Of a DNA stretch of 64,000 nucleotides, positions 1 to 64,000 are shown piece after piece. The stretch's first letter is position 1, and the number at the start of each line of letters is the position of its first letter. A program made the translations under genes and the position numbers. The stretch is taken from the NCBI GenBank assembly GCA_964187785.1, contig OZ076409.1:58654001-58718000 (forward strand), written 5' to 3'. The notes under the pieces were generated by a model. The model saw nothing but the letters and a program-made list of their open reading frames with translations. It did no database searches and was not told where the DNA came from. The DNA comes from Amphiscolops sp. MND2022. Taxonomy: Eukaryota.

Positions 1-156
1 TAGATCAGAAATAAGACTGCTGCTCTTCGAGTTTAACAGAACTAAAACAAAGACATTATCTGCTAAAAATATCGCCACAAAATGCTCTAATTCGGTAAAT
101 TACCCAAAAAGTTGAGTGTTTTATCAAAACAACGAGGTAAATTATGGTTCAAAAGA

Positions 157-977
157 TACCCATGTTGAACACTCCCTGCGAATCTGTACAGATCTGAACA
201 GATCCTGACAGGTATTCCAGGATTGGTCGAAAATCGACTATTAATGATTACAGTTTTGAAATTGAAATTAGTTGATTAAAAAGTGCTCTACGAGATAAAC
301 ACGCCTCCTGATTGAAGTTTTTAAAAAGTGTCTGTGCGAATTGGTACCGATATGTACAAATCCTGGCATCTATTCTAGGATTGTCAAAAATAACCCATAG
401 GAAAATGATCAATAAATCACTATAAACGTATTCCAACTTTCCATCAATTTCTAAAACTACTCCATCAAACCATGTTCCCTAAATATTACAACCACAGCAC
501 TTTATCACCACATCTACCCACCAAGACGGTGGCCTCTGTTCTAATTACACCCGCCAAAACGAAATCAATGTGGCAAACGAGCCTCTCAAAGTTGAAAAAC
601 CATTTCTGGAAAGTTCAAGTGAAATGGATAAATATACCGTGTGTTACCAATACCGAACATCCCCAGACACCACAACTACCAAGATGGGGACAAGCTTTCC
701 TGCTTGCTAGAGAATTTTGAGTGATGGAGAGTTTCAACTGATTGAGTTTTGATCAGCCAAAATACTTGTTGAAGAAGCCCAAAATTGATATACATAGTTT
801 CACTGGAAGGTCCGGAAAAAGTCCTGAAATATTTGTACAGGAAATCTTTGATTATTTGTAAACATCCTTACAGATCTGCAGTTGTCCTTACGTAGCAGTG
901 GCACGATCTTTTGAAATACTCAAGAAAAATTGGCTCAGAGATCTGTAAAGATTCTCAAGGAAAACTCATCATGGGTA
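157..977. mobile_element. Putative decayed non-autonomous DNA transposon with imperfect terminal inverted repeats
   Basis: tacccatgttgaacactccctgcgaatctgtacagatct at 157-195 is an imperfect inverted copy of 939-977 (reverse complement tacccatgatgagttttccttgagaatctttacagatct). Both ends are TA-bounded. No transposase seen inside. Confidence 0.4.
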
Positions 978-1531
978 TGATATACGACACCTGATTAGTT
1001 GGTGGAACGACACTAAGTAGGTTTTTTGATAGTTTTGTTAGTTTGATAGTTTTGCCAAATATTTCTTTGGTACCAATGCGTCGCCATCCCTTTTCTGCTT
1101 CGAAATCATGAGATACATTTTAGTTATACTTTTGGCTTCAACAAAAATTGTCCGAATGCCCATCTTCAGTTCTTGGACTATCCTGGGTTTTTGTTCATTT
1201 ATCAGCTTAGGTTACTTAATTGACGCACCAGGGCATAGGCTCGAAGTGGTGCAAAACCTCATTCTCTGTCCTTTTTGAATACATCTAGCCTGAATATTTT
1301 AGGCTAACTATCATTGTAATAATCTGTATTCAATCAAATGAACATTCCTCTCCTTTCATGGAGCTAGTTAATTTTTTATGGGTCAACGAAGACATTTCAA
1401 AGTTGTTACATGAGGCTTTTTATCAGTTTTTGAACCTACTAGAGCTCAGTCAGTTCCCGAATAATGTTGTGGAAATAATGAAACATTTCATGTTGTGGTG
1501 GGGAAAGAAACTGCTTCCTTTTTCTATTCAC

Positions 1532-4500
1532 CTGGTAGTAGTCAGGATTTGCTGACCCTCGACCGACCCAATATTTGTAAAGATGTGCCTGAAATGATGT
1601 ATAATGAAATATATAATTTTTGGAATACTATTTTGATGCATGATGTTGTTTTGTAGGTTTTTATGGAAACAGCCATAATGATCTATATTTCGGAACAATT
1701 TCAGGTTATGCTTTGTATAGTGTTATGAATGGATTTGGGCTGAGATTCAGCATTATCATTTTGAAGTTTATGTTACTGAGGTAGCATGTTCAATAAATGC
1801 ATAAGTATGTATATCCTACACTTTGTACAAGACTGCTGCAAAATACTTTAATAAAATAGGACAATTTCAACGTTTGAGAAAGGGTACTATGTTTTGAGAA
1901 ATATTTCAGGTATAAGAGAAAAACTTGAAAAAGTCAACTTCAAAAGTTGTCTCTAAAAATTGAAGCGAATCAGCTTGACAAAATACAATTGGTTGAAAGG
2001 GTGACGAAACTAGCCTGTTATGTTTTAAGTGGCGATGCCATGATGAACATCTATTTTTCTTTTCGTTCTCGAACTGTTCTACAACCATTATCATTTTCAA
2101 GATTCCTGTTAGATTCCACCGCACCATTGTTATGAGCAATCCAATGTCTTCAATCTTCAATTATCAACGTCTCCAAACATTTCTCATAGAGTTCTCGTTA
2201 GAGGTGTATCGGACAACATGTCCGGTCCGGTATCCGGCCGGATTTTAAGAAAATGTCCTGTCCGGTATCCGGCCGGACTTTTTACAACGTAATATCTACT
2301 TTTTACAACGGATAATATCTAATAATAATAATCTTAAATAATCGGAATATCTATCTTAGAGAAAGTGTATGTGATTCGAAAAATTGAATTTGTGACTGTG
2401 AATCAAAGTTCATTAAATTATGGCGGAGCGAAAATAGTTTTTCACTGCTTTGTGGTAAAAGCCTGCTTCGTTTTTTTTTGTAATCCTCATTATCCAATTC
2501 TTAAAACAGCCCTTCATCGCTTACAATTGAGGATAATGTACACCCAGAAATTGTCGGTTGTTCATCTGAGGCTTCAAAAAAAGAGAGACGGTTCTCAATC
2601 AAGGCCTATAGTGTATATAGTCAGTGTTTCATAAATTAATCTGACGTGCTTCTTTCACAAGAACGCAAAAAATGCGTTGAAAATTTTGCATTTTCCGATA
2701 TATTCATCAGCAAACGTTTCCGCATTAGATGTAAATGAAATTCTGTTTCCTTACGAGAACTAGAGGTGCACCGGACAGGGAAGTTTCCATCCGGTCGGAC
2801 AACCGGACAGGACTGATTGAAGCCGGATACCGGCCGGACCGGTACTCGAGTAATTGGGGGCTAAGTTTCTGAACGGGTATTTCAACCTGATTTTTCATGT
2901 AAGTTCGCCTAAAGTAGAAGTTGCCCCAGAAATGTTCCAGACTATTGGCACCGCTGTATGTACAATGTTTTGTTGAGCTGATAAAACTAATCAAAAACTG
3001 ATAAACTGATATTAACAATATGGTATGTGAGTAAAACATTGACCTGATGCGAACATGGGCTAACGTCCATTCTTCCTCCACACATCCAAATTTTGAAAGA
3101 TATTTCGAGGTTCTCACCACCCCAAATAATGAATCCTGTGTCGTATTTTCCAAGTTCTAGCCACCAATTTCTGTGAATTCCAAAGCAGCATCCACACATC
3201 GTAGCAGCCGGAATTGAGTCAGAGTCGCTTTTTAAACTTGCAAAAACAAATCTCAAACAGTTCAAAAGAAAAGAATGAAATTCCGATTAAAAAGTGCAAA
3301 AAAAATTGTTCGTCAAAAAAAGATTTGCGCATTTCTTCCTTGTTCTTGAATCTCTTGAAGCTAACAATTTTTTTAGGAATGAAACAAATATCTTGCAGTT
3401 TTTTTGGTATTAATGTTTCCAATCATTTGGAGATATTTTTTTTTCAACAGAACTTTCAATGAAGCTGCTTCATCAAATGGTATTTTCGTCATTCCATTTT
3501 ATCAATGCCGAAACACTATCGGTCATTTTGGAAAAAAAACTTTATGGTTTCTGATCGTTTTAAGAGATCGAAATGAATATCACTGTACTGTATTAAATAC
3601 ATACTTCTTTCATCAACATTTTTGCATTCCTGTTTTGAAGTTTTACACTTTTTACACTTTTACACAGGTTAATAGCGTTACTTTTTACCTGAGGCAGTTT
3701 GGCATGTTTGCAAGTTTGGTCTTCTCACCTGGATTGAATTGATGTGAAGAAAATTTCTCTAAAAACATGATTCAGGCTCCAATCCATAGTATTAATATAC
3801 AACACTTTAGATGCACCTGAGACGCCGAAATGTTGGTAGTGAATCATGTCTAAAGTTGGGATCACTACATTTTTATAATCTTCTTTTATCCTCTGCAAGT
3901 ACGGTTCTAGCCAGCCCTCTCCTAATTCCATGTGAGCGTCCAGAAAAACCAAAACGTCTCCTGTGGGCAAGTATTTCACAAATGAAGCGTCTATTGAAAA
4001 CCCTGTTGAACAAATTTGACGACTATTTTTTTGCCTCCTCAGGATTGACTGACCTTGATTGGCATTTGGTAAAACAATTGGAAAAAACATTCAAGTTGCT
4101 TTCATGTGTACAAGGCTAATGCTTTACAAAAAATGGAAAACTCCGGGAGAATTTTTGGAAAACCGTGGTAGGATTACAATGCAAGGTCCGCTATTTCATT
4201 TGGAGTTGAAAAACAATTGTACTTCACCGTCTCAATCACTTCCTTTTCTCAAGTACTCAACTATGTAATCGCTTAGTCAAATTACACGCTAAAACTTGAA
4301 GATACCTCGAAACCTTTGAAGTGTTTGAGAGAGAGAAGTTAATTTCCCCATTACCGCGGGGTGGACGCCGAATAAGCCGTTCTGCTTTTCTAAGTCGGCG
4401 CCCTTTCGGATACTATCTCCCCATAGCAAGCTATGGTACCATATTTGCAGCCAAGTGGTCAAGTAATGGTGGACTTGAAGCTGTGGTTTCAAAGTGACTT

Positions 4501-7500
4501 GCTCAAGGTCACAAAGGTCTGACTGCTCACCGTTGCTCTTTTTGTTATGCTTTTCTCCGCCAAATGCGTTATTTTTTGTCATTGACCATACCACTAAGCT
4601 AGGGATGAAGGACTTGCTTAAGGACCAACAATGGTGAGTTGAAAGAGATTCGAACCTGATACCGCCCCAGTACAGGCTGAATGCTCTACCCACTACGCCA
4701 TGCTCCCCGTGAATGTAGTTGCTTTGCAAAAAAAATCACAATTGTTATTGAGTTTCAGCTGAAGAAATGTTTGCATACGCCTTCACAAAAAAAATCAACA
4801 AAAGAAACTGAAAGCATGCCAGGAGGCATTTTTAGTCAGGATTTTGAGTTCGAGCTGGTTAATTCTACAAATAACTCGCAAAGAAACTCAAAAATGTTTT
4901 TCATTTCAACACCCACCCGAAAGGATACGCCTAAGACTGACACGAAAACCACTTTCTCCCCAACTGAAAACCCATCTTGCTCAACCGAAAACCTCTCAAA
5001 AAACAAAAATCTGAAAAAATCAATAATTTCGAAAGTTTTTTTTCGAAAAATGTCTCCGGTAAGTCGCATAGTGCCGAAAATCCTAAGGAGTCCTCTATGC
5101 TCGCAAAACCTTTGGGCTCTAGTAAAAATCGAAGGATACTGCAGTATCCTTCGATTTTTACTAGAGCCCAAAGGTTTTGCGAGCATAGAGGACTCCTTAG
5201 GATTTTCGGCACTATGCGACTTACCGGAGACATTTTTCGAAAAAAAACTTTCGAAATTATTGATTTTTTCAGATTTTTGTTTTTTGAGAGGTTTTCGGTT
5301 GAGCAAGATGGGTTTTCAGTTGGGGAGAAAGTGGTTTTCGTGTCAGTCTTAGGCGTATCCTTTCGGGTGGGTGTTGAAATGAAAAACATTTTTGAGTTTC
5401 TTTGCGAGTTATTTGTAGAATTAACCAGCTCGAACTCAAAATCCTGACTAAAAATTTCATTCCTGCACGGTCACTATCATCATACACCGAGTTTCTTGCT
5501 CAATACAATTACATCGGGGATCCGGATACTAAAGCTTAATTTTACTGGAAAAAGTTGACAATTGTCAATTTCACTTCAAAATGTCAATTTAAAAATCTGA
5601 AAGTGATATGGAAACGAATGATTGTATTATTACCAATAGACGACTAGTGTTTTGAACTTCCATCCAAGTCTTGTTTCAAAAAGTTTTTTTTTGTTCCGAA
5701 GGTGCTTTATCTTATTGACTATTTAGATTCTGATAAATGAACAATTTCGAAATACTCGCCCGTTGCTCTGTCGGCGCCCACGATTCGGGACTTAACCATA
5801 CCTAGCTCTGCTTTGTTTCTGTACAGTTTCACCAGCGAAGGAAACAAAAACTCAATCGCTCGTGGCAACAGAAACTTCGTTGATGCCGATTCGCTGTAGT
5901 CGTCAACCAAAATGATCTCTTTCAATAGATCTGAAATGAAACCATTTGTCTCTAAAAACTTTACTATTTTACTAAGATTTAAGTAATTTTCAGAACTTAT
6001 TGGAGTGAATTTGAGAAAGTTAATTGAAGTTTATTCACATTAATTATTTCAAATTGAAGAAAACTAACTTCTAGGACTGGTAGTCAGAACGCTGGTGATT
6101 GTTCTGAGAACCACTGAAGTCTCTTCGTTTCTCATGATAATAATCACAGATGCCGACGGCAGATTTTCGTCATACTTCAAGTTCCTGCAATCAGCATTCC
6201 TCCTGTCAGGAATCGCCCGATATAGAGGGACCATGTCGCTGACTAGAGCACTCCAACCAACCAGTTCTGATTGTTTCTGAGCCACTTTTGATTGTTCTTC
6301 ATTCAGTATTACAGAATCTCCGTTATGACCTGGAAATAAATAAAGTAAACCCATGCTTTTCCAGAAGATCAGTGCATCTATTGAAGCCTTTTTTTGAAGA
6401 TGATTTTAAAAGACGTTGACGTTATTTTGATTCTGCTAAGTTCAATGGGCAGCAGTCCTTTTCTATCCTACGAGTAGCATATGTGCATGGGTTATCAGCT
6501 TTCATTATTAAATCGAACCGGGACTCGTGTTTCAGATTTTCAACAACCTCTGTGAAAACTTCTACTACAAAAACTCGAAAACACTGAGAACGCTTTGTTT
6601 CTCAGTTGTTTCGTTGAGACAATCCACCTTCTTTCAAACAAATTACTCGCAGAATTCTCCACTGTGCTTTTTCAATTTTTTCTCAAGTAAATTTTGGCTA
6701 GTTTTTTTCTATCTTAAACAACGATTTCACATGTGAAATATCAAACAGGAGTATGCACCATGATGAATAAAGATGTCTCACTTTTTACAACAGCCGTCTG
6801 AATTGATTAAATGTCCTAGCTACGTGGTCAACATGATCTCTGAATGTCGTTTTACTATCCACATAAAGTCACAAACACTTACACGAAATACACGAAACTA
6901 TTCGCGGTAATTTTTGCTTCATAAGCCTGTTACAAAGTTGTCCTCCGAGCCCAAACTTCAAAACATGTTTTTTGAAGCATTCATCGTCAATCTATTTGAT
7001 GAGAACAAAATCGCCATTTTATCTAAGTGGTTTTGTGTTTCTGACGTCCTCTGTCTTTGCAGGCTCCAATTAGAAATGTGTCATCAGCAAACATCGCAGT
7101 TTGGTTCTTTTTTGCAAAGTCAGGTAAAACATTGAAAAAACCAAAAACAAGAAAAGTTTTAAATCTGACTTGCGGTGCACCTGTTGTAATTTTATGCCTA
7201 GTTACTTTTTTACATCCGAAAGACGTACTGCATCAAATCTTTCATTTGTCTTCAATTAAATGACAAACTAGCCCGCGGAATCCATAATCATGAAGTCTCT
7301 GAAGCAAACGTTTATGATCAAGAGAGTCAAAAGCTTTTTTAGTCGGCGCTTTTCTTCGAGTCGACTATAGTCATGGCTTTTCGTCAGTGTTTTTTTAAGA
7401 CCACCTGAACTGACCAAAATAGTTCTACAAAAGTTCTACAAAATATTATTGCACCAAATTGCACCATAAGGCCTAGAGAACTGAACCAAAAAGGTTTTTC

Positions 7501-10500
7501 CTGCTTTCCCGCGTAACATACCATAACGGGCGAGACCAAAGGGTCCCCTCTTTCAGTTTTTTCGGCATTGTGAGACTTTTTCCAAATTTTTTTTTCATAA
7601 AAGGGTCCCCAACTCACCAATACTTTGACATATTGAAGTCCTTTTGCTATTTTTGAGCCTTAGAAATGGCGCCGACTTGGGCCGTTCCCGGCTTGTTTCA
7701 ATTGAAACAAGCTTGGTCACTGAGTTTACGATCAATTTGCGTTGACCCTATGTTCGGTTATTGCAGAAATCGAATGGTTGCACAAGTGCTTAGGAAAGCC
7801 TACTCACAGAGGTTAGACGGCTCAGATCATTATTTTCAAAATTATTGCTATCTCCTTTCTTGGAAAGTGGAATAATATTTGCAGCTTTCTTGCATTCCGG
7901 AAATTTGCGTTCTATCAAACAGATATTAGAAATTTTACCTAAAAATTTTTCTGTCCCCGATGAACAACATTTCAGTTTTATTTACTGAGTTTATCATGAC
8001 CACTACTTTTTTCAAATCTTTCAGTTATTTCACGATTTTTCAAATCTCATTTTTACTGTTTTTGTCAAATTTGTTTTTCTTCCGAATTTCCGCAAGGATT
8101 CCAGATGTCGGTATGAACAATTCAAACTCAGATTCAGGTAGAGCTTCAGATAATTTCTATCCGATAGATAAATTCTTTCCGATTTTTTTCCTATTTTTTT
8201 TCCGCGCTTTCTTAGAACATACATAACATCTAACACGTACATAAATTTGGATAAATTGTTTCCAAAGTTCGGATGTAACGTTTTCAAAGTTCGGATCAAC
8301 GTTATCGATTTTTTTTCTCCAAACGTTTACATAATTTGCGTCCAATGTAAAGCTTTAGGGTTAGGTTTTGAATACTATAGTATTTTTGTGGATTTTCGAA
8401 AAAAAATTTGATTCAACAAGTGATACTAAAACCACGTCCCTCGGGTGCTCTTTTGTGCCTTGAGTGGGCGTCGACTTGAGCCGTTCCCGGCTCATTGGTA
8501 ATTAAATTGGACATCAAAGACGTGACTGGTTTTCTTTGGCGTCATAATTCTCTCCGTTTTCATGTTTTGGATCGATATTCGATTGCTGGAACAGAATATC
8601 TGTTTTTGTATTGCGATTTTGATCCTATTGTTTATCTAATTGTTCGACGACGAATTTTCTGAACAAACCCGGTGCGAATCAGTCAAAATTTTCTAGAATG
8701 GTTCAGAAATGTTTTCAAGTGTGAAATTTTGATCGAGTAGGGGCAAAAAATTCACAGCTTCGTCTCCTTCGATGCATTCCAAGTTCCTCGTTTCGATCAA
8801 TTTTTGCTGTTTTTCATTGGAAGTTTCAGTGTCTATATGTATTTCGCCAATAACTGTAATAATCACTAAAAGTTACGGAAAAGCTCGTTAAAAGATGGTC
8901 CAAACATGTTGATGAAATCGGTGTGAGTCGATAGCAGTCCTAATTTGAGCTTCATGAGAAACATTCCAATAATCGTCTTTGCACTTTGTTCTGGTCCAAT
9001 TGACTTACCAAAAGGTGAGAGTTACTTTTTTGCGGTATGAACAGCTTTATCGTATAAATTTATCCATGTTTTCATCGTCAGACATCATCACTGTTTCTCT
9101 GCAGAGATGGGGCCCCATGGGGCATCTTGTTTGTTTAGGTTGTTTTTTTGATGAGAAGGTATCTTCTGAAAACTAATACAAATTTTCAAAACTGAAAATT
9201 CTAAGAGTTTTTTCATCGCTAAAACCAAATATTCAATTGTCAAAACTATATCCACAACTGTATTCCTCGAAAATTTGACTGAATTCGCAACTACTGACCG
9301 TCTGTTTTCTGAAATTCTGAAATTTCGGGTTTAAAATATCCCTGAAGTTACTTGAAGAACCAGTTATTTGATCCAAGTTATTTGATTACACCACCCTCAG
9401 GTGATCATGTGACAATAAAAAGTTGATCAAGTGACTTTTTTAATCAACAGTTGTAGCTCACACTACGTAATATGAAACACAGTGCCTTGCGAAAACTTAC
9501 GCATAATATGCCAAGGAGAAAATACACATCTCCCAGTCCAAATGTTAAAAAAAACTCGGAGCAATTGAAATCTGAAAAAGAATCTACTGATCGGAAAACT
9601 AGACCAAATGAATTTGTTCTGAATTTGTTAACTCAAAAACATGACTAAACGAATGCTTGAATCATCCGAGAAAAGTGAAAATTATTCTTTTACTTCAAAA
9701 AATTGTTTTCAAAATTATGGAAAGGTCACGCGGAGCCACAAAACGCAAGAAGGGGATTTGTAAGGCCTGAAAGAAATTCGGGGTTTAGTCTTTTGGTTGC
9801 AACGCTGGATGCACTTTAGGCGTTAGGCTCAGTCTGTTCAAAAAGTATGCATCATTTTTTGAAAGAAAGTTGCACAGTATTGATGATACTGGAATGTTTC
9901 TCATATATTTTCGAAAACAACTATTGAGGAGACTCATCAATCTAACACTACGAACTGTTTCTATCAACAGGAATCTCAAAAACCAAAAAGTAGTGGGGAA
10001 CATTTCTCCGAAAGGTCGCTCAGTGGCAAAAAACTGAGGCTCGCAAAACTCTTCATTTTTGTTAAAAACCAAAGCGAAACCTTTGACGGCAACAAAAATA
10101 GCTCAAAAATAGGAGAAAAAAATTGAATGCGCGACCCTTTGTTCTCCTCTCTACGTTTGCCAGTGTGTAACTGAATTTTTGGACTAGCGTGAGAATAGAA
10201 ACTACCTACTCCTGCTTCTTAGGCCCCATCGCCTCGCAGAAGAACACGCGTTAACCTATCGGGCAAGTGGAAAGTACGTTCCAGTTTTCCACCCGCGCGT
10301 CTTGTAGTGGATAAAAATCGTGCTAAAGCTAAAGTTTTTTGTTTCCTAAGAAATCGAAAATTGAGAAAACGTATGTTTTCAACTCTGCTTGATATTTTTA
10401 ATCACTTGCTCCATTGTCTAATCAGTCAATATTAGAATTGCACGCATTGTCATTCAGTGTCATTCAGTGAGTAAAACAAAAAAGACACTCGCTAAGTATC

Positions 10501-13500
10501 GGGCTAGATGACGCTACGACGTAATGCCTGGGAAAACAGAAAAAATTCAGGCTCCAGTCCGGGTTCGAGCCCACTACCAACTGTCTGTCAGGCGGACCCC
10601 CTACCAACCGTGCCACCGTGACTTAAACACTGACTTAACTTAATTACTCTAATCATAAATCACTTCAGTAACTAAATGGAGTTTATCATTAATGTGCTTT
10701 TGGCGAACACATATGATTTTCCTCACTCTACATGAATGAATTTATGAGGGCATGAAATATCAAACGAGTGACTGTTGTCTCACTGACATATACGTGTCTG
10801 TCGTTATTATTAGCACGGTATTGTTCAAAGCAGGTACTGTCGCACATTCATTGGTCACTTAGTGTTGTATGTGGTTATTAGGACTTCTAGCAATTTTTAT
10901 GTGATTAGATTCAGCTAATCTGGGAGTTAAAACGCAAAACATATCGCAATTGCATAACGAATTGCTCGGCAAACTCAGGTCTACAAGGAACGTTGTGATG
11001 CCATGAATTTGCAACCTCATTTCTAGTCGGCGTTTTCGAAGAAAATGAACGACTCTTACAGTGGCTAGTTGTTTTCGTCAGTTCAACGCGATCGGTCCAC
11101 TTTCATTTGTTCATTTTTTTGTTCATTTGTTCAACATCATCAACTTGAACTACGGACGTCCAAAACAGACTCAAAACCCCAGAACCTCGTCCAAAACAAA
11201 AACATCGACGTCCAGAACCTCGTCCAAAACAAAAGCTGAAAAAGAGTTGCGGGTTCGACATTGTAATAAATATCCGTTTATCTTTGCGGTTACGCTCAAT
11301 TGAAGTGACCCAGATTGATTGGAGGGTCGAATTTTGGAATGTTCAAAACCCGTTATCTAGTGTTTATTGACCGTTCCGATCAATCTGGGAGTCTATTTCT
11401 TTGAAGGGAAAAGTATTTTATATGAAAGATTCCTTTAGTTAGATTTCAGTGTTAAGGTAAAGGAAGCATCGATTGAATGAAGGTAATTCAACAGAAGAGT
11501 TTGAGTTGATAATAAATTGCGTGGAAGAAAGTTTTTCAAAACTCCAAGTTGACGGAAATATTCAATTGCTTTTTCCGGAAGTGTGAAAAGTTTGTTCTGA
11601 AGTTCGGAATTGAATCTTGAGAATTGACTTGAAGCCACGTGAAAGATTCTTTTTGAGATGATAACTAACAGCCGGCCTCATTTTGCAACGCAAAATAAAT
11701 TTCCAAAATAGAGATCGGAAAAAAATGAAATACAACTCAATTTTCAGTTCCATCATGATCATAGCTGTTTAAAGGTGCAATTTGTACAGCTGGATATTCC
11801 TTCTCACCCAGTTGAGTTTTGATTAGATATCTTTTGAATTGGGTTGAATATTGAGACAGTGCCTTAATGACACGACCAAAGGCCATAAAGCTCTTGGAGT
11901 CAGTTCTTTTAAAATCCAAATTTGTTTACCAGGTTTCAAATCTGGTTTAGCTGTCCATATCTTTGTTGGTAATAAAGTTGGGTAATATTCTTTGCAGTCG
12001 CTTCCATACGTGGTCAGCCAGTTGTTGCGCAAATTTCCATTGTCGAGTCAAAGGTGTGCTATTGTCATGGTAAAAGATCAAAGGAATTTTTGCCATGAGC
12101 TTTCCCCAAGAGAAAATGATTAAGAGTAAGCGCTTCTATGTCACGAACATCTGTGGAATCACTAGTCAGTTGACGGCAGTTCAAGAAATTTTCTACTTTG
12201 CAAAGTAGTGTTGTAAATGTGTCGTCAGTCAGGGTTTGGCATCCAAGGATGGAGTAAAACGAATCCTTGCAGGATTAAATTAAACGTTCCCACACACCTC
12301 TGAAATGAGAAGCTTGGATAGGATTGAAATACCATTGTATTTCGAAATTGGTCAGAAAGTCATGTACTAGAGTCGAGTCGAAAATTGTTTGTACTTCTTT
12401 CTCGGCAGCAGTGAAGTTTGTTCCCCTGTCAGACACTAGTTGCGCTGGATAACCGCGCCGAGAGAAGAAACGTCGGAGGGCGTTCATAGTTGCATCGCAT
12501 GAGACATCGACACACATTTCCAAATGAACCGCTCTTTTAGTCAGACAAGTAAGTATTAGAGCGTATCGTTTGTTATAGGTAGACGAAGATTGAGAGGCGA
12601 AGGGGTCAAACATGTCAAAATACGTTTGTTGGAAATGGAAAGGTTTTTCATCTGGAAAGCAGAATTCGGGAAGTGGTGACATCTGTGGGAACTCCGCAGC
12701 TGCGTGTTGTCGTCAACATTCGCGGCAACGTTTGAGCATCTTACGAGTCTCATTTGTTATCGACAGATTCCAAAACTCGTTCTGAAGCACGTTTTTGGTG
12801 TGCTGTAGAGGGGAATGACTGTTGGTAACGTGTATATATCGTATGAACAATTTAAACACAGGATGTTTGCCATCTAAGATAATGGGATGTTTTGGCAATA
12901 CGCAGAATCCGATTTCTGGAGTCGGCCTCCTGCTCTAATGAAATCATTGGCAGAAAAGAAAGGACCCAAATGTGTTGAGCGACTGCTTTTTTCAACTGGT
13001 CTGTTGCTGGTTAGAGCTAGCGTCGCGGGATGAAAGGAGTCTCATTGGGACTGACGTAAAAGGTACAGTTTTGCGTTTGATATATCCTTAGGCTGAACGC
13101 AACCATGAGCAATGTCAGGCTGACTTGAGCCTTGCAGCATACTGTTAGTGCTGGAGTCCAGCCAGACATGCTGCTTGATGGCATGTGAGTTGCCTGAATT
13201 GCTCGGATCATTTACCGTCTCATCGTAATCAACACTTGCACGAAAGGATTTGAAAATGCGAACTGCACGAATGACTGTTGCAGTGACACGAACTAGCTTC
13301 GTCCAATTTGAGAAAGTTTCGAAGTCAAGGATGGGTTCTAGTGGAGATTTGCTTCGAGCGCCTTGCATTGTAACTTCTTCATTTCCAATAAAACTGTGAT
13401 GAAGAAGCCATCGATGTTCTGGTTGCTGAAGACATCGTGGGCCAGAGAACCACCTGCACTCAGAGGAGAAAACTTTCAACGGCAAACCTCTGGTTCTATC

Positions 13501-16500
13501 GTCCGCTGGGTTCAGTTCTCCAGAGCAATGCCGCAATTGGCAAACGTGAGTGTTGTCTAAAATTTCAACGACATGGTTAGCGACAAAGATCTGCTGCCTT
13601 TTTTCGGAGCCATGAATCTATTGCTACACGGTGGTACTGTCCGTCCACAACACAGTGTCCGCAATAATTAGTATTTGTTGTATTAGTTTCTGATGAACTT
13701 CGACAGTCGAGATGCAATAAGAGCAGCTTGGAGTTCAATTTTGGTAATTGTATGTTGTTATAGCGGGGCAACGCGTGCTTTTCCTAAGATAAAGAAAGGT
13801 TTTGGAAATTGAGAAAGAGAAGAGTGATAAACAAAGTATGATACTGCGGCAATTGCGGAATAGGAAGCGTCAAAGAAGATGTGGAGTGTTATCTCAATAG
13901 CTTGACCCAGGAAAGCATGTCGTAGAATGACGATTGTTTTGGAGAATGATGGTATTTCTGAGATTAGATCGAGAAGTTCAGGAAGTATGTCTGAGGTTAA
14001 AATATCATCCCATTTGACACCTTTTCGCCAGAGCAACTGCTGAATAATTCGGAGACGAATTGTTATGGGTGCGGCGATACCCAGAGGATCAAAGATGGAA
14101 GAAATTAGAAGTAACAGATTTCTCTGTGTCAAATTGATGGTCGTCAATTCTTTGAGTTTGAGAGGATCGAATTGAAGTTGGTCACTAGACAAGTCCCATA
14201 ACACAACGTTGTTGCATCTTCGACTATAGGTCAACACGGGAAATTCTGCGGTGGGTCTCGGGAATTGAGTAAAGTACATCCTGGGACGTGGTTGTCGATT
14301 TAGTTGAATTGAAACCACCTTTCAGCAGAACACATCGAAGAGTCTGAATTAGAGAGATAGCTTCATCAACCGTGTCAGTGGAGACGAAGAGGTCATCCAT
14401 GTAGAAATTGCGCTTGGTGATGACAGCGGTGTCCGGGAAGTCATTTACATTGTCATCAGCATATTTTTGTAGAGCAAAGTTGGTACAGGTTGGGGAGCAA
14501 GCAGCTTCAAAGATGAACATCAGGTACTCAAAAAACTCCTCAGTGCCCCAAAGAAATCGCAGGAACTTTCAATCAGCAGGTCGTACAGAGACTTGCATGA
14601 ACATCGCTTCGATTTCTGCAGTTAGTGGATACTTCCGCTCGCGGAATCTGACAAGCACTCCTAACAAGTTAGCCAGAAGATCCGGACCCGGGTGAACCAT
14701 ATCACTCAAACACACTCCACGGTATTTGGATATAGTGTTGGACACGCAGCGCAGTTTACCTGGTTTATAAGGATGCATCACACCGTGTTCTGGAAGTAAC
14801 CACCAAGACGAAAAAATTTGTTCGGGACGTAGTTTCCGTATATAGTCCTTGGCTAAATCTTTGCTGATAGTGTCTGAAAAAAGCTGCTTCCCATCTGGTT
14901 GTGAGTTTAAACGTTTTTGCATTCTTTTGAATTGCAGAATGGCTGATTTGAATTTATTCGGCAGTTCCGCTTTTTGTTTCCAAAGCAATCCAACCTCGTA
15001 GCGCCCATCGACATAACGAATTGTTGCTTTCACTGTTTGAAGTGCATGTTTTTCGTCATGAGACATAGCGACCTTAAGTGAAGTTCCATAAGTGTCCATT
15101 CTCCAGAAACTTGCTATAAGATCATACAGGTCTTTATCTTGTCGGTCTGATTGATAAACTGGGGCTTGGAAGGATAAGATTTCGAAACTCGTGTCATTTG
15201 GACCTCCAATGGTCCAACCGATGTCCGTCAAAACTGCACGAGGGGCGTTATCAGGCCCTTTGAAGACAGCTTCAGCTGTAATGAGATCAGAATTGTCTTG
15301 ACCAAGTATGAGACCGATTTCGTTGTCGGAAAAATCAGGAAAACTGATTTCCTTCAAATGGCTATAGGATTGGCAAAAACTGTTGAGTTGAGTAGGGTCG
15401 GCATCGTGTAACTTAATTTTCGGAAGGACGAAGGCATTTTTAATTTGAAAACTTTCAGCATTCTGTCCGAAAGGGTGAAGGATGAAAGAAACTGGTTGTA
15501 CATTGAATGTTTTACAACCATGGAAGCCGCCTAGATGGAGTTGCACACTTGTAAAGGCGTTTTCTTTACAACATAAAAATTGGTGGTAAGATTTTCCGAA
15601 ATGTAGCTACAACTACTCCCAGAATCGAGGTATGCGTATGTTGAAACAAAATTATTCTGTTGCTGTAGAGTTACTGGAATTGTGAACAGGAGAGAGTTTC
15701 GAATTCGCACGGGTTGGTTCCCCTAATTGGGATTCAGATTTCTGCTTAGTTGATTTGACAGTTTGCTGCGGTTTTTGAGCGTTTCGAAGGTTCGAAGAGA
15801 GTTAGCTTGGTTTTCTTGACCTGTACTTGAGTAGCATCCTTGGATTGTGGTGTGATGTGTTTTGTTACAATCTTGGAGTTGCAGTCTTTTACCATATGAT
15901 GTCCCAGACTTTTCAGACATCGCTTGTGGTCCATTTTTAATTTCTTTCTGTCTTCCGTTGTGGACTGCTTGTATAGTGCTCAATGAGCCGGATGATGCTC
16001 CTGATTGTCGAAGGGTCAGGAAAACTTTTGCTTCCTTGTGTGTTGCTTTGTTCGAACATCATTTGATTTTGAATTGTTGGAAGAGTAATCAGAATGCAAA
16101 TCGTCAGGTTAATTCTCACAGGCAATGGCAAAATCGCGTAACAATGCATTGAAGTCCATCAAATTGGTTTGAGCTATGTTCTTACTAACTGAGTGTTCAT
16201 TCCATTGTTGGCAGCAAACTGTGCATTGATAGTCGGGTGCAGATCATGGGTAAACCCAAGTGACTGGAAAGTTTCCACCAAGTTGTTAACAAACGTGGAG
16301 AAAGTCATAAAACTATCTTTTTTCGTGCGTCGAAGGTTGTGGGAAAGACCGAAGTTCACGCAGAAAGTTGTTGATTATCACTTCTGGTCGACCGCAACGT
16401 CTTTGAAGCTCTACTAATGCCGCATTGTACATCGAACTGTTGCAATAGAAACCAGAGATTGCTTGCTGCGCTGTTCCAGTAGTTAATGTCTGCAAATGTG

Positions 16501-19456
16501 TCATTTTTTTGGCATTAGAAATGGCTTGATTGTGAATAAGGGTTTTGAAAAGACCGAACCAAGTGTTCCATTTGAGAAGATTTCCATCATATGGTTCAAT
16601 TTTGATTTTCGGGCGAGACAGATGCGAACTTGGTTGAGGAGGAGCAGAACTTCCAACGGCAACCGCATGAGTTTGTTCAATGTCTTGGCCTGTCTCATCA
16701 TTTGGGCCATCAGTCGTTATTGGTGCTGTTTGGGGTTTGTGTTTGTTCATTGGTTTCATTTTTCGAACGTCTGAACATGTCTTGGAACCGGTCACAGACA
16801 TCGTCGATGCTGTCTTCCAACGCTGTGAAGTCAGTAATTAAACTGTCTACTGTCACGTTTCCTGTTGGGTGGTTAACAAGAAACATCATCGAGATTTCAA
16901 TATCTTGTCGTCTTTTCTCCAAGTCATCAAATGTTTTGTCGATTTGAAAATGAGTATTAGAGTCATCGATTGCTTTTTCAGTTTTGGCTAAATGACGTTT
17001 CAATTTGGCAATGAGGAAGTCTCTTTGAGCTCTTGAAGATTTAGGAGGCATAGTGAAGTAATTTGAAGAAACTTTCTTGAACAATTAGCTGAAGTATGCT
17101 TGATAAAAGCTACTTAAACGTTGAGACTTAGGCTGCTCAGGTCAAATTTCAAAATCCCGAGGCGTTACTAGCTTGAGTATTCCTAAATTTGAATGTTTTG
17201 ACTTTCACTAGAAACTATGGCAAGTTAAAATAGTTTCAAAAGCATAAACATTGCAAATTGAGAGGCCCATATGGGGGCAGAAGGATGAATCCAAAGCGCG
17301 AAGATCTACATCAAACGTAGATTCTAGACTGATTGGCAGTGGGTAAGGCAAATCATAGTTGGTGCGCCATGAAAAAGAGTTGCGGGTTGGATATTGTAAT
17401 AAATATCCGTTTATCTTTGCGGTTACGCTCAATTGAAGTGACCCAGATTTATTGGAGGGTCAAATTTTGGAATGCTTAAAACCAGTTGTCTATCAATCTG
17501 GGAGTCTATTTCTTTGGAGGGAAAAGTTTTTTATATGAAATATTCCTTTAGTTAGAGTTCAGTGTTAAGGTAAAGGAAGCATCGATTGAATAAAAGTAAT
17601 TCAACAGAAGAGTTTGAGTTGATGATAATTTGCGTGGAAGAAAGTTTTTCAAAAGTCCAAGATGACGGAAATATTTAATTGCTTTTTCCGGAAGTGTGAA
17701 AAGTTTGTTCTGAAGTTCGGAATTGAATCTTGAGAATTGACTTGAAGCCACGTGAAATATTCTTTTTGAGATGATCACTAACAAAAGCATCGACGTACAG
17801 AACCTCGAAAACATATGACCTTTGGTGTTTTTTCTTGGGATTTTTTTCGGCACTATGCGATTTTTTTTTTAACTTTTTTGAATTCCACCAAAGGGTCTCT
17901 CCTTCGTTTGTTTCGATATTATGCAGCACAATGGATGTTAAAAAATCCCTAATGGTTCCGCTTTTACATTTTTCGGCACTGTGACACTGTTCAAAAGTCT
18001 CATTTTAAAAGTTTTTCACGGAAATTTTTTAAAATCTCTCAAGGGTCCTTTAATTTTTTCATATTTTGCCACCAAGTGGATTTTCACAAAGCCCAAAGGG
18101 TCCCCCTTTTACAATTTTGAGCCTTAGATATAGCACCGAATTTGACCGTTCCTGGCTTTGTTTTGAAAAATTGAAGCATAACTAGAAAAACTTGATTCGA
18201 CCCGAGTTACTTCGTCAGACAAAAAACGGACTTTTGTTGATGATGAAAACTTATCGGGAGAACGAATACTGAATGCAAGAATGTATCAACGTCTAAATGA
18301 GCTTTGAAGGGCAATGAAAAATTGGTTTTGAAGCATTCTCACCTGGGCTCTTCTCATCTCCCACTAGAGTTAGATTGAAGTAAGGGTCTCTCTCACCTTT
18401 TGACCACTGCTGGCCAATCAGAGTTTCTCAGAAGTCAATTGCAGTCGGTTGCAACCAGTTACACGTTCGTTTGAAAATTTCGAGTGACAATTCGGTACAG
18501 GCAAATAGGTACTTCATAATGTTTCATGGTAAGACTACAGCATATTAGTTTAGATTTTTCGAACAAATAGTTACTCACTTTCAGCAAGATCCTTCTTCCC
18601 TTCAATATATACTTTTTATACTGACTGATTTGGAGTTTGAAGTGCTCCAATTTAGTCCACTGAATACCTTGATTTGATGAGTTCTCAATGATTGTTCGAA
18701 TTTTCGCAACAGTCATGATATTTATTCTTTATACTTAGACTAAACCTAATTTACTCCTTGCAAAGAATCCTACAAGGAAATGTAAAGCTTGTAAGATCTT
18801 CTAAGGAAACCATTGCTATTAGGATCTTGCAGAAAACATTTTTTGAGCAAGGATATTGCCCGATTTTTTCGTGAAATCCAAGGAAAATGCCAGGAAAATC
18901 TTTCAAGAAAGTTGCGTTGTTGTCGTTCTAGTAGCTGTCTGGCATCATTTGTTGATTGTAAAATTATTCCTATCCCATGTTTCCAAAACGTTTCTGGTTC
19001 ATGCATTTTAGCAATACCGTACGTGGTGCAATTGCGCCTTTTCGATGATGTTTCTCACATCTATGAGCTCAACAAAAAATGAATTTATTAAACTTTATTG
19101 GTTTTATATTTTTTAAGCTTTCTCAAAATTGCTTCCTACGTTCGACTGAATAATGTTAATTTTTATTTGTTCGTATTGCCAATTATTTTTATGGCTTAAG
19201 TTTTGCTCGGTTACAAATCCATTTTTGAGAATCCCTGATGTGGAAATCGTTTTGATAACCCAGCAGTAACAAAATCGTCCGCTTCTGCCATGTGTCTTTC
19301 AGATAATTGGTCAGAGTTACTGTAGACAAACAACTCAGGTATCGAAATTATGACGCATAACAACATTAGCGCTGCTAAAAGTAAGGAGGCTCGCAATTTT
19401 CTCAGCATCAAATTTCGAAGAACCATCGCAATAATATGAGTAAGTGTTTGGAACAT
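1532..19456 (-). CDS. Polypeptide N-acetylgalactosaminyltransferase (GT27)-like spliced gene; 3' end and lectin exons unresolved, possibly degenerate
   Basis: Phase-compatible exons 6329-6069 (GHNGDSV...LPSASVIIIMRNEETSVVLRTITSV), 5930-5760 (LLKEIILVDD...KSRIVGADRATG), 3960-3729 (DVLVFLDAH...GWLEP), 3236-3044 (WGGENLEISFKIWMCGG...PCSH), and an exon starting at 1588 (AHLYK). A type II membrane anchor is encoded at 19211-19456. A probable stem exon near 18346-18411 ends ...DEKSP|G and joins the GHNG exon. 5' exon boundaries are uncertain. Confidence 0.8.
2199..2850. repeat. Fragments of a GC-motif DNA-transposon-like repeat (ccggtatccggccgga motifs)
   Basis: tagaggtgtatcggaca (2199) and tagaggtgcaccggaca (2761). 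tccggtatccggccgga occurs twice at 2226-2278 and an inverted gccggataccggccgga occurs at 2822-2838. Confidence 0.45.
4335..4708 (-). mobile_element. tRNA-derived SINE with a CORE-like central motif
   Basis: Minus strand begins ggggagcaTGGCGTAGTGG (A box) ... GGTTCGAATC (B box). Downstream tgtgaccttgagcaagtcactt (4492-4513) resembles the CORE-SINE/MIR core motif. The 3' boundary is approximate. Confidence 0.7.
4828..5455. repeat. 628 bp palindrome (foldback) with no spacer
   Basis: Arms are reverse complements centred on ctg|cag (5141/5142). The ORF track gives identical proteins on opposite strands (4836-5306 minus and 4977-5447 plus). Symmetry breaks at 4827/5456. Confidence 0.97.
7335..7698 (+). 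mobile_element. Non-autonomous Helentron/DINE-1-like (HINE-like) element
   Basis: Subterminal inverted repeat agtcggcgc (7341) / gcgccgact (7669), a 3' mini stem-loop gccgttcccggc (7681-7692) and T-rich ends. The internal ttcggcattgtgagact motif is shared with copies at about 5060, 17845, 21196, 54781 and 63183. Confidence 0.55.
10545..10622 (-). mobile_element. tRNA-like SINE head or tRNA pseudogene
   Basis: Minus strand gtcacggTGGCACGGTTGGtaggggg...GGGCTCGAACCCggactggagcc has A- and B-box-like motifs, but the acceptor stem does not pair. Confidence 0.5.
11237..11670 (-). repeat. 3' LTR of BEL/Pao element 1 (434 bp)
   Basis: Direct repeat of 17370-17783 with substitutions and an indel of about 20 bp. 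Confidence 0.93.
17370..17783 (-). repeat. 5' LTR of BEL/Pao element 1 (414 bp)
   Basis: Followed on the minus strand directly by PBS tggcgcaccaac. Confidence 0.93.
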
Positions 19457-21784
19457 TTTGGCAATATAAGATAACCATTAAAACACAACAATCTTTCCAA
19501 ACATGCTTTTAAAAAAGTCAAAAGTTTGCTCTGAATCAATTGATGTTGTGATATAATTCTTCTTTTAGTCTTCAGCAAAAGGTTTTAAACTTTCTTGACA
19601 ACTCCAGAAAAATGAATGGCTTTGCTCTGTAGGAATGACTGACTATCAATACAAATTAGTTTGATCGGTTCACTGTTCTGAAAATCAATTCCTGTTGGAA
19701 AACTTTTTCGAATTCGGTGTTTTTCTGATATAACTCAAAAACTGCTTAGCGTCACTTGTTTTGTTTGAAAAAAATCTTTCACAGCTTGTAATTCCGCGTG
19801 GCAGCTCTTTGTGCTTGAGAAACTGAGTCTACACTGAGCAAAATGTAGATTTTTACTAAAATTATAACAAATGAACAATCTTTGACCGTAGCTCTTTTAG
19901 ATTTCAATGAAGTGAAAATAAATGTCATCTCGTTTTAAGTTCCACCAACAGTGGAAACATGAATGAATCGAGATAATAGAAATCACTCGCCTTAGTATTA
20001 GATAGATTCTTTCTCTCGTATAGTCAATTTTTCAAGTTTGGTATTCTAGAGATAAATTCTTTTAAAGTGAAAGCACTTTGAAACCATTTGTCATGGCTCA
20101 CGCGCAACCATTTAAAGTCACTAGCGCTTTTTTAGTCCCGCCCATCCGATGATTTTGGAGAACGTAGTAATATAGTAAAACGTTTCAGTTCTACAAAAAA
20201 TGTATAAGGAAATGTATATTTTATTCATCTGTTATTGGGACACGTTTTAATAACCAAAATAATCTTCTTAAAAACGATATGCTTGTTTTTGTTTCAATTT
20301 TAGTCATCAGTTGGTCACCGATAATGTCAATTTCCAGATAAAAGTGAACCTGCCATCATCTGTTCAGAAGGATTCCAGAATCTATTTTGAGTGGCAATGG
20401 CCAAAACATCTGCACTTGAGATCAGAATTGTTCCCGAATACAGGTTTTTAGAACGATCTTCATCTCATCCGTCCATTCTGCATGAGCAGCAAAATGCTTC
20501 ATCGCGAGCTGGTATTTTAGAGACATCCTTAGAGACATGCGCAAGTGAAGATATTTTCAAAGAGAAACGTCAATGCCCTACAAGCATTCTTATTTCGGGA
20601 CCCGAATTGTGTCGTTTTTGTGCTGATTTTAGTCGGCGTATTTTACCATAATGAGCACGATTGTCACAGTGGCACGTTTTTCCGTGAGATAACAATATCT
20701 GCGTAGTGGACACTTTTTCAATCCAATTGAGGTATCTCATGACAAATGAGGAACAACGAACTATAACTGAGCTACCAAAGTATAGGAACCAGTGGCAAGA
20801 CCAGTGGAAAGATATACTGGTGATAAAAGATTGACATAAGTTCTGGAACGATTTTAAGATCCATCCAAAAAATCTAGAAGGGTCTTACTCTATCACAAAC
20901 GTTTTTCGGTCTTATTCCACCAAAATACAGTGATTGGGTCTTATTCCATAAAGATAAAGTGTTTTTAGTTGTCGCATTTCAACTAAATGGGCGCAATTAA
21001 TACAGTGGCTAATTTTTTTTCTTTTTTTCGTCAGATAATAATGTGTGCGTAGTGGACACTTTTTACAGAACTACTAAACTACTGGACCAGCCAGCGGAAA
21101 CGCATCTAAGCTAGTGCAAAGGGCCCCTTTCCATTTAATCCATTTTAAACGTATCATACAAAACGAGACGAGACTAAAGGGTCTTTCAATTTTCTTCGGC
21201 ATTGTGAGACGTTTTTCGAAAATAATTTAGTATGTCCAAAGGGTCCTCCTTTGCGTTATTTTTTGATAATTTGCAACAAATTGGATGTTGAAAAGCCAAC
21301 AGGGTCTCTCCTTTTAAATTTTTTGGCAATGTGAGACTTTTCAATATTATCCTTTTTTGTCTTGAAATTAAGTTTTCGCAGTGGCCCAGCACACTATATC
21401 CGAAACTTCAACGCTGTATACCTAGTAGGTTTTGTATCATTAAAGGGGTGGTTGAGGCGAGGTTCGAAAATAAAAGGCTATATCCGAAGTTATATCCGAA
21501 GTGTACTGCGTTTCACTAAGGAGGAAGCGGAGGTTCGAAAAAATGCAAAGCAAAAATCCCACAGATTCGAAGAAAAAATCGAAGTAAAAATCGAAAGCCG
21601 AGTTTTTAGTTTCCGTAAGAAAGGTCACCATTTGTTGAAGTTAGTTGATGACACACGTCTAGTGACAGATATTTAAATTTTCATCAAAGTAACTCAAGCA
21701 TCAGCACTTTCTTTTACCCAACAGTTCAACAGTTCGGCAATTTACCGCTCGACCATCTCGCCTTTCAAATTTTTGGGACACACC

Positions 21785-21978
21785 CGGGTTGGAAATCAAT
21801 CGCAGTCCGCCGGTGGTGATCGATGATCCATCGGAGTCCCACCGGTGGACCATCCAGAGCTTATGAGGTCGCCACCGGTGGACACCGAAAAATTCACCGG
21901 CGGTCACCGGTGGAAATTGATAAATACCCCACTAGCCACAGATGGCTCCACCGGTAATAAATCAGTATCAATCCCAGG
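21785..21978. repeat. Small GC-rich repeat built from caccggtg palindromic motifs, probably a MITE
   Basis: Motif (cc)accggt(gg) and variants recur about six times within 200 bp in otherwise AT-rich DNA. Confidence 0.45.
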
Positions 21979-23423
21979 TTGGTATCCTTCCAGTGAGATT
22001 TTGGAACTTATTCTATCAAAATACAGTGATTTCAGATCTTTTGCGGTCAGGAAAATGAACATTGGGCTGTTAAAAAGTCGTTGTGTTGTTTCTTTTAGGT
22101 GTTTGATTACAGACATAAGAAGTCTAAGATTTTAACAGCAGAGTCGTCTTATTTCAAGTCCGTTCAGCTAGCTAGTTCTAGGTCTAATCTTCCTGAGATC
22201 TCAGTTAGCTTCTCTGTCGAGAGTAAGCCCGTTTGGTGGATTAGAATCTAATTTTCTCCGGGTAGATATATTCTATCAACTAGGGTAGATTTCATTCATT
22301 TACATTAATAAGAAAGTGACAGTAACAGGATGAATCTGAGAAGCTTGTTACAGGATATATTAAGTGAAGTGTCTTCTAAGATAATTAGCTTTCAAATGGA
22401 ATTACATCTATTAATTACTTGGGCTGAGAGTTCAGATATCTCTGAATTATAGAATCTTTGAGGACATGTATCATGGCATCACAATCAACCGGGAATTTGA
22501 AAAAAAATAAAATTACATATATGCACTTTGGGTTTGAGGAGTTGTAAAGTTTGTGTTTCAAATGTTAAAATTTTTGTTTCAGATGTTATATGCATGGGTT
22601 TGTTTTATATGTGATATGCATGAGTTTCGTTCTGAAATGTACCATACTTGAGGAGTGAGAACAACCTTAGATGATTTGACTTCTTACGTCATAGACGATT
22701 CAATTGGTGCAAAAAGTTTCAGTTTCTTTCAGTTTCGTTGACTGACAGTTTTGTTCAAGTTTTTATTGACAACAATTTTTTAATTCATGTTCTTTTTCGT
22801 GTCAGCGTATCAGCCATCTGCTTGTTTGAAAGAAAATTTTTTTTCATCAACATGAGTTAGTCAGCATTAAAAACTTTTCAAGTTGAAGAATTAAAGTGTG
22901 TTGTCAATGAGTTGTGAACCAACAGTGGCGGGTTTTTGAACCAAAAGTGAAGAAGTGTTGAAAAGTCAAGGTTCAAGTGAGAGTTCATTTTCAACAAAAG
23001 TGACGAGAAAAACAGAAGCAAGAAGTTCAGAAAGCAAAAAACACTTGCAAGTTTCAAACATCGAGAAGTTTCAAAAATGAGAAGTTAAAGTTTTGAAAGG
23101 TTCAAAAGAAAAATTTTGAGAAATTTTGGAAAAGCTTTTGGGGAAGTAAAATAAAGAAATATGAAGCATGTTATGTAAACAAAAATTTTTGTCAAAAATC
23201 TTCGAAAGTTTTTGTACTTTACGTAGGACTTGTGTTCTGTAAAAGATGTGGATTCTAGATGTATTGAATAGTTCAATAGAGATATAATTTGCGGTTACAA
23301 AGTATTTACGGACTCAAATTTTGTGGGGGGTTTAGCGACAAAGGTGGGCAATTATAAATGATTATGAAAAGTATGATTATGCAATAATAAGATTAAATAA
23401 GAGTATACAATATTAAGATTACA

Positions 23424-24259
23424 TTATGGATTAACAATAAATAAGATTATACAGTAGTTTAGAGTTTCAATAAAGTTTGAAATTGGCGGCAAGTAGAGAA
23501 AGGAGTCAACGTTGTAGTGGTGGCCGTGAAGAAAGACCAGTGAAGAGTTGAGTGTAGTGGCGGCCGTGAAGAAAGACCAGTGAAGATGACAGAGGAAGAA
23601 GCAGGTTGACAAAGTTGAAGAACCCATAGTGACGTTGAATTATGTTGACCATCTGGAAGGTGTGCACGAAGCAGTGAGAAGTGTCAGCGATGTAGGAGAA
23701 GTTCTTTGGAGGAGTGATCAACAACTACATCTCGAGGCATCATCGATGAAGGATGAAGAAGTGAAGAGGAGATGTACTTAAAGAGTGCGAGAATGTAAGT
23801 ATATTGTTTATGACAATAAAGGATGTTGTTGCGGTGGATGAGCTTGATGTTGGAGCGGGTCATATATTTCCAATTTTTGTGTATATCCAAAATCTTGGAC
23901 CATATTGTTGAAAGCGTCGGTTGCTTCTTGAAGAGCTGCGCGAAAATAGTGGTCTTTTGTAGTGGAGGATGAATTAAGAACGAAAACGACATTTGACGCC
24001 GTTTCGCAGATAGCAATTTTTGGGCCATCAGGATGATTGCGTGAATATTGGTCGAATGTTATCTTTTTTTCTTGATTTGAGTAACGTTATAGAGAACTTT
24101 CAAGAAGGCAATAAGGGATTTTGGAGTCACCTTATTTTTAATAATTTCGAGAGAAAGTTTATATGCCATGGTGTGAAATATGGCGGCTTTGAGGCTGTGA
24201 ACTTTTGAAAGATTTGAAGTCATAGTAATGATATCTTCTGTTTCAGCGTTGGGAGCCAT
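23424..24259 (-). pseudogene. Accessory ORF 2 of the Gypsy-like element (unknown, basic protein, frameshifted)
   Basis: ATG ORF 24259-24059 (MAPNAETEDII...) appears to continue by frameshifts into 24028-23684 (LIHPPLQKTTIFAQLF...) and beyond. Same strand and composition as the element. Confidence 0.5.
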
Positions 24260-24672
24260 TGTGATGAAATTCTGAAGAGCGTGAGGAAAGAGAAGTGGAG
24301 ATGTTTTGAAAGAACGCTGAAGGAGGAAGAAGAAGAATAGATGTTTCTAAAACAAAAGAAGTTTAAGAAAATTGACAATGACAAGCCAAAGGTGTTCAAA
24401 AAAATGGTGCTAAAATGTATCATATTTTGGTGCTATTATATATTGTTTTTAAGGTGTCTTGTAGCGTAATTTTTATGTGTAACATAGGCAAAGAATTGTA
24501 AATGTGTTCATGTACTTTAGGGCAAGGAGAGTATGTACTGTAAAAGTAAAAAAACTCCTGAGAATTCATTCAGAAAAGGAAAAGAAAGTGTTACCTTTAG
24601 GTAGTTTAAATATGTACCATAGAGTGTACCAGAGGAGAAAAACTAAGAAATTTGTATTACCTGTAGAAGAGT

Positions 24673-25999
24673 TCAATGAAGATTAGTTGAATTAAAAAGA
24701 GTAGTTATGGATTCCAAAGCAGGTTGAATTGCTTGGGATGATTGGGTGATGCGTTGAGAGTCTAGATCAAGTGTTTGTAAGTGTTTGTGTGTTCTGTCAT
24801 AGCAGTGTAGTATATGTGTGAATGTGGTGATGGGTGTTTCAGAAGGAGTTCGTTTATATGGGTCTAAGAGATTTGTTATATCGCGAAGTGTTCGATTGTT
24901 CAAGACAGAAGAAAGTTTGTCAGGAGTGTTTTTCATTGGTGAGGAAGGCAATTTGTGTTCTGATTTATGTTCAGCTTGTACCATAAACGAAATGGTTTTG
25001 GCTGCAATAAACAGAAGTTCGTTATAGGAGTATGTCTGTTTCTATAGAGCTGTATAATATGTTTTATCTTTGTCAACAAGCAGAGAAGAGACAAGATGTT
25101 TAATAACGGTGAGAGGTTTTACTATTTGAGTAGGAACGTTGCAAGGCAACAAAAAATCATCGAATTGTATAAGGTATTCTTGAGGTACAATAAGTGGGCG
25201 TGAAGTGCTATTCTTATGGAAGCAAACAGTAGTACTGTTTTATAGGATCGTAGTTTCGAAGATATCCTGTTATACAAGAGTGATCAAGAGTGTACATATT
25301 TGTCATTGTGAAGCGTGATGTATATTTGTAATTGACGAAAATGTAATTTTTTGGTTTTGTGTGCAGTACAACTTTAGTGTATGTTTGATGATGAGTAGCT
25401 TTTTGAGATACAGAGAGAAAGGACGGATCAGTTTCGTCTGTTTTTAAGTCGTCTATAGATGGGCGAAGAAAGTTAATATGCAGAGAAAAGATTTTGACTC
25501 CATTGTCAAGCCAGTATTGGTATGGACCCAAGATTTTTGAAGCGATTGATGTGAAAAAGTCTTCATTTTTGTCATATAAGCGGAATGAATAGTCTGTAGG
25601 ATGCATGTAGAGAGAAGTTAGTTGTGCTTTGAAGATGAAATCATCATGAGAAACAAGTGAGATCAAATGATCATCACGATTTGTAGAAAGAGAAGTTTTG
25701 GGAGATATGAAAGGAGGATAGATTGGTGAAGAAAGAAAGACAGGATTTTTCATGATTTAATATCGTTTTTTCGGAGGAGGTGGTGTTGCGTGTGTATGAT
25801 CAATATCATTGAGTGGAGTAGAAACTTTCGATGTATCATGTTCAATTTTTTCTTGTTCCATTTGTTCTAGAGAAGTGGTAGGTATTGGTTCAGAAGTGTC
25901 AATATATAAAACAGGAGAATCATTTAGGAAAGGTCTTGTTGTGAGATCTGCTGTAGCTTGTTCAAGATAATTTTGTAGATCTACTTGTGCTTGTGTCAT
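24673..25999 (-). pseudogene. Accessory ORF 1 of the Gypsy-like element (unknown, roughly 440 codons when repaired)
   Basis: ATG at 25999 (MTQAQVDL...PPPPKKRY) is in frame with 25753-25214 across one stop. A shifted frame continues (HKNSTSRPLIVPQEYLIQFDDFLLPCNV...) towards 24984-24673. Confidence 0.6.
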
Positions 26000-26431
26000 T
26001 GTGTTGAAAGAAAAAACATCAACAATCACAGTGATATCTATTCCAAGAGGCCTTAGCACTTTAAAGTACTGTAAACTACAAGTACTGTAAATACACTAAC
26101 GAGTTTGTCATTTTTTGAAGGAGGGTTTTTGAGAACTGTGAGGATGATGGGCATGCTATTTATTTGAGGAATGTGAATCTCTACAAGAGTTTCGAGAGTT
26201 GGGGGAGTAGCAATTTTGAGAGAATTTTAAAGAGAGGAAAGGTGCAAAGGAGTGGAGATTTCAAGAGACGAAAGTTATAAAGGAGGAGTGAAGTGTTCCA
26301 GAAGATAGTTGACAAGCAAACTGAGAGAGAGTTCAAGAAGAAAGTTCAAGAGGATGGCGGAGGAAAGGGATAATTTACCCGTGAATAGATTTTAATAGGT
26401 GTATCCGTATTAGAGGTGACAGAAGTATTAA

Positions 26432-28738
26432 TTAAGGTGTCATGTTGAGTGACTGAATTGTCATTCGGATGTGAGTTTGTAGTGGAATAATTAGGAAATG
26501 AAGGTTGATGTTCACAAGAATGAAGCGCAGAGGGTTGAAGAGTAATCGGATGAGAAAAATGATGTCTTTTCGGAAATAATTTAATTTGGGTATTTGGAGT
26601 TTAATAGGACGTTTAGTATAAAAAGGTGGATGGGAAGTTATACCGGTAGAATGGTTATTTAAATTTGTTGAATTGTGCGAGAGATGATCTAGAGATTTGG
26701 ATTTTAAAATGGATTTTTTTGGTTTTTTTAATTTGAGTATCATGAAGGTCGTTGACCATTTGTGCTGTAAGAATGTTAAATAAACTATGTGCTATAGAAC
26801 TAAACAAAGTAATATTGTTTTTAAGATTATATTTATTAGATATTGTTTTGTAAAATTTGACCATAAGCGAGAGAGTGGCTTGTACAAAAAGAAATGTAGA
26901 AAAGTATATGTCACATTGAGTAAGAATATAACAAGGGTATCCAAAAAGTGCAATAAAAGCATCTGAAAACCATGTAGGTGTAAAAAGAGGAGTTAGGTTT
27001 AAAAGTTTATCATGTAGTCCAAAACGTAATGTATTGTAGGGATTACCAGTACCGTGAGGGGAATTTGTATCATAATCAGGAGTATTAGATGAAATGAAAA
27101 AATAACTAAGGGCTTTACCAAGTAATTGAAGTGTAGAGTCAGAATGTTTAGAAAATAAGATGCGGTTCCAGAATTGATCAAGTTCAGCATTGGAGTATAT
27201 ACCGGCATCTTGGGCTGTAAAGGTGTTAGGACGTATTGTAGTTTTAATTTGAGAAGATGTGAACATTAATGGAGGTTTGCGTTTAATAGGTTCAGGTCCA
27301 AGAATGTAAAAATCTTGATCATCAGAATCAGGGACTAGTTCAATAATATTTCGTGGGTTATTATCACATGCAATTGGAGTAGCATAGTCATAGGTTTGTC
27401 TTGTGATAGGATCAACGTACATCAGAGTATCTTTAAAGTGTATAGGTGTACGGTCAAAGCATCGATCAGCTTTGTATAAAGGAGATAGGAAATGAGGACA
27501 GTCATAGAGACAGGCGGTGGAGCCTTCCACGTACAAAAAGTTACTTCGATCACATGTTAAAAGGAAACCAGCAAGTTGAGGGTTTTGTACTGACATTGCG
27601 AGTATTGTAAAAAGTTGATTTCGTTCTAATTCGCATATTGTATGAAGAGTATTAAGTTCTTGTACTGTCATGGAGCAAAAAACGTGGTTAATAGTGTAGT
27701 CAATTTTTGTATTTATATGTGCATCATAGTCAATGGTAGCAAAGTTGTTTGGTTTGAAACATTTAACGCAGGGAATGTGAATTTGTTACTTGAGGTGTCC
27801 GATACTATTTTGCCAGAAATGTTTTCATCAATCATAGAGTGAGGATAGGGTTGTCCTGTATGCATATTGAATTCGTCAGTATATGTAACAAAAAGATCTG
27901 AATATTGTGTTGAATAAAGTGGGTCTGGTTTACCACAAAAAGTCTGAGCTGTGGGAAAGACTTCAAAACGTGAAAGTCTAGGATTATTAGGATGTTGTGT
28001 ATGAGGAGCATAAACATATGGATGTTCTGTATCTTTAATACCAGAAGTTGGTTTGGGTTCTATTGAATGTGGGGAATGTACAAAGGAATCGGTTTCGATC
28101 CAGTATCTATCTTCAATTTTAGTCATACGTCCAATACAGTCTTGTAGTGTGAAAATTAAACAGAAATCATCAATAAACCAAACAAGGTTAAAAGGAGTTT
28201 TCGTTGTGGGTTTGCAAAAACCATCTGCAAAACAGCAGGGTAATGTATGTCCATCTATTGTCATAACGTTTGCTGTATCGTCATAAATAAGTTCTACTTC
28301 AGAATTTTCTAATCGCCAACTAACTAAGTTTACTTCGAATTGGTGATGGGCAGGACAGTTATGGTAAGGATTTTGAGTAGGATCATATATCCAATTTTTG
28401 TCTGCGGGCATAAAGTTAAACGTACTTGTGTACATTTTGTTTAATTGATATACAGTGAAAGGACTTTGATATTGTTCTAATCGTTCTTGAAAGTAATGAT
28501 CTTCTAAGAGTGTAAAAGTTTTACTGTACTGTAGGTTGTTCAATATTTTGTCATTTGTACCATCAAGATGTCTTATAATGTTTTTACATTCTAAAGGATC
28601 AAGAGTAACAGGAAGTGGTTCCATACAGTTCTATCAACACGACGATATTTGACCGAACCTTGAAAGCAAATCTTTCTTTCCTTTTTTGCATAAGCGACGC
28701 ATTTGAAGGCTTTTATGCGTTTGGTTTTTGCTCTGACA
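26432..28738 (-). pseudogene. env 3' portion: class III fusion glycoprotein-like ectodomain (chuvirus G / herpes gB type), TM segment and tail
   Basis: Cys-rich ORFs 28624-27713 and 27671-26655 with HTICELERNQL...QNPQLAGFLL...EGSTACLYDC...RCFDRTPI...YVDPITRQ...ATPIAC, then a hydrophobic C-terminal segment (FIALFGYPCYILTQ...FSTFLFVQATLSLMV). The family assignment is from recalled motif spacing, not a search. Confidence 0.75.
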
Positions 28739-29315
28739 ATGGTGATTAAAATTATATTGGCATAATGTAATATAGGAACTTCGGTTTGATTTGCAACAGT
28801 TAATGTTTTTGAAGTGTTATGTGTTCCAATGTCTGAAGTGTGATTTGGTCTAATATCTAAGAGTTTTGTAAGAGTTGTGTATGTTGGGTAGTTTAACACA
28901 TAGATAGATGCACCGCTATCTAAAAGAAAGGCAATTTCCAGTCTGGATGGGTTATCTCTTTGTGTTATACTTGATGGTGTATGAACATATAGAGTATAAA
29001 ACCAACTTGTAGGTGTTACAGCATTTGCCATTGCCGTTGGGTGTTACATGTGTACTTCAATTTTTATAGGGTCAAATTGGTGTTGTGGTTGTATCATATT
29101 AACTTTGTTTCTAGGATTGGAGTGTGAACGGGTTCTAGAAAATCTAGATTCTCTTGGTGAAGAAGGTGGTCTGAATGAATTTGTATTTTTTGTTAAATTA
29201 TTGTCTCTGGAATAGGAGCGTGATCTATATCTAGGGCGAGAGTTGTGTCTATGAGGAGATCTATATGAAGATCTGTATGGAGAGCAGTAAGACCTTGAAT
29301 CGCGTCTGTAAGTAT
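28739..29315 (-). pseudogene. Third partial copy: gag RS-rich tail and protease N-terminus inserted into env
   Basis: Matches 35638-36213. The frame switches from protease (ANIILITI) to env (VRAKTKRIKAFKC) near 28738. Confidence 0.88.
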
Positions 29316-30830
29316 GATGACTCGCATGATGAATGTCTGAAGGAGCTTCAGTGCATTGTTTCACATTAAGTAAATTAAATTGTCTCAAATTATGTTGTTT
29401 TGCACAGTCATAATGAGAAACCATAAGGTTTGTAATAATCGGATCGTCCGATGGAAGGAAATTTTCTGTATCAGAAGGTGTTATAGGTATTGAAAAGGTG
29501 AAGTTGAATAAGTGTAAATAGAGTATCAGATTTGCTATATAAAAGGTTGTGTAGAGTTTAGAAAGAGGTAGTATATTTAAGACCGGAGAATGGGTTACAA
29601 ATGTGATTTCGCCATATGTAATAGTAGAAAGATTGAGATCTTGTTCAAATTCAATATGTACTACTTCAAAAGGAGCAGGAGAGGTTTTATGTTCTATCTT
29701 AGAAACGTGAAATTTTGGATGTGGATTTAAACCTTGAAATTTGTCTTTGACTTCAAATTTAAGATCTAGATTAGGTGTCTGAAGGCGTTTTAGTTCTGTT
29801 TCTTTTCTTTTATGAGACAAGAGATCGGTATTTGTAATAAAGCGTTCTGAAAGAATAGAAAATCGAGGATCGTTCTGTGGATCGTAGATGGTTATTCTAT
29901 CGACTCGAAGTGGATAATCAGCGAAATTCGGAGTTGGAGGTCTAGATTGATCTGCAGTATAATATTCAGGTAGTCCAATATGTGCGGGAACAGGAGTAGG
30001 TATTAGGACTTCAGAGAAGAGATTTCCAGAAAGGAATGCAGTTTGAGCGTCTGAAGAAAATAAAGAGGCGCTTTCAAAACCAGATGTAAAATAAGGAGAA
30101 GGTATAAGTTCGTACGAATTTGTTTCAGAAGACAACGGTTGTCCGTATTGTCGTACAAGTCGTAAAGCAGAATTGCTGGAAAGAGCGGATAAATTAAGTG
30201 TGGAAGTATCTGTACTAAGTCTGCGTGAAGGAATGTCTCGATGATTATATCTATGTTGTGGTACAAAAAGTCAGCTTGTAGTATCTTGTGATGGAGTATA
30301 CTCTGATGTATTGTCTAAGAGATTTGATAGTGATGTAGAAGGTTTTCGAAGAGGTTTTAGGGAATGATAGAGTTTAGAAGAAGTTTTGCTGAGTTCTGAT
30401 GGTAATTTCAGTGGAGGTAGTCGTGTATATTCAGTGTCAGCAATGTGTACAAGATTAAACTGAGGTTGAAGTCTAACAGTTTTAATAGCTGTATGATGTT
30501 TGTAATTGACGTAATGTTCAACAGTTTCAGGGTTTGGTATGTGTACTATAGGAGTATTAATAGGAGTTTGTTGAGTACGAGTGGTAATAGGAATTTCATT
30601 TATAGATGGTCTATGAAGGATAGATGAAGAAGATGTTTCAGAAACGTATGATCTTGTTCTCTTAGAAGGAGTAGTACGGGTTACATTACGAGAGTTTGTA
30701 GTGTTTGATATTGAAGATTCAGGAGTAGAAGGAATACTTGGAGCTGATGGAGATATATCAGGAGAAGATCCAGGATTCTTGAAATGGGGTTTCAACGGGT
30801 TATCGTTGTGATAACTTGTTAGCGATTATC
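29316..30830 (-). pseudogene. env 5' portion, copy B: long S/T/P-rich leader, internal signal-like segment and ectodomain start
   Basis: ORFs 30795-30271 and 30135-29044 are in the same frame, separated by one TGA. The hydrophobic stretch LYTTFYIANLILYLHLFNFTFS precedes YDCAKQHNLRQFNLLNVKQC. Confidence 0.72.
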
Positions 30831-30884
30831 TTTCATTCAGCTTTGGTCGACTAGTTTCGAGTGGGCCAGTGGATAGAATGATGA

Positions 30885-33800
30885 AGGTTACAGTTTCGAG
30901 GGTGTTATAAAAAGTCTATATTCTAATTTGGGTTGATGTCGTAGATTATAAGTAGTTTTCGTAGTTCTGTCAATTAGAGGAGGAAGTGAATCTGTTTGAT
31001 TATGAGAAGGGTGTCTTGATCTGTCACTAGGGATCTTAGTGTGAGGGGTATTAATTATGTTCTTGTATTAAGAGTAGTCATTGGTTGGGGGAGTTAAAGA
31101 CTTGTGATTGGATGTTACAGATGGTGTATCTTCTTGAGGGAAATTTTGATTGGAAGTACTGAATGGTGTCATAAATGTTTGAGAAGAAACTTCTGTAGTG
31201 GATGGTGTCATGAATTTTTGAGAGTCTTTGTCTGATAAGGATTCGTCTGAATTAAAAGGGGAAGAATCACTGTTTGCATATTTGTTGGGTTGTGGAATTT
31301 GGAAATGAGTTGTATCTGAAAAGCGCATGAAACTACCCAAATGTGGGTATAGAAGTGGTTTTTTCGGATAATACGGAATCATATGATTACGGTGAACATG
31401 TATTGTAAAGCCATCTGGTGCAAGAAGTTCATATGTAACATCTGACAGTCTCTCAATAATTTTGTATGGTCCAATCCGAAGGGGTTTTAGTTTGTCAGAA
31501 AAATGTACGTGTATGAAATTTCGTTTTAAAACAAAAGTGCCAATAGGGAGTGGTTTACCTTCGTAGTAGGTTTTTGTAATGTAAGCGTGCGAGTTGATTT
31601 TCCGTAAGGTGTTTTCATATACTGTGGAATATATTTGTAACATAGCAGTTTCTACAGCGAGAAACCATTGTGGAATAGGTTTAGAAAGTGTTCTGTAAAA
31701 AAACGGATTAAGATCTGATTTGTCATAATATGAGTGTTCTGGAAGTTGAGAGCAATAGCGTGAAATACCTGATTTAGAGGTGTCTCTAGTAAAGTTTAAA
31801 TCGAAAGTAAGGGGTATTCTGGGTCTTGTGTGAAAAACAATTTCATGAGTAGAAACATTGAGTTCTGAAAGTTGTTGAGAATTTTGTGCATAAGCGTACA
31901 TTTGGACTTGGAATGGCCAATTTTTAGGTGTATCATGTAAGAACATTCGTAAATGTGTACCAAGATTTCTGTTCTGTACTTCGACAAGGCCATTTGTCCA
32001 AGGAGAGTAAGCTGTTCTAGGAGAATGACGAACTCCCATAAGTGTTCAGAGGTGTGCCATTTCCTTGTTTACATATTCTGATCCACGATCAGTAACAAGA
32101 TATATGGGTGGTCCAAATTTAAAAATCCAATGGTGTAAGAGAGTTTTGATTGCAGTTTTGCATTATTTGATTTGAAGGGTACTGTAACAACAAAGTGGCT
32201 AAAAGCGTCAATTATGACATGTATATAAGATTTGTTGTGTGAACGAGGATTAATAGGTCCTTTAGTGTCCATTGAAATGCGGTAGTTAAAAGACGGAGCA
32301 TGTTCTGAAAATGATTGTGTAGGAGCAGTTTGGATTTTCATATTGAAGTGTTTATTACGTTGACATTCGATACAGTCATGTATGAAAATGGAAAGCCATT
32401 TTTCGCGAAATGGATCGTAGAAATATTGTGAGAATGTATTATATGTAATTTTGATACCAGTATGAGAGTGTTTACGAATTTTGTTAAAAACAGTTTTGAA
32501 CATTCGAAAACGAAGACATATTCGAATAGTAGCGTGTGCAAAATTTGGAGTAGAAGGTTGATTTAGAACAGTAGGGCTTTTAATAAAGAGGCTAATAAGG
32601 TTTGTGGAATCATCTATGAAAAGTTGTGAAAATCTTTTGTATTATTCATGTAGAAAAGGAGTGCCAGTGATGAGTGGTGTTAGAGTCTCAGGTTTTTCAT
32701 TATTAATGATCCAAGAATAAACAGTTTTAAGAACCGGGTCTTTGGATTGTTGTTGTTGAAGTGTTGTTATGTCTAATGAGTAGTCATCCGGGAGAAAGAA
32801 ACCTTGAAAATAGTTTTTGTACTTAAAAAATGATGTATCATAGAAAGGTATAATCTGTGGACAATGTGTAAGGGATGGTAAGTTTGTTTGTACATTTATT
32901 GCAGAAACATTGTTTTGTGGGGTGTTAGATGTCGACTTGTTGAGAGTAGAGTAGTTTTCTGTTTGTAATGTTGTGTCAGGTAAGAAGGAGGAGTCAGATT
33001 TTGGAATTCTTGTACATATATGATCTTCGTCGTCACTTTTAATATCAGTATCAATGAGTAAGAGAGATTGCTGATGAAGGGTTTTTTGTTCTTTTTTATA
33101 AGTGTTTTGAATTTTGTTTGAAAAGGAGTTATAGATTTAAATGAGAAGGATTGTAAAGGTTTGACAACAATCTCATTTCCTTTGTCATTGATACGAATGG
33201 AAAATTGATCTGTACCATAATCGACAAGGATTGGGGGAGAGTCATGTTTTTGATGATGTAAGATTTCTTCTTGTTTAATTCAGTAATGTACGGGTGCAAG
33301 AGTGTTGTTTTGTAATATTGCGAAATCAATTTGTGACGGTAGTTGTTTGTGTTTTAATTGGTATAGTTGTAATTCAGTTTTTGTAAAAGAGCGACTTAAC
33401 ATGTCAGCAACAGAAAGGTTTTTCCAGGAGTGTGGTTTAATTTGAGTTTTGAAAATTTTGTTAATTGCATTTGAGCTCTTTAGAAACGAGGACTAAGGTT
33501 ACCCTTTTTTGTAAAACAATGTAATAGAGGTTTGTGATCAGTAAAAATATGTATTGGATGAGGAGAACCAATGATAAGAAATTCATAAATTTGAAGAGCA
33601 TGTACTACACCAAGAAGTTCTCTGTCAAGTGTTGAAAGCTTTTGTTCTTGTGGGTTGAGTATACGAGAGGTGTACGATATAACTTTCATTTTGTTATGTT
33701 CATTTAATTGGAACAAGACAGCGCCTAATCCAATAAGTGAAGCATCAACTGTAATGAAAAATGGGTGTTTTGTGTTTGGTATTGTAAGTTCTGTTTCAGA

Positions 33801-36213
33801 GGTAAGAGACATTTTGATTTTTTGAAAAAGACTTTCGTGTTCATCTGTCCATTTCTTTCCAAGGAGTGTTTTCATGTAAAAGGTCGTAAAACGGTTTAAG
33901 GTTAATATGTAGTTTTTCAATAAATTTGGTGTAAAGGTTGAGTGCGCCAATGAAACTCATTAGAACAACTTTGCCAGTTGGTGAAGGGATTATATGAATA
34001 GCTGCAATTTTCGAATGAATTTGTTTATTTGTATTGTAACCAATTTCATGTCCAAGAAATTTGACTTTGAGGAGCATGAAAAAGGATTTTTCAGGGGCTA
34101 GTTTAAGATTATTTTTTGTGCTGATAATGTGTAATTGCTCTATGAGTTGGAATATGTGTTCTTTAGAGCCAGATAAAAGTAATATATCGTCGATATAGAC
34201 AAGGGCAAAACCTCGTTCTATAAGAGTTTTAATTTAAAGAAGGTAGACATTTGTTGTGTAAAGAAATTTGGGAGTCTATTGAGACCATAAAAACCTCGTA
34301 TAAAAGCAAAGAGTTCATCTCCTGAGGAGAAACTTGTTAATTTAATAGTGTCTTCATCAAGGGGTGTATGTGCATAGGCATACATAAGATCAATTGCAGA
34401 TTTGCTTTTTATTTGCTCGTGCTAATTGTGGAGCGAGAGATTCAATAGGCCAAGATTCATCAGATTGTTTTGTATTTTAGTTAAGATATCGAGCATCTAA
34501 TACACATTTTATAGTGTCTCCTTTGGGGATTATAATAAGAGGATTTAAATAAGTTGTACCATAAATTGGTTTGTCTTGTGGAGAGGAACTGATTTGTTTA
34601 TGATGTTATATTTTTCTAGTTCTTTGAGAAGTGCATTAAGTTTGTCTCTATAGTGAATAGGGACTTTGGAAGGACGTTGTGTCATAAGTTGAGCATTAAG
34701 TTTAAGTCTAATACGAAAGGGAGTTGAAATTTTACCAACATCGTTCTAATGAGTTGCATAACATGTTTTATATTTGAGTAACATATTGCAAAGGGTAATG
34801 TACTCAGTGTCTGTAAGGTCAGACAATTGGAAATTGAATTTGTTGATAAATTTCAGATTTTCAGAAGTATATGGTAAAGAAGGAAAAATGCGTTTTTCAG
34901 AAGTGTGAGAAGTAGGTTGGACGTTGTATAAAGGGGAAGTTTGATTTGGCATATCCGAATTTGTCATATAAATTTGATGTAAGGAAAATTGAGGAGGAGG
35001 AGTTGTATGATCATCATAGTATATAATATAATTGGTTTGTGGAACTGGTTCAGTTATTTCAGGATGGTATGTATGAGTAACATTATGTATTAAAGTATTA
35101 AAATCATTGACTTGGAAGAATTTAGGTTTTTCATTTGTATTTGGAACTTCAATATATACAATAGGTCCTGTAGGTAATGTTGCAACATGTTTGGAGGTGT
35201 TGTGAATAATAGTTGCACAAATGTCTGGTTTGTTATCTGTGAATACTTCAATAAAATTGAAATTTGTACGAAACTTGTTAGCAAAATAGGTGTGTGGTAC
35301 CGAAGGGAAGAAGTGGTTTTGTGGTGTAGTTGTAAAATGAAGATTATGATATTTTTTATTGGAAAGTGTGCAATTTTAGAAGACTTGGGTTTTAGACGTA
35401 TTTGAGTTTTTGAATTATTTCTATAAATGTATGAAAAATATGGGCAGTCTTTAGAAAGGAGTGTTGTGAATGTTGCATAATTTGGGTGTGTTTTTGATTG
35501 GTATTTGAATTCTAGTGTAAACTGTTGTATGCTTATGTTCTGTATATTGTCGTCAAAGAAGGGTGTACCAATGATATTGTATTTGATATCAGCTACTGCA
35601 AAAGGTACTGGAAAGTAACGAGCATTATCGTCAATAGTGGTGATTAAAATTATATTGGCATAATGTAATATAGGAACTTCGGTTTGATTTGCAACAGTTA
35701 ATGTTTTTGAAGTGTTATGTGTTCCAATGTCTGAAGTGTGATTTGGTCTAATATCTAAGAGTTTTGTAAGAGTTGTGTATGTTGGGTAGTTTAACACATA
35801 GATAGATGCACCGCTATCTAAAAGAAAGGCAATTTCCAGTCTGGATGGGTTATCTCTTTGTGTTATACTTGATGGTGTATGAACATATAGAGTATAAAAC
35901 CAACTTGTAGGTGTTACAGCATTTGCCATTGCCGTTGGGTGTTACATGTGTACTTCAATTTTTATAGGGTCAAATTGGTGTTGTGGTTGTATCATATTAA
36001 CTTTGTTTCTAGGATTGGAGTGTGAACGGGTTCTAGAAAATCTAGATTCTCTTGGTGAAGAAGGTGGTCTGAATGAATTTGTATTTTTTGTTAAATTATT
36101 GTCTCTGGAATAGGAGCGTGATCTATATCTAGGGCGAGAGTTGTGTCTATGAGGAGATCTATATGAAGATCTGTATGGAGAGCAGTAAGACCTTGAATCG
36201 CGTCTGTAAGTAT
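30885..36213 (-). pseudogene. gag tail and pol (PR-RT-RH-IN), copy B
   Basis: ORF fragments 35929-35090 (PR), YIDD near 34185, 33950-33480 (RNase H), 32503-31068 (IN). Multiple frameshifts. Confidence 0.92.
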
Positions 36214-37730
36214 GATGACTCGCATGATGAATGTCTGAAGGAGCTTCAGTGCATTGTTTCACATTAAGTAAATTAAATTGTCTCAAATTATGTTGTTTTG
36301 CACAGTCATAATGAGAAACCATAAGGTTTGTAATAATCGGATCGTCCGATGGAAGGAAATTTTCTGTATCAGAAGGTGTTATAGGTATTGAAAAGGTGAA
36401 GTTGAATAAGTGTAAATAGAGTATCAGATTTGCTATATAAAAGGTTGTGTAGAGTTTAGAAAGAGGTAGTATATTTAAGACCGGAGAATGGGTTACAAAT
36501 GTGATTTCGCCATATGTAATAGTAGAAAGATTGAGATCTTGTTCAAATTCAATATGTACTACTTCAAAAGGAGCAGGAGAGGTTTTATGTTCTATCTTAG
36601 AAACGTGAAATTTTGGATGTGGATTTAAACCTTGAAATTTGTCTTTGACTTCAAATTTAAGATCTAGATTAGGTGTCTGAAGGCGTTTTAGTTCTGTTTC
36701 TTTTCTTTTATGAGACAAGAGATCGGTATTTGTAATAAAGCGTTCTGAAAGAATAGAAAATCGAGGATCGTTCTGTGGATCGTAGATGGTTATTCTATCG
36801 ACTCGAAGTGGATAATCAGCGAAATTCGGAGTTGGAGGTCTAGATTGATCTGCAGTATAATATTCAGGTAGTCCAATATGTGCGGGAACAGGAGTAGGTA
36901 TTAGGACTTCAGAGAAGAGATTTCCAGAAAGGAATGCAGTTTGAGCGTCTGAAGAAAATAAAGAGGCGCTTTCAAAACCAGATGTAAAATAAGGAGAAGG
37001 TATAAGTTCGTACGAATTTGTTTCAGAAGACAACGGTTGTCCGTATTGTCGTACAAGTCGTAAAGCAGAATTGCTGGAAAGAGCGGATAAAGTAAGTGTG
37101 GAAGTATCTGTACTGAGTCTGTGAGAAGAAAGGTCTCGAAGATTATATCTATGTTGTGGTACAAAAAGTCAGCTTGTAGTATCTTGTGATGGAGTATACA
37201 CTGATGTATTGTCTAAGAGATTTGATAGTGATGTAGAAGGTTTTCGAAGAGGTTTTAGGGGAGGATAGAGATTAGAAGAAGTATTGCTGAGTTCTGATGG
37301 TAATTTTAGTGGAGGTAGTCGTGTATATTCAGTGTCAGGAATATGTACAAGATTAAGCTGAGGTTGAAGTCTAACAGTTTTAATAGCTGTAGGATGTTTG
37401 TAATTGACGTATTGTTCAACAGTTTCAGGGTTTGGTATGTGTACTATAGAAGTAATAATAGGAGTTTGTTGAGTACGAGTGGTAATAGGAATTTCAGCTA
37501 TAGGTGGTCTATGAAGGATAGATGAAGAAGTTGTTTCAGAAACGTATGATCTTGGTCTCTTAGGAGTAGTAGGGGTTACATTACGAAAGTTTGTAGTGTT
37601 TGATATTGAAGATTCAGGAGTAGAAGGAATACTTGGAGCTGATGGAGATATATCAGAAGAAGAATCCAGGATTCTTGAGATGGGGTTTCAACAGGTTGTC
37701 GTTGTGATAACTTGTTAGCGATTATCTTTC
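36214..37730 (-). pseudogene. env 5' portion, copy A
   Basis: Homologous to 29316-30830. The ORF 37033-35942 translation is identical to 30135-29044 and fuses to the gag tail at ...DIHHAS|HHTYRRDSR. Confidence 0.72.
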
Positions 37731-37783
37731 ATTCAGTTTTGGTGGACTAGTTTTGAGTAGGCCAGTGGATAGAATGATGAAGG

Positions 37784-40700
37784 TTACAGTTTCGAGGATG
37801 TTATAAAAAGTCTATAATCTAATTTGGGTTGATGTTGTAGTTTATAAGTAGTTTTCGTAGTTCGGTCAATTAGAGGAGGAAACGAATCTGTTTGATTATG
37901 AGAAGGGTGTCTTGATCTGTCACTAGGGCTATTAGTGTGAGGTGTATTAATTATGTTCATGTATAAAGAGTTGTCATTGGTTGGGGGAGTTAAAGACTTG
38001 TGATTGGATGTTACAGATGGTGTATCTTCTTGAGGGAAATTTTGATTGGAAGTACTGAATGGTGTCATAAATGTTTACGAAGAATCTTCTGTAGTGGATG
38101 GTGTCATGGATTTTTGAGAGTCTTCATCTGATAAGGATTCGTCTGAATTAAAAGGGGAAGAATCACTGTTTGCATATTTGTTGGGTTGTGGAATTTGGAA
38201 TTGAGTTGTATATGAAAAGCGCATGAAACTACCCAAATGTGGTTCTAATGTAGAAGTGGTTCTTTCGGATAATACGGAACCATATGATTACGGTGAACAT
38301 GTATTGTAGAGCCATCTTGTGCAAGAAGTTCATATGTAACATCTGACAGTCTATCAATAATTTTGTAAGGTCCAATCCGAAGGGGGTTTAGTTTGTAAGA
38401 AAAATGTACATGAATGCAATTTCGTTTTGAAACAAAAGTACCAATAGGGAGTGGTTTACCTTCGTGGTAGGTTTTTGTAATGTAAGCGTGCGAGTTGATT
38501 ATTCCTAAGGTGTTTTCATATACTGTGGAATATATTTGTAACATAGCAGTTTCTACAGCGAGAAACCATTGTGGAATAGGTTTAGAAAGTGTTCTGTAAA
38601 AAAAACGGATTAAGATCTGATTTGTCATAATGTGAGTGTTCTGGAAGTTGAGAGCAATAGCGTGAAATACATATTTTAGAGGTGTCTCTAGTAAGGTTTA
38701 AATCGAAATTAAGGGGTATTCTGGGTCTTGTGTGAAAAACAATTTCATGAGGAGAAACATTGAGTTCTGAAAGTTGTTGAGAATTATGTGCATAAGCGTA
38801 CATATGGACTTGGAATGCCCAATCTTTAGGTGTATCATGTAAGAACATTCGTATATGTGTACCAAGATTTCTGTTCTGTACTTCGACAAGGCCATTTGTC
38901 CAAGGAGAGTAAGCTGTTCTAGGAGAATGACGAACTCCCATAAGTGTACAGAGATGTGCCATTTCCTTGTTTACATATTCTGATCCACGATCAGTAACAA
39001 GATATATGGGTGGTCCAAATTTAATAATCCAATGGTGTAAGAGAGTTTTGATTGCAGTTTTTGCATTATTTGATTTGAAGGGTACTGTAACAACAAAGTG
39101 GCTAAAAGCGTCAATTATGACATGTATATAAGATTTGTTGTGTGAACGAGGAATAATAGGTCCTTTAGTGTCCATTGAAATGCGGTAGTTAAAAGACGGA
39201 GCATGTTCTGAAAATGATTGTGTAGGAGCAGTTTGGATTTTCATATTGAAGTGTTTATTACGTTGACATTCGATACAGTCATGTATGAAAAGTATGAAAA
39301 AGGAAACCCATTTTTCGAGAAAGGGAATGTAGTAATATTGTGAGAATGTATTATATGTAATTTTGATACCAGTATGAGAGTGTTCATGAAGTTTGTTAAA
39401 AACAGTTTCGAACGTTCGAAAACGAAGACATATTCGAATGGTAGCGTGTGCAAAATCTGGAGTAGAAGTTTGATTTAGAACAGTAGAGCTTTTAATATAG
39501 AGGCTAATAAGATTTGTGAAATCATCTATAAAAAGTTGTGAAAATCGTTCGTAACATTCATGTAGAAAAAGAGTGCCAGTGATGAGTGGCGTTAGAGTTT
39601 CAGGTTTTTCAATATTAATGATCCAAGAATAAACAGTTTTAAGAACCGGGTCTTGGGATTGTTGTTGTTGAAGTGTTGTTATGTCTAATGAGTAGTCATC
39701 CGGGAGAAAGAAACCTTGAAAATAGTTTTTGTACTTAAAAAATGATGTATCATAGAAAGGTATAATCTGTGGACAATGTGTATGGGATGGTAAGTTTAAT
39801 TGTACATTTATTGCAGAAACATATTTTTGTGGGGTGTTAGATGTCGACTTGTTGAGAGTAGAGTAGTTTTCTGTTTGTAATGTTGTGTCATGTAAGAAGG
39901 AGGAGTCAGATTTTGGAATTCTTGTATATATATGATCGTCGTCATCACTTGTAATATCAGTATCATTGAGAAAGAGAGATTGTTGATGAAGGGTTTTTAT
40001 TGTTCTTTTTTATAGGTGTTTTGAACTTTGTTTGAAAAGGAGTTACAGATTTAAATAAGAAGGGTTGTAAAGGTTTGACAACAATCTCATTTCCTTTGTC
40101 ATTGATACGAATGGAAAATTGATCTGTACCATAATCGGCAAGGATTGGGTGGGAGTCATGTTTTTGTTGAGGTAAATTTTTTTCGTGTTTAATTAAGTAA
40201 TGTACGGGTGTTATTTTGTAATATTGCGAAATCAATTTGTGACGATAGTTGTTTGTGTTTTAATTGGTTTAGTTGTAATTCAGTTTGTGTAAAAGAGCGA
40301 CTTAACATGTCAGCAACAGAAAGGTTCTTTCCAGGAGTGTGGATTATTTTGAGTTTTGAAATTTTTGTTAATTGCATTTGAGCTCTTTAGAAACGAGAAC
40401 TAAGGTTACCCTTTTTTGTAAAACAATGTAATAGAGGTTTGTGATCAGTAAAAATATGTATTGGATGAGGAGAACCAATGATAAGAAATTCATAAATTTG
40501 AAGAGCTTGTACTAAACCAAGAAGTTCTCTGTCAAGTGTTGAAAGCTTTTGTTCTTGTGGGTTGAGTATACGAGAGGTGTACGATATAACTTTCATTTTG
40601 TTATGTTCATTTAATTGGAACAAGACAGCGCCTAATCCAATAAGTGAAGCATCAACTGTAATGAAAAATGGGTGATTTGTGTTTGGTATTGAAAGTTCTG

Positions 40701-43239
40701 TTTCAGAGGTAAGAGACATTTTGAGTTTTTGAAAAAGACTTTCGTGTTCATCTGTCCATTTCCAAGGAGTGTTTTCATGTAAAAGGTCGTAAAACGGTTT
40801 AAGGTTAATATGTAGTTTTTCAATAAATTTGGTGTAAAGGTTGAGTGCGCCAATGAAACTCATTAGAGCAACTTTGCAAGTTGGAGAAGGGATTATATGA
40901 ATAGCTGCAATTTTCGAATGAATTGGTTTAATTGTATTGTATGTCCAAGAAATTTGACTTTGGGGAGCATGAAAAAAGATTTTTCAGGGGCTAGTTTAGG
41001 ATTATTTTTTGTGCTGATAATGTGTAATTGCTCTATGAGTTGGAACATGTGTTCTTTAGAGTCAGATAAAAGTAATATATCGTCGATATAGACAAGGGCA
41101 AAACCTTGTTCTATAAGAGTTTTAAAGAAGGTAGACATTTGTTGTGTAAAGAAATTTGGAAGTCTATTGAGACCACAAAAACCTCGTATAAAAGCATAGA
41201 GTTTATCTCCTGAGGAGAAACTGGTAAGTTTAATAGTGTCTTCATCAAGGGGTGTATGTGCATAGGCATACATAAGATCAATTGCAGATTTGTACTTTTT
41301 ATTTGCTCGTGCTAATTGTGGAGCGAGAGGTTCAATAGGCCAAGATTCATCAGATTGTTTTGTATTGTAGTTAAGATGTCGAGCATCTAATACACATTTC
41401 ATAGTGTCTCCCTTGGGGATTACAATAAGAGGAATTATATAAGTTGTACCATAAACTGGTTTGTCTTTTGGAGAGGAACCGATTTGTTTATGATGTTATA
41501 TTTTTCTAGTTCTTTGAGAAGTTCATTAAGTTTGTCTCTATAGTGAACAGGGACTTTGGAAGGACGTTGTGTCATAGGTTGAGCAATAACTTTAAGTCTA
41601 ATACGAAAGGGAGTTGAAATTTTACCAACATCGTTCTTATGAGTTGCATAACATGTTTTATATTTGAGTAACATATTGCAAAGGGTAATGTACTCAGTGT
41701 CTGTAAGGTCAGAAAATTGGAAATTGAATTTGTTGATAAATTTCAGATTTTCAGAAGTATATGGTAAAGAAGGAAAAATGCGTTTGTCAGAAGTGTGAGA
41801 AGTAGGTTGGACGTTGCATAAAGGGGAAGTTTGATTTGGCATATCCGAATTTGTCATATAAATTTGATGTAAGGAAAATTGAGGAGGAGGAGTTGTATGA
41901 TCATCATAGTATATAATATAATTGGTTTGTGGAACTGGTTCAGTTATTTCAGGATGGTATGTATGAGTAACATTATGTATTAAAGTGTTAAAATCATTGA
42001 CTTGGAAGAATTTAGGTTTTTCATTTGTATTTGGAACTTCAATATATACAATAGGTCCTGTAGGTAATGTTGCAACATGTTTGGAGGTGTTGTGAATAAT
42101 AGTTGCATAAATGTCTGGTTTGTTAACTGTGAATACTTCAATAAAATTGAAATTTGTACGAAACTTGTTAGCAAACTAGGTGTGTGGTACTGAAGGGAAG
42201 AAGTGGTTTTGTGGTGTAGTTGTAAAATGAAGATTATGATATTTTTTTAATGGAAAGTGTGCAATTTTAGAAGACTTGGGTTTTAGACGTGTTTGAGTTT
42301 TTGAATTAATTCTATAAATGTATGAAAAATATGGGTAGTCTTTAGAAAGGAGTGTTGTGAATATTGCATAATTTGGGTGTGTTTTTGATTGGTATTTGAA
42401 TTCTAGTGTAAACTGTTGTATGCTTATGTTCTGTATATTGTCTTCAAAGAAGGGTGTACCAATGATATTGTATTTGATATCAGCTACTGCAAAAGGTACT
42501 GGAAAGTAACGAGAATTATCGTCAATAGTGGTGATTAAAATTATATTGGCATAATGTAATATAGGAACTTCGGTTTGATTTGCAACAGTTAATGTTTTTG
42601 AAGTGTTATGTGGGCCAATGTCAGAAGTGTGATTTGGTCTAATATCTAAGAGTTTTGTAAGAGTTATGTATGTTGGGTAGTTTAACACAGAGATAGATGC
42701 ACCGCTATCTAAAAGAAAGGCAATTTCCAGTCTGGATGGGTTATCTCTTTGTGTTATACTTGATGGTGTATGAACATATAGAGCATAAAACCAACTTGTA
42801 GGTGTACATCATTTGCCATTGTTGTTGGGCGATACATGTGTACTTCAAATTTTATAGGGTCAGATTGGTCCTGTGGTTGTATCATTTTAACTTTGTTTCT
42901 AGGATTGGAGTGTGAACGGGATTTAGAAAATCTAGATTCTCTTGGCCTAGAAGGTGGTCCGTATGAATTTGTATATTTTGTAAAATTATTGTCTCTGGAA
43001 TAGGAGCGTGATCTATATCTAGGGCGAGAGTTGTGTCTATGAGGAGATCTATATGAAGATCTGTATGGAGAGCGATAAGACCTTGAATCGCGTCTGTAAG
43101 TATCATATCGTGATCTAGAGTATTGTGGAGGGGTAGTACTTTTGTCATAGCTAAATCTATCTCTGGATGTAGAACGGTATCGATTTTGTGAAAAGTTTCT
43201 GTTGTAAGAGTTGTTACGTGAGGTATGCCGCAGCACCAA
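37784..43239 (-). pseudogene. gag tail and pol (PR-RT-RH-IN), copy A
   Basis: ORF fragments 43239-42754 (RS-rich), 42688-42176 (PR), 41402-40893 (RT, YIDD), 40863-40387 (RNase H), 39244-38245 (IN DDE core and GPY). Confidence 0.93.
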
Positions 43240-43403
43240 ACAGTTGATTGAGGTGTGATCAATTATTCAGCACTCTTGTTTGAACTCTTGTTTGAACGGT
43301 ATCGCTTTTGTGAAAAGTTTTTGTTGTAAGAGTTGTTACGTGAGCTATGCCGCAGCACCAAACAGTTGATTGAGGTGTGATCAATTATTCAGCACTCTTG
43401 TTC
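43173..43403. repeat. ~122 bp tandem duplication at the truncated 5' end of the Gypsy-like element
   Basis: aacggtatcg..ttttgtgaaaagttt...gcagcaccaaacagttgattgaggtgtgatcaattattcagcactcttgtt occurs twice, at about 43173 and 43295. Confidence 0.9.
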
Positions 43404-43427
43404 AACTACTTCGACTCTAGGATGTAA

Positions 43428-44171
43428 TGTAACGTCAGGCAAGGGACGTTGCAGAAGTTTTCGAAAATTTCGATCAAAATTCGAAATGTGCGATATCAAA
43501 CAAGCACATTCAAGATGGCCGACCCGGTAGGTACGAAAACCGTAGAGGAAGCAAAATATAAGCAAAACACCACCAGAAGACCCCATCCCCTCCCAGGAAC
43601 GTGAATATCCGACATGCCATCACCCAGAAGACGAGAGAATCAAGAATTGTGCCATCTGACAGCAAAAGGACAGGGTTTCGGCAGAAAAATACCAAATGAG
43701 ACCATTGTGCCCCGAAGATGAGGAATGATGCCAGAGGCCAGACTGATGACCAACCCTGAACTATAATGTTATTGGGGCTTATCCCCGTGCTTTATCACCG
43801 TTTACGGAGTATTTGGATGATGTTTGACCTACTAGGTCTTCATTTTAGTCCTTATTTCCGAAATATAATGTATTTCAGCTAAACACCCTTTTTGGACCTC
43901 GGAAGTATGTAGGAGGTGGCAGGAACGTATGTTAGGAACCTAGGATTCGTTTTCACAGGCTTGTGGAGAGTGTCCGGACTTTGAGAGTGCCGGCACGTCG
44001 CCTCGAAGCTCCAACTAGAGGATCCTCCTTTAAAGAAAGAAAAGTCCCCCTTGGAGACCATTTTGGGAACAAAGACTAGTGTTTAGGGCTGTAGTAAGAC
44101 AACGGTCTCCTGTTTAAGCACCCTAGGCATTGTCGCTCTTCCTAGATGTGCGTTGCTAGCCGGTCGTTACA
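43428..44171. mobile_element. Probable solo LTR of an unrelated element
   Basis: Starts TGTAACGtcagg and ends ccggtCGTTACA (inverted ends), non-coding, more GC-rich than the flanks. Only TAA is repeated on both sides, so the TSD is not convincing. Confidence 0.55.
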
Positions 44172-44644
44172 TAAGGCAGATCGCAGTCTGTGAGAATTTT
44201 TGATAACAACGCTTTTTCATGTTTCTCTGATCCTAGAATGTAGAAAACAATGGCTTTGCTTTTTGCTGAAACAATCCTTTTCTGGATGAAAAAAAAACAA
44301 ATGGCCAAAATAGAATTTCTCAGCGACGTAAGTCTCTTTAGTACTTTGGGGCTTTTCAGTCAATTCATCTAAGCTATCACCCAAACAATTTGGCCAATTG
44401 CAAATTTCTGAGCTGAATTGATTCAAAGTATTGAAAAGACAAGGTATTAATTTCCAATGAAAAAAGACATGATGATCGCACTTCAGCTTTCTCTTGAACC
44501 CGACTAAAGCTATGCGTATCTTGGCAGCGGCAATGACACATTAACTTGAAATCCAACAATTTGTTTGTTTAGCATAAAATCAGATGTTTCCAACGCTAAA
44601 GTAAACCTTAATTAGAGCTGATTCCAGTATTACCTTATAGGTTT

Positions 44645-45968
44645 TTATAACCGGGTTCTAGTGCTTCAAGCAGAAAGCGTTGCATGCAAAAAAATTAATT
44701 CATTGTTCAATAACCAGAAAAATAGATCAGAAAACAACCAGAAACCAAAACATAAAATAAAACAAAATAATACAAACAAAATTGAGAAATTGAATCAAGA
44801 ACAACGGAAAATGAAGATTTGCAATTGGAAAATTGTTTAATTTTCTGAAAAGTTCGGCCATACTGAGCCAATACTGTTGGACACTGAGACTTCCACTTAA
44901 ATAAGAATTTTTAATACGGGTGATTCGATCATTGTATTCTCGGTAAAGTTTCTTTTGAGGAGCAGGGGTTTCTCCTTGGGCATGTCGCAAAATATTCATA
45001 CGACTATTTTTTTCGTTTTCTTGAATATTCTGAATGACTTTCCACACGTTTGGATTTTTTGTGCCAAGTTTTTGTTTCCACAGCATGTTCCAATTTCCGC
45101 AAAAATTGGTTGTTCGGAATGTCACAGATCTGTCAAAAACGTTCCATATCTCTATTTTTGAACGAAGAAGAACTTCGAGTCCTTGTTTTGTGGCAAAATC
45201 TGTCATTTGGGCTCTTGATGTAATAAAAATTGTTTACCATCACTTGTTAGTGCCCATGGCCCCTGAATATTGACCTCGTCAAAAGTTTTTGGATCTTTTT
45301 GATAGAATATTTTGACGATTCCGAAATAAACTTGGTCGAATTTTGTTGTAACTCGGGGGATGAACTTAACTGTTTCAGGAATATTTTCGACTTCCTCATC
45401 GTAAGATTTTCCAATGGGCCGACGGGGTTTTTTGAGATTTTGGCGAGGATATTCTGTCGAAAAATTTGCTCTAAAATTGTCATCTGGGGGTGGATGTGAA
45501 TGGGCGCTCCGATAATTCCTATTTATTTCAGGAATAATCATTTTTTTTAAATACTAAAAGTTGCGAAAACGACGGGGAAATTGTCATAAATGTTGAAAAT
45601 TAAACTTTTGAAATGAGCTCAATTGTCAAATTTTTGATGATTATCCCTAATTGTGTGAGTAGAAATATTCATAGAGCAGCGCGATCCACAATCTTTTGTA
45701 ATGCATCTGTAATATTGAACATCAGCATGATTTTTATTATTTTGCGAACAAAAATCTACCAATCTGCAAGTTAAATAAAGCCACGCGTGTTTGCTTTGAT
45801 GTCAGGATTGTCCATTAAATATGAGAATTAGCACACATTTGATTGACAACTTTCATGAAAATGAGTCCTGAGTTACACTTTCAACTAATTTCAACTAACC
45901 GGATCGCTTGTTGCTTTTCTGCATGCAACGCTTTCTGTTTAGTGAACAGCCACCTTATAACCGGACCC
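44645..45968 (-). mobile_element. Internally deleted Mutator/MULE-like DNA transposon
   Basis: ORF 45541-45203 (HSHPP...PWALTSDGKQFLL) and 45206-44727 (WNVF...RTTNFCGNWN...NPNVWKVI) resemble the N- and C-terminal flanks of animal MULE transposases with the DDE core missing. A perfect 18 bp inverted repeat cagaaagcgttgcatgca lies at 44671-44688 and 45920-45937. Confidence 0.7.
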
Positions 45969-46657
45969 CAATTTGTCCGTTGCGGCGAGCGAACCGAACG
46001 TGGGACAGAATATAATAAAACACAAATCAAATAGTTTTAGGGACGTGAGTTTGTAGCACCTTCAGTCGATTTAGAAGCGCTTCTGTGTCGTTTACTTAAA
46101 GCGGAAAGCCAACTGTTGTTATTGTTCAAGTTAAAGTTAAGTTGAAGAGCCGAACAAGATATGAGTTATGAGCGGTCTCTGTTTCTTTCTTCCTCCCTCC
46201 CTTCCTCCCATTCTCTCTCTCTCTCTCTCTCATATGTATGTAATGGAACGTATGAAGGTTTTTTCAATTTTTTCCCTTCAATTTTTCTTTCAGCGTCTAA
46301 TTGTGCTCAAAAACCTAACGTTGCCCTCTATGCTCGCCAGACAATTGGTGTCTATTGAAACTGTTGCGTAAAAAATATAATCTGATTGAAAAGCATGAGT
46401 CAGTTTTTTTAATGTAGTGAAACAAACAAAAGTTGCTTTGTAAAATTGTTCCCGCAAACTGAGAATTGATGAATGGATTTTCCGAATACTACAAAAAAGT
46501 GTTTTGCTATCTTGAAACCTAATATATACGTTATTGACTGATCCCTTTCAAACTGCATTACGAACGGTATTAACCGAATTTACAGTTTCTTTATGGTGGC
46601 CATAGAGAGGCACCTTATTGTCTTTATTCACCCGCCGAGAAGGTTTCTTCATCCACC

Positions 46658-46866
46658 AAGGTGCCCCCCGAATCCCTGAAGGTGCCCGAAGCCCTGAAGG
46701 CGCCCCTTCGAAGCCCTGAAGGCGCCCCTTGGAAGCCCTGAAGGCGCCCTTTCGAAGCCCTGAAGGTGCCCCCGGAAGCCCCGAAGGTGCCCACCGAAGC
46801 CCAGAAGATGCCCTCAGAAGCCCTGAAGGTGCCCCGCGAAGCCCCGAAAATGCCTCTTGAAGCCCC
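46658..46866 (+). repeat. GC-rich minisatellite, about 10 units of 18-22 bp (aaggcgccccttcgaagccctg)
   Basis: Directly visible tandem units just 3' of the PBS. Confidence 0.92.
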
Positions 46867-47123
46867 AAAACTGGTCGTGAGTAGTCGAGATAAAGGGACT
46901 CGAAAACTTTTAAACTTGGCGCTTCTCTTATAAATCATTTTTTTTTCGAGATAGCAAAGACCCCTTTAGACCTTTGGAAATTTTTTGACTTTGGAAAGCA
47001 AATGAATTGATTGGCGAGTTGCAGTCAGTAGTGAAAAAAAAACTACTATAACAGTAAACATATCTTGTTGAAGGTTTTTCTAGTTCAAAAAAGTGTAAAT
47101 GCATTTTTGTTTTTAAAAAACGC

Positions 47124-47845
47124 ATGGTTTTCATACTAGTAGCTAGTTCTTTGCACCATGCATTGGAGACCTTAAAGCCCGAAGCCAAAGAACAGTTTAA
47201 AGACAAAACCTATACCATCCCGGGCTTAAGTCCTAATCCGAATACAAAAAATCCTAGAAAGATTGTTCAAAATTTACTTTCAAAAGATCTGAAAGATAAA
47301 AAAGACATTGTAATTTGGCATGATGTTTCAAGTAACAGCTTTTCTCGACATGGTAGCAACAATTTCCGTCCACTATCAGTGTCAGTACTGATCGAAATTT
47401 TGAAAAACTTTCAGGACAGACTCAATGCTCTGGTGTATTGCCACCGATATCGTACCGAGGACAATTTTGAACAATTGAAAGTCTTAGAAACCGATCTTGA
47501 CATCAAAGTGTTCAATATTGTCAAAAATTTCTTTTCGCTGAATAAACAGAAGGATATCGAACTTCTGAAAAATTCAAAGCACTACACCAGAGTCCTGAGC
47601 TCGGACTGAAAAAGTTGAATTTCTTGCTTCGGAAAGAAAACAATCTTACTTCAATTACCGAAAAAAGCCGTACTAAGAGGCCCAGTAAGCGTGCTCAAAA
47701 CGCCGCTAAGAAAGCAGCTGCCACTTCCGAGTCTCAGTGGGCCCCCCATTGTTTCCTCCTCGCTGTAGAGACGGTGTCCAGACTTCGTTGTCTGGTTGAA
47801 GTCTCAACAGCTCGTCGTCTGTTTCAGAGTTGTGTCCAGATGTAG
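47124..47845 (+). pseudogene. Extra ORF upstream of BEL gag, SGNH/GDSL-hydrolase-like (one frameshift)
   Basis: ATG 47124 ORF (FILVASSL...TIPGLS...IVIWHDVSSNS) joins the 47570-47845 frame (KFKALHQSPEL...basic tail) by a single-base shift in the A run at 47568-47572. The S, G, N, H block spacing resembles SGNH hydrolases. Confidence 0.5.
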
Positions 47846-50800
47846 TTTTCTGGTTGATACTCTGCAAACTATATTCCTTTCATCTAATCGACTGTCAAGA
47901 TAGAGTCCGGACTTCAATGACCGGTTGAAATTGAGACAGTGGCTTAACTGAAACTGAGTTTTCAATTATAGAATACACCGGGTCCACAAGCATTCCTTCC
48001 GAAAGAGTACCTTTTAGATTTGAGTATCTTTTAGGTTTTTTTAACTTTTAGCTCTCAGTATCTTTTAGGTTTCTGTTTCGGCGTAATTGTTCGGATGATG
48101 TTGTAACAGGTTTACTTGATTTACCGCTCTGAGAAAGGACCCAGTACCTTTAGACTGTGTCCAGACGTAACTGTTTGGTTGATGTCTTGAAGGTTTTGAA
48201 CCATCCCAAAAGAAAAAAAATTATATTAAATCCATGGGGAAGCCCGTGCAAGGAAAGGTGCAAAAGTTGTTCGACAGTCGCGCGAAAGCCGAAACCGACT
48301 TGAATAACTGTAAAAAAACACGTGACAGAAGCAGTGAACAATGCCGACAGACGCGAACGGTTGGTCTCTTCTTGCAAAGAGGCTCTGATAAAAACTTTCG
48401 CCAAGAACGAACAGCTGCTCGAGCTTGCCAAGAAAACCAACGACCCGGCAACTGTCACAGCGGATTCAGAGAAATGGTTGAACGATACCACCGTACAAAA
48501 TGATGAAATTTTGGAAAGTGCAAGGGAATATATCGATCAATGTCCGAAAACCGATAATTCTTCGCAAACTTCAGTCAAAGCTGCCACCGTGAAGACCAAG
48601 TCTAGCAAAGATTCAAGCAGCAAAGTTTCGAAAACCTCAAGTCAGCGACAACGAGTTTTGCTCATTGCCAAACACAGACGAGCAGAAGTTGAAACGCAAA
48701 ACGAAGCTGCTTTACGACTGGCTAAGCAAAAGCAAAGCTGGAACTTGAACAATGCACGAAGAGAACCGCAAACGACTTGCAGAGGCGCATCTAGTTGAAC
48801 TTGAACTTCAAGAAGACCCATCTGAAGCTAACGAAGATGCTCATGAAACTCTTTCGCGGTTGAGCAGAACAACGGACGCCAGCGAAAAAAGACGAGTTAG
48901 CGAATGTGTTAACAACTCGCCAATCGTTGCCACGACTCAACGTGAGACGGTAACAGCGGTGACTGCAAGGCTAACGACTTCGGTCGCAAACACGACTGTT
49001 TCGATTCCATCTCAGCAACTTCCGATGAATGTTTCTGAGCCGACTGTCGTACCAGGTGATCCCAACGAAACAAGCGTGACTTTACAACTACCGAAAACTA
49101 TCGTTCCATCAATGGGTTTGAATCACACCCCTGCGGTAAAAATTCAGACTGCTCAATTGACAGCGTAAAACTTTGGGGATATCGGACTTTCACCATCGGC
49201 TGTCCTAGTACAACAACAAGTTCAACCCGACCCAAACTGGAAGTTTTATTGCGCAAGGTTTACCGCCACAAACGACAGCACGCATGCCCACGTTCACAAT
49301 GCCGGTGAACCACATCCTCCCCAATTTGTCCGCATGGAACTTCCCGAACCCGACCGTTAACATCGCACCAATTTCAACAACAATCCCACCCCCGACACAG
49401 TCGACGGCACCTAACTTCATGGCGTTTGCTCACACGCCAAGCTATGCCGCTCCGACCGTACCCGTTACCGCTGGTGGAACTGTTTATTATGTACCACCAG
49501 CAACTGTTACAACGCCAATTGTGTCCAATAGAGTAACACAACCGACGACTTCTCTTAGTCCAACAGCTGCTACGTTTGTGCCAGCCGGAACGTCAACGAC
49601 CATGCAACCAAGTACAACCGGATTCACGATACAAGATCTTGCTTTGTTGTTAGCTTCAACGAAGAAAGACCATATACCGGCGTGGAAAATAGCACAAAAT
49701 AACGGCGACTCGATTCAATGGCATGAATGTTTCGACCAGATCAAATGTGCTATAGACTCGGCACCACTCACAGACGACGTCAAGTTAACATACCTCAAGA
49801 CTCTTGTAACAGGCAAAACGAAGACGGCTATTGCTGAATTTGCCTACTGCGGAACAATGTATGGAGACGCGCTAAAGACACTGGAACGGAAGTTTGGACA
49901 GCCGCAGGCTGTTGTAACTGCTTATCTGGAAAAGTTGGCAAACTTTCCACCTGTGAAGATGCACAACAGTGAGGGCATCGTCAGTTACTCAGCAACAATC
50001 TGTTCTCTAGTTGGGGTCTAACGCTCTCTAAACTACGTCCAAGACCTGTCGAGCGCATCATTGCTTGGACAAGCCGTTCAAAAGCTTCCTCCAATCATGG
50101 AAGAAGCTTGGTCACTGCACACAGTGAGGCCAACTTTAGACAGCCCGACACTCATTGATTTCAATGACTGGCTCAAAGAGAGAGAGAAAGCCGCAGCGCA
50201 TGAGCGCATGAAGTCTCTGCCGAACAAAGCGAAACCTGAAGAAAGTAATAACGTTACTGTAAGTAAAACCAAGACTGCTTCGAAGGTTTTCGCAGCTACA
50301 ACTTCTAGTCAACAAAGTGTCAGTGCCAAAGGTAAGAGTGACAAACCGCCCAACACTTGCGTCGCCTGTAAAGAAAAGCATCTCTTGTGGAGATGTCCAG
50401 CATTCAGAGGAAAAACACCCACAGAGAGAGCAAAACTTGTAGCTGACAATAAGCTTTGCTTTTCATGCTTCAACCAGAATCAGACGTTTCGCCAGTGCCC
50501 CCAGCCCCGCAAGTGTACGAAAGATGGATGCGGGAGTTCACATAACACTTTCTTGCACAAGGCTGACAGAATTTTCACAAAGAAAGTCACTAATGTGAAC
50601 AAGGACAAAACTGAAACATCTGGTTGTATTGGAACATCAATGAACAACGAAAGATAAGACAAGAGGTCAGACATACCTTCCGTTGTCGATGTTAAAGTCT
50701 TATTACAAGTAACGGAAGTTGAACTTCACGCGAACAGCAAAAGTGAAAAGGTCTTAGCTCTGTGTGATCTGCCTGTAGCCATTCCTGGATCTCAGCAAAT

Positions 50801-53800
50801 CTGGCAACGAAGTTGAACGTTCATGGCACCCCGACCAAGCTTACTGTCTATGGCATAAATTCCAACCAAATCGTAGACACGCAACTGGTGGAGCTTAAGT
50901 TGACACCTGTTCATTCGGGTGGCTCTTGCTCTCCCTTTGTTGTCAAACCGTACGTCAGGGAAGATCATAAAGTCGGAACTGACACAAAAGTTGTCGAACT
51001 TTTGAAAATCAAGTACCCCCATTTGCTACCAATCTCTTTGAAAAAGTACAGCTACGCCGATGTTGAAATGATCCTTGGTGAGGATGTGTTCCCCGCGATC
51101 CGCCCGCTGGAGTATTTTGACTGCGACCGCAAAAGTGCTCCAGTCGCCGTTCGTCTACCGTTGGGTTGGGTTTTGAGTGGACCGCTCCCCTCGTGCTTAG
51201 GTCTCTATTCAACTTGTTTTAAAGCTCTTGCTTCTAACAAAGAATTGGACTCCGAACTTGCCGATCAACTCCGAAGCTGGTACGATATTGAATCACATGG
51301 AGCGTACAAGCAAGTAGATTCGCGTTCCGTTGCCGATGCGAGAGCGTTGGAAATACTCGAAGAAACGACCTACCACGACGGTAACCGATACCATGTGGGA
51401 ATGTTGTGGACCGAAACCGAAAGTGGTTTGCCGAATAACTTCTTTTCCGCGCTCGTGCAGCTAAAATCGTTGGAACGTCGCCTCGACAAAGATCCGCAAT
51501 TGCAACAACTCTATGCGAAGGCAATTCACCACGACTTAGAGAAAGGGTTCATAGTCAAAGTTGACAACAGCAACTGTTTCGAAGTGGTACCTGCCACACC
51601 ATACAGTAGTGCATCCGCACAAACCCGGCAAAGTTCGCAGATTATTGAATGGCGCAGCAAAGTTCCAGGGCCGATCTTTGAACAACGCCTTGTTAACCGG
51701 ACCAGACTTGCTTCATAGTTTGATACACATACTTATCCGATTTCGTCAACACAAGTACGCCGTCTCTGCCGACATAGAAGGTATGTTTCTTCAAGTAGGG
51801 TTCATACCAAAGGATCATACCAAAGGTTCATACCAATACGTCCGGCACATCTTTGGATCCAAGGACTCGCCAACATGTGCCAACTACGCGCTGAAGCGCA
51901 CTGGTTGCGATAACCAAGACATTACATCTTCGCAACTTTTACATGGACGACTACTTGGAGTCAAGTCCCACAGTTGAAGAAGCCAGCAACAAAGCGAAGG
52001 ACTTGGTCACAATGCTAGCAAAAGGTGGCTTCAATTTAACCAAGTTTGTCTCTATCATCGACCACCTTCCAGCCGAACTGCAACACAGCGGTAAACCAGC
52101 ACCAGCCGATGCGAAGGTGATTCCGAAACTGGACGAGTCCTCACATGTCTTGGGCCTTAAGTGGAATCATGCCTCTGATATCCTCATAGTAAGTCGGGGA
52201 ACGTACCCTGGTACCAACAAAACAATTACACAGCGAGTGGTACTAAGTTTAGTCTCGGCCGGTTACGATCCAATTGGACTCTCCGTTGCTCCGTATACCG
52301 TCCAAGCAAGGCTCTTGTTGAAAGACATCTGGAGAATTAGTGGTCAACAGTGGGATGACGATCTACCGGACCAAATCGTAACCAAGTTCAACGAATGACG
52401 CAAAGAGCTGCCAACTTTAGGCGAGGTTCAAATCCCATGGAGCTACTTCAAAGAGCGAGTTGAATCTTTGGAGCTTCATATGTTCGACGATAGCTCTCAA
52501 CATGTCGTCAGTGCCGTCGCCTTCCTCCGAGTAAAAATTGCCACTACGACAGGTCACACCACAGAGCTAGCTTTCGTCTTCTGGAAAGCCAGAGTGGCAC
52601 CCACAAAAGCCCTAACGATCCCGAAGCTCGAGATACAAGCCTTTTTGCTTGCTGCACGACTCCGAAAGGAAAATGAAAGTGCTCTAACGGTCAGAATTGA
52701 CGACACTTTCATGTGGACGGACAGTACGACGGTCCTTCAGTGGCTCCATATATTGGAAAAGCAACCGGTGTTTGTCGCCAACCGTGTTGCCGAAATCCCG
52801 GAACTAACAAGAGTGGATGAATGGAATGACGTCAAATCATGTGACAACCCCGCTGATGCAGGAACGCGGGGTCTCTCAGCTAATTCGCTTCGTGCAAGTC
52901 CTTGGCTCAAAGGTCCTTCATTCTTGCGAACACATGACTGGCCGTTGAAACCACCAAAAGAAGTTGAGATCAAATTGAAAGCAAAAAAGTCAGACACTCT
53001 CAATTCGTCAAAAACCTCGTAGTATGAGACAGCTCTAAGCGCAACTGTGATCGGCGTCGCGACAACTTCCAAGTGGCAGAAGTACCGCTTGTACGAAAAA
53101 CTTCTGCGCGTAGTTGCCTACATTTTGCGCCTACTGCCGAAAAACGACTTTTATCGCTCCGTTTCTGGTTTAATAACTGACACAAGCGAAGTGCAAATGG
53201 TCAAATGAGACTTTTCTACCTCATCCAACAAGAGTCATTTCCCATCGAACTGAAGTGTTTGCTGAAGCAATACCCCTTCATCAACTCCTCAATAATTTTC
53301 GATTCTCACCGTTCATTGGGCCTCAAGGCCTACCGTGAGCAACCGGCCGGACCAAACAACTAACAGTTTCCACTTTTGACGCAAAACGCCCAATTTTACT
53401 CGACAGTTGTCACCCCGCCGTACGTTTGTACTTGGAACAGCTCATCGAAACACATTGCCATCAGGGTGTCGACTACTTGAGGGCGTTGGTGCAACAAAAA
53501 TTCGTCATCGTCAAGCTTAGAACCGCCCTGAGGTCAATTGTTTCCAATTGTGTCACTTGCCGCAACCTTCGAGCGGAAAATCTCAACCCGATAATGACCT
53601 TCCTCGAGAACGACTGGCTTTTAAAAGCGTCCATTTACGAACACCGGAATCGATTATTTTGGTCCGTTTTACATAGTTGTGAAAAGATCAACCGAAAAAC
53701 GATGGGGATTCCTCTTCACTCGCTTAACTACCAGAGCTGTCCTTTTTGAAGTTGTTCCGTCAATGGACACTTAGTAGCTGTGTCATGGGAATCGAATGAT

Positions 53801-56800
53801 TCGCTCCCCGTCGGGGCGTCCCATCTGTTTTGTGGTTTGACAACGGAATGAACTACATCGCCAGCGAAAAGGAGTTGCTACAAAACGTGTCAGCGTGGAA
53901 TCAACAGATGTCTGAAGCTTTGGTCAAAAAACGGATCCACTGGAAATTCAATCCTCCCAGTGCTCCTGGCCACGGAGGTGTCTGGGAACGAATTGTCAGA
54001 AGCTTCAAACACGTCTTTTACACAATCCTTAGGAACCCGTTAGCTCCGACGCTACAGATTTGAACGCCTTGACTGATTTGAACGCCAAACCAATTCCTAT
54101 TGGGAACCGCGAGTTCCACACTGCCATTGCACCAAAGAGCCGACGTAGACCACAGGAAACGCTATGCGCGAGCGCAAGCGTACTCAGACGCTATTGGGGA
54201 CCGTTGGTTAAGAGATTACGTTCCGTCGCTTAACCGCAGTACAAAGTGGTCTGCCCAATCAAATCGAGACCTTAATTTCGAAGATCTTGTCTGGATTGTC
54301 GAGCCCACGAGTCCACGAGGACATTACCCACTTGCACGTGTGGTTAAGTTGAACAACGGACCCGACTCAGTTGCCCGCTCTGCAGAACTGAAGACAACAA
54401 CGAAAAATCTGGTTCGACCCATCGTCAAACTTGCACTCGTTCTCCCGCTTTCTGTTTCTCCCGATTGTCAATAATCCTAAATACTACGTTTTTTGTTTCT
54501 CTTGTAACCCTACTTATCACGAAATACCATGTAACATGTTTATCGAAAATTCATGTAAGCTGTGCTTCAAAAATTGCTTTAAAAGTTTCATTTTTTATTT
54601 CTAACGTTTTGTTTTCACATCTTCTTTGGCCCGGAGGATGTTGCATAACAAATAAAACCTGAATGAAAAGCATGAGTCAGTTTTTTTGATGTAGTGAAAC
54701 CTATTACGAACTGTATTAACCGAATTTACAGTTTCTTTAGAAATTTAAGGGGCATTTTAGTTTTAAAAATTAGTGAAAAGTCACATAGTGCCAAAAAAGG
54801 CCAAAAAGGGGACCCTTTGGTCTCCTCTTTTCTTTTGCAAGCATAAAAAGATTGTTTAGTGCGAGGGTCGAACCTACGTACTCTTCCTGCTTCTCATGCT
54901 TCCTCTTCAGAAACTTCGTGTTAACCTCTAGGCTGAGTGGCTGTTGGATGTCACTAAAATCTGTATTAAAAAATAATGAAATCTGTCACTTCGCGACTTT
55001 TCTTAAAAGCCAGTGCAATAATTGGTTTTTACTACGTAAGCGCCAACTGAAATTCGCGAATGTCCCAGCTGTAAACGTCATGAGGCATTTCACGCCCCTC
55101 CGAGTCGGCCAAACCCTGCCGACGGTTACAAGATCTGTTACATCTCCGTGCGACCACCCTAATCGTGATTGCTTGAACTTTTTACATGCTGCATGGAAAC
55201 ATGCAGGCTAATTTTTTTTCACAAAACATGAAAAATTCCGAGAGCATACGTGGAAACACTTTGTAGGGTTACTATGCTGCTTCCACTATTCCAATATAAA
55301 CTGAAAACTTTCCCACTTTTTCACAGTCACGATCACTTATTATAAAACGTGAAAATTGAAGTGTTTCACCCTAGTCGAACCTGCTGGAAAGTTTTCCATA
55401 TAGCGTCCTTGCATACATTCTTAAATTCACGTCTAAGTTTCTCAAAGTAAGTACAATATGTAATTACCGTTAGTCAAATAGCACGCTGAATGTGACGCTA
55501 CTTCGAAATTTATAATGTTACGGAAGTATATTTGCATTGAAATTGCGGAAAATTTAATGAGGTCACAGCTCCTTTCAAAATTAGAATGGAATCTAATTGA
55601 ACCTGTAAAACTTCGCTGCTATGATTTGCTGCCAAGTTAAGGATGCATCTTATACTCAGCTTGATAAATATAAACTGAATCAGTGAAGTTTTAATGCAGG
55701 GACATTTCCTTGAATTTTTTTAAATCATGAAAAATTGGCTTGGTAACTCACACAAACTTGTAAAAAGTTCATGCAGTTCCAACCAGGGCAAGCATGAAGC
55801 GTCGATGATCTTTGGCAAACTTGTCAAATTTCTTTGGAAATAGTTAACCTGAATGTTTTGCAAACGTCAACAAGTAATTTTTTCTGTTACCGTGAATTTT
55901 ACCTTTGTTGAAACTGCTTGAACTTTTGGCATGTGCTTTGATGTTGCCAGCAACATTCATTATTTTGTCAAAAACCCTTTACGGAAAATCACATGCGAGA
56001 CATTTCCTTGTTGTATTAAGCTTTTATCAAGCTGCTTGATAGATTCATCATAGTTTTGGGTGCAATTTTAAGCCTTGAAGTTTAGGTTTCATTGAGCAGC
56101 AGCTAAAATTTTAAGAGCAAATGTATTGCTATCAGTTTTACCGCTAATTATTGCAAAATAACTTCAGTCGCGTAATAAACTACAAATTAGCGTGATGTTT
56201 AGCGTGCTATTTGGGAAGCGGTGATCACATCAGATGAATCGTTGAGAGAACAAAAAAGTAATTACAAATTGATGGTGTCGGTAATTATGTGGAATTTTAT
56301 TTCAAGTTTAATTGCAGTAGTGGAAAATGCAGTGTATATGTACATGATTTACCACCCGATGTTTACTGAACTTTCTAGGTTTTATAAAAAAATAGCCTGC
56401 ATGCAGCCCATGTAAAATTTTTTGTCGTTTCAACTAGGGTAACCAATCGCAGCGATGCTTCACATTTTGAATTGCTTGCAAGGTCAGGGCGCTTCGAATA
56501 TTCGAGATCGTTTTGTAAATCCGCTATCTCCGAAGATGTAGAAATGTATGTTCACGGACGGAAAAAGTTTAAATTATCCAATTTCACTTGATCTTTTTCA
56601 AATGATATTATATGCTTAAGATTTTTTAGGCGATATAAGCAAAGACTACGTCTGAAGGAATTATGAGACTGATGAGTTTGTCGAGAATTTCGAATGAGAT
56701 TCAAAAAGAGGTAACTTCGATGTCGAAAGCCTCGTTGAAATAATCATCTTGCAACTGTTATCTATTGGCCTTGTGAGCAAGTGTTTGATTTTCTTATGAG

Positions 56801-57287
56801 TTATGCTTTATTGGCTCTCTTTTGCTTTTGTTCAAGCTTCAGGTCTACATTAGCCATTTGTTAGTATAAGCAAGACAAACTTCACGAGTTAGGCTGGTTG
56901 ACAAAATGAGTCTATTATATTACTGGCAAGGCACCGAAGGGCAGGTAAACGAAGAGTATGTTGGCAACCGGAAAATCGAAGACCAGAAACGATGGATTTT
57001 TAGTCGTTGGTTCAACTTCTGATTTTGATTTGACTTTTAAGAACATATTTGTAAATCAAAACCAGACTTTTAATTCAGTCCTATTGGCAATTCGGGTGCA
57101 CAGTCGCGCACTCCGCACGTCACAGGATTTGATTCTTACCAAATATCAAATCCAAAATTTTAGTGTAGTTGTTAGCGTGGCTACACCAAAGGTGGATGGT
57201 GTTCAAGCTAATGAGTTGATTAACCTCTTCACCAGAACACCAGAATTGTTTCATACAGGAAGAGCTCTATGGTCTGACAAAAAAGCC

Positions 57288-57331
57288 ACTGTAAGAGTCG
57301 GGCACTTTCTGTCAAAAGCGCCGACTAAAAG
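57288..57331 (-). repeat. Isolated terminal fragment of the HINE-like family
   Basis: Reverse complement ttttagtcggcgcttttgacagaaagtgcccgactcttacagtg matches the left ends at 7335 and 11021. Confidence 0.6.
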
Positions 57332-59281
57332 TTAAGCTTTTCAAGTATGAAATCACAGTTTGAAGTTAAACCCAAAATTCTAATTTCATGCTTACAGTAG
57401 GTATCATGACTGCCACTATGCAACTCCCAATTTTGAAATATTCTGCATATACCGGAAAATCATGTAACTAAACTGTTCTTGCATATGTTCTCTCTCAGTA
57501 TCTACAGTAGCGTTTTAGAATATTGCAACCTCATTGCTTAAAATAGCAAAATTTGAAACCAAGTAAACTGTCACAAATTTTACCGAGTTTACAAAATGTT
57601 TGTTTGAAATTTATACGACCCATATTGAGAAAGTTGAATAATGCAATTTTTAGGCAATTCATTTTTCGGAATTTGATTGGCTTCAAATAAAAAAATTTGG
57701 AATATTTGTTTATTCAGAGACACCTTATAACCTGCGGAACCTACCGAATTGCCTTGATGAAAAATTTTCAAGCACCGCAATACATGTATTATGATCGGTT
57801 ATAAGTGTTGGTTCCAGAAATTTGATGATTTTCATTTGAAATGAAAGGATATTATTCAATCAAACTACACCAGATTTCTGGGAGGCAAATCTGTGACTAA
57901 AAATTTTCAGAAAAATATGTTTTCATTAGATAGTTGGGAAAAAGTACAAAATTGATTATTAGTCAAAATTTACTAGCAAAAAATTGCAACATTTCTAGGC
58001 GACAGTTTTTCGTACTGGGGAGTTTTCAAAATATTTGAAATTGAATGCTATTTTAAGCAATGGAGTTGCGATATTGTAGAATGATTCGAACACTTAGAAG
58101 CAAGAGGGCACTTTTATCGACACAAAGCCAACGGAGTTTACTGTTCAATAATTTCCTATGAGCGTCGCTTGTATTCAAATAAGTACGCAAAAGGTCATTG
58201 ACGTTTATGAGTTTTATTCTTTATTCAAGTAACAAAGCTTATCGTCCAATATTTGGATGCGCTCAGTCAAGAATGATGTCAGTACATTTTCATCGTATGC
58301 AAGTTCGACCTATGCCATTTCAAACGCTCACAATTTCAACCTACTGCATTTTCAACGTTTTGCAATTTCGAAGCAAACTAATTTCGGCTAGTTCCTTTTC
58401 AGCTCATGACACACATCTGCTTTTTAATGAAATCCCAAGATTTTAATATCCCTAAAATATGAAAATGATATTTTCAAGATTTGTCAGCTGACAGGGTCTT
58501 GGACATTGTCCCTACCGAAGTCAGCGCTCTTTCAGAAAACGGCGGCGTCAAATGCAACATCCAGCGCAACATGTTGCGTTTCTTCAACTTTTGATAAAAA
58601 CGGTTTGACGATTTAGCTATCACTTTTTATACAGATGAAAATTGATTTTATTAGCCGAAAACCGAATCATCTCCCGGTGCATCATTGTCCATCAAGTTTC
58701 TCAGCCTGTTAAATGCCCTTGAATTTGATTTTAAAAAGGATGGAAATGTTTAACGTTTATTCAATACGATTCATTATTAAGCACAAAAGTATAGGAATGT
58801 AACAAATCCCATATACGGCGACTTACCAAGCAAGCTGTAAATAAAAAGCATTTACTGTACGAACTTACTTCACACGAAATAGGTTCCTCCTGTTGAGGTA
58901 GCTGTAATAGTAGTCTTTCGAAACTAAGAGTTGAACAGTCACTAAATTTTATCACAGCCCTCAGTCGAAATTTAAGAATATTACTGCTCAATGCAAACTC
59001 CAGGTGAATGCCAAACTTTTTGAAACGTGAGCTTTCTGAAAGCACCACAGCTAAAAGATTCCAGATTAAAATTAAATCCATTGAACTTCAATCGCCTCCA
59101 GCAGTTTTTGAAGGTTCTTGTGACCAAACTTTTATAGAACGTGTCAAGAAGTTGCCAAATTTAGTGTCTCAAGAAATTCAAAGGACATGTTAAAGCTCTC
59201 ATTTGAAAAATATATCATCTGGTCTGGTCCAGCGACATAGCATATTTGGCAATTTTCGACACGTGCTGAATATTTCAACAT

Positions 59282-62200
59282 TCAAGATGTATTGGGGTCC
59301 AGTTGGTTTTGCATTACATTAATCATGTCATCAAGTGCCTTGATTATGTGTCGACATAACTCCTTGGGGTCAGTGACGTCAGATGTCTTGCTAGCAGTGA
59401 CAACGAACTTAGTGCGTGTACTGTCTGCCTCTATGTAAAAGACCCCGTAGCCATCCTCGTCTTGGTATCGGAACACGCCGCCATTGGGGTTTTTAGTCCA
59501 ATCCTGCAAAAAACAATAATTGCCAATAACTACTAAATCACATTAAATATCACAATGTAATTTTCTGAAAGAATGCACAAAGTAACATTTTTTATCGTTC
59601 ACACCTCACTTTTTCATACTTCCAGATTACCGAAACTAATTTTTTGAAACTTCATTGTGTTTTCCAAACATGAAGCAATTGTAGAAGTCACAGGGAAGAT
59701 AGCTACCTATGCGATTTAATGTGGAGATAGGGGAAGGAATTCTAGACTCATTTAATACAATCGTTTATATCACAATTTATAATCCCCTACACCAAAGTTT
59801 TATTGTCAGAATAACTTTTCCATTCAAAATTTACGGGCCGGCGAGGGAATTGATGGGAAAAGGTGACTTTTGACTATGACTGAACAAACCCGAACTCGGG
59901 GTCATTACAGCAGGCATCTCAATATCATTCAAAGTTACTGTGATTCGGAGCTTCAAAGTCGATAAGTGAATGTGACTGTATTCTGTTATCCACAAGCTTC
60001 CAAACACGATTCAGTAGGGAACGTAGTTTTCAACAATTTTTCAGTACAATTCCGGAGCTAAAGATTTTCACATGAATGAAATATCTTAATTACGCTTATT
60101 CATTGAATAACAGGTTTTAGAGGCTGGAAAGTGGAATTTTCAGGGAAATGTCAATGAGATGAAAAACAACCAACCTGGTCGTATTTAGACACGACTTTCA
60201 GCTTGTCTAGTATTTTGGCAGGCAAGCAGCTAGTACACAAAGGTGCCTCCATTCCTTTATTGACCACGTACTCCATGAAATCTGAGGTCAAACCTTGACC
60301 TTTCATGATGACATACAGGGCAAACAGGTGTCGGTCAACTCCTTGCATACTCATTGCCGCTTTCGTGATCTCCGCGTGTTCATCGCTTGCTTGTTTCAAC
60401 AACTTGAATTTTTCAGCCACGCTCAATTTCTCATCGTCCAAAGCTTCCACAAACATTTTCTTTTTCATGGTCAGAGGTCGGATATTCTCAGTTCGCCCGT
60501 ACGCGAAATGCTGCAACGTAGCCGGTTGGTAAGTCATCATGAACTTTTTATGCATCCTGTAAACCGCAACTTGCAATGCAATCTGAATCAGAGCGTCAGG
60601 GCTGATTTTGACTTTCTTAGCGATTCTTCGGTCAGCATTTTCTGCGAAAACGTGACCAATGCGGATGTTACAAGCATTTTCTTTTAGATGGGTGTTCGCC
60701 ATGTCGAAAGAATCCTTCAAAGAGGAAAGATCTCCAAAATCAATTTTCATTGGTTCTCGGAAACATCCGGTGTTGTAGACTCCTTGTTCGACTGTGTTCA
60801 AGCCCTTCTTGTCGAACCAACTGAAGCCGTTGACCTTTTGAGCGTAAAACTCTTCGATCGCGGTGAAGTTTTTGCCAAAAGTCATAGCAATGCCGTCAAA
60901 GGAACTGTGTTCGAAAGTTGTGAGAATCTTTCCGCTTTTGAAGGACGTAAATGAAGCAGATTTGTCCATCCAAACCCTTCCGCACCCATGACTGCTATGA
61001 GCGTAATATTCGCCATTTGAGTCGTTATAATCGTCTTCTAAGTTCACCATAAAGGCAGCTTCTTCCACGTCTTTCAACGCAGAAGGTGCCAACTTTTGCA
61101 AGTCGCCTCGAATCCTGGCCCAATCGTCGCGAGGCAAAAACGTGAAGACGGCGGGATCAAACATTGCACATTCTCGGAGGTTTGAGTCCATCCAAATCTG
61201 CTCGAGCAGAATTTTCAAAGTACCTAGAACAGTGAAATGACTTCAATGTCAATCATGCGACATCTAAGAGCATAACTTCGACAAAATGTTGCCTAATTAT
61301 CTCATAGCTTATATAAAACCTCGCTCTTACTTTATACGAAGCATTCGAAAACTGATCCAATAAGTACAAAGCTGGTCCGTAGAATTCCAGCGTCTAACAA
61401 TGAACCACATTTCCTTCAAAAAATTTCTAGTTCCTACAATTCCACGAATCACGATACCGTAATGCGTTGTGCATTATTGCGTCCAATTAACTGACCTGGA
61501 ACCAACATGGCGCCTTTGTCATCATACATGTATATTTTGTAGTAATGCCCTCGTGATTGCACAACAATGAAACCGGTTCTGAGGGGATCGGACCACTGGA
61601 AGTCATCACAGCCGATCTTGGGTACTCGGCAACCTCCAGTCAGGTTTTTGATGGTGCTCATACACAAAGGAACCAAACCGTTCAACTTGATTTGTTCCAA
61701 ACTGCCATTATGACGACCCTCTATGAAGTATTTCCACATAGAGTAAATCCATACAGAAACACGATCCAACCGGTTGTAGTCTATTTTGTAAGAATCCGCT
61801 CCTGAAACCGAGCTGTTGTAGAGAGGCTTCCTATTGGATAGATAAACGTAAGTTCTCCACCAGTCAGAAAACCAGTTCCACTTGAAAAACGCTCTTAGAA
61901 GAAGCACCAACTGCAGTCGCCAGCCAATGGTGTTCAAGAACACATCTGCTTTCGTTTTCAGCTCTTCGAGCTCCTTTTCGTCGAGACAAGGTCGCATTGA
62001 TTCAATGAACTTTGACACCGTGACTTTCAGGCTGTTGGGGTAGGGCAATGGGGGCAGAAGATGGTCGAAGCAGTGAGGCGTAGCCGAAGTGGGGATAGAG
62101 AAATTCATCAACAAGCCCCAAATTTTAGTGGTTTTTGTCACTTTCGTAGATGTCAACCATCCGCGATACCTCAACAGACACGCGATGAACACCTTCAACA

Positions 62201-62480
62201 CCAAAAGCAATGCAATCAGGAACAACCAGCTCATGTACATCGCGGTTTCCGGAAGCATTTCGAGTCTCATGAAGCAGAAAGATGCAGAGGCTGTACCTAT
62301 GAAGGCGAATATTTTCGGAGTAAGAGGCCACACAAAAGTTTCGGCCGTACACACTAACTTCCTAATATAGATATCTCGTTTTCTGCGGGCTTCTGACTTA
62401 TTCCACGACTCCAGACGAAGCGTATCGTCCATGGTTATAACCCGATCCACAATTCTACTGGCAGAGCCAATGGCTTCCAT
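59282..62480 (-). CDS. Carnitine O-palmitoyltransferase 1-like (choline/carnitine acyltransferase family), 3 exons, 751 aa
   Basis: Exons 62480-61496, 61223-60175 and 59503-59282 have GT-AG introns in compatible phases (2256 nt). Two N-terminal hydrophobic segments. Motifs LPPLP, NWFSDWW...YL..R, VPLCM, WMDKS, catalytic EHSSFDG, SPDALIQIALQ, GRTE, GVDRHLFAL, DGYGVFY. Confidence 0.92.
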
Positions 62481-63373
62481 AGCTACCCAAATCGAATGTC
62501 TAAGATGAATGTCAAAAACTCGAAGTTCGAACTTGGGTTCACAACTGAATGGTAAATGAGTTGTTGTCAGTTGAGGTTAAGTAGGGACTTCTAAGAAAGC
62601 TAAAAGAAGAATGGAGGTTTAAGTAGAATGCCAGAGGTCCATGATTGCATGATAATCCTGAAATTTGAACTTCCCGTTTCAATGTTTGCATTAAAATGTG
62701 ATAAAAATACTAAGACAAAGACAACGACTCTAAACTGTTTGAATAGTTGAGTAAAATTCACCCATTCAGAACATTGATGTCAAAGTTTGTTTAGTTCGAT
62801 TGTAGTACGATAATGCGTAAACTTTGAACCTTCATTCGGACTATTATGATCTGACGATCAGTGAACCATGGTACTTCTAAAGAAACGCCTATTGGACTTT
62901 GCGCTTCAGGGACGATTAAGTACGTAGCAAATTATTAAACTTTGACCAATCTGAAAAGGTTGAAGAACTCTTTGAAATTGGAAAACCCTAAATTTCCCCG
63001 AATGAAGGCTAAATTCATGACTACATGCTTGTTTTTCAACAACGAACGTCGAATCGAATTCTGAAAAACTTACAAATTTTCAAAACAAGATGGGACCGTC
63101 TAAAGTTAGCGCCCCGCTTCATGCTCAAAACGCGCAAAAGTATTTTAAAGCGTCAAGGAATATTTATTGAAAAATTCTCTATCTCACAGTGCCGAAGAAG
63201 TTCAAAAGTTTTTGAACTTCCAAGGTTTTTTTTTCACTGAAAACGTAAAAAAAACCAAAGCAAAAACCCTTTTGTAAAAAAACTCGCAAAAAAGTACCAG
63301 AGTGCCAACAAACCCAAAAGGGGGCCCTTTTGGACAAAAGGTTCCTGTGGATCACAGTAACATGTCTTTTAGG

Positions 63374-63813
63374 CAGGGCTGTTCAAAAATGAATTGTCAT
63401 AACAATAATTGTCATTTTTTCTACTGGTACTAGAAAATGTGATCATTGGAAAAAATGCAATAAAAATTGTAACATGTAAATAAATGTAACATTTTGTTCC
63501 TGCGTCATTGTGTAATTCATTTGCCGGTTTTTGAAACAGCGCTGACAAAGTATCAGAACGGAGAGGAAATTTCAAGTCTGGAAAAGGACATTCTCCAGAA
63601 AATCCATGCTACCACACCATCTTGAAAGTCAAATTTTCTTGGCAGTCAACCGAGACTTTCTGTTTTTCTTTTAATTTCAAATGTTTTACATATATTGTTT
63701 TATATAAGAAACAATGTAACAATAAATGCAATAATAATTGTTGACAATGTTAAAAAATGTAAATAAAAATGTAGACTCAAAAAATGATTGCATTTTAATT
63801 GTGAACAGCCCTG
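63374..63813. mobile_element. hAT-family MITE (440 bp)
   Basis: TIR cagggctgttca / tgaacagccctg and a perfect 8 bp TSD cttttagg (63366-63373 and 63814-63821). Confidence 0.9.
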
Positions 63814-64000
63814 CTTTTAGGATACAATAACTATCAACTTCAAGGTTCAATGATAAAGTTCAATGTGAAATACAGGTTACGACGCTGAAAATTTACAAAA
63901 CGACAGCCGAAATTCCTGAACCTATCAGATGAAGGATGAATTTTCTAAATAGACTAGCAAATTTCACTATTTTGGCAATCTCTCCACAGACCATTGCGTG

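Follow-up and report, generated by a model that had tools for sequence, protein, structure and literature searches.

The stretch of DNA analyzed here (the window: 64,000 nucleotides of contig OZ076409.1 from Amphiscolops sp. MND2022) holds a retroelement copy whose minus strand carries, downstream of env, two open reading frames, ORF A and ORF B. The locus raises the question of whether these frames are accessory genes of the element or passengers and, if they are genes, what they might do. A preliminary description had proposed at least two unknown accessory ORFs in this position, a repairable frame of about 440 codons from ATG 25999 and a second, basic frame from ATG 24259, in a layout resembling that of complex retroviruses. 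Accessory genes flanking env are a textbook mark of complex retroviruses, as set out in passages of PMC2238898. The retroelement copy in the window proved to be a decayed and rearranged member of a Ty3/gypsy family whose elements measure ∼18 kb and bear a gB-type env; the features of the window are the following.

22061..22483, minus strand: 3' LTR, ∼422 bp, starting with TG and matching the 5' LTR of other copies.
22484..23807, minus strand: non-coding 3' region, with variable short tandem repeats directly after ORF B, where it is hypervariable.
23808..24259, minus strand: ORF B, ∼150 codons; a frame change near 24074-24062 breaks the window copy.
24343..24357, minus strand: pyrimidine tract plus YAG, a predicted splice acceptor ahead of ORF B.
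24589..24598, minus strand: second donor-like motif, AG/GTAAC, in the A-B spacer, from the alignment and its conservation line.
24655..24665, minus strand: CAG/GTAAT motif ∼10 nt past the ORF A stop, which fits a splice donor and also an acceptor.
24673..25999, minus strand: ORF A, ∼441 codons; stops and a frame change break the window copy.
25760..25783, minus strand: PPPPKKRY, the NLS-like basic cluster of ORF A, with a putative NLS function.
26346..28738, minus strand: 3' part of env, broken, encoding a gB-like, Monjiviricetes-type fusion glycoprotein (PF24664, E 1.6e-17).
28740..29318, minus strand: gag-pol piece of 579 bp inside env, from self-BLAST; a rearrangement peculiar to the window copy.
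29320..29615, minus strand: 5' part of env, from sequence comparison.
29558..30773 (end approximate), minus strand: ORF X between pol and env, decayed, with a predicted CUG start at 30773.
28740..43225, minus strand: gag end, pol (RT, RNase H, integrase), X and env start, doubled by a ∼6.9-kb tandem duplication with 96% identity.

ORF A of the window copy carries stops at 25759 and 25044, with a further break (stop or frame change) around 25217-25209. No further conserved ORF that could be a third post-env gene was seen in the 3' region among 16 copies, and since positions 23807-22484 are non-coding and the 3' LTR follows at 22483-22061, there are only two post-env genes. The two proposed ORFs are real, although "at least two" becomes exactly two, with three further accessory ORFs lying upstream, and the lower bound of 23424 given for the accessory region was too far out because coding ends at 23808. 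The strand skew said to be shared by the ORFs was also observed (GC skew of +0.41 to +0.46 at 23001-26000 of the window), but it extends over the non-coding 3' region and is therefore not evidence of coding. The 579-bp gag-pol insert is missing at the same place in related loci that span it, and the window copy is 5'-truncated near 43225, so that the two small ORFs found upstream of gag in other copies are missing. The 6.9-kb tandem duplication (28740-43106) has its junctions in env and at the gag end, is present in the window copy only, and may be of biological or assembly origin. Elsewhere in the window, we noted a perfect 314-bp inverted repeat with zero spacer (4828-5455), possibly an assembly artefact or a recent foldback; a second LTR-bounded element of ∼6.5 kb, with ends (11237-11670 and 17370-17783) that are ∼91% identical and broken minus-strand ORFs; and a GC-rich array of 21-22-bp repeats (46649-46865).

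A first look at the genome with the A region returned 2935 DNA-level candidates, 40 of them scored, and 8456 protein-level candidates, 94 of them scored; these totals are candidates and not copy numbers. For ORF integrity in the window's own subfamily, 37 of the 40 best DNA matches were fetched. This subfamily is the older one, with LTR pairs (found in 13 of 20 upstream stretches) that are 88-98% identical. Younger elements had LTR pairs at least 99.7% identical in 6 of 10 examined; their LTRs are ∼415 bp with TG..CA ends, a primer site starting with TGG follows, and 4-bp target duplications were readable in 3 of the 10 young LTR pairs. The element lineage is recently active and high-copy. The young layout of ∼17.9 kb runs from gag-pol (∼2690 aa) through X (420 codons), an uninterrupted env (908 aa; PF24664, E 8.8e-23, above the cut-off), A (471 aa) and B (159-161 aa) to ∼1.1 kb of non-coding sequence and the LTR. 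With two small hydrophobic ORFs in addition, young copies, whose LTRs are 99.8-100% identical, have seven ORFs, and five of these are accessory (the two small hydrophobic ORFs, X, A, and B).

Pfam domains in the young element occur in the order gag, RVT_1, RT_RNaseH, Integrase_H2C2, rve, and SH3_Tf2-1, and the best PDB match of Pol was Ty3 Gag-Pol (E 8.6e-52, compared with 7e-19 for foamy Pol). On the basis of the TG..CA LTRs, the primer site, the 4-bp duplications, the Gag/RT/RNase H/integrase order, and a Pol nearest to Ty3, we assigned the element to Ty3/gypsy (Metaviridae) as one bearing a gB-type env. Membership in Retroviridae was rejected, with Ty3 and a second non-retroviral enzyme outranking all retroviral RT and IN chains, as was a retroviral (class I) Env, the env matching the Monjiviricetes fusion family instead. 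Troyka was likewise set aside, with CG...CG ends, a 3-bp duplication, and no env according to passages of PMC12440569, versus TG..CA ends, a 4-bp duplication, and an env here. The comparison with complex retroviruses held for the accessory genes 3' of env, which are kept under selection, but not for Pol and Env, which are non-retroviral; these assignments indicate that the element is complex-retrovirus-like in layout only and is not a retrovirus. The Gag of one copy (L121:2718-4600) has a ∼640-aa extension ahead of the capsid domain, made up of a conserved ∼280-aa N-terminal part (dN/dS 0.21) and then a long Pro/Thr/Asn-rich linker, and an Arg/Ser-rich tract follows the nucleocapsid region.

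The frame from ATG 25999 aligned over its full length, with 88% identity, to a natural uninterrupted 441-aa ORF of another copy, which bears out the repairable ∼440-codon ORF; the NLS-like PPPPKKR reported in it was recovered as PPPPKKRY at 25783-25760. ORF A was uninterrupted in 8 of the 37 related loci of the window's older subfamily and stop-free in 92 of the 94 scored matches of younger subfamilies. Between subfamilies, the changes at codon positions 1, 2, and 3 numbered 22, 23, and 150, respectively. Using natural ORFs only, 8 pairs drawn from different subfamilies gave dN/dS values of 0.06-0.13 and 2 pairs within the decaying subfamily gave 0.30-0.37; in one pair the values for A, pol, env, and X were 0.07, 0.08, 0.05, and 0.21, respectively. 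These values indicate that ORF A is under strong purifying selection. The frame from ATG 24259 matched a natural 150-aa ORF (71-85% identity), in agreement with the earlier proposal, although the basic character of the protein is slight, with pI values of 8.6 and 9.2 for two copies. ORF B was uninterrupted, at 149-151 aa, in 7 of the 37 related loci, and its changes at codon positions 1, 2, and 3 between subfamilies numbered 12, 8, and 78; dS was saturated in most pairs, and protein identity in those pairs was 44-89%. The pattern points to strong purifying selection on ORF B as well. We conclude that A and B are functional genes of replicating lineages.

The idea that A and B are passengers or chance frames, or that they belong to a repeat inserted separately, draws on the broken state of both ORFs in the window and in most of the older subfamily (the same 8 of 37 for A), but the ORFs are colinear between env and the LTR in the fetched copies, are intact in young elements, and show a strong third-position excess. 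The young intact copies and the codon-position pattern rule this idea out, and we assign it a negligible probability. ORF integrity and dN/dS in other copies, which the preliminary description had suggested as a check, gave uninterrupted copies and low dN/dS; the region was neither missing nor a separate repeat, its frames being conserved, and the accessory ORFs proved integral to the element, inside its LTRs and conserved across copies.

ORF A has a conserved ∼260-aa core, amphipathic C-terminal helices, and no hydrophobic segment, and its insertions and deletions are mostly confined to the N-terminus and a linker. Its first 70 residues contain 13 D/E compared with 2 K/R; the N-terminus is usually acidic and is variable, the net acidic charge of the first 60 residues ranging from −10 to +9. 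Three distant families supplied 65 distinct full-length ORFs, and 61 of these keep the basic motif (three basic residues plus Tyr). The reading that we favor, tentatively and with somewhat less than even confidence, is that A acts in the nucleus as a trans-activator of expression of the element itself and that B, translated from a predicted spliced RNA, faces the host as a counter-defence protein. According to this reading, A would enter the nucleus through the basic motif, its acidic N-terminus would recruit host transcription machinery, its conserved core would bind the LTR or tandem hairpins in the leader, and it would oligomerize via the C-terminal helices. Nuclear accessory proteins of gypsy elements have precedents in CERV and sORF1, as described in passages of PMC10309623 and PMC11952523, respectively. 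Against the trans-activator reading, no known DNA- or RNA-binding domain was identified in A by Pfam or PDB searches, and its acidic N-terminus is not universal.

Functions for A and B are ones that we infer, since neither protein had a Pfam or PDB match and their folds were uninformative; the transactivator or anti-silencing roles suggested in the preliminary description are likewise putative. Pfam searches with A, B, and their alignments gave no family above the cut-off; PDB sequence searches with A and B gave no match (best E 0.05-0.2), and the same search with the sister families' protein gave none. Homologue searches returned unnamed proteins only among the best 120 of 299, 120 of 532, and 150 of 581 matches, and pattern scans of low sensitivity yielded no confirmed relative in either viral or metagenome contigs. 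By these searches, A and B constitute two new protein families. The AlphaFold2 model of A was unusable (mean pLDDT 34.5). That of B had a mean pLDDT of 54.4 and gave only generic helical-hairpin matches in a fold search (best Z 7.0, rmsd 2.3, 65 aligned); among viral models, nothing was found at E ≤ 0.001, a result that excludes no fold. ORF A may contain a Tudor/SH3-fold reader domain; no Tudor/SH3 family matched A in Pfam or PDB sequence searches, and the model of A was of no use here. A shared beta-barrel among A, X, and the sister-family proteins was not significant and is kept as a lead only: the small beta domain of A compared with the first post-env protein of sister families gave an hhalign E of 0.32, another region gave 0.14, and 0.006 was reached only once the beta domain had been trimmed to a region picked by eye.

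That A and/or B are structural particle proteins, or were captured together with the glycoprotein from a negative-strand virus as nucleoprotein-like or matrix-like proteins, appears improbable. The position of A directly after a Monjiviricetes-type glycoprotein, its size, which fits a nucleoprotein, and its strong constraint, which suits a structural role, are all compatible with such an origin, but no Pfam viral family was matched, the viral contigs yielded no confirmed relative in the low-sensitivity pattern search, families with a related env have different neighbors beside it, and A carries a conserved basic NLS-like motif.

The expression signals were examined in 69 of 73 loci that yielded the segment, representing 59 distinct copies. 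Of the 59, 50 have a pyrimidine tract plus YAG (TAG in 46, CAG in 4) at ∼85 nt upstream of the B start, and 55 have an AG/GT motif ∼10 nt past the A stop. Given the conserved acceptor-like tract before its start, B likely needs a spliced RNA, and it would be read from RNA spliced to the acceptor ∼85 nt upstream of its AUG. In the 5' leader, no sequence was conspicuous as a splice donor, and before A only GTTAG and, in some subfamilies, a ∼45-nt motif were conserved. ORF X has zero Met in its 407-439 codons in several families, and AUG is depleted in all of its frames (0-3 observed vs 6-13 expected, 9 copies). Its conserved stretch opens with a CUG in a strong context (A at −3, G at +4); this codon is present in 23 of the 37 old copies and in 9 of the 10 young ones, and inspection by eye also located it in a distant family. 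dN/dS for X was 0.10-0.26. The absence of AUG together with the conserved CUG predicts CUG initiation of X with leaky scanning to env, and X and env would be expressed from one subgenomic RNA. The splice sites, the CUG start, and the nuclear location are in each case predicted from conservation alone. X of one copy (L120:855-2114) has a conserved ∼110-aa C-terminal domain.

Directly ahead of gag lie two conserved ORFs, 39-40 and 77-78 aa long, that are small and hydrophobic; most of the 21 leaders with a primer-site match contain them.

L121:2241-2360 and 2468-2704: small hydrophobic ORFs in the 5' leader, just upstream of gag.

In all 6 of the copies examined, the leader also contains 2-3 hairpins in tandem, whose outer arms are fixed while the inner stems vary; they may represent a packaging signal or a response element. 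In L121, the hairpins lie ∼290-375 nt past the primer site and share a conserved bulge, and three copies of another ∼45-nt motif stand ahead of them. The same hairpins are central to an unlikely, though credible, alternative in which A is a Rev/CERV-like factor that binds them and exports unspliced genomic RNA and is not a transcriptional activator. With the conserved splice-like signals, the genomic RNA would contain an intron, and CERV is described in passages of PMC10309623 as exporting RNA for the gypsy element Cer1, both of which suit an export factor. No arginine-rich stretch or Cys cluster was seen in A, however, the hairpins could serve as a Gag packaging signal, and the acidic N-terminus suits activation better.

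All 20 loci chosen on env alone carry further ORFs after env. A homologue of ORF A follows env in 8 of the 20; RT identity to the reference is 74-100% in these A-bearing families, compared with ∼45% in families lacking A, and ORF A is fixed in position across the former. Where RT identity is 74-76%, that of A falls to 32-36%, and unrelated ORFs occupy the B slot. One 447-aa homologue of A had no match above 50% in the Amphiscolops genome, and on this ground A likely occurs in at least one other genome. Three of the 20 loci have a single 519-aa post-env ORF with a coiled-coil-like end; one element of this third kind (L158:4058-5614) has an LTR pair 99.4% identical, and its pol leads directly into env with no X. 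The remaining 9 belong to families with a 153-227-codon ORF plus a second ORF, which was a TRAF/MATH protein in 4 of 4 scanned (E 7e-22 to 4e-10).

L160:4215-4964, L163:3862-5010, L165:4308-5057, and L172:4232-5233: TRAF/MATH gene as the last ORF in sister gB-env families.

The small protein preceding the TRAF/MATH gene has an acidic start, a basic motif, and a conserved ∼55-aa C-terminal domain, the same acidic-proline-basic layout as ORF A. Exchange in the last slot was also seen among close relatives. Two elements that are 96-99% identical from pol to A are only ∼70% identical over B and 50-68% directly after it, and pS for this pair was 0.81 in B versus 0.08 in A. The data fit B being an old allele cassette that would have been exchanged by recombination between near-identical elements, since its divergence equals saturation and does not exceed it. 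Synonymous recoding of B past saturation, as in small-RNA escape, was rejected, no pair among 66 lying above z 2.0. It is because the B slot turns over that we read B as host-facing. The captured TRAF/MATH gene in the last post-env slot of sister env families and the fast turnover of that slot could also suggest that A, like B, counters host defence (small-RNA or chromatin silencing, or innate signaling) and does not act on the element's nucleic acid. We regard this as unlikely for A, in which constraint equals that of pol and env and which, unlike B, is not swapped between close elements.

Foamy tas/bet and deltaretrovirus pX are accessory genes of complex retroviruses, with transactivator functions for tas and pX. 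Like these viruses, the element places accessory genes after env and before the 3' LTR and is of similar size, foamy-like fish ERVs reaching 17 kb according to passages of PMC2238898 and PMC6431247, and its conserved splice-like motifs predict spliced expression; it differs in a Pol nearest to Ty3 and not foamy and in its gB-like env, and retroviral accessory proteins gave no sequence match to A or B in Pfam or PDB. The "ancient errantiviruses" of Chary and Hayashi (passages of PMC13524379) share the LTR-gag-pol-env order, the gB-like fusion protein, and many near-identical recent copies; the terms "accessory" and "downstream of env" are absent from the main text of that paper, whereas here there are five further conserved ORFs in ∼18 kb.

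The preliminary description had called accessory genes uncommon in Metaviridae, which is correct as to degree, but LTR elements with single extra ORFs have already been described (passages of PMC6431247, PMC5408684, PMC11952523, and PMC10309623). Cer1 likewise has a gypsy accessory protein, CERV being a nuclear RNA-export factor from spliced RNA (passages of PMC10309623), and Drosophila MDG1 has two small ORFs upstream of gag, sORF1 and sORF2, one of them a membrane protein (passages of PMC11952523). As far as those passages go, each has one or two extra genes and MDG1 is without env; we liken them by description. The planarian Burro giant gypsy elements combine MATH/TRAF domains with a viral-type env, but their cargo is fused in one polyprotein, whereas here separate genes flank env and gag; bdelloid LTR elements carry extra cargo too, but in one ORF3 only (both in passages of PMC6431247 and PMC5408684). 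Anakin is an LTR retrotransposon with a chuvirus-like glycoprotein, but it belongs to BEL/Pao, unlike the Ty3-like Pol here, and accessory genes do not appear in passages of PMC7642597. The literature searched yielded no gypsy element in which a gB-type env is surrounded by five conserved accessory genes, although supplementary tables and Repbase may hold the family.

It is quite possible, if short of probable, that this invertebrate gypsy radiation independently evolved the biology of complex retroviruses: a seven-gene, retrovirus-like infectious agent with its own nuclear trans-regulator from a new protein family, subgenomic expression through splicing and CUG initiation, a pair of small membrane proteins, and, at the 3' end, a counter-defence cassette that can be swapped, represented in sister families by a captured TRAF-domain immune antagonist. 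Five selected accessory genes in a recently active Ty3/gypsy element suggest that the same layout arose independently outside Retroviridae. The element supplies two new protein families, A and B, and a slot that is exchanged or replaced, including by a TRAF/MATH gene. Most of what such elements encode can escape surveys that demand a short pol-env gap or that end at env, and the conflict between retroelement and host in an invertebrate is made testable gene by gene.
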